Origin: Scenedesmus sp. PABB004 | Taxonomy: Eukaryota | DNA: 64,000 nucleotides | Assembly (NCBI GenBank): GCA_014905635.1 | Contig: JABVCE010000023.1 | Coordinates: forward strand, 434,001 to 498,000 | Direction: 5' to 3' | In this document: positions 1-64,000 of the stretch, one piece after another | How the letters are laid out: the number at the start of each line of letters is the position of its first letter | Numbering within the stretch: position 1 is the first letter of the stretch | Translations under genes and position numbers: made by a program | Notes under the pieces: model-generated | Seen by the model: the letters and a program-made list of their open reading frames with translations, nothing else | Databases searched by the model: none | What the model was told of the DNA's origin: nothing

Positions 1-1130
1 AGCGCTGCCGCTGCTGGCCCCCGCCGTAGCGGAGTCGCTGCGCGAGGTCGCCGCCGCCATGGGCCGCGCCGCCGCGTTGCGCGACGTGCAGCAGCTGCTG
101 CTGGTGCGCCGCTTTGCGGCGGCCGTGCCCGGGCTGAGCTGCGACCAACTGGGCGCGGTGCTGCGCGCGCTGCGCGCGCCGGGCGGCGCCGCGGGCGGCA
201 CGCGCTGCGGCGCGGCCGTGGCGCTGTGGGCGCGCGTGGTGGACCGGCGCGCGCTGGTCCAGGTCTTTGCGGGCCTGGCCCCGGGGGAGCAGCTCGCCCT
301 GATGGCCTGCCTGGGCAGCTACCACGTGTGGGCCGCGCTGCGCGCGCCGGCGGGGCTGCACTGGCGGCTGGACCTCACGGTGCCGGAGCAGCGCGACGTG
401 GCGCGCGAGGTCATAAGGGTGCGAGGGGAGCGAGGGAGCGGGGCGGGGCTGGCTGCCGGCGCGCGCTGTGCCGCGCGCGCCGCCGCCCACCCACGTATGA
501 TGCCTCGCGGCGCGCGGCCGGCCCGCCCAGGAGGCGGTGCGCGCGAGCCTGGCGGAGCGCGCGCGCAGCGGGTCGCGCGTGCGCCAGCTGCTGCGCCTGC
601 GCGCGTCTGGCAAGGAGGTGGCCGACCCCGAGGACGACAAGCTCTGGCTCAGCCTGGAGAGCAAGCACAGCGACCTGGAGTTTGACTACGCGCCCACGCA
701 GGAGCAGGGCCTGCTCGCGCAGCAGCGCGCGGCGGCGCGCATCCTCGCGGCGTGGCGGCGGCGGCGTGCGCGCCGCGCCGCGGGCAGCCGGCCCGCCACG
801 CCCGGCGCGGCGGCCGAGGGCGCGGGGGGCCTGCCGCCGGCGCCGGCACCGTGCCGCGCGCCCCCGCCTCCGGCGACGCCGCTCGGCAGCGACAGCTGCA
901 GCTTCAGCGGTGCGAGTGGCCTTGACAGCGGCGGCACCACCTCCAGCCTCTCCACCGGCGGCAGCTGCGCCAGCTTTTACACCAGCGGCAGCTGCACGCC
1001 GCTCTCAGCCGCCAGCGCTGTGTCAGACGGCGAGGTGCCCCGCGTGCTCGACCTCCACGCGGGCCTCGCCGCGCAGCGCGCGGCGCTGGGCGGCAGCGCG
1101 CGCCCCACGCCGCGCCTGGGCGCCGAGTGA
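1..1130 (+). CDS. 3' part of a hypothetical protein with an IQ-like motif; 5' end lies outside the window
   Basis: Coding-like frame to about 418, then a GT..AG intron to about 529, then a final exon ...DPEDDKLWLSLESKHSDLEFDYAPTQEQGLLAQQRAAARILAAWRRRRARR... with TGA at 1128-1130. Confidence 0.55.
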
Positions 1131-1407
1131 GCGGGCCAGCGGCACCGGCACGGGCGGCGGCGGCTGTGTGTGGGGGCTGCGGCCGGCGTGACTGCAACCC
1201 GCGCGCGGCCTGACGCGGTGCAGGGCCCAGCCCCGACGGCCCGGCGGTTGAGCGCACGCGCGCGCGCCCCGGCTCCCCTCAGCCCCAGGGCCAAGGCTCT
1301 CACAGCCACGCCCAGGCAGCGCCGGCCGCGTGCCCCCGCGCAGCGCGAGCGAGCGGACCCGCTCCCCTCCGCGCCGCCGCCCTCCGCCGCCGCCGCCAGC
1401 CTGCGTG

Positions 1408-3407
1408 ATGGCGAGCCCCACCACCGCCCAGGCGCCCCCCGACCGGACCCGCGCTCTGCCGGTAAGCGGGGCGGCCTGGGCAGCCGGGGGCGGGCGCTCG
1501 GCGCGTTCGAGCAGCGGGCGGCTGCTGGCGCACCGTAGCGGGGCGGGACCGGGCCAGGCGCGCGTGATCCGCGGCCGGCGCGGTCCCGGGAGCCCCCCCT
1601 GGTGCTTCCGCGGCCCGCCGTGGCCCGCGCGGCGAGCGGCGCGCGCCCGGCAGCGGCGGCGACGCGCGCTGCTGAATGCGCCCGCCCCGCCCGCGGCCGC
1701 CGCGCGCCCGGACTCACACGCCGTGTCGCGCCCTGTGCCGTTCGTGCCACGCGCAGGACGACAGCAACGGCGAGCAGGGCGGCCTGCCGCGCGAGCTGCT
1801 GGCGGGCGTGCTGGCGCGGCTGCCGCGCGCCGGCCGCCTGCGCGCCGCGCTGGCGTGCAGCGACTGGCGCGACGCGGCCACGGCTGCCACGACCAGCATC
1901 GTTGTGAAGGAGGCGACGCAGCCCCGCGCCGACGGCCTGGCAGCGTGGCTGGGCGCCCGCGGCAGGCAGGTGGCGCTGCTGGAGGTGGAGGCGCTGGTGC
2001 GCGCCACGCTCGCCCTGCCCTGCAAGGCGCTGGTGCGGCTGGAGGCGCTGCGCCTGCAGGGCGTGGGCCTGGTGACGCCGAGCGGTGTCACGCTGGCGCC
2101 GCTGGCGGGCCGGCTGACCAGCCTGGAGCTGGAGCGGTGCGGGCTGCCGCTGCCGGTGGTGGAGTCGCGGGGCGCGCTGACGCGCCTGCGGCGGCTGGAG
2201 CTGGAGCTGGAGCTGGATCGCAACGCACCCAGGGAGCACACGGCGGCGCTGGTCGCGGCGCTCGGTGCCCTGACGCAGCTCACGCGCCTGACCCTGGGCG
2301 GGAGCGGCCTCACGGACGAGGTGGCGGCGACGCCCGTGAGCGGCCTGGCGGCGCTGGCGGAGCTGCGGCTGGCGGGGGCTGGCTCCGTGCCGCAGCTGCC
2401 GACCGGCCTCACGTGGCTGGAGCTGGATGGGATGCAGCTGCCGCCGGCGACGCTGGCGGCGTGCAGGGGCCTGCAGCACCTGGAGTGTGGCCTTGGCGCC
2501 CGGGGCGGCGAGCTGCTGGCAGCGGTGGGCGCGTGCACGCAGCTTGAGCAGCTGACCATCACGGGCTTGGACGACGAGCAGCTGCTGCCTGCGGCCGCGT
2601 GGGCGCCGCTGGCCGCGCTGAGCGGCCGGCTGACGAGGTTAGAGATCGGGGACCCTGTGCGCTGCGGCGCGGGCGCGCACCTCTTCCCGGCTGGCTGCAC
2701 GTTTTCGCGCCTCGAGCAGCTGGCCATTCGCTTTTCTGCAGACTTTTACGAGCACCTGTGGGCGGCGGTGCAGGCCGACGTGGACGGCCTGGCGGCAGCC
2801 TGCCCGGCGCTGCGCGAGCTGGCGGTGGGGTACGGCGGCTTTGGATCGCTGTTCGCGCCGCCGCCGGTGCGCCTGCACGGGCTGCTTGCGCTGACTCGCC
2901 TGACGCGCCTGCACGTGCTGGATGCGAGCTTTGACGGCCAGGATGTCTATTTGTTCGTCAGCAATGACCAGGCGAAGACCGTGCTCGCCCACCTGACCGG
3001 CCTGCGCGAGCTGGAGACGGGACGCTGCTGCTACGACCTGACCCCCGCCGGTGTGCTGCACCTGACGGCGCTCACGGGGCTGTCGTCTCTGCGGGTGACT
3101 TTCTGCGATGAGGACGGCAATCTAGACGACGACGACACCTGCTGGGAAAGCGAGGTGTGTGACAGGGGCGCGGGGCGGGGGGGGGGGCGCTGGCCGCGCG
3201 CTGCGCGGGCTGCGCGGCGGAGCCGTGCGCCACTGCCTCAAGCTTGTGCCCCCGCGCAGGAGCGCCGCCCACCTGCCCGCCGCCGCTGCCCGCGCCCCGC
3301 AGGCGCCCGACGGCGCGCCGCCAGACGTGTGGCGACAGCTGCAGGCGTGGTGCGATGCTGAGTGGCGTGAGCGCGAAAGGCTGATGGCGCGCCGTCTGCG
3401 GCGGTGA
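1408..3407 (+). CDS. F-box/leucine-rich-repeat protein, paralogue 1
   Basis: Exons 1408-1461 (GTAAG donor), 1757-3154 and 3303-3407. F-box-like LPRELLAGVLARLPRAGRLRAALACSDWRDAA is followed by LxxLxxLxL repeats. The same 3-exon layout occurs in the two paralogues in this window. Confidence 0.8.
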
Positions 3408-3711
3408 GCTGACCGTGCAGCTGCCGATGATGTGCTAGCGACGGGGGCAGGCGGCGAGGAGTTTGGCGTGCAGAGGCCCGGTTGGCGGCGGGGGCAGGAG
3501 GCGGCTGCGTGTGTGAGGTCGTGTGCGTGCGCGCGCGGATCGTGGGCTGACTCGGTCGATCGCAGTCAAAGTCGGAGCAAAGGGCAAGGCTCGTCAGCCG
3601 CCCGCTGCCAACCGCGCTGCCGCCGACGCGGTCAGCTGACGGTGCAGCCGCTGATGCCAGCGGCGGCGCGCAGTGCAGCAGGGAGGCAGCCGCACACGCC
3701 GAGGAGCAGAC

Positions 3712-5944
3712 TTACAGGCCGCCCATGCCGCCGCCCGCCAGGTCGGCCTCCAGTCGCGCGGAGAGCTCGCCGGCCAGCGCCGTGGCCGCCGCCAGCAGCT
3801 CCTTCTGCTCCACCCGGGCGGCCAGCGCGGCTCGAAATCGCGCGGAGCCGCGCGCGCCTGGCGCGCCGCCGGCGCCCGCGCCCGCTCGCTGCAGGCCGTG
3901 CAGCCCTCGCAGCAGCGCCTCCTGCTCCTCCAGCAGCCGCGGCAGCGCGGCCTCGCAGCGCACCTGCGCCGCCGCCGCCGCCGCCGCGCCGGGCGGCGCC
4001 GTGGCTTGCCAGGCCGGCAGCCCCAGCTCCGCCGCGTCGGCGCAGAGGCCGCCCAGCACGACGGCTGCCGCGGCCGCGCCGCGCTCGCAGTGCGAGCCCA
4101 GGCTGGCCCAGGCGTGCGCGAGCGCGAGCGCCGCGACCACGCGCGCGTGCGCAGCCTCGAACCCACGCAGCAGCACCTCTTGCTCGCGTGAGCCGCCGGC
4201 CGCCGCCGCCGAGACGGGCGGCGGCGGCTGTTGCGGCGGCGGCGGCGGCGGGCGCGCCTGCGCTGCGCTGTCTGCCTGCTGCAGCAGCACCGCGTCCTGC
4301 GCTGCCGTGGTGCGGCAGCCCGCGAGCTGCGCCTCGCAAGCAGTGCGCAGCGCGCGTGCCGTCCACGCCTGAAGCTGCGCCTCCCAGCGCCGCCGCTGCC
4401 GCCGCTGCCGCTGCCGGGGCGTGCCGCCCAGCCTCGTCGGGTCCGCCGTCACCGGCGGTGCGGCGCCGGGCCGCTGCTGCTGCTGCTGCTGTTCCAGGGC
4501 TGCGTCCAGGTGCTGCGCAAACGTGGCCTCCACCATCTCCTGCAGGTGCTCCGGCAGCAGCGGGCGGAAGGTGGGTTCAGGCCCATCGCCGATCGCCGCC
4601 GCCGCCTCCGCCAGCGCCGCGGCGCCCCTCGCGTCGGCGCGCGCGTCCTCAATGCTCGCCGGCATCGCCAGCGGCAGGTTGGCGGCCGCCACGACGACCC
4701 GCGCGCGCAGCGCCGCCGCCGCGCCGCCGTCAAGCCCCGGGCCGCCGCCGCCACCGCCCGCGCGCGCGCGCCCGAGCAGGGCCGCGGCCGCCCCGACCGT
4801 GGCCGCCCAGGGCAGGCGCGGCAGCGCGCCGCAGCGCGCCGGGAGGGCCAGGACCCAGTCGCCGGCCTTGGCGGGGAGCGTGAACCCCCAGCCGAGCAGC
4901 ATCGCCGCGTTGGACAGCGGCGGGCAGTACGGCGCCGTGACCTGCTCCCCCGCCGCGATGCCCCGCGCCGCGCACAGCGCAAAGCCAAAGCCGCCGCCGC
5001 GCGCGGTGTCGGCGTCCGCGCAGCGCCGCGCGTTTGCGGCGCCGCGCTCGGCGTGGTTGGCCATGTCATGCAGCGGCATCAGCCGCAGGCAGCCCGCGTC
5101 GCCGTGCGCGCGCGTCTTGACGAGCGCGAGCGCCCAGCCCACGTCGGCGCCTGCGGCGCGCGGCGGTGGGCAGGTGGGCGGGCGGGCTGGCGGGCGGGCG
5201 GGCGCCTTGCGCTCGCGCCAGCCCTGCGAGGCGCGCCGCGGCCGCTGCGGCTCACTCACTGCTGTCCGCGAGGCGCAGCTGCGCGAGCGCGTCGCCCCGC
5301 CCCGCCAGGGCCACGTAGGCCGCGAGCGTCCCGCGTCGCGCGTCGCGGTTGTGCGACGCGACCCAGGAGCGCAGCGCGGCCGGCTCGAGCGCGGCGAGCT
5401 CATCGCCGGACCAGCCGCCAGCGCAGGCCGCCGCGGAGTCGCCCGCGCCCTCGAGCAGCGCGACGTAGCTGCGCCAAAACAAGGGCGGCGCCGCCGGCGC
5501 GCGGCGCAGCCACAGCAGCCAGGCGGCCAGGCGCACCGCGGGCGGGGCGCCTGGGTCTGCAACGAAGGCTGCCAGCGCTGGCGGCAGCGCGCAGCGCGCG
5601 GCGGCCTCGTAGCTGGCCAGCCACGCCCGCCAGGCCGGCAGGACGGCGGCGTGCTTGGGCACGGCGAGCACGTGTGCCGGGTCGAGCTCCAGTAGCACCT
5701 CCCCCGCCGCGAGGCGCCGCGACGCGACCAGGCCCCGCCCGCCGCCGGGCGTGGACGCGATCCGCACCGCACAGCGCGCGGCGCCCGCCTCCAGCTCCCG
5801 GGCGTGCTGCTGCTGCTGATCGTCCACGGCCGCCTGGCCGAGCGCGCCCGCCGCCGCGCCACCGCAGCACGAGCCGCGCGCCGGCCGCCGCTGCTGCCGC
5901 TGCGCGGGCGCCGCGGGCGTCGCCGCCACGCCGCTGAGCCGCAT
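3712..5944 (-). CDS. SET-domain protein of the Rubisco-LSMT/SETD6 type
   Basis: GGRGLVASRRLAAGEVLLEL in exon 1 (5944 to about 5258). WALALVKTRA, LMPLHDMANH, IAAGEQV..Y and SNAAMLLGWGF in exon 2 (about 5150-3712). Confidence 0.8.
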
Positions 5945-6286
5945 GGATGTCACACAGCTCCCCAGCCGTGCGCAGCCGGGCGAGCGGGGGCGCGTGGGCG
6001 CCCTGCGCCCGCGCTGCGGCGCTGCTGCTGCTGCTGCTGCCGGCGCTGCCGTTGGCGATAGCTGCGCTCGCTCTCGCTCGCCTGCTCGGCCGCGGGGCGA
6101 AAAAGCAAGGGCAAGACTGGTCGACTTTACACCAGCGCCGGCGCAGAGCGCCGGCGCTCTGCACCGGCGCGCCGCGCGCTGCGCTTGCTGCGCCGCTGAG
6201 CGCCGAGGGGGGCTCAAACTCTGACCGCCGTCAACTCGCCGCGCTGAAGCCGCGGCCCGAGAGCCGCACTGACGCGCTCGTGCGCG

Positions 6287-9200
6287 TCACTTGCGCAGGC
6301 TGCCGAGCCGCGTGCCGCCGCGCCCGCCCGTGGGCCCGCCCAGCCGCCCGCGGCGCTCGGCGGGCGGCGGCGCGCCCGCCGCGTCGGCCGCGCCGGCGCC
6401 GCCGGCGGGCAGGTCGCCGAGGCCGCCCAGGCCGGCGAGGCCGACGCCGCCGCGCCGCGCCGCCTCGTCCTGCAGCTGCTGGCTGTGCCGCGCCGCCTCC
6501 GCCCGCGCCTTGGCGCCGCGCTGCGCCTTGGCCGCCGCGAGCGCGGCGCTGAACGACGGCGCGCCGAGGCCCGCCACCGCCGCCGCGGCCGCCGCCTCGG
6601 CCGCCGCGCTGCTGCCGGCCTCGCCCGCCGCGGGCGCCGCGCCGCCGCGGCCGCGCCGGCCTGCGGGGCGCGCGGTGCGGGGGTCGCGCGTCAGCCGCCC
6701 GCCGCGCCCCTGCGCGGCCGCCGCTGCGCGGCCGCGGCCGCACCTCCGCCGCGCGCTGCCGCCGCCGCGCCGGGTGGCGCGTGCGCCGGCTGCGCCGCGA
6801 AGAGGTCGTCCAGCACTCTGTAGTTGATCTTGTCGCTCAGCCGCGCGACCGCCTCCACGTTGGCGCGCGCGCCCGCGCCCGCGCTCTCCGCCTCGGGCAG
6901 CGCCGCGGGCCGGCGCTGGCTGCTGCCGCGCTTGGGGCCGGGCTTGGCGCGCGGCTTGCGCCCCGGCGCCGCGGCCGGCGCGGGCGGCGCGGCGCCGCCG
7001 TCGCCGGCGCGCTCGCCGCCGCCGGGCGCGCCCTCGCCCGCCGCCTCGGCCGCCGCGGCGACGGCCTCCGCGTTCTCCGCCGCCACGCGCTGCGCCTCGG
7101 CGGCCGCCGCCGCGGCCGCGTCCGCCGCCGCCTTCTTGGCCGCCTGGGCGGCGATCCAGTCGCGGTGCATGGACGACCACAGCAGCTGCGGCCGCGTGCG
7201 CGCCGGGCGGCGGCGGCGGCGGCGGCTGCTGCTCGGACGCCCGGCAGCGCGGGCGCCGCCACCCGCCCTCTCCCCCCCCCCCCCCCCGCGCCCCGCGCGC
7301 CCCGCGCGCCGCACCTCCTTGAGCGCCACCTCGCGCGGCGGGCGCATGTAGCTCTCAATCTCGTCGTCGTCCATCGCCTCCAGGTCGGTGTCGCTCTCGC
7401 CCTCGCTGCTGCGCCCGCTGACCGGCGAGCCGCTCCCGCTGCGCGGCGAGCCGCCGCCGGAGCCCTCGCCGTCGCTGCCGCCGCCGGCGCGGCGCTTGCG
7501 GCGCTTGCGGCCGCCGGCGGCCGCGGCCTCGCCGGCGCCGCCGTCGGGCTCGGCCGCCGCGCCGCCGTCGCCAGCGGCGCCGCCGCGGCCGCGCTTGCCG
7601 CCGCTGGCGCCGGCGCCGCCGCCGCGCAGCGCGTCGGTGACCAGCTCCGCCGCCCCCGGCGCGAGCGGCACGCCCAGGCCCTCCGCGGCGCTGGCTGCCA
7701 GCGCGGCGGCAAAGTCGGCGTCGCCCGCCCGCCCGGGCGTGCCGGGGCCGGCCTGGCTCGGCTGGCTGTCGGGCTGCCCCCGGCGCGACCGCCGGAGCGC
7801 CGGCTCCTGCTGCTGCGCCTGCTGCTGCTGCTGCGCCTGCTGCTGCCTGCAGGCGGCGCCGTAGCCGAGCAGGCTGGCGCCAAACTCGGCCCCGCCGCCG
7901 CCGCCCGCCTCGGCCGCGGCGCGGCTGCTGCCGGCGCCGGGGTCGCCGCCGCGCTGCGACTGCGTCGCCGGCGGGAGCACGGCGTCGTGCAGCTGCCGCA
8001 GCCCGCTCTCCAGCTCCGCCACCGCCGCCTCGCCGTCGACGTCGGCGGAGCCGCCCTCCTCCTCCGCCTCCTCCTCCGCCGCGGCGCCCTTGCGCGGCCG
8101 GCCGCGCCCGCGGCCGCGGCCGCGCCCCGCCCGCGCGCGCCCTTGGCGCCGCGGCCCGCGGCCTCCTCCTCCTGGCGCGGGCCGTGCGCGGCGTGCCTGC
8201 GGAAGCCCTGCGCCGCCATGTCGGCCATGATCTCGGCGTCGCTGCCGTGACCCGGCGCGGGCAGCAGCAGCCCCACGGGCGCGGGGCCGTCGCCGTCGGC
8301 GTCCGAGGACGCGCCGCTGCCGCGCCGCCCCGCGCGCAGCAGGCCGCCCGGCGCGCCGGCGCGCTTGAACGCGGGCGGGTCCGCGCCGCCGCCCCAGATG
8401 CCGCCCGTGGTCTGGAGGAAGTGCAGGAAGCACTCGGCGCACATGCCCAGCGCGCTGTGCGGCGCCGCGCCCGCGCTCACGTGCTCGCACACGTTGAGCT
8501 GCGCGGCGCCGCCCTCGGCGCCGTCGCCGCGCGCCACCGCGAGCGCGCCGCGGGCGCCGCCGCCGGGCTCTGCCTCGCCCTCGCCGCCGCCCTCGGCCTC
8601 GCCGCGCTCGCCGTCGCCGCCGCCGGGCTCGGCGCCGGGCCCGCCCTCCACCAGCGCCACCTGGCGCTGCTGCTCCTGCGCCGCCTGCGCGCTCTTCAGG
8701 CGCTGTGACGGCGGCGGCGAGCGGCGCGGCGTGAGGCTGGGGCGGCGCACCAGCGCGCGGCGCGCGGCGCTGCGCCTCTGCCGCCGCCGCCGCGCACCAG
8801 CGCCGCCACGAGCGCGGCCTGCTCCGCCTCGGCGGCGGTGCTCGCTGCATCAAACTCTGCCAGCGTGAGGTTGGCCACCGCGGCGGCGCTGAACTCGCGC
8901 ACGCGCCGGTCCAGCGTGGCCCAGCCCACGTGCACGACGCCCATCACGTCAACCTGCGGGCCAGCGCCCCGCCGCGCGGTCTCACAGCCGCCCAGCCCGC
9001 CGCCGCCGCGCAGCCGCCGCGCGCAGCCGCCGCGTGCAGCCGCCGCGCAGCCGCCGCGCGCCACCGCCGCGCAGCCGCGCCTTTGTCTTTGGCAGGCCGT
9101 GCATGTGGCACGCCATCCACAGCGCCGCGCCGCACACGCCCGCGGGGCGGCGCCCCGTCTGCATCCAGTCGCGCTTCATCTGGCCGATGAGCCGCAGCGC

Positions 9201-10186
9201 GGTGTTGCCCACGGGCTGGCTCTGCGCCCCGACCCGCGGCCGCGGCGCGGGCGGCGCGTCAGCGTCAGCAGCTTCGGCCCGCGCGCGGGCGCCGCCGCTG
9301 CGCGCCGCCCCCCGCCGCTCCCCGGGCGCGCGGGGGCGCGCACCGCTGGCGGCCCGATGCCGAGCCTGTCGACGAAGCGGTGGAGGTAGAGGCTGGGGTC
9401 GACCGGGCGCGTGAGGCTGGGGTGGTCCTCCACGCGCAGCAGCTTGGCCAGCTGCAGGTACACGCCGCCCAGGCGGTACACGTTGACCTGCGGCGCCCGC
9501 CCCGCGCGCGCCGCGGCGGCGGCGGCGGCGGCCTCGGCACGCGTGCGTGTCCCCCGCGCGCCACGCGGCGGGCGGCGGCGCGTGCGCGCCTGCAGGAGGT
9601 CTGCGAGGTCTATGAGCATGATCGCCTTGCCCTCCTGGCGGCAGATGATGTAGAGGCAGGCCGCGGCGACCTGGGGGACCTGGCGGCCCTTGGTGAAGCC
9701 GCCCTGCACCGCGAGGCGGTACAGGCGGTGCGCCGCCTCGAGGCAGTCGGTCTGGGGGCGGATGAGGAAGTGGTCGATCATCGCCGCCAGCTCGGTGCGG
9801 CCCTTGGCCAGGGACACCTCGTGGCTGTCGCCCTGCGCGGACGCGGGCGCACGCGGGCTCGCGGGCCGGGGCGGGCCGCGCGCGCCGGCGGCGGCGCCGG
9901 CGCCGCCCCCCGCGCGTGCGCGCCGGGCCCCCGCGCGGCGCGCGCCGCTCACCCGCATGCTCCACACTTTGCCGCCCGCCATGCGCTGCAGGCCGCGCAC
10001 GGCGCCCGTCTCGGACACAAACTGGCCCACCAGCTCGCCCTCGCCGTCGGCGCCCTTGACAAACGTGACATCGCTGCTGAACGCGGTGTCCTCCAGCACG
10101 CGCCCGCACCGCGCGCAGCACGTCATCGCGGCGCTGTCATTGTAGTCCACCTCCGCCGCCGCGCCGCAGGTCGGGCACCACACCAT
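6287..10186 (-). CDS. BRF1: TFIIIB subunit BRF1 (TFIIB-related factor), multi-exon
   Basis: N-terminal Zn ribbon MVWCPTCG...CCARCGRVLED; cyclin-fold motifs FTKGR.VPQVAAACLYIICRQE, DPSLYLHRF and MKRDWMQTGRRPAGVCGAAL; DPPAF; C-terminal RLSDKINYRVL. Confidence 0.92.
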
Positions 10187-10830
10187 CGCGCCGGCGGGCG
10201 GCGGCGCAGCGCCGCCGCCGCGAGCGCCCGCGTGCGCCGCGACGCGCCGGCCGCGCCGCTACTAGCCTCCCCGCCGCCGGCCGGGCGCAGCCGGCCCAGC
10301 GCCGCGCCGGCCCGTGCTGCGGCGCGCCCGCGCCGGCGGACGTTGGTGTGCCGCGGCCGACGCTCGCTCGCTGTCGCTAGGCACGCCCGCCGCTCAGCAT
10401 GCCCCGGCGGCGTGGTACAGCGCTTCAGCCGGCCTGGCGGCGTCCGTGGGGGCCGCGAGGGGCACACCGCGCAGCCGCGCAGAGCGCCGCGCCGCCGCTG
10501 CACGCGGCCGTGCTGCTGCCGCGCGCGCCTGGGGCCGGGCGGGCGCGGAGCTCGTGAGCGGAATGAGCACGGTGGGCGGTACAGCCGAGCGGGCGGCGAG
10601 TGAAGGGGCCTGGGAGAGCAGGCAGGCAGCAGCAGCTGGGCGGCCCCTGTCACAACCGGCACGCCTCTGCCGCCCGCCGCCCCTCCCTCCGACTCCCAAG
10701 CACATCCCCACCCCTCTCAGCCCGCGCTCTCGCGCGCAGCCACTCGCGAGCGCCGGCGCCGCCGCTGCCCGCTCTTCGCTGCCCGCACGCGCGCCGCCAC
10801 AGCCGCACGCCGCTGCTGCGCTTGTGGGCC

Positions 10831-12057
10831 ATGGCGGCGGCGGCGGAGGCGCAGCCGCAGCAGGCGCACACCACCGGCCTGGGTCCCCCGCCGCTCCTAG
10901 AGCTCGCGACGCGCGCGCTGGTCGCCTGCCGCCGCTGCCTGGGCGATGTGGGGTTCCTCGAGCCTGGCGCGCTGCGGCGCATCGCAGCCCACTGCAGCCG
11001 CGCCGAGCTGGAGCGCATCGAAGACGCGACGCTGTGCGGCGGCGCGCCGTGGCCGCCGCGGCGGCGCGCCTCTCTGCGCGGCGCCGCCCGCGGCGGTGGG
11101 CCCACACCCGCGCCCGCGCGCCGCCCCGCCGCAGCGAGGGCAGCCGGCGCGACCTCACCTGGTACACGTGGCACCTCTGGTGCGCGCCCACCCCCGCCCC
11201 CGGGCGCCCCGCCCCGCCCCGCGCGGGCGCGCACGCACGCGCCGAATCGCTCCGAGGGCGCTGCCGCCACCCCCGGCCACGCCTCCCCCCCCTGCCTCTC
11301 CCCGGCCAGGCACCGCATCTACGCCACCCGCTTCACGCCGCCCGCGCCGGGCGAGCCGCTGGCGCCGCTGCCGGGCGAGGCGCCGTGCGACTACGAGCCG
11401 CCGCGCGGCGTGACCCACGCGCCAGGTGGGCCCGGGGGCAGCCGGGCGCCCTGCCCACGCGCGCGCGCGGGCGCCGCCCGCCCGGGCCGCCGCGCACCGC
11501 TGCCAGGTCACGCGCTCGCACGCTCGCTCGCCCGGTCCCCCCCCCCCCTGCAGCCGACTACCGTGCAATGCTGGCCGCGGCAGAGGCGCGCGAGGCGGCG
11601 CGCCGCGCGGCCGCGGCGGGGCGGCTCAAGCGGTCCTACCGGGCCGAGGCGGCGTCGCGGCAGAGCCACGGCGTCGAGGTGCGGGGGGCGGGGAGGCGCA
11701 CGGGCGGCCGGCGGCGCCGCCGGCCGGCCGCCGCCCACACGCCCCTCCCCCCCCCCTGCTGCGCCACAGTTCACGGCCAAGCTGCCGCCAGCGAAGCGCG
11801 CGCGCGTGCCCGGCTCGCCCGCGGCCGCGGCGGCGTCGTCGCACACGCTGGCCGGCAAGCCGGCGTCCAAGGTGCTCGCCAGCCTGGGCCTTGCGCGCAA
11901 GGCCGGCGGCGCCGCGCCGCGCGCGCAGGCCGCGCCCGCCAGCGGCGGCGTGTTCAGCCCCGCGGCGCGCGCGGCGGCGGCGGCGGCGGCGGCCAAGCAC
12001 GCGGCGATGCGGCAGCAGCAGCAGCAGCCCTCCGCGCTCGCGTGCCTCGCGCGGCCG

Positions 12058-12095
<38 letters not shown>

Positions 12096-12238
12096 GCCGC
12101 CGCGCGGCGGCCTTGCGCAGCCGGCGGGCGCGAGCGCGCGCGGCAAGCAGCCGCCAGGCGGGGGCGCGCGCCCGCCGGCGCCGTCGCCGCTGGCGGGGAG
12201 CAAGCGCGGCCTGCTGGGCGCGCCGCTCGTGCTGGGCC

Positions 12239-12297
<59 letters not shown>

Positions 12298-12354
12298 ATG
12301 AGGGGCGGCGCGCCGAGCGCGGCGCGCTCGCCCGCCGGCGGCCAGCGGCGCTGA
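10831..12354 (+). CDS. Elongin-A-like domain protein with a Gln/Gly low-complexity C-terminus
   Basis: PPLLELATRALVACRRCLGDVGFLEPGALRRIAAHCSRAELERIEDAT...DLTWYTWHLW matches the Elongin A BC-box/F-box-like region. Several short introns; TGA at 12352-12354. Confidence 0.65.
12241..12297 (+). repeat. (GGC)n microsatellite encoding poly-Gly; (CAG)n tracts nearby at 12061-12093 and 12364-12402
   Basis: Perfect trinucleotide runs visible in the sequence. Confidence 0.95.
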
Positions 12355-12362
12355 GAGGGCGC

Positions 12363-12405
<43 letters not shown>

Positions 12406-12759
12406 GACAGCAGCATCAGAACCAGCAGAGCAGGTAGGCAGCAGCAGTGGCAGGGCGAGAGACACAGGCTTGGGAGGGCGCACGAGCGGGCGGGTGACGC
12501 GGCGCGGCCAGCGGCACCGGCGGCCCCCGCCGCGTGCAAGCGTCGTTGCAATTTGTGACGGCCCTGCCAGCGCGCAGGGCGCGCCCCCGCCGGCACGCGC
12601 GGCGCGCGGCGCTTGCTTATGACGGCGCGACGGCGGCGTGCCGCGCCCTGAGCCCCGCGCGCCCGCCAGCGGTCAGCACCGACGTGCGCTGGCCTCAGTG
12701 TTCGCGGCGCCCCACGCGCCGGTCCAGCCGAGCGCCGCGCCCTGGCGCGCGCAACTGCG

Positions 12760-13599
12760 ATGTCGCGGCCGCGGCCTGGAGCGGGCTTTTGGGCGCGCCT
12801 GATGGCGCAGTGCCTGCCAGAGCCGTCGCCGGTGCGACCTTACGTGCATCCGTCGCAGTATCGGTGCGCCCGGGCACGGGGCGCGCGCGCGCGGCATCGC
12901 GCCGGCCGCGCGCCGCGCCCCGCGGCCGCCGTGTCGCGCTCAGCGCTAAACCGCGTGCGTCGGTGCCTGACGTGCACGACGCGCCGCGCTCCCGGGCGCG
13001 CGCGCGCCCAGGGCGGTGGAGAACGTGCGCCACTACAGCGACGGCATGCACAAGCTCTACGTGCCCAACTACTTCACCCTGGCCGTCGCCACGGTGACGC
13101 TGGGCCTCTACATCGGCATCCCACACATCCTGCTGGGCCTGCTGGCGGCGAGCTGGTGGTGGCGGCCGGCGGCGGTCGCGCTGTGCGTGCTGCTCGCGTC
13201 GCTCGCGCTGCCCGCGGGCCCGCTGCGCGTGCGGCGCGTGCTGTCGAGCTACCTCTTCCTCTGCTGGCGCCGGTACTTCACGTTCAGCTACCTCTTCGAG
13301 CACAGCCTCGACTGCTACCAGGACTACATCATCGCCCAGTTCCCGCACGGCGCCTTCCCGCTCGGCGCGCTCGTCGGCGGCAGCTTCATGGCCACCGAGT
13401 ACCCCGACTACCACTGCTACGCCCTCGCCGCGCACAGCGCCTTCCTGGTGCCCATCTGGCGACACGTGCACGCCTGGCTCGGGACAGAGGTCTGCACCAA
13501 GACCAACTTCCACGCACTCCTCGCGCGCGGCGTCGGCGGCCCGCTGCGCCGGCACAGCGGCGGCGGCGGCGGCGGCGCCGGCGGCGGCGCGGGCTCCGC

Positions 13600-13635
<36 letters not shown>

Positions 13636-14593
13636 CGGCGTGGCGGCGCGCGCGGTGCCGCAGGCGCACGTGCGCGCGACCGTACGCGCGACCGTGCACG
13701 CCGCGGGCGAGCCCGCGAGCGGGGGCGCCGCGGCGGCGTGCCACCTGCGCCCCGGTGCGGGCGCGCGCGGCAGCCTGGAGCTGGCGGCGGCGGGCGCGCG
13801 CGCCGCGCGGCTGGGCGTCGCGGGCAGCATCCGCAGCGCGTTCCGCAAGCACCACAGCCTGAGCGACCCGGAGAGCAGCGACAGCGACGGCGAGCGCTGC
13901 TGCGCGTGCGCGGCCGCGAGCGGCAGCCCCGTGCACGGCGCGCGCCGGCTGAGCGTCGGCAGCGACGCGAGCAGCCTGGCCGAGAGCAGCGCGGGGAGCT
14001 GCGGCAGCTGCGGCAGCCACGCGCCGCTCGCGGCGGCGGCGGCGGGTGCGGCGCGCGCGCCCAAGGCTGCGCCGCCGTCCGCCAGGGGCGGCGCCGGCGG
14101 CGGGCGCTGGGCGGTCGACCCCGCCACGGGCGTGCGCAAGACGGGCGTGAGCGTGGGTCTGATGGTCGGTGGCATCGCCGAGATGTTCATGCTGCGCCCC
14201 GACCACGAGCGCATCAAGCTGCGCGACCGCAAGGGCTTTGTGCGCGTCGCGCTGGAGCACGGCGTGCCCATCCTGCCGGTCTACATGTTTGGCGCGAGCC
14301 AGGTCCTCGACTTTGGCCCGCCCTGGCTCGCGCGGCTGAGCCGCCGCATGCGCGCGAGCGTGGGCATGATCTACGGCGCCTGGGGCCTGCCCGTGCCGCG
14401 GCGGCGGCCCATCTTCATGGTCACCGGCCGCCCCCTGGCCACGGGGCCGGCGCTGCGCAAGGACGCGCCCGGGTTTGACGCGCGCGTCGACGAGCTGCAC
14501 GCCGCCTTTTGCGCCGAGATGACGCGCATCTACTACGACCACCGCGGCAAGTACGGCCACGGCTACGAGGACCGCCCCCTCGTCATCGCGTGA
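12760..14593 (+). CDS. DGAT2: Diacylglycerol acyltransferase type 2 (DGTT-like)
   Basis: Exon 1 12760 (or 12802) to 12863, exon 2 13012-14593. Motifs WRRYF, FPHG (HPHG variant), GGIAEMF, RKGFVRVALEHGVPILPVYMFG and GLPVPRRRPIFMVTGRP. Confidence 0.92.
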
Positions 14594-15212
14594 CGCGCGG
14601 ACGAGGCGAGGGGCAGCGCGCGCGGCGGCGCGCGGCGCGCGCACGGAGCGCAGCGCGCGCGCTGCCCGCGGCGGCGGAGGCGCGGCGCGGCGGCGCGGCC
14701 TGCGGGCGGGGCGGGGTGAGAGTGCGAGGCGGCGCGAACCCAGGGCGGCCGCTGGGGGCTTTGACCGCCGACGCGCGCGCGTGGCCGCCGGCCACGCGCG
14801 CGGCCGGCTGCTGCGACACGGGACGGCCACCCGGCCCGGCACATTGTCTGTATCATCAGTGCGCCGCACTGCGCGCTGTGGCGCGTGATCCGCCCCGCTC
14901 CCCGCGCTGCGACGCGCGGCTGCCGGCGGGGGGGGGGGGGGTTGACGGCGCTGCGCAAGCGCCCAACGGGGAGTGTTGGGGGACTGTGCGCTCGCACTCA
15001 GCCGCAACAGACGCCAGGAGTGGAGGGGGCGGGGGACGTGACGCGACGTGGCGTCCGGGAAACGAGCACTCCCGTGCAGGGCCGCTGCAGGCACGGGCCG
15101 TGGCAGTTACTCGGGCGGCGCGCGCGCGCGCGGCGCCGGCCGCCGCTGCTGCTCAGTCCGCGCGCGCGCGCCTCCGCCCGTCACGTCCGCGACCAGCCCC
15201 TGCTCGGCGCAC

Positions 15213-15912
15213 TCACGCGGTGCTCTCGGCCTTGGACGCCTGGGTGCCTGCGCGGCGCGAGCGGCGGCGGCGGGCGGGTCGGCGCCGCGCAGCCGCGCCG
15301 CGGGCACGGCCCCCGCCTGCCGGCAGCAGCTGCTGTCGCTGCCCACCGCTGCCGCCCGCCGCTGGCTGCCCGCCGGTGCCGCCTGCCGCTGCATGCACAC
15401 CGCGCCATCCGCTGCCCCGGTTGCAGCGACGCCTGGCTGCACAGCTGCCGCTGCTCCAGCAGCAGGTCACGCCGCGGCCGCGCGGGCCGCCGGCAGCGTC
15501 GCCCCGCGCGGCTGCTCACCCTCCCTGAAGCCGTTCTTGAAGCGGCGGGGCAGGTCCTTGAGGTGCCTCATGCGGCCGGTGCCCGTGGTCTTGCGGCGGA
15601 TGGCCTTCTGGCCCCACTGGAAGCTCCTGAGGCGCGCCGCGGGGTAGCCGCAGCTCGCGCAGGTGCTCTTCTGGATGTGGTAGGACCGGCGCCCGCAGCG
15701 ACGGCACAGCGTGTGCGTCTTGTTGCGGCGCTTACCTGCGGCCCGCGACCGCGGCGCGCGGGCGCGGCGGGGGCGGGCGGCGGGTGATTGGGCGCCGATG
15801 GCCGGGCGGCGCGGCGCCCCGGGCCCGGGCGCCCGATCTGCCGGCCAGGCCGCGCGAGGGGCGTGCGCTGGGGCTCACCGAAGCTTCCGGTACCCTTTCC
15901 CTTCTTGCCCAT
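15213..15912 (-). CDS. RPL37: 60S ribosomal protein L37 (eL37)
   Basis: Exons 15912-15879, 15735-15520 and 15247-15213 splice to [94 protein letters not shown]. Confidence 0.97.
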
Positions 15913-16587
15913 GGTGCTGTCTGTGCGGGGCGGCGCCGAGACCGGCTGGCGAGGTCCTGCGGCGCGTCCGGGCGGCCCGGGGCGTCGTCTCAGGCCAGCC
16001 GCCGGCCGCGCCGGGCGGGCAGGCGCCCCAGCGCCCCTGCGCGCCCGGCTGCTGCCCCGCCCGCCGCGGCGCGCCGCTGCGCCCGCGCCGCACCCCGCTG
16101 GCTCGCTGACCTGCGCCTGAGAGAGGGCGGTCCAGGCGGGGCCCCCGGGCCTTGGGACGCAGCCCGCGCGAGCGCGCCATGGGCCGCGGTTCAGCGGCGG
16201 GCGCATTATCGAGGGAGGCCGCGGCCGCCCCTCGCGCCATCCCGGGCCGCCGATCACGTCGCGGGCGGCCCTGCGCGCGCGGCGCCGCGGCCCCAGCGGC
16301 AGCGGGCGGCGCGGGGCGGGCGGCGCGGCGCGGCGCGGGAGGCGGCGGCCGGCGGCGGAGCCTGCTGGGCAGCGGGGGGCGCGGCAGCCAACTGTCACCA
16401 GCTCGCCAACTCGCTGCTGCGCCCCACCGGCCGCCCGCTCGCCGCGGCGCGGCGCCGCCCGCCACCACGGCCAGCGCCGGCGCCGCCGGCGCTCAGGCCG
16501 GAAGCGCGCCGGCAACTGCTGCTCCTCCGGCGCGCTGGCCAGCTGCTGTGCCGCCACGCCGCGACCTGCTGCGGCCGCCCGCTGCGC

Positions 16588-18582
16588 TCAACCCATCACC
16601 GCGGAGCGCCGCTTGCTGTACCACGCCTGCAGCTGTCGCCACACGTCTGGCGGCGCGCCGGCGGGCGCCTGCGGCGCGCGGGCGGCGGCGGCGGCCAGGT
16701 GGGCGGCGCTCCTGCGCGAGGGCACAAGCTTGAGGCAGTGGCGCACGGCTCCCGCCGTGCAGCACGCGCAGCCGCGCGGCCAGCGGCCCCCCGCCCCGGC
16801 GCCCGCGTCACACACCTAAACCCACCTGGCTTTCCAACCAGACGCCCCATCCATCATCGTTCAGCCACACCTGCAGAGACGACAGCCCCGTGAGCGCTGT
16901 CAGGCGACCCATCGCGCTCGCGGGGGTCAGGTCGGCGCAGTTGCGCAGCACGAGCTCGCGCAGGCCCGTCAGGCGGGCGAGCACGTGCTTCGCCTGGGCG
17001 TCGTCAATGTGCACGTAGGCATGCTGGCCGTCAAAGCTCGCATCCAGCAGCTTCAGGCGCGTCAGGCGAGTCAGCGCCAGCAGCCCGCGCAGGTGCACCG
17101 GCGGCGGCGCGTCCACCTCTCCAAAGCCGCCGTACCCCACCGCCAGCTCGCGCAGCGCCGGGCAGGCCGCCGTCAGGCCGTCCACGTCGGCCTGCGCCGC
17201 CGCCCGCACGCGGGCGCCCTCGTCCTCGTCCCCTTCGTCAAACTCTGCAGCAAAGCGAATGGCCAGCTGCTCGAGGCGCGGAAACGTGCAGCCAGCCGGG
17301 AAGAGGTGCGCGCCCGCGCCGCAGCGCACAGGGTCCCCGATCTCTAACCTCGTCAGCCGGCCGCTCAGCGCGGCCAGCGGCGCCCACGCGGCCGCAGGCA
17401 GCAGCTGCTCGTCGTCCAAGCCCGTGATGGTCAGCTGCTCAAGCTGCGTGCGCGCGCCCACCGCCGCCAGCAGCGCGCCGCCCTGGGCGCCAAGGCCACA
17501 CTCCAGGTGGCGCAGGCCCGTGCACGCCGCCAGCGTCGCCGGCGCCAGCTGCAGCGAATACGCCAGCTCCAGCCGCGTGAGGCCGGTCGGCAGCTGCGGC
17601 ACGGAGCCAGCCCCCGCCAGCCGCAGCTCCGCCAGCGCAGTGAGAGCGCTCACGGTCGCCAGCGCCACGCCTGCCGCGCTGCCTCGGCCCAGGTTCAGGC
17701 GCGCGGGCTGCGTCAGGGCACCGAGCGCCACGCCCAGGGCTGCCGTCTGCTCGCTGGCTGCGCCGTAAGTCAGCTCCAGCTCCAGCCGCCGCAGGCGCGT
17801 CAGCGCGCCCAGCGACTCCACCACCGGCAGCGGCAGCCCGCACCGCTCCAGCTCCAGGCTGGTCAGCCGGCCCGCCAGCGGCGCCAGCGTGACACCGCTC
17901 GGCGTCACCAGGCCCACGCCCTGCAGGCGCAGCGCCTCCAGCCGCACCAGCGCCTTGCAGGGCAGGGCGAGCGTGGCGCGCACCAGCGCCTCCACCTCCA
18001 GCAGCGCCACCTGCCTGCCGCGGGCGCCCAGCCACGCTGCCAGGCCGTCGGCGCGGGGCTGCGTCGCCTCCTTCACAACGATGCTGGTCGTGGCAGCCGT
18101 GGCTGCGTCGCGCCAGTCGCTGCACGCCAGCGCGGCGCGCAGGCGGCCGGCGCGCGGCAGCCGCGCCAGCACGCCCGCCAGCAGCTCGCGCGGCAGGCCG
18201 CCCTGCTCGCCGTTGCTGTCGTCCGTCTACGCGTAGGCGCAAACGGCACAGCGCGCGCGGCGGCGTGTGGGGCCGGGCGCGCTGCGGCCTCGGGCGGGGC
18301 GGGTGCAGCGAGCAGAGCAGCGCACGCGCCGCCGCCGCTGCCGGGCGCGCGCCGCTCGCCGCGCGGGCCACGGCGGGCCGCGGAAGCACCAGGGCGGGCT
18401 CCCGGGACCGCGCCGGCCGCGGATCACGCGCGCCTGGCCCGGTCCCGCCCCGCTGCGGTGCGCCAGCGCCCGCCCGCTGCTCTTGCGCGCCGAGCGCCCG
18501 CCCCCGGCTGCCCAGGCCGCCCGCTCACCAGCGGCGCGCGGGTCCGGTCGGGCGGCGCCGGGGCGGTGGTGGGGCTCGCCAT
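16588..18582 (-). CDS. F-box/leucine-rich-repeat protein, paralogue 2 (inverted relative to paralogue 1)
   Basis: Exons about 18582-18529, 18226-16826 and 16668-16588. Near-identical to 1408-3407 over the N-terminal half, with similar introns and upstream flank. Confidence 0.8.
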
Positions 18583-19101
18583 CACGCAGGCTGGCGGCGG
18601 CGGCGGAGGGCGGCGGGGTGGAGGGCGGCGGCGGCGCGCAGCGGGTCCGCTCGCTCGCGTTGCGCGGGGGGCATGCGGCCGGCGCTGCCTGGGCCGTGGG
18701 TGTGAGAGCCTTGGCCCTGCGGGGCTGAGGGGCGCCCGGGCGCGCACGCACGTGCGCCAAACCGCCGGGCCGTCGGCGCTGGGCCCTGCACCGCCGCCGC
18801 CGCGGGCGACTCGGCACTGCGCGGCGCGCCGCGCGGCCGCGAGCCGCCCCGCCCGCCCGCTGAGTCCGCCACGGCGGTGAGGCCCACGACCGGCCGGTGG
18901 CCGCCGGAATCCGCGAAACGCCCGTTGGCGTCTGCGCGCATCGCCGGTCCGCGCGGCCCGCCAGGCTGCCCGTGCGCCGGCCTGAAGCAAGGACACGCCT
19001 CCACGCAACGACCCGGCCCCGAGACCAGCCGCGCCGCGCGGAGGCGGGGCGGAGCTGCGGCGCGCCGCCGAGCGCCGCAGCAGCGGTTGCCCGCCGGCGC
19101 G

Positions 19102-20286
19102 ATGGGCATCCCCACGACCGTGGCGACCATCGGCAAGGGCGTGGACGTGCGGCCGTCGAGCATTCAAGGTGCGTCGGCCGCCGCCGGCGCTGGCGCCGAG
19201 AGCCGGCGCTGCGGCCCGCTCGTCCGCTGCTCACCGCGGGCGGCGCGCGGCGGCACGTGCGCGCGCGCGGCGGCAGGCGGCGGGCTGGGGCTGTGGACGC
19301 TGCGCCCCTTTGCGCGGCACGAGCTCATCACCGAGTACGTGGGCGCGCTCATCGACCACGCGCGCGCCAAGCGCCTGCGCGCGCGCGGCGCCGCGTCGCA
19401 CGTGCGCGTGCTGGCCAGCCAGTTCCTCTACATCGACGGCCTCAAGACCCCAGCCCACGGCGCGGGCGGCGCCTCGTTCGCCAACGACGCGCGACACCCG
19501 GCGGCCAACAACGCGGCCTTCGCCTCGCGGTGCGCCGCCGCCCGCGGCGCCGGCGGCGGCGGCGCGGCGCCCCGCCGCGACCGCTCTCTCGCGCACGTGC
19601 GCGGGCGCGCGCGCTCAACGCCCCGCGCCGCCCGCCCCGCCGCGCGCCGCCGCGCCGCGCGTGGGCGCAGGTACGACACGCGCCGCGCGTGCGTGCGCGT
19701 GTTCCTCAAGGCCACGCGCCCCCTGCGTGCGGGGGAGGAGGTGTTTGTCAGCTACGGCGCCGGCTACTGGCAGCACAGCCCCGTGGTGCAGCGCGGCGCG
19801 CGCCGGCAGGCGCAGGCGGCGGAGGGGGCGGAGGCGGCGGAGGCGGCGGGCGGCGAGGAGTCTGAGGTCGAGGCGTGGCCGCCCGCAGAGGCCGACGCCC
19901 CGACCCAGGGCAGCCAGACCGGCGCGCCGGGCGGGCAGGGCGACGGCGCGCCGCCGCCGGCCACGCGGCACAAGCGGCGGCGGCAGGAGCAGCAGGAGCG
20001 GGAGGCGGCGGAGCGGGAGCCGCAGCGGCGGCGCAAGGGGCGGCGGCAGGCGCAGCAGCAGGAGCAGCAGCAGCAGGAGCAGCAGGAGCAGGAGCACGAG
20101 GGGCAGCGCAAGGCCAAGAAGAGGCGCGCCCGGGAGCCCGAGGCGGCGCCGGCGCCGGGCGTGCGGTTCCACGCGGGCGTCGTGGAGCGCTTTGCCAGCA
20201 AGCTGCGGCCGTTCCTGCCGCAGCGCCTCCAGCGATTGAGTGCGCAGGAAATTGCGGACGCGATCCCTGGCGTGACGGTGACGTAA
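19102..20286 (+). CDS. Small SET-domain protein-lysine methyltransferase with a basic/acidic tail
   Basis: VDVRPSSIQG-GGLGLW...FARHELITEYVG...FANDA...NNA...KATRPLRAGEEVFVSYGAGYW. Two introns (about 19169-19276 and 19530-19670). NLS-like KRRR and KKRR; TAA at 20284-20286. Confidence 0.85.
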   Translation: MGIPTTVATIGKGVDVRPSSIQGASAAAGAGAESRRCGPLVRCSPRAARGGTCARAAAGGGLGLWTLRPFARHELITEYVGALIDHARAKRLRARGAASHVRVLASQFLYIDGLKTPAHGAGGASFANDARHPAANNAAFASRCAAARGAGGGGAAPRRDRSLAHVRGRARSTPRAARPAARRRAARGRRYDTRRACVRVFLKATRPLRAGEEVFVSYGAGYWQHSPVVQRGARRQAQAAEGAEAAEAAGGEESEVEAWPPAEADAPTQGSQTGAPGGQGDGAPPPATRHKRRRQEQQEREAAEREPQRRRKGRRQAQQQEQQQQEQQEQEHEGQRKAKKRRAREPEAAPAPGVRFHAGVVERFASKLRPFLPQRLQRLSAQEIADAIPGVTVT

Positions 20287-20549
20287 CGCGCTGGCCGCGT
20301 GCCTCCCGCTTGCCGGGACTGCGCCGCCGGCCAGGGCTCAAGGGCGTCAGTGGTGTGAAAGCCAGCTGCGCGCCGCTTCGCCCGCCGCGCCCGCCCCCTC
20401 GCACACCGGGCCGCGGGGCAGCCACAGCGCGCGCGGCGCCGCGCGGCCCGAACTGTGCCAGCGGCGGCGGCAGCGGCGGCGGCGGCATTCTCGGCGTGCC
20501 CGCGCTCTGCGCCGGCCACCTGCCGCGCCGGCTGCTCGGATACGAAGCC

Positions 20550-21185
20550 ATGACCACCTGCGCGCTCACGTGGGCGGGCTGCTGGGGCGCGGACGACCCG
20601 CAGCAGCGCGAGCTCCGGCAGCAGCAGCCACCGCAGCCGCAGACGCAGCGCCGGCGGCGGCGGGGCGTGCGCGTGAAGAAGGCGCCCTACAGCTACACGG
20701 CGCGCGCGACGGAGCTCACGCACCGGCTGCTGGCAATCGTGGAGACGCAACGGCGCCTGGTCCACGAGAACGCCAAGCTGCGCGGCAGGTGGGCGGTAGC
20801 TGCAGCGGCGCGCCGGGCGCGGCCACGCGCCTGCAGGCAGGGGGGGCGGCGCGTCAACCCCCGGGCCGCCGTTGCCGCCGCGCCCCCGCCGGCGCAGGGA
20901 GGCGCTGCTGTTCACAAGCGTTGCAGGTGGAGCGGCGGCCCCGCCACGACCGCGCGGCGCCGGGGCTGGCGGCCGGCGCGCGCGCACGCGGCGCCGCCTG
21001 CCTTGGCGCCGCGCGCTCACGCGCCGCCGCCGCCTCGCGCGCCGCCGCGGCCGCGCCCCGCAGAGCAGGCAGACTTCCTGCACGACATCGCCGCGCTGGC
21101 GCGGCCGGGCGGCGCGGAGGAGGCGCGGCTGGCCGAGGTGCTCATCGCTGACGTGACCATCCACGACGCGCTCGCCGCGGTCACC

Positions 21186-21220
<35 letters not shown>

Positions 21221-22447
21221 CCCGCCCGGCACGCCGCCCGCCGGCGGCGCCGCGGGCGGCTGCAGCCCGGGCGGCGGCGCCGCCGGCGGGCGCGGCGAGC
21301 TCTACACCACGGCGCGGCTGCGCGCGGCGCTGACGCCCGAGGGCGTCGCGTGGGCGTCGCGCGCGAGCCTGGCCGACTTTCTGGGCCGCTACCGGGGCCA
21401 CGTGGCCGCCGCGCGGGACCTGCTGCACCCGGCCGGCGCGGGTCCCGGGTCGGGCGCCGGGGACGTGTGCGGCGTCGTGGACAGCTGCGTGTCGCTGCAC
21501 ATGTTGCTCTACGCCCTCGACGCACAGGCGGTGCTGCAGCTCTCACTCGTGCGCGCCCGCCGGCGCCGCCGCGCGCTGGCGCCGCCGCCGTCGCGCGCGC
21601 TGACGCCGCCGCCGCCGGCGCCGCCCGGCAGGTCAACATCGACACCATGGCGCCGGCGCCGCCGCCAGACGGGCACTTCAGGCGCGCGGCCGACGCGGTG
21701 CCGCTGAGGCCGGAGCAGCAGCACACGCTGCGCACGGGCTTCCAGGTGGGGCGCGCGCGCGCGCGCGCGCGCCGCGCCGCGCCGCCCGCGCGGGCCGCCG
21801 CCGGCCCACCGCGCTGCGCCGCGCCGCTGTGCGCAGCTTTACTCCAGCCGGCGGGCGGCCATCATCGCGCAGCTGCAGCCCCTCGCGCGGGAGCTGCAGG
21901 AGCTCGTGGCGCCCGGCAGCCCGCCGCCCTGCAGCCCCAGCGCGAGCGCCTCGCTCGCGGCCGCCGCGTGCGCCGGCGCCGCCGCCAGCCCGTCGCCCGC
22001 GAGCGCGAGCGCCAGCGCCGGCACGCCGCCCGCCGGCGCGGCCAAGCCGTGGCAGCAGTTTGGGCTGCCACGCGCGGGGCTGGGCCCGGACGGGCTCGAC
22101 GCGGTGTCGCGCCTGCTGAGCAAGTGGGAGCGCCTCATGCGGCGCATGCGCCTGCTCGGCCGCTCCTTTGTCTGGTGAGCGCCGCGCGCGCGGCCGCCGC
22201 CGCCGGGGCCGCGCGCCAGCGGGCCCCTGCGCGCCCCGCCTGCTCGCCCGGGCGCCGCCGCCCGACCCCGGGCGCCGCCGCCCGACCCCGGGTGCCGCCG
22301 CCAACCTCGGACGCCGGCGGCCGTGCACGCAGGCTGTGGCTCAACGTGCTGGACAGGCCCCAGATCGCGGCGTCCGCGGTCGCGTGCTACCCCTACTACG
22401 TGCAGCCCCTGCAGCTCTGCGCCCACCTCGGCGCCCCGGGGCCCTGA
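20550..22447 (+). CDS. Hypothetical protein with an N-terminal basic region and coiled coil (bZIP-like), multi-exon
   Basis: RRRRRGVRVKKAP...LLAIVETQRRLVHENAKLRGR; spliceable exons continue to LWLNVLDRPQIAASAVACYPYYVQPLQLC and TGA at 22445-22447. Confidence 0.55.
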
Positions 22448-22969
22448 GGCGGTGGCTGCCAAGCATGGAGCGCCTGTGTCTTGTCGGGGGCGCTGTTGAG
22501 GGCTTTCGGCTGGTTGGTCCGGTGCAAACGCTTTGCGTCAGCGTTGACGCAACGCGCGGTGCGTGCTGCGCTCGGCGTTCCGTTTTTTGACATTCATTCG
22601 GCGCCCCGTTTTGACTCGGCGGCAAGCGCCCCTGAACTGCTCAGCGCGCCTGTGCGCGCTCCTGCCCGGCTGGGGGGCGGCCTCGGCAGCGCCGGCGCTG
22701 GTGCACTTGCATTGTGAGCGGCACTGCACGGCTGTTGATCAGCAGCAGGCTCAGCAGCAGGAGCACCGAACAGCCTCCCTTTTGGTCGGTGGCGGTCGTG
22801 TTTTGCCGCTGCGGTGCACGGGCGCGCGCGCGAGAGTCGGCCTCAAGCACTGCATTCCGTCTGTGACTCACAGAACTCCCGCCCGACACGTGCCGCGTGC
22901 CGCCGAGGCCCCCCCTCGCACCCTCGGCCCCCCCTCAGCACGCCGCCGCCGCGCCCGGCCCGCGCCCCG

Positions 22970-25900
22970 TCAGCGCAGCAGCGGGTGGCGCTGCTGGCCC
23001 TCCGCCGCGCGCGCCGCCGCCGCCTCCTCGGGCGTGACCTTCTTCCGAGCAAACGGGTTGGGCGCGGGCCGCGGCGCCGTCAGCGCCGCCGCGAGCGACG
23101 CGGCGTCGGGCTTGCGCTTTGCGCCCGCCGCCGGCGCGCCGCGCGCCGCCAGGTGCGCGGGCGCGCCGCCGCGGTGCGCCTCGCCGCTGCCCTCCGCGGC
23201 GGCGGGCGCCTGGGGCGGGCGGGGGTGGGGCATGGAGACCTCCACGTCGCCGCCGCCCCCCCGCCCGCGCGCCCCTGGTCGGGCGGCCGCGCGCCGTCGG
23301 CGCCGCCGCCCGGCGCCGCAGCGCTGTCGGCGGGCTCCGCCTCCCACGCGCCGTGCGCCGCTGCGGCGGCCTCGCGCGCCGCGGCGGCCGCGGCGGCCGC
23401 CTCGGCCTCGAGCGCGAGGCGGGCTGACAGGTAGTCGCTCACACGCCCGGCCAGCCCGACCAGGCGGTGGTGGTTGGCCAGCTTCAGCACGCCTGCGCAG
23501 CGCGCCCCGGCGTCCGCGGCGCGCGGGGTGAGCGGGGTGAGCGGGGTGGGCGGCGGCGGCCGCGGCAGCCGGCCGGCCCGCCGCGGCGCGCGCGGGCAAA
23601 GCCCCCCCCCCTGCCCCCTCCCCCCCGCGCGGGTCCCGCGGCAGCGGCCCGCGCGCACCCTCCACGCTCTTGGTGAGGTGCAGGCCGCCGACGAGCTCCA
23701 GCGCGCGCGCGGGGCGCCCCGCCTTGGCGTAGGCGTTGAACAGCGTCACCGCCGCGCTGTCCTCGGCCACCTCGGCGCGCCGCACCTCCTCGCCCCACGC
23801 CTCGCGCCCGCCCGGCGCGGCGTCGGCCGCGGCGCGCAGCGCGTCGCCGCGCCGCACCGCGTCGGCGTGGCGCGCCTCGAGCTCGGCCGCCGCCGCCGCG
23901 CCGTCGGCGGGCGCGGCGGGCGGCCGCAGCGGCACGTCGGCGTGCAGCGGCGCGCCGTTTGGCAGCGGGAAGGGCGCGCGCGCGCTGCCCGCGACCGCGA
24001 CGAGGCGGGCGGCGTCGAGGAAGACGGGCCACAGGTCCTCTGCGCCCGCGCCCGCCCGTGCGCCCGCGCGGTCCAGGACCTGCACCCACGCGCCGCCCCA
24101 CGCGGGGCTGCGCACGCGCAGCACGCCGGCGCTGTCGAGCGCGCCCAGCAGCCCCTCCGCGCTGAAGCCGAGCCACGCCAGCGACGCGCCGCGCGACAGC
24201 ACGACGCGCCCGCCGTGCAGCGCGTCGCACGCCTGCACGTCGTACACCTGCGCGGCGCGTGTGTGTGTGTGTGTGGGGGGGGTGGGGGTGGGGGGAGGGG
24301 TCAGCGGGAGGGGGGTCAAAGGAGGGGTCAAGGCGGGGGGGGGGGGGTCCGAGGGCGTCGGCGGCAGGGTCAGCGGCGCCGGCGGGCCCCACCGACCGGC
24401 CCCCCCCCCCCCCGGTGGCCGCTGCTGAGCCGGCGGCGCACCGTGTAGGCGAGCTGTTGTGTGCCGCACGGCTGCGGCGGGCCCTCCGCCCACGCCACGG
24501 CGAGCAGGTTGGCCGTCGCCGCCGCCAGCAGGCCGGGCGCCTCGTGCTCGTGCTCGGGGTCTGCGGCCAGCGCCCCGCCGCGGCGCGCGCAGGCTCGGCG
24601 CGAGCGCAGCAGCGAGGCCGCGGCGGCCGCCCGCCGCGCGCGCGTGCCCCCGCGTGCCCGTGCCCACAGGCACACAGGCACGCACCCGGCATGACCGCGG
24701 CAATGACCGGCCCCGGCAGCGACAGCACCGCCAGCTGCCGCCCCGCCAGGCTGTACAGGCGCAGCAGCTGCGCCGTCGTGCCGACCGCCACGCACGACGC
24801 GCCTGCGCGGTGCGCGCGGTGTGCGGTAGGTCGGCGCGGTGTGCGGCAGGTCGGCGCGGAGCGCGGGCGGGCGGCGGAGCGCGGGCGGGCGGCGCGCGCG
24901 GCCCGGCGGCGCGCGCGGCCCGGCGGCGCGCGCGGCCCGGCGGCGCGGGCGGCCCGGCGGCGCGCGCGGCCCGGCGGCGCGGGCGGCCCGGCGGCGCGCG
25001 CGGCCCGGCGACGCGGGCGGCCCGGCGGCGCGCGCGGCCCGGCGGCGCGGGCGGCCCGGCGGCGCTGCCTCACCCCACCTCCCCCTCCCTCCCTCCCTGG
25101 CTCACCCGCGGCCACCACAATCGCGTCCTCGCCGTCCGGCATCGCCGCCGCCCAGTCGCTGCCGTCCGCCCACGAGTCAAACGAGCGGAACACCTGAGGG
25201 TGTGGGTGGGTGTGTGGGTGTGGGTGAGGGGGGGGGGGGGCCTGGTCGGCACCGTCGGCGCGGGCGGCGCGCCGGCGCCGCCAGCTGGCCGGGGGTCGGC
25301 CCCTCTCCCCGCACCAGCATGGACCCCGTCTCCGCGCCGTCGCCGGGGCTGACGTACGCCGCGCCGCGCGGGCCCAGCGCCGCCGCGGTCGCGCCGTAGT
25401 GGTCGGCGTACGGCGGCACGCGCCCCGGCCAGCGGCTGGGCACGCGGAACCGCACCTGCGCCGCGGCAGGCGCGCGCGCGCGCGGGCGCTGAGCGGCGCG
25501 CTGGAGCGGCGCGCGGCGCGGGGCGCGGCGCGGCGGGGCGCGCGGCGCGGCGTGTGCCAGCGCGTGCCGCGCCTCGCAGGTGTGGTGGTCCAGGTCGTCG
25601 AGCCGCGTCTGCACGATCGCGCCCGCGCGGTTGTACGCCAGGAAGCGGGCCCCGTGCGCGGCGGCCGCAAACGGCGTGCGCCCGGGCGCGATGGCGCCCT
25701 GCACCGCCGGCGCGGGCGGCGCCGGCGCCGGCGCGGCAGCGGCGGCGGCGGGCGCGGCCGCGGCCGCGGGCGCCTTGCCGCCCGCGGCGCGGCCCGCGGC
25801 GTCGAGTCGGTCCGCGAGGCGCGCGGGGCGGGCGGCGGGGCTGTCGCCCGCGGACGCGCTGCCGCCTGCGCGCGCCGCGGCGGCCGCGGGGGCGGGGCTG

Positions 25901-27869
25901 AGCCAGCGGCCCGGTGCATCGCGCGCGCCGCGCCGCGCCGCGCCAGCGGAGCGGCCGGCCGCCGCACCTGCCGCGCCCGAGTCGGCGACCGCGCCGCCGC
26001 GGCGCCTGACGCGGCGCCGCAGCACCGCCGCGCCCTCGTCCTCGCCCTCCTCCTCCTCCGCGCCGCCCGGCAGCGCCGCGCCGCTGTCCTCCAGCCCGCC
26101 GCCCTCCTCCGGCTCGCCCGAGCCGCTGTCGTCGCCCAGCGACCCCTCTGCGCCGGGGCGCGGCCGCGGCGGGCGCGGTGCGGGGCGGCAGGGCGGCGCG
26201 GGGCGCGGTCGGAGCGGCGCGGCGGCTGCGCGCGAGAAGGGCAGGGCAAGGCGCCGCGCGGGCGCGACAGCGCGCGCGCGCGCGCCGCACCCGCTGCCGC
26301 GGCCGCCGCGCGGTCCGCCTCCGCCAGCACCTCGTCCAGCGGCCGCCAGGGGCTCGGCAGCGCTGCGAGCGGGCTGGCCGGCGGCGCGCCGGGCGCGCGC
26401 GCGGGCACGGGCGCCTCCCACTCGGCGTAGCAGCCATTGGCGGCGCCCAGCAGCAGCGTGTTGTCGGCGGGGTGCCACGCCAGCCCCGTGACGGCGGTGG
26501 GCAGCGTCGTGCTGCGCACCGCCGCACCCCGCTCCGTCAGCCACACCACGACCTTGCCCGAGCCGTCCGCGGTGGCCACGTACTGCCCTGCGCGGCGTCG
26601 GCGCGGCCGCGGCGCGCGCCGGCGGGCGCGGCGGCGGGGCGGCGGCGGGTGTGTGTGTGTGTGTGTGTGCGTGGGGGGGGGGGGGGGGGGGGAGGGAGGG
26701 AGGGTGGCGCGCGTGCGCGCGCTCCGCCGCCGTGAGCTGCCGCGGCGGTTGCAGGGCCTGGCTCGGCGGGGCGCGGCGCACCGTTTGGTGAGAAGGCGAT
26801 GTGCTGCACCGTGTGCGCGTGCTCGCCGCTGAGGCGGCCGCCCGCGGGCTTCCAGTTGAAGCGCTCCAGCAGCAGCACGTCGCCGTCGCTGCCTGAGCCG
26901 CGGCGGCGCGGCGCGCGCGTCAGCTCGGCGTGCCCCCGCCGCCTGGCGGGCAGGGGCGGGGGGCCCTGCGGCGCCGCGGCCGCGCGCCGCCGCCCGCCGC
27001 GCCTGCGACCGCGAGCAGGTGGCCGCCGTCGGGGTGGAACGCCACGCCCAGCCGCGCTGACGCGCACTCGACGTCCACCTGCGCGCAGCGCCCGCGGCGG
27101 CGCCGCCGGCGGCTCGGCGCGCGCCCCGGGCTGCGCAGCGCGCGGCCCCCGGCCGCCGCGCTGCCGCGCGCCGCGCGCCGCGCTGCCGCCGCGCGGCCGC
27201 GCCGTGCCTTTGGCGCGTAGCGGCGGCGCTGCGGCGTAGCGCCGGCGCTGGCGAGGTCGCAGACGACGAGGCTGCCGTCGGCGGTCATGGCCGCGACAAA
27301 GGCGCCCTCCGGGTCCAGCGCCAGCCCGCGCACGCAGCCCTCGACGCGCACGACGCGGTGGGGCTTGGACCCGGCGTCAAACAGGCGCACCTGGGGGTCG
27401 TCCCCGGCGACGGCAAAGGCCTGCCCGCGCCCGTCCCACGCCGCGAGGCGCGGCGGCAGCGCGGGCTTGGTCACCGCCGCCTGGCCGCCCTGCGCGCGCA
27501 GGCTGGGCACCACCCAGCTCTGCCGCGGCGGCGCGGCGGCGCGGCGGTGAGGTGCGCGGCGCGGCGGTGAGGTGCGTGGCGCGGCGGCGCGTTGGCGGCG
27601 CGCGCCTTGGCGCAGGCGTGGTCCACGGTGACCACGAGCTTGCCGTCGGGCGAGGCCGCCAGGCTGGCGACGGCGCCGGCGAGGCCGTCGTGCTTGGCCG
27701 CGAGCACCGGCGCGTCGCGCCCGCCGGCCGCCGCGCCCGGCTTGCGGAGCGCGAGCGTGCCGTCGGCGCCGCCCGTGAGTACGGCCCACTTGCCGTCATC
27801 ACCTCGCCCCCAGGCCACGCACACGGCGCCCTTGCCGTGCGCCTGGCGCAGCTCCACCTCCGGCGACAT
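22970..27869 (-). CDS. WDHD1: CTF4/WDHD1 (AND-1) WD40 plus SepB-domain replisome hub protein, multi-exon
   Basis: N-terminal WD40 repeats (AVLTGGADGT, VRGLALDPEG, IAFSPNG.YVATADGSGKVVVW); SepB motifs QGAIAPGRTPF..ARFLAYNRAG, FRSFDSWADGSDW and LAWLGFSAEG..LDSAGVLR; C-terminal NPFARKK. Confidence 0.88.
24901..25063. repeat. Intronic minisatellite, about 10 copies of a 17-bp unit GCCCGGCGGCGCG(C/G)GCG
   Basis: Tandem units visible inside a CTF4 intron. Confidence 0.85.
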
Positions 27870-28338
27870 CAAACGGCGCTGCTGCTCCCCGCCGAGCGGC
27901 CGACGCGCCCGCTGCGCTGCTCGCAAGGAGCGTGCGCGCTCCTGGCACCCTGATGGGCCGATCGCGGGACCTGCAGGAGCACTGCAGTGCGGGCGGCGCG
28001 CTTGCCAACAGGCGCTCTCCTTTCCCGTGCGGTCCGCAGGCCACACTGTGCGCGTGTCGACCGCCGCTCGCTGGGCGGGGTCGCCTGGCGCCGCGCGGGA
28101 CTGCGGGACTGCGGCGCCGCAGCTGACTTTCGTTCGAATCCGCCGCCGCGGTTCACCGGCGCCGCCGGCGCCGGACGGCCGCAGCGAATCAGCCCCGTGG
28201 GCCTGGGCTGGGCGGCGCTCGGGCAGCGCTCTGCTCTCCCGGCGCCGCCGGCCGCGCCGCGCGCGCGTCCCGAGGGGGCGGGGCCCCGGCCGAGGTTGCC
28301 ATGCGCCCCCGGCGCCCGCCCGCACGCGCGCGCCGCCG

Positions 28339-29974
28339 CTACTGCTCCGCCTGGCTGTCCGCCGCGATGACGAGCGGCTCGACGCTGTCGGACAGGCACG
28401 CGCCCCGTCGCCCGCCGCCCTGGCCGCGCGCCTCGTCCGCGGCGGTGGCGCGGGGCGGCGGTGCTGGGCGCCGCGGCGCGAGCGCGGAGAGGGCTGCCTC
28501 GTAGACTGCCAGCGTGACGGCGCTCTGCGGCATCACGCGCAGCAGGCTGGGCGGCAGGCCGCGGTAGAAGCCGGCCAGCCCCTCGCGCGCCCAGGTCGTG
28601 GTCAGCGCCTGCCAGGTGCTCGTGTAGAGCAGGGACCGCCCCTCGGCGCGCTGCTGCAGGCGCGCGCGCAGCACCTGCGCCGGGTACGTCGCGACCGCGG
28701 CGAGCAGCTTGGACGCCCCGCCCGCCGCCGACGCGGTCGCGGCGTCGAGGCCCGCCTCGGGCGCGTGCCCCGCGCGCGCGCGCCGGCACGCCGCGAGGTG
28801 CTTCAGCTCCTCGTACGCGGCAAACTGGATCGCGCCGTGGCTCGTTTGCTGCGGCCAGCGCCGCGCGGGCGCAGGCACGCCGGCGTCGGCGCGCGGCGCG
28901 CAGCGGCGCCGGAAGCGGCGCGCCCCCGCTGCCCCGCTGCCGGCCGTCCCGGCCCCCCGCGCCGCCGCGCCGCACCAGCAGCAGGGAGGGCGTGAAGCCG
29001 CGATAGTACCCCGCGAGGCCCTCGGCCCGCCAGATGACGGCCAGGGCGTGGAACATGCCCCGGTACGCCCCCGCGGCGCCCCCGCCCGCGGCGGCGCGGC
29101 TCTGCAGCGCAAGACGCGTCTTGACCAGCCAGATGGGGTTGGTCAGCACGCACACCTGGCCGGGCGCGCATGGGCGCGGGGGGTGGGCTCAGCGCGCAGC
29201 GACGGCGGGGGCGCGGCGCGGCGGCGGGGGCGGGGGCGCGGCGGCGCCCCGCCGCGCACCATCGCGCCCGCCTGCGCCGCGCTGGCGAGGTTCCAGGCAG
29301 TGCTCAGCCGCGCCGGCGGCGCGCCCGGCTGCGCGGTGCGGGCGCGGTGCCAGGCCTTGATCGCCTCGTACAGCGCCAGGTAGGCGCCCCACGACACCGC
29401 TGGCACGCGCGCCACGACACCGGCGGCCGCGGCCACGGCGGCAGCGCGTCAGGCGGGGCGGCGGCGCCGGCGCGCGGCCCCGCTGCGCCCCGCGCGCGAC
29501 CCGCGCTCACTCGAGCCGAGCAGCGAGGGCGTGAGCCCTGCGTACAGCCCCCGCCAGCCCTCACTCGCGACGATCGTGCGCACCGCGTGCGCCGTGCCGC
29601 GGTACTGCGGCAGCGCGCCCGGCAGCCCGTCCTGCACTGCGCGGCGGCGGACGTGGGTGCGGCGGCGCCGCCGCCGGGCGTCGGCGCTGGCGGCGAGCGG
29701 CCCGAGCGCGCGTCGGCCGCCCGCCCGTGGCCCGCCGCACCCTGCAGGCGCGTCTTCACGACGTCAAAGGGATGCAGCAGCAGCACCGCCGAACAGCCCG
29801 CCACGCCGCCGGCCACGAGGTGCGTCCTGCAGGCGCAGCACACAGCCCGGCGGCTGGGCGCGGCGCGCCGCGCCGAGCCCGCTGCTGCGCCGCCGCTGCC
29901 GCGCGCGCCGCGGCTCACCAGCTCCGCTGCTGCGGCTGCTCGCCGGCCTCCCCGCCCGCGCTTCCCCCCCCCAT
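28339..29974 (-). CDS. FOLT1: Mitochondrial carrier family protein, folate/FAD transporter (SLC25A32/FOLT1)-like
   Basis: Exon 1 MGGGSAGGEAGEQPQQRSW, then HLVAGGVAG...HPFDVVKTRLQ, TNPIWLVKTRL.LQ, SHGAIQFAAYEELK and TYPAQVLRARLQQR, typical of this subfamily. Confidence 0.85.
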
Positions 29975-30344
29975 GCCGCCCGGCCGGGCGGGGCGAGCTG
30001 CCGGCCCTCCGCACGCGCGCGGGCGGGGGATGCGCGTTGCGTGGGGCGGTGCGCCGCGCGCAGGGGCGTCTGCGGGCCCGGCCTGCGGGCGCGTCCGTGT
30101 CTAAGGGCGCCTGTCGACCCCCTCGAATCGCCAGGCCGGCGCGGGCGGCGACGGATTGGGCGCGGCGGCGACGCAGCGGCGGGGGCGCTGGCGTGCCCCG
30201 GCGGCAGGAGGGGAGGCCCGCGGCGGCGGCGGCGAGCGAGTGTGCACAGGGCACGCGGCTGGGAGGAAACTGCAGGAGGCTGGGGGGGGGGCGCTACGGC
30301 TGTCGGCGGGCCGCGCCCCGGGTTCACCGCAGTGGGCGGCTCTT

Positions 30345-30935
30345 GCGGCCCGAGCGCGCCGCGGTGGAGGCGGCCGCCGCCACGAGACTGCGCCGACGAC
30401 GTGGTGCGCGCTGGCGGCGCGACCGACCCGCCCGGCCGCCGCCGCCGCCGCCGCCGTGCTGGCCGGGCGTACGGCCCGGCGGCCTGGCCAGCACAAGTGC
30501 GAGCTCGGGGGCCCGCGCGCGCGGCTCGGCGGGCCCCACGGCAGCGCCCCTGCTGCCTTTAGGGGCGCGGCGCGCCGTCTCCTAGCGCCCGCTCCTTGCC
30601 GCGTGCCCCGCCGGCCTCGCGGCGCGCGTCAAAAGGCCGGGCAACTGGGCGCGTGCGCGCGCGAGAGCGGCGCGGCGGCAGCGGATGAGGGTTTGGCGAG
30701 ACCTGGCCGGCCAAGGTAGGTTCGGGCGCGCCGGCGCCCGGCGCCCCGCTGCAAGCCCGCGCCGCGCGCTCGGGCCCCACCCTCCCCGCTCGCCACCGCA
30801 CCACGGACCGCCGCCCAGCCCCCGCCGCGCGCCCGCGAGCCTGACCAGCAGCGCCCCGGCCGTCGCGCCGCGCGCAGCGCCGTCGCGCCGCTCGACACGA
30901 TGGCCTCCCAGCTGGTGCGTGCTCGGCGACCGCTG
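30345..30935 (+). repeat. Inverted duplicate of the Rubisco activase upstream region plus micro-exon 1 (MASQL); copy of 55189-55772
   Basis: Near-identical reverse complement of 55189-55772, with ATGGCCTCCCAGCTG|GTGCGT at 30900. Confidence 0.9.
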
Positions 30936-30965
30936 TCCAGCGCCGCCACCCACGATCTGTATGAG

Positions 30966-31438
30966 CAGCCTGCTGCGCGTGATGCCGCAGAGCGCCGTCA
31001 CGCTGGCAGTCTACGAGGCAGCCCTCTCCGCGCTCGCGCCGCGGCGCCCAGCACCGCCGCCCCGCGCCACCGCCGCGGACGAGGCGCGCGGCCAGGGCGG
31101 CGGGCGGCGGGGCGCGTGCCTGTCCGACAGCGTCGAGCCGCTCGTCATCGCGGCGGACAGCCAGGCGGAGCAGTAGCGGCGGCGCGCGCGTGCGGGCGGG
31201 CGCCGGGGGCGCGTGGCAACCTCGGCCGGGGCCCCGCCCCCTCGGGACGCGCGCGCGGCGCGGCCGGCGGCGCCGGGAGAGCAGAGCGCTGCCCGAGCGC
31301 CGCCCAGCCCAGGCCCACGGGGCTGATTCGCTGCGGCTGTCCGGCGCCGGCGGCGCCGGTGAACCGCGGCGGCGGATTCGAACGAAAGTCAGCTGCGGCA
31401 CCGCAGTCCCGCAGTCCCGCGCGGCGCCAGGCGACCCC
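30966..31438 (+). pseudogene. Inverted duplicate of the carrier 3' exon end and downstream flank (copy of 28077-28549)
   Basis: SLLRVMPQSAVTLAVYEAALSALAPRR...QAEQ* repeated on the + strand (stop at 31176). Both copies span about 473 bp with few substitutions. Confidence 0.88.
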
Positions 31439-31622
31439 CCGCGAATCCCCGGCCGGGCCCGGGCCCAGGGCGGCAACGCTGCGGACGGCCCGCCCGCAGG
31501 CAGCGGCGCGCACCACAACGCTGGTGCATTGCGCCCCGCTCGCCGCGGCATCGCGCCCATGCGTGCAACATCGCCCCCTCAGCAGCGCACGCCGGGCGGC
31601 GGGGCGTGATCGCGAGCCCTTG

Positions 31623-34600
31623 ATGATGGAGCAGCAGCACGAGCGGCGGACGCGCCGCGCGGGCACGTCCGCGGCCAGCCACACGTAACCCGGGGGCGCC
31701 TCTGGGGGTGGCAGCGCTCTGTGTGTGGGTGTGGGTGTGTGCCGGCCGACCCCCGCGCCGCCGCCGCCCGCCCGCAGGCGGATCGCGCGCCGAGCGCGCG
31801 GCAGCGCGGCGGCGGCGCGGGGCCTGGCGGGCTCGGCGGCGCTCGTGCGCGCGCGCCTGCGCCCGCACCCGCTGCTGGCGGGCGTGCGGGGCCTGCCGGG
31901 ACGGCTCGCAGTGCGGCTGTGGGTCGGCGGTGCGCCGCGCGGCCGCGCAGGAGCGGCGGAGCTCATGGACGATGCGACCAGCGGCCCTGCGCCGCCCGGC
32001 ACGCGCCGCGTGCGCCGACCGGGCGCGCTGGCGGGCGCAGCGAGCGCGCCGCGCGCCCGCAGCGACGGCGGAGGAGGCGGCGGTGGCGGCGTCGCGGGCG
32101 CCGGCGACGACGACGACGGGAGCCAGCCGGCGCCAGCGGCGTCCTGCGGCAGCAGCGGCGACGCCGGCAGCGACGACCGCCGGCCGCGCAAGCGCGCTGC
32201 ACCGAGCAGCAGCGACTGCGGCAGCGGCGGTGGGGCCAAGCGCGCAGCACCGAGCAGCAGCGACTGCAGCGGCGGCATCGATGCACCTGCTGCCAGCGGC
32301 GGCAACGCCGGCGCGGCCGGCGCCGAGGCCGGCCAGCCGGCGGGCGCGGCGGCGCAGCAGCAGCCGGTGGCGCAGCAGCCAGCGCAGCAGCAGGCGGCGC
32401 AGCAGCAGCCGCCACAGCTGGCAGCTGCGGACGGTGGCCCGGTGCCCTGGGCTGAGCTGCCTGAGAAGATGGCGCGCGCTCGCGCAGGTGCGGCGCAGCT
32501 CGCGCACGAGCAGCTGATGGCCCTGCTGGCGCCGCCGCAGCCGCCGCCCCCGGAGCTCCTGCAGCCGAGGCACGGCTCATTCAAGTGCGGGGCGCTGCGG
32601 CAGCGCGCGGCTTTCCTCCAGCGCCGGCGCGCGGCTGCGGCGGCAGCGGCAGCGGAGGCGGCCCCGCCGGCTGAGGCGGTGGTGGAGCCACGCACGTGGC
32701 CCTGGCAGCGCGCAGCGCACCAGCAGGAGCTGGCGGCAGCAGCGCCGCCGTCGCCGCCGGCTGAGCCGGGCAGCCCTGCGGCCGCGGCGCAGCACAGCTG
32801 GGGCAGCGCCAGCCCCTCCCGCCTGTCCGAGCCGCCCGCACACCACGATGCCGCAGGCTACTGGGCGGCGCAGCACGTGGTGCCCGCCACGCCGCTGACG
32901 ACGCCGTGCCCTGCGCTGAACGCGGCCGCGGCGCCGACGGGCGGTCAGAGGCCGGAGCAGGAGACGCCGCTGGCGGGGCTGTGCTGGCAGCGCCCGGAGG
33001 GCAGCGCCGCGGCCGCCGCCGGCAGCGGTGGCCGCGAGCTGCCTGCAGGGCCGGAGCCAGCAGACGAGCAGCCTGAGCCAGCGCGCTCCATGCCAGTGGC
33101 AGCTGAGCAGGCCGGGCGGGAGGGCTGCCGGCAGCGGTCAGGCGGCAGCACGCCAGTGGCCGCGGCGCCCGGGGGCGACGCTGAGGCGCGCGCGTCGCCG
33201 CGGGCCAGCCAGGGCCCGCGTGCGCTGCCCGACGACGCGTGGGCCTCGCTGCCGAGCCGGCTGGTGCTGAGCCCGAACGAGGCAGAGTTCATGGCCCTGG
33301 TGGAGGAGGAGCACGCGGCGCGGCTGCACAGCTGGGTGGAGCCGCTCGTGCGCTCCGCGGCGGCAGGCGACGCGGACGCGGTCGCCCAGCTCGCGCTGGT
33401 CGGCCAGCTCGCGTTTGACCCGCGGCCGCTGGACGCGGACGCGCTCGCCGTCGCGCTCTCGCGCGGCGCGGACGGGCAGCGCTGCGTGGCGGCGCTCGTG
33501 TGCGCCGCGTGGGGGTCGCCGCACGCCGAGGACGCGGCGCGCCTCGCGCGCGCTGCGTGGGAGGCGGGGGCGCTGCCGGAGGGCGCGTGGGAGCTGCTGC
33601 GCGTGGGCGTGGGCGCGGAGCAGTTCAGGTACCGCGGCTGCGCAGCGGTGGGTGACTACCTGCTGCTGCTGCTGCTGGACTGCGTGGCCGCCACCAGCGC
33701 CGCCGCGCCGCACCTGCTGGAGCCGCCGCCTGGCGGCAGCCTCGAGCGCGAGGGCAGGCGGGCGCTGGCGGCGCTCACCTCTGCGCGGCGGGAGGCTGTG
33801 GAGCGCGTGGCCGCGGCACACCTGGGGGGCCTGCCGTTCCTGAGCCACCCAGCCAGCGAGGAGCAGGAGGCGACGCTGCAGGCGCTGCTGGTGCTGGCGC
33901 TGGCAGCGCCGGACGACGCGGAGCCGCGCACGTGGCCCTGGCAGCGCGCAGCGCACCAGCAGGAGCTGGCAGCAGCAGCGCCGCCGTCGCCGCCGTCGCC
34001 GCCGGCTGAGCCGGGCAGCCCTGCGGCCGCGGCGCAGCACAGCTGGGGCAGCGCCAGCCCCTCCCGCCTGTCCGAGCCGCCCGCACACCACGATGCCGCA
34101 GGCTACTGGGCGGCGCAGCACGTGGTGCCCGCCACGCCGCTGACGACGCCGTGCCCTGCGCTGAACGCGGCCGCGGCGCCGACGGGCGGTCAGAGGCCGG
34201 AGCAGGAGACGCCGCTGGCGGGGCTGTGCTGGCAGCGCCCGGAGGGCAGCGCCGCGGCCGCCGCCGGCAGCGGTGGCCGCGAGCTGCCTGCAGGGCCGGA
34301 GCCAGCAGACGAGCAGCCTGAGCCAGCGCGCTCCATGCCAGTGGCAGCTGAGCAGGCCGGGCGGGAGGGCTGCCGGCAGCGGTCAGGCGGCAGCACGCCA
34401 GTGGCCGCGGCGCCCGGGGGCGACGCTGAGGCGCGCGCGTCGCCGCGGGCCAGCCAGGGCCCGCGTGCGCTGCCCGACGACGCGTGGGCCTCGCTGCCGA
34501 GCCGGCTGGTGCTGAGCCCGAACGAGGCAGAGTTCATGGCCCTGGTGGAGGAGGAGCACGCGGCGCGGCTGCACAGCTGGGTGGAGCCGCTCGTGCGCTC

Positions 34601-36998
34601 CGCGGCGGCAGGCGACGCGGACGCGGTCGCCCAGCTCGCGCTGGTCGGCCAGCTCGCGTTTGACCCGCGGCCGCTGGACGCGGACGCGCTCGCCGTCGCG
34701 CTCTCGCGCGGCGCGGACGGGCAGCGCTGCGTGGCGGCGCTCGTGTGCGCCGCGTGGGGGTCGCCGCACGCCGAGGACGCGGCGCGCCTCGCGCGCGCTG
34801 CGTGGGAGGCGGGGGCGCTGCCGGAGGGCGCGTGGGAGCTGCTGCGCGTGGGCGTGGGCGCGGAGCAGTTCAGGTACCGCGGCTGCGCAGCGGTGGGTGA
34901 CTACCTGCTGCTGCTGCTGCTGGACTGCGTGGCCGCCACCAGCGCCGCCGCGCCGCACCTGCTGGAGCCGCCGCCTGGCGGCAGCCTCGAGCGCGAGGGC
35001 AGGCGGGCGCTGGCGGCGCTCACCTCTGCGCGGCGGGAGGCTGTGGAGCGCGTGGCCGCGGCACACCTGGGGGGCCTGCCGTTCCTGAGCCACCCAGCCA
35101 GCGAGGAGCAGGAGGCGACGCTGCAGGCGCTGCTGGTGCTGGCGCTGGCAGCGCCGGACGACGCGGAGCCGCGCACGTGGCCCTGGCAGCGCGCAGCGCA
35201 CCAGCAGGAGCTGGCAGCAGCAGCGCCGCCGTCGCCGCCGTCGCCGCCGGCTGAGCCGGGCAGCCCTGCGGCCGCGGCGCAGCACAGCTGGGGCAGCGCC
35301 AGCCCCTCCCGCCTGTCCGAGCCGCCCGCACACCACGATGCCGCAGGCTACTGGGCGGCGCAGCACGTGGTGCCCGCCACGCCGCTGACGACGCCGTGCC
35401 CTGCGCTGAACGCGGCCGCGGCGCCGACGGGCGGTCAGAGGCCGGAGCAGGAGACGCCGCTGGCGGGGCTGTGCTGGCAGCGCCCGGAGGGCAGCGCCGC
35501 GGCCGCCGCCGGCAGCGGTGGCCGCGAGCTGCCTGCAGGGCCGGAGCCAGCAGACGAGCAGCCTGAGCCAGCGCGCTCCATGCCAGTGGCAGCTGAGCAG
35601 GCCGGGCGGGAGGGCTGCCGGCAGCGGTCAGGCGGCAGCACGCCAGTGGCCGCGGCGCCCGGGGGCGACGCTGAGGCGCGCGCGTCGCCGCGGGCCAGCC
35701 AGGGCCCGCGTGCGCTGCCCGACGACGCGTGGGCCTCGCTGCCGAGCCGGCTGGTGCTGAGCCCGAACGAGGCAGAGTTCATGGCCCTGGTGGAGGAGGA
35801 GCACGCGGCGCGGCTGCACAGCTGGGTGGAGCCGCTCGTGCGCTCCGCGGCGGCAGGCGACGCGGACGCGGTCGCCCAGCTCGCGCTGGTCGGCCAGCTC
35901 GCGTTTGACCCGCGGCCGCTGGACGCGGACGCGCTCGCCGTCGCGCTCTCGCGCGGCGCGGACGGGCAGCGCTGCGTGGCGGCGCTCGTGTGCGCCGCGT
36001 GGGGGTCGCCGCACGCCGAGGACGCGGCGCGCCTCGCGCGCGCTGCGTGGGAGGCGGGGGCGCTGCCGGAGGGCGCGTGGGAGCTGCTGCGCGTGGGCGT
36101 GGGCGCGGAGCAGTTCAGGTACCGCGGCTGCGCAGCGGTGGGTGACTACCTGCTGCTGCTGCTGCTGGACTGCGTGGCCGCCACCAGCGCCGCCGCGCCG
36201 CACCTGCTGGAGCCGCCGCCTGGCGGCAGCCTCGAGCGCGAGGGCAGGCGGGCGCTGGCGGCGCTCACCTCTGCGCGGCGGGAGGCTGTGGAGCGCGTGG
36301 CCGCGGCACACCTGGGGGGCCTGCCGTTCCTGAGCCACCCAGCCAGCGAGGAGCAGGAGGCGACGCTGCAGGCGCTGCTGGTGCTGGCGCTGGCAGCGCC
36401 GGACGAGGCGGAGCCGCGCACGTGGCCCTGGCAGCGCGCAGTGGGCCAGCAGGAGCTGGCGGCAGCAGCGGTTGGGGCAGCAGCAGAACAGCTGCAGCAG
36501 CAGCAGCAGCAGCAGCGACAGCAGGATGATGAGCAGCAGGGCCCAGCGACGGCGTCGCCGGCAGGTGAGAAGAAGAGGCGCCGCCACAAGCGCCGCCGCA
36601 CGCAGGCGGGGGCGACGGAGGACGCTGCCAGCACGTCCGCGGCCGGGCGGCCGGCCGTGCTGTTGGCGCGCGCCGACCAGCAGGGCAACGCGGTGCTGGC
36701 GCACCGCGGCACGGTCGCGGTGCAGCCCGGCGAGACGCCGCCGTGCGCCGCAGCGTCGCCGCCCGGCCCGCCCGCGGCGGCGGCGGTTGCGGCGCCGCAC
36801 GGCGCGGTCGACTATCGCGCGCTGGCGGCTGCATACGTTGCGGCAAAGCGGGCCAGGCGCGAGGCGGCCGAGCAGCAGCCGCGCAAGCGCCGCCCGCCGC
36901 AGCGCGAGGTGACCGGCGCCGACCAGCAGCCGCGCCCCAAGCCGCTCCGGCGGCCCGCCACTCAGAAGGTGGGGCGGGAGCGCATTGACTGCTTCTGA
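31623..36998 (+). CDS. Large hypothetical protein with three tandem ~415-aa internal copies and NLS-like tracts
   Basis: Uninterrupted ORF 31725-36998. A plausible exon 1 at 31623-31684 splices in phase to 31778; an alternative start lies at 31966. No recognisable domain. Confidence 0.6.
32685..36441 (+). repeat. Tandem triplication; units start at 32685, 33921 and 35166 (1236, 1245 and 1245 bp), with a partial fourth start at 36411
   Basis: Identical ORF translations recur at +1245 offsets (32945/34190/35435). Each unit begins EPRTWPWQRA. Confidence 0.97.
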
Positions 36999-37109
36999 AC
37001 CGCTGCAGCGGCGTGGGCAGGCTGTGGGCCAGGCCTGTTGTGTGTGTGTGTGTGTGTGTGCCTGGGACAGGCGCGCGGCCTGCTGCTGGACCTGGGCACG
37101 GCCCGCATG

Positions 37110-37114
37110 TTACA
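37110..37114 (-). promoter_or_regulatory. Candidate chlorophyte polyadenylation signal TGTAA for the 37915-37352 gene
   Basis: TTACA on the + strand, about 240 bp past the stop codon. UGUAA is the known chlorophyte poly(A) element. Confidence 0.35.
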
Positions 37115-37351
37115 GGGCCCGCTGCGCCGGCCGCCTCGCGGCAGCTGCGGCGCGCGCCGGCTGCCAGCAGACTCGCGCGCCAGGCGCGCCGGCGGCGGCT
37201 GCGCTGCGGGCGGCCGCCGCCAGAGCGCCCCTCCGAGGCAGTTCCCCCTCGAGGGGGAACCTCGAGAGGGGAGCTCCCCTCTCAGTGCGTCAGTGCGTGG
37301 TGCGAGGTGTTGGGTTGGTCCGGGGCGCGCGCCGGGCGGCGCGCGCGCGTC

Positions 37352-37915
37352 TCAGAGCGTGAGCAGGGTGTAGGCGACCTTGACGCGCACGACGCCCGCG
37401 GGCGTGGCGCGGAGCCGGTTCCAGCGGCAGTACCAGCCGTCCAGGCCGCCCGTGAAGGTGATGAACCCCGAGTCGGCCAGCGCGTACTGCTTGGCCGCCT
37501 TGAACGCGCCGGGGCAGCACGGCGGCATGCCCTTGGTGCCGCAGTTTTCGTCAGCGCAGCGGCAGTCCGCCATGGCCGCGGGGTCGGCGGTGAAGTCGAC
37601 GAGGCAGGTGGTGTCCAGGAACGCCTGGCGCTCGCTGAGCCGGCCGTCCTCCCACGCGCCGACGTCGACCGTCACGTTTCCCGTGCCGTAGCAAAAGTAC
37701 TTGTTCTTGAACGTCAGTGTCGGCCCGGGGACCACGGTGCCCGCGTTGCGCGGCGCCGCCGCGGCCGCGGCGGCCGCGCCGCCCTCGCCCTGGCCGCCGC
37801 GAGGCGCGGCGAGGGCGCCGCGCGCGGCGTCGGGCGCGGTCGCGCGCTGCGCTGCCGCGCCGGCCAGCAGCGCCAGCGCCACCAGCAGCACCACGGGGCC
37901 GCGCTGCTGCGCCAT
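37352..37915 (-). CDS. Intronless, Cys-rich, predicted secreted protein
   Basis: Signal peptide MAQQRGPVVLLVALALLAGAAAQ; compact domain with 8 Cys (FCYG...TCLVD...DCRCADENCG.KGMPPCCPG...WYCRW). Confidence 0.7.
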   Translation of the reverse strand: MAQQRGPVVLLVALALLAGAAAQRATAPDAARGALAAPRGGQGEGGAAAAAAAAPRNAGTVVPGPTLTFKNKYFCYGTGNVTVDVGAWEDGRLSERQAFLDTTCLVDFTADPAAMADCRCADENCGTKGMPPCCPGAFKAAKQYALADSGFITFTGGLDGWYCRWNRLRATPAGVVRVKVAYTLLTL

Positions 37916-38517
37916 GGCGCCGATCCCGCGCCGGCTGCGCCCGGCGGCGGCGCGACTGCGCGCGGCAGCAGCGGCGGGGCGGCGGTGAGTCCCAGCCTGC
38001 GGGCGCGCGGCGCGGCCAACGCGCGCTGGGTCGCCGTTGGGATGCGGCAGGGCGCACCGCCCCGGGCCGCGCGCGCCCACGCGCGGCGCGCGGCCGGCCT
38101 GCGCGTGCTGATGCGGAGCTTCTCGCGGCCCCGTCCAGCCCGCGGCGCCGCGTGGGTCGCCCCGAAACTCCCACCACCGCCCGGCGCGCACCTGGCCGGC
38201 TGGAGGGGCGGCGGGCTGCGCGGGGAGCGCGGTGGAGCCTGCGGAGAGCCCGGGCCGGCCGCGCCTGCTGCGGGTGCTGGCGAGCGAGCTTTCTCGGATT
38301 GCGACGGCGTGGAGGAGTGCAGGGGTGCGCCGGCGGAGCGCGCTGTTCCTGGTGCGGCGCGCGCGGAAAGGTTATTGGTCATGGTCAGTTCCGGCTAGCT
38401 TCACCAGGCCTCTCCCGGCGCCGCGGCCAGTTCGGTCGGCCCGACGGCACCGCGCTGTGTCGCACTCTTTTTCCCCGCGCCCGCGGCGGCCCCGCCGCGC
38501 CGCCGCCGCCGCGGCGC

Positions 38518-40390
38518 CTATCCGGGCGGCTCCGCGCGCACGCCCTGGCCGGCGGCGCGCAGCGCAGTGGAGCTGACGTCGGCCCGGAACTCGGCCTCAG
38601 GGATGGCGGCAAACAGGTCGGCGATGCCCGGCGGCAGCTGTATGTCGGCGAGCGTGCGGAAGCGGCCCCCGGCGGCGGCGCCGTCGAGCCGGCCGGCGAC
38701 GAGGAAGCGGCAGCCCGCGCCCCGGATGTCCTCAAACACCGCCGCCATGCCGCCGTCGCCGCCGTAGTACTTGGGCAGCACCACGCGCGCGGCGGTGTCC
38801 CAGCCGAGCTGCGCGGCGGCGGCGGCGGCGGCGCTCGCGCGCGCCCGGTCCGCGCGCGCGGCGGGCGGGCGGGCGGCCGCGCGGCGCGCGCCGGGCACGC
38901 CGCGCACCACGAACGTCGCGCCCGGCAGCAGGCGCGCCTTGTCCACCAGCAGCGGCGCGGACGTGACGAGCAGCGGCAGGCCCGCGGCCACAAACTGCGC
39001 GACCCGCGCGCGCAGCTCGCCGAGCTCCAGCACGCCCTGTGCGCGGCGCAGCGCGCCGGGGTGCGCCGCGGCGCCGGGGCCGCGACCGTGACCGCCGCGG
39101 CCGCGCCGCACCTTGTCGGCGTTGGCCACGGTGAGCTCGAAGCAGCCCTGCGCGCCGGGGCCCGCGCCGCGCACCGCGGCGTCGAGCAGCGCGGTGTGCC
39201 CCGCGTGCAGCGGGTTGAAGCTGCCCGGCAGGTACACGCGGCGCGCCCCGCGCGGCGCGTCGAGCAGCGCGGTGCCGCCGCTGAACTCCACGCAGCGCGC
39301 GCGCCCCGCCAGCAGCTCGAGCAGCGGGTCGGGCGCGGGCGTGAAGGAGAGGCGCAGCTCGTCGCCGCCGGCCGCCCCGCCCTGCTGCTCCTGCTGCTCC
39401 TGCCCCTGCGGCGCGCCCTGCTGCGGGCCGCCCTCATGCCGCGCCGGCAGGAGGGGCAGCTGCAGCTGCTCCGACTCCACTCCGGCGGCGCGCGCCAGCA
39501 CCTTGCGGCGGGGGCCGGGCGGGCGCGTGTCGCCGGCAGCCGGCGGCGGCGGCAGCGCCCGCCCGCGCCGCGCGCCGGCACCGCACCTGCAGCAGCAGCC
39601 GCCCCACCAGCTGCTCCTCCTGCCACCTGCTGCGTGCGCCCTTGGCCAGCACCAGGCTGGCCAGGTGGCAGCCCGCGCCGCTCGCGGCCGCCACGTACGC
39701 GCGGTGCGCGCCGCGCTTGGGCGGCTCCGACGCGAGCGCGCACGTCGCGCCCAGCCCCACCAGCGGCGCCCCAAACGGCGCCTGCGCCGCGGCGCGGCGC
39801 AGCGCGGCGTGCGCCAGCGCGAGCGCGGTGTCGGGCGAGCAAAACTGCGCCGGCTCCTGGCCGCGGCGCGGACGGGGGCGGCGCGGCACGGGCGGGGACG
39901 GGCGGTGTGGCGCTCTGGCGCAGCAGCCGCAGCCGCGGCAACAACAGGCACCGCGCGCCGGGCGCCGCACCTGGCCCAGCACGTCGGCCAGGCTGCCGCG
40001 GCTGTACGGCACGACCGCCTCCAGCAGCGTGCCCGACGCCCCCGGCACGCACAGCAGCCACGACACGCCCTGCCGCGCGGCGGCTGGGTGGTGCGCGCGC
40101 GGGCGCCGCGCGGCGGCGCGACGCTCGCGCTGCGCCGTCGCTGCCGCAGCGGCGCCCCGCACCTGCGAGCCGCCGCCGGTCACGACGACGGCCGCCTGCG
40201 CCGGGCTGGCATGGATGGCGCGCACCAGCCGCTCCACGTCCGGCTCCATGCCCTCGCCGGGCGCGGCAGCGCCGGCGGCGGCAGCAGGGGAGCCGCAGCT
40301 GCTGGCGCCCCCCCTGCGCTGCGAGCGCAGGGCCCCGGCCCAGCCGCGGCTCCGACAGATCGACGACAGCGCGGGCGAGCGCGCCAGCAT
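38518..40390 (-). CDS. CinA/PncC-like N-domain fused to an HxGH nucleotidyltransferase (NMNAT/cytidylyltransferase-like)
   Basis: VTGGGSQ.VSWLLCVPGASGTLLEAVVPYS, then LPGSFNPLHAGH, FELTVANADK, FVVGWDTAARV..PKYY and DVSSTALR. Possible transit peptide from 40390; alternative ATG at 40249. Confidence 0.8.
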
Positions 40391-41499
40391 CGCCGCTCGC
40401 GGGCGCGGCTCACGGCTGCTGCGCAGCAGCGCAACCGCCGCTGGCAGCTGCGCTGCCTCTGGCGGGTGCCGCCGCTTCACTCGCGGTGGCTGGTTCCTGA
40501 TCTGGCTGGCTTCGGTGCTGGTCTGGCTTCGCGCATCGGGGCGGGCGGCAACAGTGGCGGTGCCTGGTTACACAGGGTTTTGTTGGTTCGCCGTGCCAGC
40601 ACACGGCGCACGCACGCCGCCGCCGCCGCCGCCCGAGCGGCGCTGCCCGCGACGCCCAGCTCACGGCCTGTCCTCGTGTCGCCACTCCGCGCTGTTCTGG
40701 CGGCAAACGGCCGGGTCTGCGAGGCGCGCGAGGTCGTTGGGCGATGTGGGCGGTGCTGCAGGCGCATTGCGCGGGCTCGTCTGGCCTGTTGGAGCTCGCG
40801 GAGCGTCGCGGCGGTTGGTGGGAACTGGGCGCGGGCGCGCGGGGCGGGCTGGTGTTGGCTGCGCGGGTGTGGGGGCGGGGGTTGCAGCCCGGCTAGGTTG
40901 GGGCTCAGCCTTTGCTCGCCTTCGTGCGCGCAGCTAGGAAAACGCGAGAAATGGGCCGGGGAGCGCACACGGCGGGCGTGGCGGAGGTGTCGACCTCGGC
41001 GGCAGCTGCGCGGGCGCGGCGGGACGGCACGAGCGGCGCGCCGCTCGTGCCGTCCCCACCCGGTGGGGCAGATCACGGGCAACGCGCGCGGCCGAAGCCG
41101 CCCGACCGACGAGAGCAGCGCGTGAGGTGCGGGCCGCAGCCGGCGCGAGCGCGGGCGCGGCGGCGCACGCGGCTGGCTGCGCGCCTTGTGCCCGCTCACG
41201 CCCGGCCTGCGGGGCTCGGCGCGGTCCGCACGGCGCGGACCAGTCCCGGCCGACACGCCCACGAGCGCGGGCGAGGCAGGCACCCTGGTCAGCCCGCCGC
41301 GCTGTTGACCACCGCACGGCAACGCCGCCGCAGGGCAACGCCGTCCCCGCCGTCAATCTCAGATGGCTGCGAGTGAGTGCGCGCGCTGCCGCAACGGATG
41401 CGGAGATCAACCACTTTGCTGGCCTCATGCGGGCGGACCTGCTCGGCGGCGATGAGGGTCGCCCGCAGCGACGGGGAGGGCAGCCCAGCGGTGAAACCC

Positions 41500-44400
41500 A
41501 CAGCAGCAGTCGCAGCCGCGGCGCCGGCGCAAGAAGCGCCACTGCAAGGGCGGCGCGGCACCGCTGGGCAGCGACATCAGCAGTGGCGGCCGCCGCGCCG
41601 CTGTGGTTGATGCCTTTGAGGCGGCGTGGGCCAAGTCGGAGGAGCGCGCCGAGGAGCTCGCGGCGGACAGGGAGCGCGCCCAGGCGGCCCCGCAGTCTGA
41701 CAAGGCGATGGAGCGCGCCAGGCAGCTCGCGGTCTACGCCGCCAAGCGCGCGCGCCGCGGCGGCAGCACCAGCGGCAGCACCAGCGGCAGCACCAGCGGC
41801 AGCACCAGCAGCAGCGCCAGCGGCGCCGTCGGCGGGGGCGGCACGAGCGGCGCGCGCAGCGGCGGCCTTCCGGGCCCGCCGCCCGCGCGTGGCATCGACC
41901 CCGCCCGGGACCTCGCCGGGGCCGCGCCTGTCGAGGCCATGGACGTCTCGCACAGCGGCAGTGACGGCGAGGTGCGACGCGACGCTGGTCGCGCGCGGCG
42001 CGGGCCAGGCGGAGGGGGGCCAGGCGGGCGGCACGCGGCGCCGCCGCTGCTGCCGACCGCGCTCGCAGCCACAGGAGGACGACAGCAACGACGAGGAGGG
42101 CCAGGGCGACAAGCGGCGCGACCCCTGCAGTCACGAGGGCTGCGGCAAGGGCGCCTGCTTTGGGCACCCCCACGGCGCCCCGCAGTTTTGCGCGGAGCAC
42201 AAGGTGCGCGCCGCGCGCTGCACGCCGCGCGCAGCCCTCACCGGCACGCCGCACCTGCCTGCGCCCAAGCGTGCGCCTGCGCGCACGGCCTGTGCGCGTC
42301 GCCGTGCACGGCGACCACGTGGGGGTCGGCCGCCGCCACACCCTCGCGCGCCGCGCTGCCCGCAGGGGCCTGGCATGCGGCGGCGCAAGCAAGCGTGCGG
42401 GCTGGCTGGCTGCACCAGCGACGCGGTGGCCCGGTACCGCGTCGTTGACGCCGGCGCGCCGCTCAAAGGCCCTCGGCACCTGCGCTGCCCCGTCTGTGCC
42501 GAGTCGACGGAGCAGCGCGGCGAGGTGGTCGTGTACAGCAACCCGCGCGCCTCGCGGCTCTGCCGCCACGAGGTGGTCAAGTCGCGCACGCGCACGGGCG
42601 AGCTGAGCAGGGGCAAGTCACGCATGTCGCGCTCAAGCGACCTCGACGACGGCGCGGAGCTGGTCCAGCTTCGGGCCCCAGCAGAGCCGGTGGACACCGA
42701 GGTGACGTGCTGGCAGGCGGCCGCCGCGCGCGCGAGGAAGCTGCGTGGGTGAGCTGACGTTGTGCTGCCGCCGCCGCTGCCTCCCAGGCGGAAGAGGCGA
42801 CGTGCGCCTCATGGCAGAGAAGATGCACGCCGAGCTGCCCAAGTTCATTGCGCGCATGCTGGCGGGTGCGCTGACAGCGCTACTCTGCGCGCCGGCTGCT
42901 GCCGCACATGCGTGGCGTGGTGACTGACCCCCCCCCCCCTCTCCCGCCCCCCGCCCCTGCCTGCAGCGGCGGTGGAGCGCGCGCGCCGCAACGGCGAGGT
43001 CGTGGCACTGCTGAAGCTGCTCAGCCTCGATCAGCAGGACCTGCTGCGCTTGCTGGCCTGCGTGGACTGCGAGACGCTGCCGCAGCGTAAGGGCATGCTC
43101 AACCGCCTGCGGGTGGAGCTGCTGGGGAAGATAACCATCTTTGCCGCCGTCAGCCACGGTGAGAGAGGAGCAGGGAGGGGGGGGGGCTCAGCCGTCTTTG
43201 GCGGACAACGCTCACTAGCCGCGCACTCCCGCCCCTGACGCAGGCAACACGACCAATGTGGTCGTCACGCTGCCGCTGCTGGCGGGCATCGCCGGCTTCC
43301 AGCACCGGCTCGGCAGCGAGCTGGCCGAGCTGCGGCAGCAGCCGGCCAGCAGCAGCACTCTGGCCGCGCTGGTGCAGCAGGACCTGCCGCAGCTGCCAGC
43401 CTGGTGGCCGAGCGCGCACGGGACTGGATGGCTGATGGTGGGCAACCTGTGCAATGTCATCGGCGGCGCGCTGCGGCACGCAAGCAGCACGCAGTACGCG
43501 CCGACGCCGGCAGACGCGCTGGCACAGCTCGCGCCAATGCTGCAGGGCCGTGTGCCCGTGTCGTACGCCAGGTCAAAGACAGAGACCAACGTCATGGCAG
43601 CAGTGCTGGCGCACGGCGACCTGCAGCTCGCAGCGGCAGCGGCCGCGTCTGCTGCGGGGCGCGGCGCTGCGGCCACGCCGGTGACCATCGACACGGCGGC
43701 GGCCGCGCTCGCTGGCTGCAGCTGCCTCAAGGGCGGCAGCAAGCAGGGGCAGCTGCTGAAGGCGGTCCAGGAGCTGGCAGCCGCGCAGCCGGGCGTGGCG
43801 GCCCAAAAGCTGGCGTGCGCGCGCGCGCTGCAGGCCGCGGGCACGGCGGGCGCCGGCGCAGGCCCGGCACCGGGCCTGGGCCTCAGCGCGCAGCGCGGGG
43901 CGCTCGGCTGCCTCGATGCGGCTCAGCTGTTCAGTGCCCTCCTGCCGCCGGCACTGTTGCGTGACATCCTCGGCGGCGAGTGCGACGCCTTCAACTTCAA
44001 GCAGGAGACGCTGGTGCGTGTGTTCACCGGCCGGTCCAGCCACGTGCAGGTGCGGCGCCGCGCAGCGGCTGCAGCGGCGGCAATCGAGCGCGATGCAGCG
44101 TGTTCGGTGAGCAAGCTCACCGAGGATCCGCCAACGCAGACGCACGACGCCGTTGGCGACGCGACCGACCTCAAGGACCTGCTCATGGCGCTGCACACCC
44201 TCATCCACGCCGACGCCGTTGCGCTGCACGTGCTGCGCAGCGCTGCGCACATACAGCAGGTGCGGAGCGCGCCTGTGTCGGTGCGCCGTACGTGCACGCG
44301 GGCACTCGGGCGCGCCTGCTCAGCCGCCCCACTCTGCCCGCCCACGGCGCGCCGCAGGCGGCGCTCGCCACGCACGCACGGCACCGGCGCGCGGCCGCGG

Positions 44401-46403
44401 CGGCGGCGCGGATCGCTCCCTGCAGCCATCACCAAGCGGTCGCTGCGCACAAGCTGGAGCTGTGGCTGCGCACACACGCGCGATCGAGGAGCTGGTCATG
44501 CGGGGCGAGGCGAGCAGTGGCGACGCGGCAGCACGGAGCGCGTGGGAGGCCGCGGTGGAGCGCGGGCGGGAGGCCGCCGGCAACTGCGTCAGCGGCAGCA
44601 GCGGTGGCAGCGGCGGCGCCAACGTGCTGGCAACACACCCCGCGCCAGCGGCGGCTGCAGCGCTCGCGGTCATGACGGCAGCCGCGGCGGGCAGGCCGCC
44701 GGCTGAGGTGGTTCGCGCCGCGCAGCGCGCGCGTGGGGCCGCCGCTGGCGAGACCGAGCCTGCCGCCACGCACCAGGAGCAGCTGCAGGAGCTACAGCAA
44801 GAGCAGCCATTGCAGGAGCTGCACCAGGCCACGGTGAGCCTGGCCAAGCGGCGCGCCAGCCTCCCGCCCGCAGCAGCCAGCGCCGACGCTGCAGCGAGGC
44901 TCAACGGCGCCAGCCCCGGCTTGGGCGCCCTAGGCGGCGCCCTGCGGGGGCTGAGCAGCCTGGCCGGGGCGGCGCCGGTGGAGCGGCCGGCGGCGGGCGT
45001 GACCTCGCTGCCGATCGTGCAGGACGAGGACCAGGCGCTGCGCGCGCTCAACATCATCATGGACGAGGCGAGGACGGCGGAGGGCACGGCGGTCAGGCTC
45101 TCGCAGCGCAGCGCGGGCGACGTCAACGCGCTGCTGCTGTTTGGGCTGGGTGCCGCGCACCTGCTGCGCCACGACTTTGTGGCGCTGCAGCTGCTGGAGC
45201 AGCTGGCCGGGGCAGAGCAGCCCGCGCCTCGCCTGGAGGCCTACCTGCGCGAGAATCCCTGGGCTGAGCGCATGCACAAGACGGCGCAGCTGCTCAGGCA
45301 CTGCGTGCAGCTGGCCGCCGAGCAGCACGCCAGCCCAGGCGCGCAGGCCGCGCACGCGCTGCTGGCGCGCCTGGGCGTGCTGGTGACGCACTGCAGCTGT
45401 CGCGTCAACCTCGTACTGGGGCCGCACGTGCTCCGGCACGTGGCCGAGGCGCAGGCGTGGGCGTACGCCATGCGCGACGCCGACCTCGCCTTCACGTGTG
45501 GCATGCCCTCAGCAGAGCAGCTGCTGGCGGCAGGTGCACCACGCGAGGTGGTGCAGGGCATCGATGCCGTGCAGCTTCAGCGCGGAAAGTTCAGCCTGCT
45601 GCCACGCGCTCGCGCGCGCCCAGGCCTGCGCGATGTCGCTGGCTGACTGGCACGCGGCGGCGACGCGGAAAGTTCAGCATGCTGCACGCGCTCGCCCGCG
45701 CATGCCTGCGCTGCAGGAGCCACGCCGGGGCAGCGCTGAAGCAGCGGCCGACGGCCAGGGCGGGCCCCCGCCGCACGGCGCGGGCGGCGCCAGCAGCACC
45801 AGCAACGAGGGCATCGGCGGCCAGCGCCAGGATCCGGCGCAGAAGGCTGCTGCCTCAAGTGGCGGCAAGCCGGGGCTTGTCATCCCCCTGCGGCGCCCCA
45901 GCGGCGGCGCGCCCGTTTGCCGGCTGGTGTCTACGGCAGAGCCTGCGCCCGGCGGCGGTGGCGCGGGCGGCGCCTACTGGCTAGGCCAGCAGGCCGGCTG
46001 CCCGCCCGGCCAGCAGCAGCCCGCCGGCCGGCGCACGGTGGCGCCGCGCAGCGACGAGCGGCCCGGCGCCCCCCCCCCCCCCCCCGGGCGGCGGCAGCGG
46101 CACAGGCCAGGCCACGCACAACGGCGGCCAGCCGCCCGCGCCCGGCAGCGCCTGGCTCAGCCGTGGCAGCGGCGCCTCGGCCGGGCCCCGGCTGGGCGCC
46201 GGCGGCGGCAACCAGCACCCGCAGCAGCGGGAGCGCAGAGGCCCCCCGGTGCCCGGCAGCGCGCCGTCCCCTGGGCGTGGCGGCAGCGGCGGCACCCACT
46301 GGCAGCCACCCCTGCAGCTGCAGCAGTATCAGCAGCTGCAATATCAGTACCAGCAGCCGATGCACTACCAGTACCACGGGCTGTGACGGCATCACGATCC
46401 TAG
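41500..46403 (+). pseudogene. Large multi-exon hypothetical gene with an EsV-1-7-like Cys/His repeat, apparently frameshifted; boundaries approximate
   Basis: CSHEGCGKGACFGHPHGAPQFCAEHK|intron|GPGM; coding-like blocks at 43244-44049, 44138-44259 and 44480-45600; apparent frame breaks near 41490, 44480 and 45600. Confidence 0.45.
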
Positions 46404-46432
46404 CGGAGCTGACCGAACGGCGGGCGTTGCCG

Positions 46433-46628
46433 CGCGGCGCAGGCGCCGTTTGGGGCGCCGCTGGTGGGGCTGGGCGCGACGTGCGCGCTCGCGTCGGAGC
46501 CGCCCAAGCGCGGCGCGCACCGCGCGTACGTGGCGGCCGCGAGCGGCGCGGGCTGCCACCTGGCCAGCCTGGTGCTGGCCAAGGGCGCACGCAGCAGGTG
46601 GCAGGAGGAGCAGCTGGTGGGGCGGCTG
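46433..46628 (+). repeat. Inverted copy of an internal exon fragment (39596-39791) of the nucleotidyltransferase gene
   Basis: AQAPFGAPLVGLGATCALASEPPKRGAHRAYVAAASGAGCHLASLVLAKGARSRWQEEQLVGRL reproduced on the opposite strand. Confidence 0.9.
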
Positions 46629-47306
46629 GTGCCGGCGCGCGCCGCGCATCGTAACTGCTGCGTGGCAACGATGGACGTTACATTTGAGGCAGGCGCCGCT
46701 CGCTCAGTGTTAGTCTCCCACGTGGCCGGTCAGCTCGCCGTGAAGAATGGGCGGGCGCCGATGCGCCCTTCACTCCACTCAGTCAAACGCGGGCAGTCTC
46801 CAAATCTGCGCCTGGCTGTTCCGAGACTCACACAGCGTGCGCCAAAACGCGCGGGGCGGGGGCCCCGGCACCACCACCACCAGCAACACCGGCCTAGCCC
46901 TCCCTCCCTCCCCGTCTAGCTCTGCGTGATGTGGTTGTGCAGGCATGCTCCCAGCCCGGCCGCCCCGCCCGACCCTAGAGCTGCAAGGGCGTCGCTCGCC
47001 GCGCCTCGGCGGCGGGCGCGCCGCCCAGCCAGCGAGCGAGCGCGGCGCGCAGGGGACAAGCGCTGGGGCCGCCTTGATTCCGAGCGCGGCCGGCGGGCGC
47101 AGACACGTTTGCCTGCAGCCCCACCGGCCGGCGACAGTGCAGGGCTCGCTCGCGCCGCACGCAGCACGCGCCCCGAGACGGCGGCACGCCGACGGGCGGC
47201 GGCCAAATCGGGCCGCCACCTGCGGTAACGGCGCGCGCCGGGGCTGCGCGCACAGCACCTGCCGCACGCGTGCAGCCAGAACTAGCTACGCAGCGCGCCG
47301 CGCCGT

Positions 47307-49925
47307 TCACCGGCGGGCATAGGCGGCGCTGCGCGCGCTCTGGCGCTGGCTGGCGGCGGCGGCCATGCGGCTGCGCATGTCCTCCACGCTGCCGCTGGTG
47401 GACTGGCCGATGTTGCCCAGAATCTCGGCCATCTGGCCGCGGCTGAAGTCGGCGAGCGTGAGCACCTTGGCCAGGCTGCTCACGAGCGAGTCCTTGGTCG
47501 CGTTGCGCATGGGGATGCCCTTCTTGCGCGCCAGCTCGGACAGGGTGTCGACCTTGAACACGGCCAGGTCAGACTCAAACACGGCGCCAGAGCCGCCCGA
47601 CGCGCCGCCGGCGCTGCTGCCGTTGCTGCGCGAGTAGCTGGCCCAGCGGTCGCCGCTCGCGGCGGCGGGGGCGGGGCTGGAGGTGCGCCAGCTGCTGGTG
47701 CTGGCCGCGGGCGCGGCAGAGTAGCCACCCTTGCCGACGGCGGAGGCCAGGTTCTTGCGCAGGCTGTCGACGTCGCGAGCGAGGGGAGAGCCCAGCTTGT
47801 TGGCCAGGTCCACGAGCATGCCTGCGGCGGGAGGGAGAAGGGCGGCGGGGCAGGCGGGCGTCAGCGCATGCCGGGCGGCCGTCGCGCAGCACGCCAGCGC
47901 GCGCAGCGGGCCAGGGCGCGCAGCGGGCCAGCGCGCGCAGCGCGCCAGAGCGGGGCCCAGCCGGCCGGGCCGACGCACCGCGGGTGAGGTCGTTCAGCGA
48001 CACGCCCTTGGCCACCAGGGCGCTGATGACGCCGTCCTTGGTGGGCTCGCGGGGCAGCTGGGCGCCGGTCTTGGACACCAGGTCGCGCAGGTCGTCGATG
48101 CGCAGCACGGTCAGGTCGGCGGCGCTCAGCTTGCTGCCGCTGGCGTTGTGGCTGCCGCTGCGGCGCCAGGAGGCAGACTTGGTCGCGCCCGCAGAGTAGG
48201 ACGACCAGCGGTCGCCGCCGGCCGGCGCGGCCACGGCCGGGGTGGAGCGCCAGCTCGAGGCCGAGGCGGACGAGCCACCGCTGCCGCCGACCACGCTGGA
48301 CAGGTTGCGGCGCAGGCCCTCGACGTCCTTGGCCAGGGGCGCGCCCAGCTTGGTGCAGAGGTCCACGAGCATGCCTGGAGGCGGGGCAGGCAGGCGGGGC
48401 AGCGCGTCAGCACGCGTGCAGGGCCCCCACACGGCAGCGCGCGGCTGGCGCGTGCGCTGGGCGGCGCAGGCGACCTGAGCAGCCCGAGGTCGCGGCGCGC
48501 GGCGCGCCCGGCAGCAGCCGGCGGGGCGGGCGCTCACCGCGGGTGAGGTCGTTGACCGACACGCCCTTGGTCAGCAGGGCGCTGATGACACTGTCGCGGG
48601 TGGGCTCGCGGGGCAGCTGGGCGCCGGTCTTGGACACCAGGTCGCGCAGGTCGTCGATGCGCAGCGCGGACAGGTCGCCGCTGCCGAGCTTGGCGCCGGG
48701 GCCGCCCGCGCCCGCCGCGGCGCGGCCGGTGCCGTTGGAGGAGGCGCCGGAGCTGTAGCTCGCGAAGCGGTCGGTGGTCGCGGGCGCGGCCGGGGTGGAG
48801 CGCCAGCTCGAGGGCGCGCTGCCGCCCGCGGCGGCGCTGGTCGCGCCGAGCTCGGCGAGCTGGCCCTTGGTGAGGTCGGACATCGACACGCCGGCCTGGA
48901 TCAGCGCGCGGGTCAGGCTGTCGCGCGTCGCGTTGCGGCCGGCCGTCACGCCGCGCTTGCCCGCAATCTCCACGAGGTCGACGATCTTGAACTTGGCGAG
49001 GTCGGACGCCGAGAGCGAGCCGCCGGCGCCGCCCGCCGCGGCGCGGGGCGCCGACGCGGAGGCGGCGCCGGTGTAGTTGGAGAAGCGGCCGCCCGAGGCG
49101 GGCGCGGAGGAGGAGCCGTAGCTGGAGCCGCCCGCGGCGCCGCCGTTGGCCTTGAGCTCGGCGAGCTGGCCCTTCGTGAGGTCGGACGCGGACACGCCGG
49201 CCTGGACGAGCGCGCGGGTCAGGCTGTCGCGCGTCGCGTTCCGGCCGGCCGACACGCCGCGCTTGCCCGCAATCTCCACGAGGTCGACGATCTTGAACGC
49301 CGCCAGGTCGGAGGCCGACAGCGTCTGCGCGGCGGGCGGCGGCGGGCGGCGGCGCGCGGGGGTGAGGCGCGCGCGCGGGCGGCGCGGGCGCGGCGCGGCG
49401 CGCGGGCAGCGCAGCCCCGCCCGCCGTCCAGGACCGCGCCGTCGGCGCGGCCCGGGGGCGCGGCGCCGTGTGGGCGGGCCGCGGGGCGCGCGCGCGGCGC
49501 AGGCGGGGCTGCCGCCCGAGGCAGCACGGCGCAGGCCGGCGGATACGCCCCGCGCGCGCGCGCCGGCGCCGCGATCGGCGCGTGGCGTGGCGCGGGAGCT
49601 CACCGCGGAGTAGCGCGCCACCACCAGGCCGCGGCTGGGGGTCGCCGCGGTGCGGGCGCTGCGGGCGGGCGGGCGACGCGGGGGCGCGTGAGGCCAAGCT
49701 CAACTACGGCAATTGCGGCGCCCGCGCGGCCCCCGCGGGCGCGCGGCGCCTGTAATTATCGGCGCCTCGCACCTGCCAGCGAGGCCCGCGCCAGCGCGCT
49801 TCTGCATCTGCGACGCGCGGGCGCGGCGCGTGAGCGGTGGATCGACGCAGCCCCCGGCGCGGGCGTGCGGCGCGCGATGGATGGCGCGCGCGGGCGCGCT
49901 GGCGGGCACTAACCAGGGCAGCCAT
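47307..49925 (-). CDS. Predicted chloroplast-targeted repeat protein (about 599 aa): five SAP/HeH-like modules with Trp-motif disordered linkers
   Basis: Exons 49925-49914, 49807-49773, 49658-49604, 49324-48538, 48374-47979 and 47821-47307 are all GT-AG and in phase (1800 nt). The N-terminus MAALMQKRAGAGLAGSARTAATPSRGLVVAR resembles a transit peptide. Confidence 0.82.
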
Positions 49926-50837
49926 TGGGGGCGGCGCGGGGCGACTGCTGCGCGCTCGGGAGGTGGGGTGGTGCGGCAGCGGCGCGGGGCGACTGCGCTG
50001 GGGGGCGGGGGGAGCGGCAGTGGCTCGGGCTGGGCGGCGCGAGCGAGTTTTGGGGGCGCCGCAAGGCGCATGGTAGCCTTTTAGGTAGGAGGGCCTTGTG
50101 CCTCAGGGTTCAACCCGATGAACTCGGCCCACGAGCCGCCCCAAATGCGCGCGACGTGTCGGGCGTTGCGTTCCGATCGCGCGCGAGCTCACAGCGCCGG
50201 CCGCGAGGGCCGGGGGCGCCGGGCGGGCGGCGGGATGGCAGCCATCGCGCGGCATCGGCGATCGCCCGGGAGCCGTGCCGGGCCGCCCTGCGCCCCGGAC
50301 CGCCGCGCTGAACTCTGGCACGGCGCCGCGCGGCGCGGCGGCCCGCGGGGAGGCCGCCTGGACGGCCGCCGCGCTCTGGACGCGCGGCCTGCCGCGTGTG
50401 CTGCGCGCGCCGCCGCCGACTCTTCGCCGGCTGGTCTGGGGCACGAGGAGCCCGTTACCCGTAATAGGAGCGCCAAAAAAGCCGCGCTCGCGGCCCGCCG
50501 CCGCATGCGCACGCGGCCGCTGCAGAGACGGTCCCCCGCTGCCCCCTGTTGCCCCGCCCGCGCCGCGCGCGCGGGTCCGGTGGTGCCTGCCGCCGCGCCC
50601 AAAAACTCCGCACCACGCCACGCAAATCGCCGCCAGCAGCCCCCGGGGCAGGGAGCGCGCGCGCCCCATCTTCATTCAGCTATGAATGAGCTCACGACCG
50701 GCGCGGACGCGCGCGGCGGCACGCGATGGGTGCCGCCGCGCCCCGGCCCGACAGTGCAGTGCAGTGCCGCCGCGCGCCAGCGGACGGGGGCTGGGGCCTG
50801 GCGGCCCGGGCGCCCCCGCCGCAGCGCCCGGGGGCGC

Positions 50838-53800
50838 TCACCAGCGCGAAGAGCTGGCGGCGCCGCGCGCGCTCTGGCGCTGGCTGGCGGCGGCGGCCAT
50901 GCGGCTGCGCATGTCCTCCACGCTGCCGCTGGTGGACTGGCCGATGTTGCCCAGAATCTCGGCCATCTGGCCGCGGCTGAAGTCGGCGAGCGTGAGCACC
51001 TTGGCCAGGCTGCTCACGAGCGAGTCCTTGGTCGCGTTGCGCATGGGGATGCCCTTCTTGCGCGCCAGCTCGGACAGGGTGTCGACCTTGAACACGGCCA
51101 GGTCAGACTCAAACACGGCGCCAGAGCCGCCCGACGCGCCGCCGGCGCTGCTGCCGCCGCTGCGCGAGTAGCTGGCCCAGCGGTCGCCGCTCGCGGCGGC
51201 GGCGGCGGGGGCGGGGCTGGAGGTGCGCCAGCTGCTGGTGCTGGCCGCGGGCGCGGCAGAGTAGCCGCCCTTGCCGACGGCGGAGGCCAGGTTCTTGCGC
51301 AGGCTGTCGACGTCGTTGGCCATCGGCGCGCCCAGCTTGTTGGCCAGCGTCACCAGCATGCCTGCGGCGGGAGGGAGAAGGGCGGCGGGGCAGGCGGGGC
51401 GTCAGCCCATGCCTGCGGCCGTCGCGCAGCGGGCCAGGGCGCGCAGCGCGCCAGAGCGGGGCCCAGCCGGCCGGGCCGACGCACCGCGGGTGAGGTCGTT
51501 CAGCGACGCGCCCTTGGCCACCAGGGCGCTGATGACGCCGTCCTTGGTGGGCTCGCGGGGCAGCGTGGCGCCGGTCTTGGACGCGAGGCTGCGCAGGTCG
51601 TCGATGGGCAGCGCAGCCAGGTCGCCCGCGCTCAGCTTGCTGCCGCTGGCGTTGTGGCTGCCGCTGCGGCGCCAGGAGGCAGACTTGGTCGCGCCCGCAG
51701 AGTAGGAGGCCCAGCGGTCGCCGCCGGCCGGCGCGGCCGCGGCCGGGGTGGAGCGCCAGCTCGCGGGCGGCAACTGGCTGGACGCCGGCGCGGGCGTCGG
51801 CGTCGCGCGCCAGGTGGCCGTGGCGGAGCCGGAGCCGCCGATGAGGGCGGCCAGCTCGGCGCGCGCGGCGTCGATGTCGCGCGAGAGCCCGGCCTTGCCA
51901 AGCTTGGTGCCCAGGTCCACGAGCTGGCCCTTGGTGAGGTCGGCCAGGCTCACGCCCGCCTTCACCAGCGCGGACGTGAGGCTGTCGCGCGTCGCGTTGC
52001 GGCCGGCCGTCACGCCGCGCTTGCCCGCAATCTCCACGAGGTCGGCGATCTTGAACGCCGCCAGGTCGCCCGCGCTGAGCAGGGCGCCGCCGGCGCCGCC
52101 CGCCGCCGCGGCGGGCGCGCTGCCGGCGCTGCTGCCGCGGCCGACGTTGGCCCAGCGGTCGCCGCCGCTGCTCGCGGCGGGCGCCGCGGGCGCGGGCGCG
52201 GGCGCCGAGTAGGACGCGCCGCCGGCCTTGAGCTCGGCGAGCTGGCCCTTGGTGAGGTCGGACGCGGACACGCCGGCCTTGAGCAGCGCGGACGTGAGGC
52301 TGTCGCGCGTCGCGTTGCGGCCGGCCGTCACGCCGCGCTTGCCCGCGATCTCCACGAGGTCAGCGATCTTGAACTTGGCGAGGTCGGACGCCGAGAGCGA
52401 GCCGCCGGCGCCGCCGGCCGCCGGGGCGGGGGCGGGCGCGGCCGCGCCGCGGCCGACGTTGGCCCAGCGGTCGCCGCCGGCCGCGGGCGCGGGCGCGGGC
52501 GCCGGCGCGGGCGCGCGCGGCGCCGGCGCGGGCGGCGCGGGCGCGGGCGTGTCGCGCCAGGTCGCGCGCGGGGGGTCGCGCTTGAGGTTGAGCCCCTTGG
52601 CGCCGGCGTAGGCCTCCGGCACGCTGCTGCCGTCGGTGCCGGCGAGCTCCGCGCCCGCGAGGTACGCGTCTGCGAGCTGCACGCGCTTGACGTTGTCCTG
52701 CTCGCCCACGAGCGCGCGGCCGTAGGTCATGAGCACGTCGGTGGTCATGCGGGGCTTCTCAAACTGCACCTTGCCCTCCTTGCTGTTGATGAGGCGCTTG
52801 TTTAGGTTCTCGTGACCGATCGACGCGACAAACTCGCGCACCTGCGCGGGCGCGGGGGCGCGTCAGCGCGCGAGCGCGTCAGCGCGGGCGCGGCGGCGCG
52901 GGCGCGGCGCGGGCGCGGCGCGGCGGCGAGTGCGGGCGCGGCGCGGTCGCGGCGCGGGCAGCGCTGGGCAGCGCTGGGCGGCGCGCGTCGGCGCGCGCCT
53001 TGTCGTCGTAGACGCGCGCGCGCAGGGCGCCGAAAAAGTCGATGCTCTGCCCCGGGAAGGCGTCGACGAGCATCTCGACGTCGCTGCGCGGCAGGCCGTC
53101 CTCCTGCGCGCGCGGCGCAGCGGCGCGGCGGCGCGGCGGCGCGGCGGCGGGGAGGCGGGGGTCGGCGGCGGCGCGACGCTGCGGCGCGACACTGCGGCGC
53201 GCGGCCGCGCGCCCCGCGCCCGCTGCGCGTGGCCCGCGCGCCGCGCCCCGCCGCGCCGCGCGCGCCTGGAAGATGCCCATGCACACGCCGATGCGGTCCT
53301 CGCGCGTGGGGTGCCAGTAGTACTTGTCCATGCGCCCGTCGCGGATGAGGGGGGCGTAGAGCGTGGAGAAGTCGTTGCCTGGGCGGTTGGGGTGAGGGGG
53401 TGAGGGGGTGAGACGGGGGAGGCAGAGAGGCAGAGGGCGGGGGTGGGCGCACGCGGGCGGCGGCGGCGCGCGCGCGGGTGGCGGCGCACGCGGGGGCCGG
53501 CGCGCGGCGCGCGCGCGGCGGCTCTCCACGCGGCGGCGGCTCCCCCCCCCCCCCTGCGCGGCGCGGCGGCCGAGGCGCACCGGTGCAGATGATGGGCACG
53601 CGGGGGATCTCCTCGTTCTTGTACACGCCCGGGAGCTGCACGTTGGTGGGGTTGTCGGCAATGTTCATCAGCGTCGCGTTGACCATCTGGTTGTTGACCT
53701 GCGGGGGTGAGGCGGAGAGGGCGCGGGCGCGCGCGGGCGCGCGGTGTCAGGTCGGGGCGCGCCGCGCGGCGCCGCCGCGCGCGGCCGGCCGCCGCGCCGC

Positions 53801-55224
53801 GCGCGGGCCGCGGCGTGCTGCCTGCCGCGCCGCACCGTGTACTGGGTTGAGAGGCCGAAGCGCCCCGCGCCGGCGTCGAGGTCGTTGATGAAGAGGGCGG
53901 TCATGCGGCCCTTCTTGATCATGTCGCTCGCCTCGCGGTAGCGCTGGCGCAGCAGCTTGGCGGGCTCGCCCGCGTTGCCCGACTCGAGCTCGCCCGCGCT
54001 CATGACGATGGGCGTGATGCCGAGCTTCTTGAACGCGAGCATGCACTGAAACGTCTTGCCCTGCGCGCGCGGGGCCAAGGCGAGAGAGGAGGGGGGGGGG
54101 GGGGGGGGGTGGAGAGGGGGCGGCCCGTCAGCCGCGGCACATACGCGGCGCCGGCGCCGGCGGCGGCGCGCCCGGCGCGCGCTGCACGCGCCCCGCGCGC
54201 GCTGCACGCGCCCCGCCCCGCGCGCCCCGCGCCGCGGCGCCGACCTGTCCCTTGCCGCCCCAGATGCCGAGGATGAGGGGGACCTTGATCTTGGGGAGGT
54301 TCATAAAGTTCTTGGCGATGTGGATGCTCAGCTTGTCCAGGAAGGCGGGGGAGATGTAGAAGCCGTCCTCAATGTTGCCCAGCGTGCGCTGCGCGGTGCT
54401 GATGTAGTCGGTCGAGCTCAGCACCGCGTTCTGCGTGCCAGCCGTCCCGCCCCAGCCCTGGAACAGCTCGTCCACCATGCCGCGCCCGCGCGCGATGTCT
54501 TGCTGCGCGCACGCGCGCCGGCGGCGGCGGCGGCGGCGGCGGCGCGTGGGCGGCGGCGGCGGCGGCGCGGGCGCGCGGGCGCGGCCGCGCGGCGCCGGCG
54601 TCGCCGCACCTGGTCGTCGGAGGTGTCGTTGCCGGCGTCCATGGCGGCCCAGCGGCCCTTGTGGGACTTGCCGCCGGCGTGCGCGACATTGCTCGAGCGC
54701 GGCGCGGCGGCCTGCGCGGCAGCAGCGGCGGGCGCGCACGCGCGTCGGCGGGCCGCCGATCGCCGCCGATCGCCTCGCGCACGTCCCCGCGCGCCCGGAC
54801 GCCAGAGCCCCGGGCGATCGGGGACTCCAGCCCGCCCTGGCGCGCCCTGAGCGGAGCGGCGCCGGATGCCCGGCCGCTGCCGATGCCCGAGGCCCGGCGA
54901 GCCCGCGACCTGGCCCACACACCCCGCACGCACCTTGGCACGCGCGCCGGGGGCCGCGCCGCTCCTGGCACTGCGGGGCAGCAGCAAGGGCGCGGCGTGA
55001 GGCCCGGCGCGGAATTGCGGCGCCTAGCGCGCCCGGGCGATGCGCGCGCGCGGCGCATTCGTGTCGCCGTCCCTCCCCCCGCACCTGGAGCCCAGGCCGG
55101 CCTGCTTCGCCACCTGCGCGCGCGGGGCGGGGCGGGCGAGTGCGTGGACGGGCGCCGTCGCGCCAATTGGGGCTCACCCCAGCCCCGCCAGCGGTCGCCG
55201 AGCACGCACCAGCTGGGAGGCCAT
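50838..55224 (-). CDS. RCA: Rubisco activase with a ~550-aa C-terminal repeat extension (about 960 aa total)
   Basis: Exons 55224-55210, 55113-55085, 54970-54934, 54711-54610, 54502-54245, 54060-53836, 53698-53581, 53378-53266, 53103-52999, 52841-51485 and 51361-50838. Motifs [75 protein letters not shown] and [19 protein letters not shown]. Confidence 0.95.
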
Positions 55225-56117
55225 CGTGTCGAGCGGCGCGACGGCGCTGCGCGCGGCGCGACGGCCGGGGCGCTGCTGGTCAGGCTCGCGGGCGCGCGGC
55301 CGGGGCTGCGCGGCGGTCCGTGGTGCGGCGGCGAGCGGGGAGGGTGGGGCCCGAGCGCGCGGCGCGGGCTTGCAGCGGGGCGCCGGGCGCCGGCGCGCCC
55401 GAACCTACCTCGGCCGGCCAGGTCTCGCCAAACCCTCATCCGCTGCCGCCGCGCCGCACTCGCGCGCGCACGCACCCAGTCGCCCGGCCTTTTGACGCGC
55501 GCCGCGAGGCCGGCGGGGCGCGCGGCAAGGAGCGGGCGCTAGGAGACGGCGCGCCGCGCCCCTAAAGGCAGCAGGGGCGCTGCCGTGGGGCCCGCCGAGC
55601 CGCGCGCGCGGGCCCCCGAGCTCGCGCTTGTGCTGGCCAGGCCGCCGGGCCGTACGTCCGGCCAGCACGGCGGCGGCGGCGGCCGGGCGCGTCAGTCGCG
55701 CCGCCAGCGCGCGCCACGCCGGCGCAGTCTCGTGGCGGCCGCCTCCACCGCGGCGCGGCGCGCTCGGGCCGCCAAACGTGATGCAACGTACGCGCAGTTT
55801 CCGCACACAGGCGCCGCGTCTTGACCGCACGACGAGGCTGACGTCGCACCGGGCGCAGCTCCGCGCCGCGCCGGCGCTCACACCGCAAACTGCCGCGGCA
55901 CGCCCCGCCGGCGCGTCGTCGTGAACAGATCCTGCGCCGCAGCCGCCGACGCCGCCTGCTGTGCAGCACCTGCAGCCCTGCATCAACTCAACTCGCGCGG
56001 CGTGCACGCGCGCGCCGGTGCCGCGTGGCGCCGCCCGCGCCGCGCAGCCAGGCCCGCCGCACGCGCCCCGCGGCGTGCCCCCTCAGCCCCCTGCCTCGTC
56101 CGCCTGGCGGGCCGCCA

Positions 56118-58055
56118 TCAGGGGGCCGCCTTGCACAGCTCCTCCAGCTGGCGCCACACGTCTGGCGGCGCGCCGGCGGGCGCCTGCGGGGCGGCGGTGG
56201 CGGCGGGCGCCCGCGCGCATGAGGGCAGCTTGGCGCGGGCGGGCCGCTCGCGCCCCGCGGCGCCGCACCTTGCTCCCCAGGTCGACCACTATGCTGGCGG
56301 CTCCCCCGATCTCGCAGATGAAGAGATATGTCAGCGCCGTCAGCGCCGTGAGGTGCAGCGCGCCCGCGGGGGTCAGGCCCTCGCAGCAGTCCTGCACCGC
56401 AAGCTGCCGCAGCTCCGTCAGGCGGGCGAACACGGTCTCCGCCTGGGCGTCGCTAATGCAGATGAGGCTGCCATGCCCGTATGCTGCGTCAGCCGGGTAG
56501 ACCACGCGAGCCAGATTCAGGCGTGTCAGGCGCGTCAGTGCCAGCAGCCCCTGCAGGCTCAGCGCCTCGCGCACGCTCACGTCGCTGCCGTACGCCAGCG
56601 TCAGCTCGCACAGCGCGGGGCACGCTGCGGCCAGGCAGTCCACGTCCGCCTGCGCCCCCGCCAGCTCGTCGTCGTCAAAAAAGCGCGACCCAAACGGAAT
56701 GTGCAGGTGCTGCAGGCGCGAAAACACACGGCCGGCAGGGAAGAGGTGCGCGCCCGTGCCGCGGAGCAGATACAAGTCATAATAGCCAGCGTACTCAAAC
56801 CCGGAGACAAAGCTGAGGCTCGTCAGCCGGCCGCTCAGCGCGGCCAGCGGCGCCCACGCGGCCGCAGGCAGCGGCTGCTCGTCGCCCAAGCGCCAGACGG
56901 TCAACTGCTCAAGCTGCGTGCGCGCGCCCACCGCCGCCAGCAGCGCGCCGCCCTGGGCGCCAAGGCCACACTCCAGGTGCCGCAGGCCCCTGCACGCCGT
57001 CAGCGTCGCCGGCGGCAGCTGCATCCCATCCAGCTCCAGCCACGTGAGGCCGGTCGGCAGCTGCGGCACCTGCACGGAGCCAGCCTGCACGCACAGCCCC
57101 AGCTCCGCCAGCGCAGTGAGAGCGCTCACGGGCGCCAGCGCCGCGCCTGCCGCGCTGCCCCCGCCCAGGGCCAGGCACGTGAGCTGCGTCAGGGCGCCGA
57201 CCGCCACGGCCAGGGCTGCCGTCTGCTCGCTGTTGGCGGCGTCACCATCCAGCTCCAGCTCCAGCCGCCGCAGGCGCGTCAGCGCGCCCAGCGACTCCAC
57301 CGCCGGCAGCGGCAGCCCGCACTCCTCCAGCTCCAGGCTGGTCAGCCGGCCCGCCAGCGGCGCCAGCGTGACACCGCCGAGCGTCACCAGGCCCACGCCC
57401 TGCAGGCGCAGCGCCTCCAGCCGCACCAGCACCTTGCAGGGCAGGGCGAGCGTGGCGCGCACCAGCGCCTCCACCTCCAGGCGCGCCACGTGCCCGCCGC
57501 GGGCACCCAGCCACGCCGCCAGGCTGTCGGCTTGGGGCTGCGTCGCCTCCTTCACAACGATGCTGGTCGTGGCAGCCGCGGCCGCGTCGCGCCAGTCGCT
57601 GCACGCCAGCGCGGCGCGAAGGCGGCCGGCGAGCGGCAGCCGCGCCAGCACGCCCGCCAGCAGCTCGCGCGGCAGGCCGCCCTGCACTTCGTTGCTGTCG
57701 TCCGCCTGCGCGTAGGCGCAAACGGCACAGGGCGCGACACGGCGTGTGAGGCCGGGCGCGCGGCGGCCGCGGCAGGGGCGGGCGCAGCGAGCAGCGCGCG
57801 CCGCCGCCGCTGCCGGGCGCGCGCCGCGCGCCGCGCGTGCCGCGGCGGGCCGCGGCAGCGCCAGGGCGGGCGAGCGGGACCGCGCCGGCCGCGAATCACG
57901 CGCGCCTGGCCCGCTCCCGCCCCGCCACAGCGCGCCAGCAGCCGCCCGCTGCTCGTGCGCGCCGAGCGCCCGCCCCCCGCTGCCCAGGCCGCCCCGCTCA
58001 CCGGCGGCGCGCGGGGCCGGTCGGGCGGCGCCTGGGCGGTGCGGGGGCTCGCCAT
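56118..58055 (-). CDS. F-box/leucine-rich-repeat protein, paralogue 3
   Basis: Exons about 58055-58002, 57705-56269 and 56183-56118. Same F-box-like and LRR sequence; last exon APAGAPPDVWRQLEELCKAAP*. Confidence 0.8.
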
Positions 58056-58523
58056 CGTGGCCGAGCGAGCGGGCGCGGCGGCGGCGGCGGCACGGCGCAG
58101 CGCGGCGCGCTGGGGTGGTCCGCTGCTCGCGGGGCGCGGCCGGCGGGGCTGGTGGTGGTGGTTGCAGAACCGGGCGGCTGGAGGATCGGCCCTGCGCCTC
58201 CGCTGTGCCGCCGCTCCCGGTGCGCCGCAGCGAGCGGCGGCGCGCGAGGGCTTTGCGGCCGGCGCGTGCGCCGCCGGGCTTGCTGGCCCGCCCCCGCGCT
58301 GCCGAGCACACACCTGAGCCAGCCCGCCGGCGCGCCACGCCACCGCACCGCTGTGCGCCCGCCCGCCTAGGCCTGCGGGATCTGCGCGCGCCAGGCCCGA
58401 CGCCCTGCGCCGCCCGCCGCCCCGCGCGCGCGCCCGGAGCGGGCACGGACTTGGCCGGAGGCGGTTCCGGCCGATGCTGGGGCGTTAGGGCCGGATCCCG
58501 GCTCGCAGAGCACACAGGCCGCG

Positions 58524-60174
58524 ATGCCCTACTGGCTCGTGTCGCTGCCCCTGCTCAAGGGCCGGCGCGACCACACGTGGGAGCTGCTGCAGGAGAAGAC
58601 GAGCTATGGCCAGCAGCTCAGCAGCAACGCCAAGCTGGAGGTGCCGGAGCTGCGCGTGGGCACGATAGACACGCTGCTGCAGCACAGCGACGACCTCGCC
58701 AAGGCGGCGGTCGGCGCGGAGGCGATCGTCGCCAAGATCCGGCGCACCGTCGCCGACATCGGCGGCGCGAGCGCGGTCGCGGGGCTCAAGGTGGAGGGCC
58801 TGCCGGTGGAGGGCTTCCTCAGCCGCTTCCGCTGGGACGAGCCCAAGTTCCCGCTGCGCCGCCCGCTCAAGGAGAGCCTGGACAAGATCACAGACATACT
58901 CGCGCGCCTCGAGGACGACCTCAAGGCGCGACACCACCACCCGCGCGCGCGCGCGCCGCACCGCGCCGCGGTCAACCGCGCACGCGGGGCGCGCGGCGCC
59001 GCGCGGCGCCCGACCCGCGCGCCCGCGCCGCGCCGCGCCGCGCCGCGGGCGGCCGCAGGTCAAGGTCGGCGAGTACAACACCGTGAAGAGCCAGATCAGC
59101 GCGGCGCTGCGCAAGGCGGGCGGCAGCCTCGCGGTGCGCGACATCGCGGGCGTCGTCTCGCCGGGCCACGTGGTCGACAGCGAGAACCTCACCACGCTCT
59201 TTGTGGTGGTCGGCAAGTTCGGGCTCAAGGAGTGGGAGGCAAGCTACGAGAGCCTCGCAGACTTTGTGGTGCGCCCCGGCAGCGGCCCCGGCAGCGGCGC
59301 CGACGCCGGCAGCGGCGCGCCGCGCGGCTCGCGGCCGCGCTCCCGCTCGCGCTGCCGCTCGCGCTGCCGCCCACGCCGCGCCGCGCCGCGCCGCGCCGCG
59401 GGGGTGTTTGCTGCTGCGCGGCGCGACAGGTCCCGCGCAGCAGCGTGGTGGTGGCGGAGGACGCCGACTACGCGCTCGTGCGCGTGGTGCTGTTCAGGCG
59501 CGTCGCCGACGACTTCAAGACCGCGGCGCGCGTGCGCGGCTTCCAGGTGCGCGCCCGCCCGGCGGCGGCGCGCGGCGCTGGGCGCTGCGCGCGCGCCGCC
59601 CCACGCTCCCGCCGCTGGTGCGGCGCGCAGGTCAAGGAGTACGTGCCGCCGCCGCCGGAGCAGCCCGACGCGCCGCCGACCGACCTGTCGCTCGCGCAGC
59701 TGCGCGCGGAGGGCGCGGCCAAGCAGGCGGCGCTGGGCAGCTGGTGCGCGGCCGCGTACGGCGAGGCGTTCAGCTGCCTCACGCACATGGCGGTCGTGCG
59801 GCTGTTTGTGGAGAGCATCCTGCGCTACGGCCTGCCGCCCGCGTTTGCCGCGGCCGTGGTGCGCCCGCTGCCAAAGATGGAGGCCCGCCTGCGCGCCGTG
59901 CTGGCCGCCGCGTTTGGCACGGGTGCGCGCGCGCGCCGCGCCGCGCGCCGCGCCCCGCGCGCCGCGCCGCGCGCCGCGCCCCGCGCGCCGCGCGCGCCGG
60001 CCAGCGCCGCGCGCCAGCAGCGGCGCCGTTGCCGCGCGCGCTCTCCCACCCCCGCGCCGCGCGCGGCCGGCGCCAGACGTGGCGTACTGGAAGGACGACG
60101 GCGCGGTGCCGGGGGGCCTGGGCAGCGAGCTGGACGCCTACCCCTACGTCAGCATCACGCTCGCGACCGACTGA
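58524..60174 (+). CDS. VHA-C: V-type H+-ATPase subunit C
   Basis: MPYWLVSLP, PELRVGTIDTLL..SDDL.K, FRWDEPKFP, GSLAVRD, DSENLTTLFVVV, VVPRSS, VRLFVESILRYGLPP and YPYVSI; four introns. Confidence 0.95.
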
Positions 60175-60741
60175 CGCGCGCGGGCCGAGGGGGGGGGGGG
60201 GCAGGGGGCCGGCGGGCAGGGGGGACCGGCGGGCGCGCGCGCGCGCGGCGGCTCGCGAGTGTCGGCGCTGACGCGCGTCGTGGCTCTTGCCCCGCCCGCT
60301 CGCGGCGGGCGCGCTCGGCGGGGGCGCACCGTGTGACGCCGTTGCTGGAACAGCGCGCCGGGTGCCGCCCGCCGCGCGGGCCGCCAGGGCCCCGCAGCCG
60401 GAACCCCAGCAGGCGGGCGCGACCGCGCGAGGCCCCCCGCCCCTGCACTCCCGCCCAGCCGCGCCCTGTGCACACTCGCTCGCCGCCGGCGCGGCGGGGC
60501 CTCCCCTCCTGCCGCCGGGGCACGCCACCACCCCCGCCGCTGCGTCGCCGCCACGCCCAATCCGTCGCCGCGCGCGCCGGCCTGGCGATTCGAGCGGGTC
60601 GACACGCGCCCCCAGACACGGACGCGCCCGCAGGCCGGGCCGAAGACGCCCCTGCGCGCGGCGCACCGCCCCACGCAACGCATCGCCCGCCCGCCCGCGC
60701 GCGTGCGAGGGCCGGCAGCTCGCCCCGCCCCGCCGGGCGGC

Positions 60742-62595
60742 ATGGCGGGGGGAGGCGCGGGCGCGGAGGCCGCCGAGCAGCCGCAGCAGCGGAGCTGGTG
60801 AGCCGCGGCGCGCGCGGCAGCGGCGGCGGCCACGGAGCCCCACGCGGGCCCGCGGCGCGCACCGTTTTGCTGCCGCCCGGCTGGCGCGTGCGAGTGACAT
60901 TGAGCTGCCCGTGCCCACCGCCTGCCGCCGCAGTGGTGCCGGCGCGGGCGGGGGCTCCGCCGCCTGGCGGCCTGTGGTCGCGGCGCTGGAGCGCAATCAG
61001 TTGGCCACGGAGGTGCTGGTCTCCGGCCTGGGCGTGTCGTGCGGCACAACCCTCACAAACCCCATCGGTGACCGCGCTGGCTGCCCGCTGGCGCGGCAGC
61101 GCGCTGGCCGCGCGCTGGCGGCTGCGCCGCGCCCCGCCCGCGCCCACCGCCCGCCGGCGGGCCTGTCGCGCAGACGTCGTCAAGACGCGCCTGCAGCTGC
61201 GCCCCGGCAACGGCCCCACGCCCGGCATGGTGTGCGCGGCCCCGCTGCCGCGCTGCTGGCCAGCGGCTGCTCGCAGCGGTGGCGCGCTGACGCGGCGCCG
61301 CTCCCCCGCTGGCAGGTGTCCACGGGGCTTGAGATCGCGCGGGCGGAGGGCATGCTGGCACTGTGGCGCGGCTGGGTGCCCGCGGTCGCGCGCGGCATGG
61401 CCTACGGCGGTGCGGGCGGCCCGCACGCGAGCGCACGGGCGCATGGCGCGGCGCGGCGGTGCGCGGCGTGGCGCGTGCCCACCCCCGCCCCCGCGCCCCC
61501 GCGCCCCCGCGCCCCCGCCCCCGCGCCCCCGCGCCAGGGCTGCGCCTGGGGCTGTACAACCCGCTCAAGGCTGCGCTCGGCGACGCGCTGCGCGGCGACG
61601 GCGGCAGCGGCAGCAGCGACAGCAGCGGCAGCAGCGGCAGCAGCGGCGGCGGCGACAGCAGCGGCAGCAGCGGCAGCAGCGGCGGCGGCGACAGCAGCGG
61701 CAGCAGCACCAGCAGCGGCAGCGGCAGCGGCACCAGCAGCGGCGGCAGCAGCGGTGGCGGCAGCGCGGGGGCCAAGTGGCGGAGCGACCTGGCCGTCAAG
61801 CTGCTGGCGGGCGTGCTCAGCGGCTCGGCGGCAGCGGCGCTGCTCAGCCCCACCGAGCTCATCAAGGTGCGGGCCCCCGGCCGAGAGGCGGGGGGGGGGA
61901 GACCCCGCGCGCGCCCGCGCCCGCGCCCCCGCGCCACACCCGCGCGCGCCGCACCCGCGCGCACGCCACGGCCGCGGTCAGGTGCGGCTGCAGGCGCCCG
62001 GCAGCACGCTCACGTCGAGCAGCCAGGCGATCGCCGCGGTGGTCGCGTCCGACGGCGTGGGGGGGCTGTGGAAGGGGGGCACGCCGGGCGTGGTGCGCGC
62101 GGCGGTGCTGACCGCGGCGCAGTGCGTGACGTACGACGAGGCGAAGCGCCGCGTGCTGGCGGCCACGGGCTGGGCCGACGGCGCCGCGGCGCACCTCGCG
62201 ACCGCGCTCATCACGGGCCTCGTCTCCACGACCGCGACAAACCCCGTGGACGTCATCAAGACGCACATGTTTGTCGGTGCGCACCCACGGCGCCGCAGCG
62301 CCGCGCCACGCCCTGCGCACCCCCCCCCCCCGCGCGCGCGCGCGCGCGCGCTGCCGGCAGCCCGTTGCCCACCCCCGCCGCCGCCCCGCCGCCCCGTCGC
62401 CGCCCCGCCGCCGCAGGCGGGCGCGCTCACAGCGGGCCGCTCGCGTGCGCGGCGTCGCTGTACGCCGCGCAGGGCGGCGCCGCGTTCTGGCGCGGCTGGT
62501 CGGCCAACTACGCGCGCCTGGGGCCGCAGACGGTGGTGACGTTCCTGGTCGTGGAGCAGCTGCGCGCGGTGATGGGCTGGCCGCCGCTGGGCTGA
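60742..62595 (+). CDS. Mitochondrial carrier family protein, UCP/dicarboxylate-oxoglutarate (ucpB-like) type
   Basis: TNPIDVVKTRLQ, YGGLRLGLYNPLK, PTELIKVRLQ, RAAVLTAAQCVTYDEAK, NPVDVIKT and FWRGWSANYARLGPQTVVTF; TGA at 62593-62595. Exon 1 at 60742 splices in phase to 60934. Confidence 0.85.
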
Positions 62596-63766
62596 GGGGG
62601 AGAGCGCTGCCACTGTTACTCGACATTCCCTTTCCACCCGCCGCCGCACCGCGGGGCCATGTGTTCGTGACCGCCGAGGAGCACCGCGCGTACGTACGAG
62701 AAGAAGAACAAGCTCACGGACACACACACACACACACACCGCCCCCGCCCCCCCCAGCCAGGCAAGCCAGGCAAGTGCTCGTGCGGCAGGCAGGCAGTGC
62801 TCATGCTCATGCGGCAGGCAGTGCTCGTGCGCAGGCAAACAGGGCGCGCCGCCGTCGGAGCGTGCAGCAGCGCACCGCTGGCGCCCGACCGCGCGCCAGC
62901 GCAATTGTGAGGCGTGTGCGGGAGCCGCCAAGGGTGATGTGAGGCCGGGGACGCAGGGGCCGCCGGGGCGCGGCGCGAGCAGAGGCACGAGCAGAGGCAC
63001 GAGCAGCACGCCGAGCGCGGCTGCAACACACAGTTTGATTTTCGACGACGACGGGTGCTGCACGAGGAGAGGCAGACGACAAAAGCAATGTGCTTTGGCG
63101 CGCGCCCGCGCGCGGGGGCGGCGCGCGCGCGGGCGCACGGCGTGCCGCCGCCGCTGCGGCGCCCGCCCACGCGCACGCGCGCTGCGTGCGAAGGGTTGGT
63201 TGAAGCCCAGCTGATGCACACCAGGAGACCAGGGGCGCGGCGCGCCCCACCGAAGCTGTGCAAGAGAGCCCGGGGCGGCACGGCGCGGTGCGCCGCTGCC
63301 CCCGTTGTCTGCCCGACCCGACCCAAACCCCCACCACCCCGGCGGCGACGGGCAGACGTCGTCGGCGACGCCCGCCGCCGGCGCGGCGCGCGGGCGCAAC
63401 CGCGCGCGCCGCAGCGGCCGACGGCCGCCGCCGCGCGCGCCCCGCCCGGCGCCGCGCGCGCACACACAGGGGACGACAGACGCCGGAGCCAAAGCTGTGT
63501 GCTTGATTCTGGATGCTGCTGCGACGCGGCGGACGCGCCGGCGCCGGCGCGGCAAGCCCGGGGGTGCACATGCGTAGAGGCTTGCCGCCCGGCGACCGGC
63601 GTGCCGGGGCTTTCATTGGCGCGGCCACATGCGCGGGCCGGCGCCAGCCTAGTAGCGTGGCGCGGTGGGCAGGGCGCGGGCGTGGCGGGCTGCCGCCGCG
63701 CGGCCGGCGCCCTCGCCACGCCCCGCCCCCCAGCCCCAGCCCCCCGGCCCCGCGCCCCCGCCGTGC

Positions 63767-63994
63767 TCAGCACACGGGCATGACGCCGCCGTGCGGGGCG
63801 CCGCCGGCGGCGATGTAGGTCTGCAGGCTGCCCACGAGCGCGCGCAGCTCCGCCACCTGCGCCTTCAGGCCCTCGTTCTCCGCCTCCAGCGCACCCATGT
63901 ACGCGTTGCGCCGCGCGCGGCTGCGCTGCGCGCTCTCGCGGCGCTTCTGCTTCACGCGCTCCACCTTGTCGTCGGCGGGCTCAAAGTAGGTCAC
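63767..63994 (-). CDS. Final exon of a bZIP transcription factor; the gene continues beyond the window
   Basis: KVERVKQKRRESAQRSRARRNAYMGALEAENEGLKAQVAELRALV (basic region plus leucine zipper); CAG acceptor at 63995-63997. Confidence 0.88.
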   Translation of the reverse strand: MTYFEPADDKVERVKQKRRESAQRSRARRNAYMGALEAENEGLKAQVAELRALVGSLQTYIAAGGAPHGGVMPVC

Positions 63995-64000
63995 CTGCGC

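Follow-up and report, generated by a model that had tools for sequence, protein, structure and literature searches.

A large part of the world's CO2 fixation takes place in pyrenoids. According to the accounts accessible to us, the characterised linkers of green algae are EPYC1, CsLinker and SUPA1, which arose independently in each lineage. The EPYC1-type Rubisco-binding motif reads [D/N]W[R/K]XX[L/I/V/A] and is often found at the exact C-terminus (PMC7673724). In Chlamydomonas, SAGA1/2 are described as matrix–starch tethers combining a starch-binding domain (CBM20 in SAGA1) with the linker's own Rubisco-binding motif; PMST of Chlorella similarly joins a CBM20 domain to the linker's motif in six copies. 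The FLIPPer criteria for linkers comprise at least three repeats, a pI above 8, repeating structured elements 20–120 residues apart and a largely disordered chain. A different layout is reported for CcmM of beta-cyanobacterial carboxysomes, which exists as M58 and M35 forms, the latter translated from an internal start. Its SSUL domain, said to be similar to the Rubisco small subunit, is also found at the C-terminus of Rca, and through it the activase is co-packaged with Rubisco.

In Scenedesmus sp. PABB004, two adjacent genes on the minus strand (to which all coordinates below refer) share a repeated module within the window, i.e., the whole 64,000-nt stretch of DNA analysed. One of them is a Rubisco activase (RCA) gene (50838–55224) with 11 exons, encoding a 960-aa protein composed of a presequence, an AAA+ core and a tail of ~520 aa. 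Its exon 10 matches PF21228 (E 2.1e-9), and the protein shares 69% identity over its full length with the T. obliquus RCA OEZ85_014455, which carries PF00004 and PF21228. By these matches, it is a green-type activase with an AAA+ core and a helical subdomain. A profile HMM places four modules in the C-terminal tail (50838–52523), at 52397–52227, 52079–51822, 51635–51485 plus 51361–51258, and 51116–50868; a motif search adds WR/DRW spacers and the terminus ...SSRW. The RCA stop codon is separated from the ATG of the second gene by a 912-nt intergenic spacer (49926–50837), which should contain the RCA 3′ UTR and the promoter and 5′ UTR of its neighbour.

This second, module-only gene (47307–49925) is modelled as six exons (49925–49914, 49807–49773, 49658–49604, 49324–48538, 48374–47979 and 47821–47307), and splicing at its five GT-AG introns (5/5) leaves one open frame of 599 codons closed by TGA. 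An alignment of the predicted protein (pI 10.4) to T. obliquus OEZ85_014454 runs from end to end at 68% identity (residues 1–598 versus 1–616) and covers the exon 3/4 junction ...VVARYSA/TLSASDL (slashes denote exon junctions). The 12-nt exon 1 is the sole doubtful exon, because some orthologues begin at the exon 2 methionine. The first-pass annotation had proposed a six-exon stand-alone gene immediately downstream of RCA and on the same strand, built from modules homologous to the activase tail and lacking a catalytic domain. The gene model and the short gap agree with the first part of this description; the second is corroborated by the HMM, which finds five modules colinear with the RCA tail, and by Pfam, whose search of the three large exons (563 of 599 residues) yields no catalytic domain. 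Pfam likewise reports no membrane segment and no other domain in the module-only protein.

We consider the module-only gene, as judged from its sequence, to be real and conserved rather than a dead duplicate, because it matches OEZ85_014454 end to end and the next T. obliquus locus tag belongs to an RCA that also bears this tail. RCA-like codon use adds a faint hint of a real gene, the third-position C fraction being 0.65 in the module-only gene, 0.60 in RCA and 0.35 in an unrelated ORF. The host alga is very GC-rich, and the RCA and module-only sequence is ~80% GC. A freshwater metatranscriptome contains contigs of relatives over the module exons, mostly 88–95% alike and covering parts of 47333–48886, as a further faint hint. 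One of these spans the predicted LTRG/M splice, at a site where it does not distinguish the module-only gene from the RCA tail. At most 13% of the sampled words were present in any one sequencing run; contigs from DNA runs were short (up to 250 nt) and showed no differences.

The five modules fall into three classes. Modules 1 (49133–49321; HMM 74.7 bits) and 2 (48839–49015; 72.6 bits) are class A short forms, with a first helix-loop-helix unit and a truncated second one, and group together in the tree. Module 3 (48271–48685), of class B, is delimited by two HMM pieces (48685–48533 and 48375–48271) and the splice sites; an intron at LTRG/M (48537–48375) separates its two helix-loop-helix halves. 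Module 4 (47718–48129), also of class B and found as HMM pieces, is 86% identical to RCA module 3 and has an intron (47978–47822) at the same LTRG/M position. Module 5 (47334–47582; 110 bits), a class C module with the C-terminal helix, is identical to RCA module 4 at 85 of 86 residues. When all six frames of the 64,000-nt window were scanned with the module HMM, modules were found nowhere outside the two genes. The window contains no RbcS motif.

The modules start 102–131 aa apart and are joined by spacers of 39, 51, 47 and 45 aa. Spacer 2 (48686–48838; 51 aa, 73% Ala/Ser/Gly/Pro, net charge +3) contains SSWRSTPA and, further on, TDRFASYS; its W-R pair is invariant in 12/12 orthologues, and in the orthologue model the corresponding spacer stays below pLDDT 50. 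Spacer 3 (48130–48270; 47 aa, net +5) contains SSWRSTPA and GDRWSSYS, with W381, R382 and R383 invariant in the orthologue alignment. Spacer 4 (47583–47717; 45 aa), defined by composition, motif and orthologue alignment, contains SSWRTSSP and GDRWASYS. Three of the four spacers bear W-R, invariant at three sites across all 12 orthologues, and every tryptophan in the 14 stand-alone proteins lies within SWRxxP/S, DRWxxYS, SWRRSG/SWRSGG or a terminal SRW. The alignments therefore argue that the Trp-Arg spacer motifs are under constraint.

A structure model of a single module (pLDDT 82.2, pTM 0.63) consists of five helices without strands, and each module is predicted to be a tandem of SAP/Rho_N-like helix-extended-loop-helix units forming a bead of 60–85 aa. 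In the full-length model of an orthologue, five blocks reach pLDDT 80–90, with the spacers and presequence below 50; 376 of 617 residues (~61%) have pLDDT ≥70. The predicted chain resembles beads on a string. Modules of the window miss the thresholds of the related Pfam families: SAP (PF02037) reaches 13.8 bits against a gathering threshold of 23.9, and Rho_N (PF07498) reaches 18.6 bits in exon 4 of the module-only gene and 24.7 in RCA exon 10 against a cut-off of 24.9 (15.6 bits for the T. obliquus orthologue). VIA-align yields Z-scores of 4.2–4.6 to SAP domains (1zrj, 1v66, 2do1, 1h1j) and Rho (1a62), and 3.6 to LEM, each covering one module half and of a size common for helical models; its first entry, 6kc5_B (Z 5.7), is unrelated. 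With the module model, Foldseek returned nothing at E 0.001 or better, and the module profile had no match among PDB sequences at E up to 1. The ESM Atlas gave no usable match for the orthologue; scores for the module of at most 0.82, including those to Rho_N/SAP clusters, serve as leads only. UniRef labels the orthologue a 'SAP domain-containing protein'.

Exons 1–3 (49604–49925) encode a 34-aa presequence, MAAL/MQKRAGAGLAGS/ARTAATPSRGLVVARYSA, with five Lys/Arg, no Asp/Glu and 10 Ala; it is a putative chloroplast transit peptide. A pattern ...RG.(V/M)VV(A/T)R... is common to the orthologues in the sequence directly ahead of module 1. The acid-free, Ala-rich N-terminus fits the transit-peptide-like segment noticed earlier; the protein is probably plastid-targeted, and we infer its import into the chloroplast.

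The 3′ part of the module-only gene had also been described as a close direct repeat of the RCA tail, including the LTRG/M intron. Positions 47322–48263 indeed align with RCA 50856–51769 at 91.9% identity over 950 columns, as a duplication or gene-conversion tract. It includes 300 nt that are 100% identical (47322–47621 = 50856–51155), and the LTRG/M intron is 97.5% identical between the genes apart from one indel. The tract stops 15 nt short of the module-only stop codon. Its 3′ flanks are 63% identical, which we took as background at 80% GC without a shuffled control; similarity within the tract is far more than expected by chance.

Class C modules share 85 of 86 residues within each genome and 60 of 86 between this alga and T. 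obliquus, and pairs of paralogous modules group together in the tree (support 100/96 and 100/95). Since paralogous modules are 99% identical within a genome yet 70% between genomes, these data indicate concerted evolution through gene conversion between the two genes. That within-genome identity arose independently in T. obliquus as well fits conversion acting on an old pair of genes better than a young copy. The proposal that the activase captured a copy of the module is not demonstrated by these data, as the whole RCA tail and the whole module-only protein are colinear throughout and ongoing conversion blurs their history. The reverse order, in which the module-only gene arose by duplication of RCA and loss of the AAA+ exons, is suggestive only; it is hinted at because the presequences are weakly alike (score 44, reached by 111 of 5000 shuffles) and the two genes agree in intron phase (0, 2, 0). 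At the DNA level, the 5′ exons of the two genes show 62–65% matches in sequence of 80% GC, which is unconvincing.

A profile search retrieved 63 matches among 1.84 billion representatives. Among the longer proteins, 25 matches comprise 14 stand-alone proteins and 11 RCAs, or C-terminal RCA pieces, with the tail. In T. obliquus, the module-only OEZ85_014454 and the RCA OEZ85_014455 (1107 aa, five modules) are encoded by consecutive locus tags of one contig; a tailed RCA is also present in Hariotina reticulata, and both forms occur in other relatives. Relatives of the module-only protein have three to five modules, and the named sources are Scenedesmaceae only. Two expectations of the first-pass annotation, a lineage-specific protein and a two-gene system of free protein plus tailed activase, are thus upheld. 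The weakest profile matches are bacterial Rho_N repeat proteins. In one match (P0026), 17 modules come after a CBM20 starch-binding domain (E 2.5e-15), and the protein contains no RCA part and no Trp-Arg motifs; its modules pass the SAP_new25 (PF18953) threshold with 42.5 versus 26.3 bits. P0026 is a single transcript contig and supports the module as a shared element with the weight of one sequence. A word-index search of proteins of 1392–4430 aa found no relative besides P0026 itself, and a scan of metagenome contigs with the module profile found no relative. The same scan with a second query returned one locus, an RCA of a lower-GC alga whose coding sequence ends soon after the core and has no tail, which is uninformative.

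We propose, with a probability of roughly 45%, that the module-only gene encodes a chloroplast-imported, strongly basic, multivalent and lineage-specific pyrenoid scaffold, laid out like CcmM and Rca-SSUL and not like EPYC1. The mature chain of ~565 aa would present five helical beads on flexible, positively charged Ala/Ser/Gly/Pro spacers of 39–51 aa. These beads, perhaps aided by the Trp-Arg motifs, may act as stickers binding Rubisco holoenzymes, and their contacts would cross-link Rubisco into the pyrenoid matrix. With four beads on each RCA subunit, the tailed activase would be drawn into the same condensate, its hexamer adding valency; the relative's CBM20 protein with its 17 beads could tie the matrix to the starch sheath, and gene conversion between the adjacent genes would keep the stickers alike. 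This proposal draws support from finding the module fused to the enzyme that repairs Rubisco and, in the case of P0026, to CBM20, as well as from a lineage restriction resembling that of known linkers. The scaffold had been a candidate idea from the outset, and the architecture of P0026, recalling known starch tethers, supports it independently.

Most of the published linker criteria agree with this proposal; several observations count against it. Five modules and a pI of 10.4 are in the range set by FLIPPer, and so are the spacers of 39–51 aa, with two of four distances slightly over 120 residues if measured start to start; most residues of the orthologue, however, are folded, which speaks against a linker in the FLIPPer sense. 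The Chlamydomonas Rubisco-binding motif is also missing: a regular-expression search for [D/N]W[R/K]XX[L/I/V/A] over 19 family proteins, including both proteins of the window, gave 0 matches, their Trp contexts being SWR[ST]xP, DRWxxYS and SWRRSGS, with some proteins ending in ...SRW. The label 'EPYC1-analogous' can therefore be retained for the proposed function only and fails for the motif and for the largely disordered chain. Furthermore, the SAP/Rho_N/LEM fold is known chiefly as a binder of DNA or RNA, and fusion to RCA fits an activase-centred role equally well.

This last point leads to an explanation that we judge unlikely, an activase-centred or self-associating scaffold whose modules have one another, the RCA tail or the AAA+ ring as partners instead of Rubisco. 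In that case, hexamers of tailed RCA would be bridged or capped by the free protein, with effects on their oligomeric state, activity or clustering, and any contact with Rubisco would be made through the Trp-Arg motifs or RCA itself. Mutual recognition would be expected to leave adjacent genes with modules kept near-identical by conversion, although adjacency alone also yields gene conversion. The Trp-Arg motifs form a second conserved element, which makes two binding functions plausible, and SSUL modules of CcmM are reported to make within-scaffold contacts as well. According to the available description, the tailless Rca of Chlamydomonas reaches the pyrenoid via its N-domain, so that targeting does not strictly depend on a tail. 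On the other hand, P0026, which couples 17 modules to a starch-binding domain and lacks any RCA portion, is hard to reconcile with RCA regulation, and the full-length orthologue model shows no module-module packing, albeit at a pTM of 0.24 that makes this weak evidence. Rather less probable is another structural role in the pyrenoid, with the modules binding some other component, such as traversing thylakoid tubules, the starch–matrix interface or a different matrix protein, as a client or adaptor, and the true linker encoded elsewhere. The RCA fusion, the CBM20 fusion and the basic repeats all indicate the pyrenoid and name no partner; five-fold valency with spacers of ~40–50 aa, however, is the layout reported for cross-linkers, and the protein has no membrane segment or additional domain that would suit such a role.

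The remote SAP/Rho_N-like fold could alternatively mean that the modules bind plastid DNA or RNA and organise nucleoids, or mRNA near the pyrenoid, where the RCA tail would tether activase. Rho_N falls just short of its cut-off in RCA exon 10, P0026 exceeds that of SAP_new25, SAP domains and the N-terminal domain of Rho follow the unrelated first entry as the closest structural likenesses, and the bacterial Rho_N repeat proteins at the weak end of the profile search, the basic pI and the UniRef label all point the same way. Nevertheless, we find this quite improbable: the fusions to RCA and CBM20 direct attention to Rubisco and the starch sheath, and a family confined to one lineage would be unusual for a nucleoid protein. 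The structural scores all lie in the range common for helical models, and the same match list includes folds mediating protein contacts (LEM with BAF, the MANF SAP domain with BiP). Finally, the 3′ 940 nt of the gene, intron included, are 92–100% identical to the RCA tail, as would be expected of a non-functional remnant left when part of this tail was recently duplicated. Intact full-length orthologues with their own presequence in several relatives (54–68% identity), a frame open over six exons and the within-genome identity seen in T. obliquus make this reading extremely improbable.

Returning to the pyrenoid scaffold, we tentatively extend it to a broader view that is possible but doubtful: the Scenedesmus lineage may have its own pyrenoid assembly code, with a folded tandem helix-loop-helix domain as the Rubisco sticker common to a five-bead linker, RCA (24–30 beads per hexamer) and a CBM20 tether. 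It would represent a fourth independent linker system of green algae and a eukaryotic re-invention of CcmM/Rca-SSUL, with the free linker born from the activase gene and kept matched to it by gene conversion. Our literature search, outside of which most subscription journals lay, found no linker from Scenedesmus, Tetradesmus or Sphaeropleales and no tailed algal activase; lists of FLIPPer candidates in other species could bear on novelty. We know of no other pyrenoid with a folded-domain sticker. If the proposal is true, this would be the first one known, as well as the first eukaryotic activase bearing a scaffold's own modules, and the carboxysome design would have arisen again in an alga. 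It would also provide a testable linker candidate for Scenedesmaceae, including widely used biotechnology strains, and a compact, portable targeting domain for engineering pyrenoids in crops, while the gene pair would be a clear example of concerted evolution keeping scaffold and client matched.

Among other domains, SAP, Rho_N and LEM (PF02037, PF07498 and PF18953) may share with each module half the predicted two-helix layout. However, here the units form a fixed tandem of two, which is repeated and fused to RCA or CBM20, and the modules of the window remain below the SAP and Rho_N thresholds.

The network of EPYC1, SAGA1/2 and RBMP1/2, as described in the sources at hand, is likewise basic, repetitive and lineage-restricted, with a repeated element recurring in other proteins, a starch-binding one included, and Trp-Arg is central to the conserved short motif in both cases. 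In contrast to its short helices in a disordered chain, the repeats here are predicted to be folded domains of 60–85 aa, and the Rca of Chlamydomonas is reported to lack such a tail and to enter by its N-domain. CsLinker, PMST, PMTT and RHOP of Chlorella and SUPA1 of Ulva resemble the module-only protein in having five or six stickers, spacers of ~40 residues and a pI above 8, according to their descriptions, and PMST follows the same logic as P0026, namely CBM20 plus a repeated linker element. The profile search reveals no sequence likeness to this group, whose stickers are described as single short helices or peptides folding upon binding, and the accessible accounts mention no activase fusion.

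The closest parallel is CcmM/SSUL, one of design and not of descent: the modules fold and are joined by flexible linkers, a form consisting of modules alone exists next to one attached to an enzyme-type domain, and the activase carries the same module. The differences are that the module here is predicted to be all-helical and not small-subunit-like, and that two adjacent genes take the place of M35 produced within one gene, with four to five modules on each RCA subunit. There the setting is a carboxysome, whereas here it would be a eukaryotic pyrenoid with putative Rubisco binding.

The module-only gene and RCA both lie on the minus strand, in a window with a G+C content of ~75–84% throughout and eukaryotic, intron-rich genes. 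The module-only gene comprises six exons (49925–49914, 49807–49773, 49658–49604, 49324–48538, 48374–47979 and 47821–47307), joined in frame into 1800 nt (599 codons plus TGA), with all introns of the GT-AG type. RCA (55224–50838), assembled in the same way, contains 11 exons encoding 960 aa, in which a presequence and an AAA+ core precede a tail of ~520 aa. Of its ten introns, two use GC donors (GCGCGC, at 53265–53264 and 52998–52997), since the conserved protein must stay continuous (...CMGIFQ|EDGL... and ...YDDK|VREF..., checked against the T. obliquus RCA) and no fitting GT donor was found at either intron. Over its full length, the spliced module-only product aligns with T. obliquus OEZ85_014454 (68% identity, 1–598 vs. 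1–616), and RCA shares 69% identity with OEZ85_014455; these alignments validate both gene models, small 5′ exons included. The sole uncertain part is the 12-nt exon 1 of the module-only gene, because some orthologues start at the next Met. The first-pass annotation, which placed a six-exon gene beside RCA on the same strand, is supported by the in-frame GT-AG model and the T. obliquus match. Upstream of RCA, 56120–56800 (minus strand) resembles by eye the end of a leucine-rich-repeat-type gene stopping near 56120 (...LTRLNLARV..., ...LTALTALTYL...).

A module HMM detects five modules in the free protein (residues 36–98, 138–196, 248–331, 379–463 and 509–591) and four in the RCA tail, with no others in six frames of the whole window; a full module is ~85 aa long. 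Three classes, C (support 100/100), B (95/94) and A (85/84), are resolved in a tree built on 48 modules of 11 proteins selected from the family. The classes follow the order A, A, B, (B), C in the RCA tail as well as in the free protein, which makes the latter colinear with the entire tail and not a shuffled module set. According to the exon models and the HMM, phase-1 introns at LTRG|M split both class B modules of the free protein (48537–48375 and 47978–47822, minus strand) and that of RCA (51484–51362, minus strand), at the same codon in all three, exactly between the two helix-loop-helix halves; no introns occur within class A and class C modules of the two genes. Module number (3–5 in relatives) and type vary between species: RCA has four modules in this alga (tail 52523–50838) vs. 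five in T. obliquus, while the second module of the free protein (48839–49015, minus strand) duplicates the short class A form in this alga and a long class A module in T. obliquus.

The spacers of the free protein (39, 51, 47 and 45 aa) consist of 66–82% Ala/Ser/Gly/Pro and all carry a net positive charge; the whole protein has a pI of 10.4. In an alignment of 12 of the 14 stand-alone matches (partial P0012 and P0016, a frameshifted model, were left out), three spacer sites show an invariant W-R, located in SSWRSTPAP...GDR(F/W)xSYS and ASWRRSGS, and each Trp of the stand-alone proteins examined sits within a motif of this kind. The 34-residue presequence stops directly before module 1, as in orthologues, and contains 5 K/R, 0 D/E and 10 Ala; this composition is typical of green-algal transit peptides.

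AlphaFold2 modeling of one module, the intron-free RCA tail module at 52079–51822 aligned with 15 relatives, predicted five helices forming two helix-extended-loop-helix units (mean pLDDT 82.2, pTM 0.63). The model of the full T. obliquus orthologue contains five folded blocks (pLDDT 80–90) and spacers with pLDDT <50, with ~61% of the chain folded; its pTM of 0.24 suggests no packing between modules. Pfam membership in SAP or Rho_N was rejected, as matches to both stayed sub-threshold (best 24.7 bits vs. the cut-off of 24.9). The first-pass annotation had named assignment of the module to a characterized family of unrelated function as grounds for abandoning the linker proposal; the module fell below the thresholds of the curated families tested. 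Foldseek with the module model gave no match at E ≤ 0.001, and the profile of the family alignment (A1) has no sequence relatives in the PDB. Among 48,161 chains compared using VIA-align, the top hit (Z 5.7) was an unrelated chain, followed by SAP, Rho N-terminal and LEM domains at Z 3.6–4.6, each over one module half, a range not decisive for helical models. We conclude that the module, as modeled, probably represents a remote, tandem SAP/Rho_N-like unit.

The 12-orthologue profile retrieved only 63 proteins at E ≤ 0.001 from 1.84 billion representative proteins, which makes this a small, lineage-restricted family; at the weak end, the matches are bacterial proteins with Rho_N repeats and one probable false positive. 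Proteins of 460–2000 aa yielded 25 matches, namely 14 stand-alone module proteins (471–617 aa) and 11 tailed sequences that are either RCAs or C-terminal parts of RCA. Where a source is named, it is T. obliquus, Scenedesmus sp. NREL 46B-D3 or Hariotina reticulata. In T. obliquus, the two genes of the pair sit on the same 5.8-Mb contig under consecutive locus tags. Another 33 matches (144–459 aa) are mostly fragments but include a complete three-module form, P0097. One relative, P0026 (2531 aa, from a single 8-kb transcript contig), carries CBM20 at its N-terminus, together with an acidic stretch and 17 family modules, some of which exceed the SAP_new25 threshold; it contains no Trp-Arg spacer motifs, and a word-index search for its relatives of 1392–4430 aa found none. 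We consider it a candidate starch-matrix tether. An RCA on a lower-GC metagenome contig (L001, 4079–4915) appears to stop soon after the conserved ...VKRVQLAD... region, and the exon concerned encodes no module tail, so algal RCAs do not universally carry one.

The close direct repeat of the RCA tail reported earlier, LTRG|M intron included, was confirmed: 48263–47322 and 51769–50856 are 91.9% identical over 950 columns, with a stretch of 300 nt shared by the two genes at 100% identity. Identity reaches 97.5% in the shared intron, 93.7–96.1% in flanking exons and 63% in 3′ flanks; the likeness therefore stems from recent gene conversion or duplication and cannot be put down to protein-level selection alone. 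Class C modules are identical at 85/86 positions between the window genes and also between the T. obliquus genes, but at 60/86 between species; class A modules show 89–91% identity within a genome vs. 77–86% between species. The tree likewise pairs paralogues within genomes (support 100/96, 100/95, 93/81, 91/90 and 90/91). Thus, the two genes are old but repeatedly homogenized, most strongly at the 3′ end. The first-pass proposal that the activase captured a copy of the free gene was not demonstrated as to direction. Identical phases of the first three introns and weakly alike presequences (local score 44, reached by 111/5000 shuffles) hint that a tandem copy of the tailed RCA may have lost its AAA+ exons, giving rise to the free gene; DNA comparison of the two genes provided no support for this origin.

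At third codon positions, the C frequency of the module-only gene (0.65) is close to that of the RCA core (0.60), against 0.35 for a long unrelated ORF, possibly not a true frame; RCA-like codon use may serve as a weak hint of expression. Freshwater metatranscriptome contigs cover the module exons, although they derive from relatives, not this alga, and fit the module-only gene and the RCA tail alike. One of them joins 48373 to 47978, which is how a spliced LTRG|M junction aligned to repeated modules would look. In three metagenomic DNA runs, two from freshwater and one from sludge, contigs of ≤250 nt match 47331–47582 and other short stretches with zero differences, which means that these samples contain the alga itself, or a very close relative, at low depth.

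Elsewhere in the window, a 1769-aa open frame (31689–36998, plus strand) contains a tandem repeat with a period of 1245 nt (415 aa), three copies of which show 100% identity across the 300 nt that were compared (32743–33042, 33988–34287 and 35233–35532, plus strand); its Pfam ARM-like matches are weak and below threshold. A 17-nt tandem repeat, GCGCGGCCCGGCGGCGC, occupies 24861–25065 in 12 copies, and a (CGGCAGCAG)n array of ~17 copies occupies 61599–61761.

We hypothesize, with a probability of about 0.45, that the module-only protein is a pyrenoid scaffold whose beads would bind Rubisco, perhaps jointly with the Trp-Arg motifs, the tailed RCA acting as a co-scaffold or client. Since the module is the only element that P0026 shares, it is the stronger candidate for a common sticker; the invariant Trp-Arg motifs would then be a second element, with a role that the module-as-sticker view leaves unexplained. 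Alternatively, the scaffold could be self-associating or centred on RCA, which we regard as unlikely, or bind another pyrenoid component, which appears more doubtful. The fold class and positive charge would also suit a SAP-type nucleic-acid-binding protein, but fusions of the module to RCA and CBM20 argue against it, leaving this option less probable again. Conservation makes a dead duplicate highly improbable. Although its scaffold function is inferred, the protein is a specific, conserved and directly testable candidate.

Our literature search, which covered sources outside subscription journals and supplements, did not turn up a description of either a linker in Scenedesmaceae or a tailed algal activase. 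The first-pass label of an EPYC1 analogue does not hold in the sense of an EPYC1-type protein, a candidate rejected as the Chlamydomonas Rubisco-binding motif, [D/N]W[R/K]XX[L/I/V/A] (PMC7673724), is absent in 19/19 family proteins tested; an SSUL protein was rejected as well, the module being predicted to be all-helical. According to published descriptions, core-chlorophyte linkers possess five or six stickers with flexible spacers between them and a pI >8, and are not conserved across lineages. The same accounts describe reuse of the linker's Rubisco-binding element in other pyrenoid proteins, including the starch tethers SAGA1/2 (Chlamydomonas) and PMST (Chlorella), which join it to a starch-binding domain. 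Similarly to these linkers, the family places one module in a five-valent basic protein, on RCA, the enzyme that repairs Rubisco, and behind CBM20. In cyanobacteria, CcmM occurs as M58, in which three SSUL modules accompany a domain, and as M35, which consists of modules alone, while Rca carries an SSUL domain packaging it with Rubisco. CcmM M58/M35 together with Rca-SSUL is the nearest design precedent for a free protein accompanied by a tailed RCA, and the module-only protein resembles members of the functional class of pyrenoid linkers or scaffolds, its layout being CcmM-like.

Follow-up and report, generated by a model that had tools for sequence, protein, structure and literature searches.

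The question raised by this locus is whether the Trp-Arg motifs repeated between the folded modules of two neighbouring gene products serve as contacts with Rubisco. The locus lies within a 64 kb stretch of Scenedesmus sp. PABB004 DNA, referred to here as the window. Two adjacent genes, both on the minus strand, share one set of modules, five in a free protein and four in the C-terminal tail of a Rubisco activase (Rca) paralogue, and the free protein and the tail have the same pI of 10.3. The two genes and the parts of the second were placed as follows:

47307..49807, minus strand, stand-alone five-module protein, 595 aa (spliced translation and homologue N-termini)
50838..55224, minus strand, Rca paralogue with C-terminal repeat tail (tblastn with the Tetradesmus obliquus fusion P0045, 1107 aa)
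54649..54657, minus strand, activase N-terminal GRW (KGRWAAM; six-frame motif scan and tblastn)
51485..52841, minus strand, stop-free exon joining the activase C-terminus to the tail (ORF 51402-52841)
52218..52397, minus strand, tail module 1, short form (AlphaFold2, pLDDT 91-96)
51834..52079, minus strand, tail module 2, long form with two helix-extended-helix halves (AlphaFold2, pLDDT 90-95)
51264..51635, minus strand, tail module 3, interrupted by an intron (AlphaFold2 and orthologue comparison)
51362..51484, minus strand, intron GTGCGT...CAG within tail module 3 (splice-site reading)
50874..51113, minus strand, tail module 4, terminal type (orthologue comparison)
50841..50849, minus strand, C-terminal SRW adjoining the stop codon (spliced translation)

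The free-protein gene comprises five exons (49807-49773, 49658-49604, 49324-48538, 48374-47979 and 47821-47307), and every intron is bounded by GT..AG. Its product begins with MQKRAGAGLAGSARTAATPSRGLVVARYSA, a short, transit-peptide-like N-terminus that matches those of homologues P0001 and P0006, ends in AAYARR and is presumably located in the chloroplast. The product of the Rca paralogue was estimated at ~960 aa. Its 5' exons begin at the ATG at 55224 and were delimited by GT..AG sites read by eye, the AAA+ exons were placed by tblastn of P0045 against the window, and the two final exons (52841-51485 and 51361-50838) lead to a C-terminal SSSRW and a stop codon at 50838-50840. The Pfam domain RuBisCO_activase_AAA_helical was detected (2.3e-09) on the exon that continues into the tail, where it encodes linker L0, module 1, L1, module 2 and L2, followed by the first half of module 3 up to a phase 1 GT donor following LNDLTRG. 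Since this single exon spans the activase C-terminus into the tail, the fusion is real. It is also conserved, with full-length counterparts in T. obliquus (P0045) and in a 3386-nt contig (1023 aa) and with further fusions or fragments in P0005, P0008, P0042, P0052 and P0031. T. obliquus also encodes a canonical 417-aa activase that ends just where the tail would begin. The terminal SRW, or RRW in its place, is found likewise at the C-terminus of P0008, P0015, P0037, P0045, P0046, P0050, P0060 and P0062.

All motif strings listed in the original prediction were recovered in coding frames by a six-frame scan combined with spliced translations. They comprise nine [S/T]WR copies (class 1, consensus [S/T]-W-R-[S/T]-[S/T]-P, with the variant SASWRRSGS as class 1b) and eight [D/G]R[W/F] copies (class 2, consensus G-[D/G]-R-[W/F]-x-x-Y-S). 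Each was placed by the six-frame scan, with further support given in brackets:

52554..52562, minus strand, class 1 TWR (ATWRDTPAP), Rca tail
51807..51815, minus strand, class 1 TWR (ATWRATP), Rca tail
51753..51761, minus strand, class 1 SWR (ASWRSTPA), Rca tail (linker alignment)
51669..51677, minus strand, class 1b SWR (SASWRRSGS), Rca tail (linker alignment)
51225..51233, minus strand, class 1 SWR, Rca tail (homologue comparison)
52464..52472, minus strand, class 2 DRW (GDRWANV), Rca tail
52152..52160, minus strand, class 2 DRW (GDRWANV), Rca tail
51711..51719, minus strand, class 2 DRW (GDRWASY), Rca tail (linker alignment)
51177..51185, minus strand, class 2 DRW (GDRWASYS), Rca tail (homologue comparison)
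48800..48808, minus strand, class 1 SWR (SSWRSTPA), free protein
48247..48255, minus strand, class 1 SWR (SSWRSTPA), free protein (linker alignment)
48163..48171, minus strand, class 1b SWR (SASWRRSGS), free protein (linker alignment)
47685..47693, minus strand, class 1 SWR (SSWRTSSP), free protein
49082..49090, minus strand, class 2 variant GRF (GGRFSNY), free protein
48764..48772, minus strand, class 2 variant DRF (DRFASY), free protein
48205..48213, minus strand, class 2 DRW (DRWSSYSAG), free protein (linker alignment)
47643..47651, minus strand, class 2 DRW (DRWASYS), free protein

The TWR at 52554..52562 lies 12 residues past the last activase-like residues, at a position that holds SWR, GWR or SWK in other activase fusions.

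Such motifs could arise by chance, or from composition alone, in coding sequence that is very rich in G+C and of low complexity: the window has a G+C content of 74-84%, TGG-CGN is common and the six frames contain 80 [ST]WR strings. Of the nine DR[WF] strings in all six frames of the window, seven lie in the coding frames of the two genes. Nevertheless, every Trp adjoins an Arg in the Rca tail (10/10) and in the free protein (6/6; 16/16 together), while residue shuffles gave means of 1.3 and 0.86 Arg-adjacent Trp, respectively, and 0 of 20,000 reached the observed value in either protein. The motifs are, moreover, kept in homologues that are visibly less Ala/Gly/Arg-rich. A chance or compositional origin, to which we give next to no credence, is refuted by the conservation data described below.

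The copies within the window are not independent. The final ~920 bp of both genes (51761-50851 and 48255-47320) show 87-100 identical positions per 100 columns, mostly 97-100, intron included, and the tail intron matches the corresponding intron of the free gene at 98/100 positions. The motif copies of the two genes are products of duplication. The last two or three copies in each gene are therefore effectively one sequence counted twice, and conservation in other species constitutes better evidence.

The family is small, with 40 matches among 1.84 billion representatives, and its named members belong to Tetradesmus and Scenedesmus, so far only Scenedesmaceae; literature searches found no published description of it. 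Of the 78 Trp residues in 11 homologues, 77 adjoin Arg or Lys, as W[RK] (49) or RW (28). Exact identity of the window residues across 12 orthologue comparisons was 121/136 aligned residues for class 1, 88/113 for class 2 (changes being mostly D/G or W/F), 1080/1770 for the remaining spacer residues and 2152/3123 for the modules. An alignment of 25 linkers showed conservation of no less than 90% for WRRSG and for the G in YSAG, and of no less than 60% for SWRS and the adjoining S-YSA residues. Loss of the Trp motifs in orthologues, which would have spoken against the original prediction, was thus not what we observed. In one type of linker, conservation extends unbroken over ~30 residues into the following module, so that class 2 and class 1b may in part represent a module extension rather than free-standing stickers. 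More distant members keep the Trp and lose the Arg (GDWANY in P0034, PAWTP in P0036). The WR and DRW motifs are absent from P0002, a relative of 2531 aa that combines a CBM_20 domain (2.5e-15) with ~20 of the same modules and is just 32% identical.

To place the motifs structurally, 360 tail residues were modelled with AlphaFold2 from a 28-sequence alignment. The modules reached pLDDT values of 90-96, all motif-bearing spacers stayed below 50-60 and the motif residues themselves scored 37-60. The spacers are 41-66 residues long, basic, rich in Ala, Ser, Gly and Pro and predicted to be disordered, and they join SAP-like helical modules. Class 1 and class 2 are both short linear motifs, conserved and set in disordered spacers.

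One alternative is that the SAP-like modules bind the Trp-Arg motifs as their ligands, the free protein, the activase tail and the starch-binding giant P0002 forming a self-network to which Rubisco would be recruited otherwise. Motifs and modules always co-occur in the linker-type and activase-type members, and the modules-only P0002 could dock onto motif-bearing partners; however, no spacer was docked onto a module in the 360-residue AlphaFold2 model, where the motif residues had the low pLDDT given above, and we regard this explanation as improbable. The modules have their nearest fold and family matches, all weak, among HeH domains that bind nucleic acid (SAP, Rho N-terminal domain, LEM), with Z 3.4-5.8 for the SAP/Rho_N-type matches of tail module 2. 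The family might accordingly be unrelated to the pyrenoid, its modules binding nucleic acid and tethering activase or the proteins themselves to nucleoids or RNA, with the motifs serving that end. This we consider very improbable, since the matches are weak, with Rho_N at 24.4 bits in the window's own proteins, under the Pfam cut-off of 24.9, and since the modules are fused to a Rubisco chaperone and, in P0002, to a starch-binding domain, fusions that point to a Rubisco-starch compartment.

We then compared class 1 with the Rubisco-binding motif of Chlamydomonas, [D/N]W[R/K]xx[L/I/V/A], which occurs in EPYC1, SAGA1/2, RBMP1/2 and other proteins (Meyer et al. 2020, PMC7673724; He et al. 2020 preprint). 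Its core is W[R/K], as originally stated (Meyer 2020, PMC7673724), but the resemblance of class 1 goes no further: on the Chlamydomonas-derived Meyer scheme the nine copies scored 0 or 1 of 6, with D/N at -1, an aliphatic residue at +4 and an acidic residue at +5 each in 0/9. Further, Pro lies within +3..+5 in 7/9 copies, which makes an EPYC1-type helix unlikely. Class 1 was therefore rejected as an instance of that motif; it is a different one with the WR dipeptide alone in common, and the analogy rests on that dipeptide. What is alike is the central Trp followed by Arg/Lys, its repetition in a basic, disordered, Ser/Ala/Pro-rich protein, the sharing of a single motif family by several proteins and, in some members, a C-terminus that ends exactly on a Trp-containing motif (here SRW). 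In contrast, no homology to the Chlamydomonas carriers is detectable, and the carriers here consist of ~60% folded modules.

Class 2 fared differently. The N-domain of Chlamydomonas Rca (Trp-9/Ser-19) is a Rubisco-binding, condensate-partitioning sticker that is enough to bring a foreign protein into the condensate, and single substitutions of Trp-9 or Ser-19 abolish both binding and partitioning (How et al. 2026, PMC13172511). This is in line with the importance originally ascribed to the N-terminal Trp. GRW is present in 9/9 algal activase N-termini compared (the window's and eight others), and class 2 resembles the GRWxxMDAGxDxS segment of this lineage's activases beyond three letters, as had been proposed, with R, W, Ala at +1 and +5, Gly at +6, Ser at +10 and a hydrophobic +3 position in common, a likeness of ~6/14 positions noticed after the fact. 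Unlike the activase N-domain, class 2 has no acidic SDDQQD run after the Trp, and the A-G occurs only in copies that precede the SASWRRSGS block.

Among other linker systems, PYCO1 of Phaeodactylum requires a KWSPR Trp motif for Rubisco binding and uses a Tyr motif, GTGYNP, for homotypic contacts (Oh et al. 2023, PMC10288592). It likewise combines two repeated aromatic sticker classes in one linker, the counterparts here being SWRSTP and DR[W/F]xxYS, and its Trp motif has basic residues and Ser/Pro on its flanks; it differs in residue order, red-type Rubisco, an unrelated lineage and having neither folded modules nor a relation to activase. CsLinker of Chlorella (Barrett et al. 2024, PMC11570498) and SUPA1 of Ulva (10.64898/2026.07.16.738900) are also basic green-algal repeat proteins, whose five or six binding elements are evenly spaced, contacting Rubisco through basic residues and one aromatic or hydrophobic residue. 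They differ in being almost wholly disordered, with ~10-residue helices or folding on binding, and in showing no sequence similarity, activase fusion or Trp-centred motif. The free protein, with five structured repeats, 41-66-residue spacers and pI 10.3, has a linker-like build that fits three of the published FLIPPer criteria as given in these two sources. There is precedent for short basic-plus-aromatic motifs as Rubisco contacts: they have this role in EPYC1 and other Chlamydomonas pyrenoid proteins, in PYCO1, in SUPA1 and in the activase N-domain.

The absence of W motifs from P0002 bears on which element would touch Rubisco. Since this protein lacks them, the module must function independently of them, perhaps as the Rubisco contact, making the folded modules an equally good candidate for that role. 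Flecken et al. in 2020 reportedly described cyanobacterial CcmM, in which SSUL modules are arranged in tandem, and activase-like proteins that carry an SSUL domain at the C-terminus. There as here, folded modules are joined by flexible linkers and the same module lies C-terminally on an activase, a parallel in architecture and presumed logic; the modules here are, however, all-helical and SAP-like rather than RbcS-like, with no RuBisCO_small Pfam match, and the genes are eukaryotic, nuclear-encoded and intron-bearing, with conserved motifs in the linkers. Following that logic, the modules would be the Rubisco stickers, and the Trp-Arg motifs homotypic contacts that tune the condensate or phospho-switches. 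We treat this as a strong rival, if a rather doubtful one. The confidently folded modules recur four or five times at linker-like spacing in both free protein and tail, P0002 has the build expected of a starch-to-matrix tether acting through the module, and PYCO1 (PMC10288592) keeps separate motifs for Rubisco and for homotypic contacts. On the other hand, nothing ties a SAP/HeH-type fold to Rubisco binding, the fold matches being weak, and the low identity of P0002 weakens its testimony. Class 1 is also no less conserved than the modules, exceeding the needs of a generic aromatic-arginine grammar.

We tentatively favour the reading in which the motifs are multivalent Rubisco stickers and both proteins reside in the pyrenoid matrix. 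The Trp-Arg motifs would bind Rubisco with low affinity, and class 2 would draw on the same type of contact that the activase N-terminal GRW segment makes. Ser/Thr residues surround every Trp, in S/T-P and RRxS contexts, and their phosphorylation may switch the contacts off. Two forms of the family stand side by side in the window: the free five-module protein, which would cross-link Rubisco holoenzymes into a pyrenoid matrix, and Rca with its four-module tail, whose six-tailed hexamer would be retained in that matrix beside its substrate.

A tandem pair of minus-strand genes, running from 55224 down to 47307 in a window with a G+C content of 74-84%, encodes the repeat proteins analyzed here. 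Both genes are nuclear and contain introns. The upstream gene encodes a green-type Rubisco activase, the exons of which were placed by a tblastn search that used a Tetradesmus obliquus protein of 1107 aa as the query; both the Walker region and the helical domain at its C-terminus are intact (Pfam RuBisCO_activase_AAA_helical, 2.3e-09), and the final exon of its C-terminal repeat extension (the tail) brings the protein to an end in SSSRW. The downstream gene encodes a free protein of 595 aa. Residues 1-30 of this product (MQKRAGAGLAGSARTAATPSRGLVVARYSA) match the N-termini of homologues and, judged by their sequence, look like a short transit peptide. No further activase or module gene was found elsewhere in the 64-kb window. 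The features of the two genes are as follows:

54649-54657, minus strand: GRW motif of the activase N-terminus, located by motif scan
52841-51485, minus strand: activase-to-tail exon, an open frame free of stops from the normal activase end into the long tail
51484-51362, minus strand: tail intron, GT..AG, phase 1, interrupting the third module
50841-50849: C-terminal SRW of the activase fusion
49807-49773, 49658-49604, 49324-48538, 48374-47979 and 47821-47307, minus strand: five exons of the free gene, with all introns GT..AG
47310-47318: C-terminal ARR of the free protein

The introns at 48537-48375, 47978-47822 and 51484-51362 are all of phase 1 and lie inside modules, between LTRG and MLVDL, so that each internal exon joins the latter half of a module, through a spacer, to the front half of the following one. 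Gene calls in relatives often read through the LTRG donor (ending in LTRGE or LTRGK, followed by junk), so the position of this intron is conserved. Further, the last ~920 bp at the 3' end of both genes (50851-51761 and 47320-48255, intron included) show 87-100 identical positions per 100 aligned columns, compared to only 62-89 in the parts upstream. This near-identity, which extends to the intron, indicates a recent (partial) duplication or gene conversion, and the motif copies of the tail and of the free protein are therefore not independent of each other.

Other duplications were also observed in the window. A 593-bp inverted duplicate (55189-55772 and 30345-30935, 95% identical, about 24 kb apart) covers the first exon of the activase gene and its upstream region, and a second inverted repeat of 439 bp (28077-28515 and 31000-31438) is 99% identical. 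A tandem repeat at 32684-36470, with three copies of a ~1.24 kb unit that are 98.8-99.4% identical, sits inside a long open frame on the plus strand (31689-36995). Three paralogous open frames, at 1676-3358 (plus strand), 16811-18226 and 56086-58554 (both minus strand), share a similar start (DDSNGEQGGLPRELLAGVLARLP) followed by leucine-rich repeats, and look like a dispersed gene family beside the activase locus.

The original prediction listed two classes of aromatic/Arg motif in the spacers that join the modules, [ST]WR (class 1) and DR[WF] (class 2, written below as [DG]R[WF] to take in the listed GRF), and all of the listed strings were recovered in frame by the motif scan and in the spliced translations. 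Class 1 is represented by five [ST]WR in the tail and four SWR in the free protein, and class 2 by four DRW in the tail and by two DRW, a DRF and a GRF in the free protein. Within the six frames of the window, DR[WF] occurs only 9 times, 7 of them in the coding frames of the two genes. In the tail and in the free protein alike, every Trp adjoins an Arg (16/16), compared to means of 1.3 (tail) and 0.86 (free protein) Arg-adjacent Trp residues after residue shuffling; the observed count was reached in none of 20,000 shuffles for either protein. A chance origin of the motifs was excluded. The order within spacers is also constant: [ST]WR is followed 12-17 residues on by [DG]R[WF], with the first spacer of the tail as the exception (31 residues), and one spacer type has a second SWR 13 residues beyond [DG]R[WF]. 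Each Trp is flanked by S/T-P or RRxS sites, which are candidates for phosphorylation. Two kinds of C-terminus are recurrent in the family, SRW/RRW in all complete activase fusions seen and in the free forms P0060 and P0050, or ARR in the free forms P0001, P0007 and P0012 and in the free gene of the window. A Trp motif at the very end of the protein is reminiscent of the Chlamydomonas Rubisco-binding motif, which is also placed C-terminally.

Conservation of the motifs in orthologues had been set beforehand as one test of the proposal, and they were found to be conserved. Of the 78 Trp residues in 11 homologues whose sequence is clean, 77 lie in W[RK] (49) or RW (28), with 15 more class 2 sites occupied by Phe. 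When the window proteins were compared residue by residue with orthologues in 12 comparisons, identity was 121/136 for class 1 [ST]WR and 88/113 for class 2 [DG]R[WF], where changes were mostly between D and G or W and F; the values for the remaining spacer residues and for module residues were 1080/1770 and 2152/3123, respectively. When 25 non-identical copies of a single spacer type were aligned, WRRSG, SGS and the YSAG Gly proved to be kept in at least 90% of copies, and the adjoining S-YSA residues and SWRS in at least 60%. About 30 consecutive residues of this spacer type are conserved up to the next module, a block that, on this alignment, exceeds what a sticker made of the dipeptide alone would require. 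The distant members P0034 and P0036 have kept the Trp and lost the Arg.

Class 1 had been proposed to resemble the Chlamydomonas Rubisco-binding motif, for which Meyer et al. 2020 (PMC7673724) give a definition and a 0-6 score. In Chlamydomonas this motif contacts the helices of the Rubisco small subunit, itself forming a short helix. The WR dipeptide is present in 9/9 window copies and this part of the proposal stands, but the rest of the consensus does not carry over. No copy has D/N at -1 (always S or T), L/I/V/A at +4 (P, G or S instead), or D/E or a C-terminus at +5; D/E within XX and R/K at -8..-6 are each found in one of the nine, and P at -3/-2 in two. Consequently low totals of 0-1 out of 6 were obtained for the nine copies, and the 49 copies in the 11 homologues scored 0 (31 copies), 1 (13), 2 (3) or 3 (2). 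A Pro within +3..+5 is found in 7/9 window copies. Class 1 is thus a distinct motif with only the WR dipeptide in common with that of Chlamydomonas. The SASWRDAAP-like string attributed to EPYC1 had no text match in the accessible portions of the He 2020 preprint, Atkinson 2019 or the KEY1 paper. PYCO1 of a diatom, described in PMC10288592 as combining a KWSPR Trp sticker for Rubisco with a separate Tyr motif, is closer in style to the window motifs than the Chlamydomonas motif is.

Class 2 had been suggested to mimic the N-terminal Trp contact of activase. The importance of this Trp for Rubisco is backed by How et al. 2026 (PMC13172511), who report that the N-domain of Chlamydomonas activase neither binds Rubisco nor partitions into EPYC1-Rubisco condensates unless Trp-9 and Ser-19 are both in place, and that this 61-residue N-domain suffices to target a foreign protein. 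On these results, mimicry by class 2 would be biologically reasonable. All 9 activase N-termini seen in this lineage carry GRWxx[M/I]DAGxDxSDDQQDI, with which a class 2 example shares R and W, Ala at +1, a hydrophobic side chain at +3, the A-G pair at +5/+6 and Ser at +10. Across the copies, [DG]R[WF] is followed by Y or V at +3 in 8/8. A-G at +5/+6 is restricted to 2/8 (DRWASYSAG and DRWSSYSAG), the acidic SDDQQDI run is absent from all class 2 copies, and class 2 sits in C-terminal spacers whereas the activase Trp lies at the N-terminus of the AAA+ body. The likeness stays a resemblance between sequences, noticed after the fact.

The modules themselves were analyzed with an AlphaFold2 model of 360 tail residues, built from 28 aligned sequences. 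Three compact helical units were obtained (pLDDT 90-96), and the stretches between them, in which all motif copies of the modelled tail lie, were all below a pLDDT of about 50, with the class 1 regions given as coil. A full module consists of two helix-extended-helix halves, and short modules are without most of the second half; the free protein has five modules, the tail four. The spacers, with lengths of 41-66 residues, are composed almost entirely of Ala, Ser, Gly, Pro, Arg, Thr and Trp, and have a pI of 11.6-11.8 on their own (mature free protein, 10.26; tail, 10.42). They make up 200/565 residues of the mature free protein and 234/539 of the tail, the remainder being folded module.

The SAP/HeH fold (also that of Rho_N and LEM domains) is a helix-extended-helix of about 35-45 residues. 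Pfam matches for the window proteins were sub-threshold (Rho_N, 24.4 bits where the cut-off is 24.9, and likewise SAP), and the relative P0002 gave SAP_new25 at 42.5 bits against a cut-off of 26.3. VIA-align matched the module fold to the Rho N-domain (Z 4.8) and the PIAS1 SAP domain (Z 4.8), with further matches at Z 3.1-4.6 to other SAP, LEM and Ku70 domains (SIZ1, FAN1, Hcc-1 and Tho1 were listed too). In contrast, a Foldseek search of the PDB with the 360-residue model returned no match at E 0.001 or better. Weighing the Pfam matches and Z-scores against this empty result, we call the modules SAP-like with moderate confidence. A PDB sequence search with module 2 gave nothing meaningful (best E 0.15), and an ESM Atlas search with the first large exon of the free protein gave no usable match. 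A nucleic-acid role is one of the weaker alternatives.

With a cut-off of E 0.001, a full HMMER scan of 1.84 billion representatives yielded no more than 40 proteins, and word-indexed searches added further cluster representatives. The only family members with names are annotated as hypothetical proteins and come from Scenedesmus sp. NREL 46B-D3 and Tetradesmus obliquus, so the window probably belongs to a related chlorophycean. P0006 and P0050, both from the former species, may lie on one contig, as the longest contig is given as 626,841 bases for each of them. The module is common to three architectures. Stand-alone proteins with a transit-peptide-like start are represented by P0001, P0006, P0007, P0057 and P0060. 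Activase fusions include P0045 of T. obliquus (1107 aa, five modules), P0046 (1023 aa), which probably derives from a transcript since its 3386-nt contig is too short for introns, and P0008, P0042, P0005, P0052 and P0031. T. obliquus also has canonical activases (P0086, P0089 and P0090 alongside the long P0045) of 406-417 aa that end just where the tail begins, and diagnostic positions distinguish fusion from canonical forms; the long activase is therefore a paralogue and not the sole activase.

Several other candidates were rejected. Long activases of Chlorella vulgaris (1118 aa), Haematococcus (704 aa) and Scenedesmus sp. PABB004 (751 aa), as well as P0174 (550 aa), have a normal C-terminus, and their extra length corresponds to N-terminal extensions or intron read-through. 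A metagenome contig scan in which one protein served as the query picked out 3 loci, with 33% identity, where translated locus L003 was a spurious low-complexity match.

The third architecture is that of P0002, a protein of 2531 aa on an 8020-nt contig, in which a CBM_20 domain (2.5e-15) is combined with a helical, acidic stretch and some 20 modules. This build of starch-binding domain and repeats is like that of Chlamydomonas SAGA1/2, which makes P0002 a candidate starch-sheath tether. It contains one SWPTPAAP and is without WR or DRW. P0002 is the best support for the main rival explanation, in which the folded modules would bind Rubisco and the motifs would serve to tune the network or to regulate it; we rate this somewhat below the reading preferred here. 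SSUL modules bind Rubisco in this manner in carboxysomes. The module of the Activase-SSUL and CcmM proteins of beta-cyanobacteria is like the Rubisco small subunit, whereas the module modelled here is all-helical, and no RuBisCO_small match was obtained by Pfam at E up to 1 for the window proteins or up to 0.1 in a second scan. A network formed between modules and motifs among family members is a weaker explanation.

We tentatively prefer, at somewhat less than an even chance, the reading in which the Trp-Arg motifs would contact Rubisco multivalently, the free protein would act as a linker of the pyrenoid matrix, and the tail would retain a dedicated activase hexamer within that matrix. As to the FLIPPer criteria for linker proteins (Barrett 2024, PMC11570498), both the free protein and the tail have at least 3 structured repeats at a spacing of 20-120 residues and a pI above 8. 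They differ from the "largely disordered" linker proteins, as both are mostly folded module. Three of the four supplementary files of that study are without any entry for Scenedesmus, Tetradesmus, Desmodesmus, Raphidocelis or Monoraphidium, and a 2026 review, in the part available, names only EPYC1, CsLinker, PYCO1 and RbcS-STAR as linkers. In the literature searched, no description of the present family, of a Sphaeropleales linker or of a eukaryotic activase-scaffold fusion was found.

A more far-reaching reading, which we consider improbable, would make the Scenedesmaceae pyrenoid matrix a fourth, independent green-algal system with activase itself as a scaffold, in the form of a hexamer with six multivalent tails. 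The spacer sticker G-D-R-W-x-x-Y-S-A-G would then be an iterated copy, or a convergent mimic, of the N-terminal Rubisco-docking Trp segment of activase, and the Rubisco-condensing interaction would have been recruited from a chaperone-substrate contact before spreading to the free linker encoded next door.

To our knowledge, only a small number of lineages have yielded Rubisco linkers (EPYC1, CsLinker, SUPA1, PYCO1 and hornwort RbcS-STAR), and these have no common sequence, so that each new linker represents a further solution to the condensation of Rubisco, at which crop engineering aims. The Scenedesmaceae are widely grown industrial algae, and the module family provides a testable candidate linker for them. 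The fusion of activase to scaffold repeats would have no eukaryotic precedent in the literature searched and, given the 2026 finding that the N-terminal Trp of activase is a condensate-targeting sticker, the tail offers a concrete hypothesis for how activase may enter the pyrenoid.

Follow-up and report, generated by a model that had tools for sequence, protein, structure and literature searches.

The window analysed here is a 64,000-nucleotide stretch of the Scenedesmus sp. PABB004 genome (contig JABVCE010000023.1, positions 434,001 to 498,000). It carries a gene for Rubisco activase (Rca) whose reading frame continues into a long repetitive C-terminal tail (hereafter long Rca) and, downstream, a paralogue that encodes only a tail (Table 1). 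In our hand-built model, long Rca extends from the ATG at 55224 to the TGA at 50840-50838, limits that agree with those given by the first-pass annotation, and its 2883 coding nucleotides in 11 exons (A-K) specify a product of 960 amino acids. Exons A-C, which encode the transit peptide, are provisional in this model. The lengths of introns E/F, F/G, G/H, H/I and I/J are exactly those of the net gaps in intron-less contigs from relatives. At intron J/K, a relative's metatranscriptome contig skips a net 123 nt, its source gene being either a tail-only or a long Rca gene. When we translated this RNA contig, the peptide was identical to the junction peptide of the neighbour, with differences at synonymous sites; it thus comes from a relative and is not assignable to long Rca.

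Table 1. Features of the long Rca gene and its downstream paralogue (positions in the window; aa, residues of the 960-aa model).
Feature	Position	Strand	Remarks
Long Rca gene (Rca + tail), CDS	55224-50838	minus	hand-built model, in frame
Long Rca exons A-K	55224-55210, 55113-55085, 54970-54934, 54711-54610, 54502-54245, 54060-53836, 53698-53581, 53378-53266, 53103-52999, 52841-51485, 51361-50838	minus	
Rca core, aa ~28-412	54711-52608	minus	exon D through first 77 codons of exon J
Junction and spacer 1, aa 413-481	52607-52401	minus	Ala/Pro-rich; TWRD, GDRWAN; no stop, no Met
Module 1 core, aa 482-532	52400-52248	minus	HMM 91.9 bits; Rho_N 24.7 (cutoff 24.9); pLDDT 74-84
Module 2, full, aa 586-674	52088-51822	minus	AF2 mean pLDDT 83.8
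Module 3 core, aa 736-786	51638-51486	minus	module HMM; runs over the intron into exon K
Intron J/K	51484-51362	minus	123 nt, GT-AG, within module 3
Module 4 core, aa 868-916 (51119-50973), with conserved C-terminal helix	51119-50841	minus	ends ...SSSRW
Tail-only paralogue, downstream	49925-47307	minus	exons 49925-49914, 49807-49773, 49658-49604, 49324-48538, 48374-47979, 47821-47307

Judged by its sequence, the core is a complete, apparently intact AAA+ Rca of the green type. Exon F matched Pfam AAA (PF00004; 24.1 bits, cutoff 21.2), residues 2-48 of exon J matched RuBisCO_activase_AAA_helical (PF21228; 38 bits, cutoff 27), and residues 2-74 of the same exon aligned with Arabidopsis Rca (4w5w) at E 2.8e-16. 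The motifs LFINDLDAG and GRWAAMD are intact in the modelled core; we take the nucleotide-binding motifs, LFINDLDAG included, to be Walker A and Walker B, with the C-terminal helical subdomain following, and GRWAAMD to be the N-domain Trp motif of Rca. The Tetradesmus obliquus orthologue (P0001) possesses both the AAA and the Rca helical domain, and its core is 90% identical to that of long Rca over 355 columns. In a tree of 32 hand-picked sequences obtained by a quick method, the long-form cores formed a single clade (SH-aLRT 97).

A conventional Rca of 406-417 amino acids is also present in T. obliquus. Thus, the long form is a second Rca paralogue and probably not the only activase; a shorter isoform may in addition exist alongside the long form. 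The short proteins also show where a chlorophyte activase ordinarily stops. Of the 120 that are nearest to the core of T. obliquus, 110 terminate 30-49 residues past the start of EQDNV (median 35), which bears out the earlier statement that chlorophyte Rca normally terminates near the junction. A first metagenome scan yielded no relative, and none of the 29 Rca loci retrieved in a second one carried a long tail.

The Rca core of the Scenedesmus protein ends at Tyr412 (52610-52608), and the C-terminus of Rca and tail modules 1-3 are encoded within the single exon J, with no stop in between. This is what had been read from the Scenedesmus DNA at first sight, and the fusion is conserved in T. obliquus and Hariotina. 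Three of the four matches of a search for longer proteins had the Rca-plus-tail architecture: a T. obliquus protein of 1107 aa, a partial one of 826 aa from Hariotina reticulata, and a 1023-aa JGI protein. The contig of the latter measures only 3386 nt, which implies an intron-free coding region and suggests a transcript. In a search for near relatives, 9 of 42 matches had an Rca helical domain and extended well into the tail; besides T. obliquus and Hariotina, at least 9 public sequences in all share the same in-frame junction. Five of the 9 matches, P0005-P0009, begin with an intron read-through right before VREFV and stop right after ...TRG, therefore they represent the same exon as exon J. 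At the junction and in spacer 1, which the model of exon J gives a pLDDT of 31-47, Y78, G80 and one nearly invariant Trp are kept across 13 sequences. Since the same architecture recurs in other species, the fusion is not an artefact, and we consider it highly probable that the gene and its Rca-tail fusion are real and conserved.

A mis-assembly, or read-through into a copy of the neighbouring gene such that the mature activase would lack the tail, is accordingly very unlikely and in our opinion largely refuted. It would draw on the high GC content, which leaves many frames open, and on the last 944 nt, which are 90.8% identical to the neighbour (50856-51763, the 3' end of long Rca, intron included). 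The first-pass annotation had argued that the first modules and linkers of the tail differ from those of the neighbour, but given this identity the argument is weak; conservation across species is the real one. Only four sequencing runs, freshwater metagenomes or metatranscriptomes, contained 5-6% of the words sampled from the window, and among their listed contigs none bridged the junction near 52600, which we regard as neutral; when the contigs of these runs were mapped to the window, 52399-52552 was flagged as a skipped repeat. There is also no TGTAA between the stop of long Rca and the start of the neighbour. A scan for this poly(A)-type signal inside the long Rca gene found none, but it is uninformative because TGTAA occurs at just 7 sites in the whole 64 kb. 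Against an artefact stand the identical in-frame junction in both T. obliquus assemblies, in Hariotina and in no fewer than nine other sequences, one of them on a contig too short for introns, the conserved residues at the junction and a third-position GC signature that is unbroken across it.

That signature matters because the locus has ~78% GC, so that an open frame is uninformative by itself; a frame of 906 amino acids is also open on the opposite strand. In the portion of exon J that encodes the tail, the first, second and third codon positions have GC fractions of 0.72, 0.69 and 0.98; the corresponding values for exon K are 0.61, 0.62 and 0.97. The third-position value of ~0.97-0.98 in the tail is comparable to those of Rca exons E and F (0.94 and 0.97), and codon-position GC is flat in the introns and in an intergenic stretch. 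The translation is 55-76% identical in all 12 aligned homologues, which had been chosen for spanning the junction. Together, the third-position GC signature, the conserved translation and the folding modules show that the tail is truly coding.

The tail comprises ~548 amino acids and, according to a module HMM, four modules at residues 482-532, 588-638, 736-786 and 868-916. These are helical units of ~51-85 residues, spaced by 106-148 residues, with the pattern L..L.h.DL..hA.K.Gh and two helix-loop-helix units each. In the AF2 model, module 2 forms five helices arranged as two helix-extended-helix units, and the continuation of module 3 in exon K resembles the second half of module 2; exon K otherwise encodes module 4 and the stop. 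The ...SRW C-terminus is common to P0001, P0003 and P0017-19. In predicted structures the modules reach pLDDT 74-86 and the spacers 30-45, the low-pLDDT segments being residues 66-146, 209-251 and 337-399 of exon J. The tail has a pI of ~10.4 and no Cys. All ten of its Trp residues adjoin an Arg (~1e-9 under a simple independence model), in [S/T]WR or [D/S]RW contexts, and the alignments show no variation at these Trp positions. Structure prediction thus describes the tail as a multivalent array of folded beads on a predicted-disordered basic string, as had been proposed from the letters of the gene. The tail also shows the features by which pyrenoid linkers are defined in the available text of PMC11570498 and the Ulva preprint (FLIPPer), namely a pI >8, at least three repeats, and structured elements alternating with disordered spacers of ~20-120 residues, as judged from the definition itself (pI 10.3-10.4 and 4-5 modules here). 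Its folded fraction exceeds that of EPYC1-type linkers.

The module was compared with sequence and structure databases. Compared with Pfam PF02037 and PF07498, exon J scored 24.7 bits for Rho_N, below the gathering threshold of 24.9, and the neighbour protein 12 bits for SAP (cutoff 23.9); P0014, the T. obliquus orthologue of the neighbour, had no Pfam family at E<=0.01. The module model had no Foldseek match in PDB at E<=0.001, and its best ESM Atlas score was 0.83, under the level of 0.9 required for more than a lead. With VIA-align, the closest folds were 1v66 (Z 4.4, rmsd 3.1, 60 aligned), 1zrj (4.4), 2do1 (4.3), 1h1j (4.1) and Rho 1a62 (3.9); the full range of Z 3.5-4.4 to SAP, LEM and Rho-N folds is common for helical models. 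The module weakly resembles SAP, HeH, LEM and Rho_N domains in its helix-extended-helix pattern, but its scores lie below the Pfam cut-offs, and it occurs in a setting of carbon fixation in the chloroplast rather than one of chromatin or of transcription termination.

SAP, LEM and Rho_N folds classically bind nucleic acids, and the modules might thus tether the activase and other proteins not to Rubisco but to nucleoids of the chloroplast or to mRNA, perhaps where rbcL is expressed. The near-threshold Rho_N score, the weak SAP matches, the low-scoring structural similarity to SAP domains, LEM and the RNA-binding domain of Rho, the tail pI of ~10.4 and the UniRef label of the paralogue ('SAP domain-containing protein') are all in line with this. 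Yet every SAP and Rho_N score falls under its family threshold, and some of the matched folds are known from protein complexes, as their entry titles indicate (the PIAS1 p53-binding domain, MANF SAP with BiP, emerin LEM with BAF). The fusion of the modules to Rca and to a CBM20 domain also favours the pyrenoid over the nucleoid, and we regard nucleic acid tethering as unlikely.

The modules occur in three architectures, only one of which contains an activase. The tail-only neighbour encodes ~599 amino acids, with a transit-peptide-like N-terminus followed by five modules; its T. obliquus orthologue P0014 has 617. Going by the order of locus tags, the long Rca of T. obliquus (014455) is placed between two tail-only genes (014454 and 014457), and a second assembly is alike. 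The module family is very small, with 69 representatives at E<=1e-3 among 1.84 billion. Its top member (P0180), which is transcript-like, has 16 modules on the C-terminal side of a CBM_20 domain (56.5 bits, cutoff 23.3), and it lacks the Trp-Arg spacer motifs.

That proteins devoid of an activase domain share the tail also bears on whether it could be a regulatory extension tuning the ATPase. In plants, the alpha isoform of Rca arises by alternative splicing and bears a short C-terminal extension with redox-active cysteines. That extension is likewise C-terminal to a green-type Rca; the Scenedesmus tail is instead ~548 residues long, repetitive and free of Cys, and a regulatory role of this kind is the explanation to which we give the least credit, hardly any.

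The distribution of the modules invites comparison with the pyrenoid. In the available text of PMC7673724, Chlamydomonas EPYC1, SAGA1/2 and RBMP1/2 share one sticker across a linker, a starch-binding protein and clients, as the module family does here; the Chlamydomonas motif has a central Trp-Arg within disordered, basic, Ser/Ala/Pro-rich sequence, as in long Rca, and is found at the exact C-terminus, where long Rca has ...SRW. Unlike in Chlamydomonas, the repeat unit is a folded one of 51-85 residues, and a search of the 960-aa model, its exact C-terminus included, gave no match to the strict form [D/N]W[R/K]xx[L/I/V/A] of the motif. SAGA1/2 and PMST combine a starch-binding domain with Rubisco-binding motifs, like the CBM20 protein with its 16 modules, and the N-terminal CBM20 plus repeats of PMST parallel P0180 (PMC7673724 and 10.64898/2026.07.17.739135, in the text accessible). 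CsLinker, PMST, PMTT and RHOP of Chlorella and SUPA1 of Ulva are similarly lineage-specific, multivalent and of high pI, with 5-6 repeats, but what serves them as a sticker is one short helix or a peptide that folds upon binding, unlike the folded modules described here (PMC11570498, 10.64898/2026.07.17.739135 and 10.64898/2026.07.16.738900, in the sections at hand).

The second parallel is cyanobacterial. According to the available part of 10.1101/2020.05.16.099382, cyanobacterial Rca is packaged with Rubisco via C-terminal SSUL domains; like long Rca, it has an AAA+ core, then a flexible linker and, at the C-terminus, a folded domain whose repeats also make up a separate scaffold protein (CcmM in cyanobacteria), an arrangement proposed to serve both repair and packaging. 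The module differs in being helical and SAP-like, where SSUL copies the small subunit of Rubisco, and in having no sequence similarity to solved chains: phmmer with exon J and a search with the module profile, taken to E 1 and E 10, retrieved none of the linker (EPYC1, CsLinker) or CcmM-SSUL chains among those present in PDB. Long Rca and its neighbour also differ in having 4-5 modules per chain, in being eukaryotic and nuclear-encoded, and in the coexistence of a short Rca in T. obliquus. The comparison with Rca-SSUL, drawn in the first-pass annotation, is nonetheless apt, and the tail-only neighbour and the CBM20 protein with 16 modules add circumstantial weight to it.

Because the distribution of the modules mirrors both the sharing of Rubisco-binding motifs in Chlamydomonas and Chlorella and that of SSUL in cyanobacteria, we favour, with moderate confidence, the reading that the tail is a multivalent pyrenoid or Rubisco tether. 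The module, perhaps aided by the Trp-Arg motifs, would be the sticker by which proteins of this lineage join the Rubisco condensate. In this scheme the tail-only protein would act as a linker-like scaffold, and the CBM20 protein would tie the matrix to starch. A long Rca hexamer, with 24 modules, would be anchored in the pyrenoid matrix, which it may help to cross-link, and would there repair Rubisco in place; it could conceivably also nucleate the condensate. A tail is not a prerequisite for entry everywhere, as Chlamydomonas Rca, which has no such tail, enters the condensate via its N-domain (PMC13172511, available text), and T. obliquus retains its short Rca.

The modules might instead interact among themselves, or with some further component of the pyrenoid, and not with Rubisco directly, long Rca then being a client of the tail-only scaffold. 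Homotypic contacts would suit paralogues kept alike by gene conversion, the presence of the same modules in three architectures agrees with them, and long Rca has no recognised Rubisco-binding motif. The sticker common to three green-algal linker systems binds Rubisco itself, however, as far as the consulted parts of those reports go, and we give this alternative a small chance. A tether to Rubisco or the pyrenoid being our preferred reading, the pieces may be combined further, although we put this forward tentatively and hold it to be rather less probable than the tether itself: the SAP-like module would be a Scenedesmaceae-type Rubisco-binding domain, the neighbour the missing linker, the CBM20 protein with 16 modules a matrix-starch tether, and the long Rca hexamer, with 24 modules and 60 Trp-Arg motifs, a co-scaffold that helps to nucleate the condensate and repairs Rubisco within it, all amounting to an independent eukaryotic re-invention of the CcmM/Rca-SSUL logic.

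The claim that no activase of this architecture had been described stands for the literature, in which our search, covering papers and the main text of preprints, found no activase with a repeat tail and no paper on the T. obliquus accessions. The architecture itself is not new to public databases, where it has passed unremarked as an NCBI hypothetical protein and under the UniRef name Rca. No pyrenoid linker was found in our literature searches for the Sphaeropleales, to which the commonly cultivated algae Scenedesmus and Tetradesmus belong. In the available text of the Chlorella preprint 10.64898/2026.07.17.739135, the word 'activase' does not occur. EPYC1 homologues are known only from Chlamydomonadales, according to the accessible part of PMC13481261, and the linkers so far characterised, those of Chlamydomonas, Chlorella, Ulva and other systems, are mutually unrelated (PMC7673724, PMC11570498 and 10.64898/2026.07.17.739135, available sections).

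The present locus supplies a candidate set: a sticker module, a linker-like protein, a starch tether and a module-bearing activase. If the proposal is true, the tail-only neighbour would represent the first case of a linker made from folded domains in a eukaryote, like CcmM in carboxysomes, and the proposed pair would be a eukaryotic counterpart to cyanobacterial CcmM and Rca-SSUL. The module could then also serve as a small folded tag with which activase or other cargo is directed to Rubisco condensates engineered in crops, and eukaryotes, like cyanobacteria, would recruit Rubisco repair by fusing it to the binding domain of the scaffold.

Exon F of the long Rca, the minus-strand Rubisco activase gene with a module tail (exons A to K), matches Pfam AAA, residues 2-48 of exon J match RuBisCO_activase_AAA_helical, and residues 2-74 of exon J align with Arabidopsis Rca (4w5w, E 2.8e-16). 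Over 355 columns the core shares 90% identity with that of a Tetradesmus obliquus protein, and the model contains the N-domain GRW and the expected core motif sequences, whose roles, that of GRW included, we presume. The core ends in ...GSSVPEAY; past its last residue, Tyr412, exon J continues in the same frame for 374 more codons, with neither a stop nor a Met. GC around the locus is ~72-84% and both strands contain long open frames, one of 906 aa lying opposite the long Rca, so that an open frame is by itself no proof of coding. GC at codon positions 1/2/3 is 0.72/0.69/0.98 in the tail part of exon J and 0.61/0.62/0.97 in exon K, the same strong third-position bias as in exons E and F of the Rca core, whose GC3 is 0.94 and 0.97, and it is flat in the introns and in the 0.9-kb intergenic stretch.

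The gene model, built by hand, comprises 11 exons and 2883 nt in frame (960 aa); its exons A-C, which would encode the transit peptide, are provisional. Intron-less contigs from related organisms were placed on the window, and the lengths that they skip were counted net of inserted letters. At five introns the contigs skip exactly the model length, which supports the exon boundaries there by homology. Of the donors, nine are GT, whereas the two that follow exons H and I are GC; the skipped net lengths also support both GC-AG introns. A huge contig depth over a poly-C/G run in intron E/F, seen in all four metagenome runs, was discarded as a low-complexity artefact. Separately, freshwater metagenome DNA contigs from two studies (sequencing runs X2 and X3; run X4) are difference-free over three intervals; either PABB004 or a very close strain is present there, or one of these is the source sample.

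Features of the long Rca locus and its surroundings, with the longer proteins that carry the fusion
Feature	Window position (strand)	Size	Observation
Long Rca, ATG to TGA	55224-50838 (-)		TGA at 50840-50838
Exon J	52841-51485 (-)		
Tyr412	52610-52608 (-)		end of activase core
Intron E/F		184 nt	skipped in relatives' intron-less contigs; exact model length
Intron F/G		137 nt	skipped in relatives' intron-less contigs; exact model length
Intron G/H		202 nt	skipped in relatives' intron-less contigs; exact model length
Intron H/I		162 nt	skipped in relatives' intron-less contigs; exact model length
Intron I/J		157 nt	skipped in relatives' intron-less contigs; exact model length
GC donor after exon H	53265 (-)		
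GC donor after exon I	52998 (-)		
Poly-C/G run	54086-54120		bin 53981-54141
Difference-free contigs	50865-51114, 50942-51116, 55120-55380		
Nearly invariant tail stretch	~51640-51690		aa 720-735
Long Rca 3' end	50856-51763		aligned with neighbour
Stop-to-start interval	49926-50837 (-)		no TGTAA
Tail-only neighbour	49925-47307 (-)		
TGTAA	46678-46682 (-)		
Paralogous frames	16811-18226 (-), 56083-58554 (-)		F-box/LRR-like by eye
Basic-leucine stretch	63770-64000 (-)		window end; bZIP-like by eye
T. obliquus OEZ85_014455		1107 aa	Rca plus tail
Hariotina reticulata EukProt protein		826 aa, N-terminally truncated	Rca plus tail
JGI protein		1023 aa	Rca plus tail

Searching exon J against longer proteins gave four matches, three of which are Rca plus tail; the fourth, from Closterium, matches in the Rca part only. 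The JGI protein spans Met to ...GSRW, and since its longest contig (3386 nt) is too short for introns, it would represent a spliced message from a gene with the fusion. Among proteins of similar length there were 42 matches: 13 contain the Rca helical domain, nine of these extending well into the tail, and the other 29 have no Rca domain and represent tail-only proteins or fragments. In five gene calls from genomic sequence (P0005-P0009), the protein opens with a few intron-derived residues right before VREFV and closes right after ...TRG; these calls thus reproduce the window's exon J. Thirteen sequences were selected for crossing the junction and aligned; every one of them reads in frame from the Rca C-terminus into the tail, and a Tyr, a Gly and one Trp at the junction are invariant or nearly so. 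The first-pass annotation had read the core as running into the tail without a stop within a single exon, and had proposed looking for the junction in relatives. The first point is confirmed, with one frame, a maintained GC3 bias and the same in-frame fusion in T. obliquus, H. reticulata and the JGI protein, and the fusion is almost certainly real. In P0204, a genomic fragment, an exon seems to start exactly at GAKGLN..., the first residues past the canonical activase end; that genome may have an intron at the fusion point, where the window has none. Among organisms with a name, the tail occurs in T. obliquus, Scenedesmus sp. NREL 46B-D3 and Hariotina, all of which we take to be Scenedesmaceae.

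A second, short RCA gene had also been suggested as worth seeking, and this was found in T. obliquus: with the T. obliquus long-form core as query among shorter proteins, conventional activases of 406-417 aa were retrieved from that species (OEZ85_000162, OEZ86_010292), and further conventional short forms from Scenedesmus sp., Raphidocelis, Monoraphidium and Chromochloris. That chlorophyte Rca usually stops near the core end was confirmed, as 110 of the 120 short Rcas examined end 30-49 residues (median 35) past the point where the EQDNV motif begins; most of 29 metagenome Rca loci stop 33-41 residues past it. A quick maximum-likelihood tree of 32 chosen cores (the four long forms, named species and the top unnamed matches) grouped the long forms as a single clade (SH-aLRT 97) lying among short forms of Scenedesmaceae-like type. 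Judging from these core sequences, the long Rca is a paralogue that arose once, and probably not the sole activase. Several other green-lineage activases (metagenome loci L007-L011, L009, L013-L014 and L023-L025; database protein P0043) are prolonged at the C-terminus by a short stretch of 20-50 aa, which closes with an aromatic residue plus a terminal Trp (...AYSW, ...KSFW or ...ESFW, ...SAFW, ...PRSW). These ends recall the ...SRW of the long tail and may reflect a shared C-terminal motif.

The four helical modules with linkers that had been seen by eye were recovered by a profile built from nine module cores within the window, which found four modules in the long Rca, at 106-148 aa spacing, and five in the tail-only neighbour. 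AlphaFold2 predicted five helices in module 2 (89 aa, 27-row alignment; mean pLDDT 83.8), and in a 452-aa model of exon J three modules reached pLDDT 74-86, with spacers at 30-45; as modelled, the tail is a string of beads. Pfam Rho_N, at 24.7 bits, falls just short of its cutoff of 24.9, and the SAP score is lower. Foldseek returned no match to the module model at E<=0.001, and an all-against-all structural search gave weak matches of either module half to SAP, LEM and Rho-N domains (Z 3.5-4.4). The module probably folds as a tandem helix-extended-helix and is a candidate member of that family. The tail has a pI of 10.4, no Cys and ten Trp, invariant in alignments, all in [S/T]WR or [D/S]RW contexts within spacers or at the C-terminus (...SRW). 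A nearly invariant stretch, also found in the neighbour and in orthologues, precedes the second module type; its RRxS resembles a basophilic kinase site and would suit phospho-control of a condensate.

The tail-only neighbour begins 912 nt past the long Rca stop, and in its product five modules come directly after a transit-peptide-like start. Over the final 944 nt of this gene, intron included, identity to the long Rca 3' end is 90.8%, and only 14 of 170 codons differ between exon K and its counterpart, which suggests recent gene conversion; the C-termini differ (...ARR in the neighbour versus ...SRW). By locus-tag order, the long Rca lies between tail-only genes in both T. obliquus assemblies. 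No TGTAA occurs between the long Rca stop and the neighbour's start; the only one nearby lies ~625 nt past the neighbour's stop. Elsewhere in the window, two paralogous open frames have '...LPRELLAGVLARLP...' in common at the N-terminus, with leucine-rich repeats after it.

Just 69 of 1.84 billion representatives match the module profile at E<=1e-3. The family matches inspected are tail-family fragments or unrelated weak matches, with the sole exception of P0180, a 2531-aa database protein on an 8020-nt Logan contig that looks like a transcript. In P0180, a CBM_20 starch-binding domain at the N-terminus (56.5 bits) is combined with an acidic stretch and 16 modules ~91-136 aa apart, a SAGA1/PMST-like layout of starch-binding domain plus repeats. 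In Chlamydomonas, the EPYC1 linker, the SAGA proteins, which bind starch, and membrane proteins are reported to have one Rubisco-binding motif in common (PMC7673724); the CsLinker motif of Chlorella is reported again in PMST (CBM20 plus six motifs), PMTT and RHOP (10.64898/2026.07.17.739135); and in cyanobacteria, C-terminal Rubisco-small-subunit-like domains reportedly help package Rca with Rubisco into carboxysomes (10.1101/2020.05.16.099382). The module is distributed like these stickers, in a multivalent basic protein of its own, in a fusion with CBM20 and in one with Rca, which is itself a chaperone of Rubisco, and this parallel points to a multivalent tether: the tail would tie the long Rca to the Rubisco condensate through its several modules. 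By analogy, we consider a pyrenoid or Rubisco tether the best explanation of the tail's role, and a somewhat probable one. Several observations count against it. The strict Chlamydomonas Rubisco-binding motif is absent from the long Rca, and PDB sequence searches matched no solved chain of a linker or of SSUL. Chlamydomonas Rca is reported to partition by its N-domain alone (PMC13172511). Moreover, the SAP/Rho_N-like family classically binds nucleic acids, and the modules might do so here instead of tethering Rubisco; we regard this as unlikely, and retain the Rubisco tether, to which the spread of the module points.

EPYC1 homologues are reported from Chlamydomonadales only (PMC13481261). In the literature that we covered, we found no Sphaeropleales linker and, in agreement with the first-pass annotation, no described activase with such a tail, nor any mention of the T. 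obliquus accessions. Public databases already list long-Rca and tail proteins, either as hypothetical proteins or under names assigned automatically, so that the sequence is known, but uninterpreted within the literature covered. The proposed tethering of the long Rca to Rubisco is directly testable in a culturable alga.
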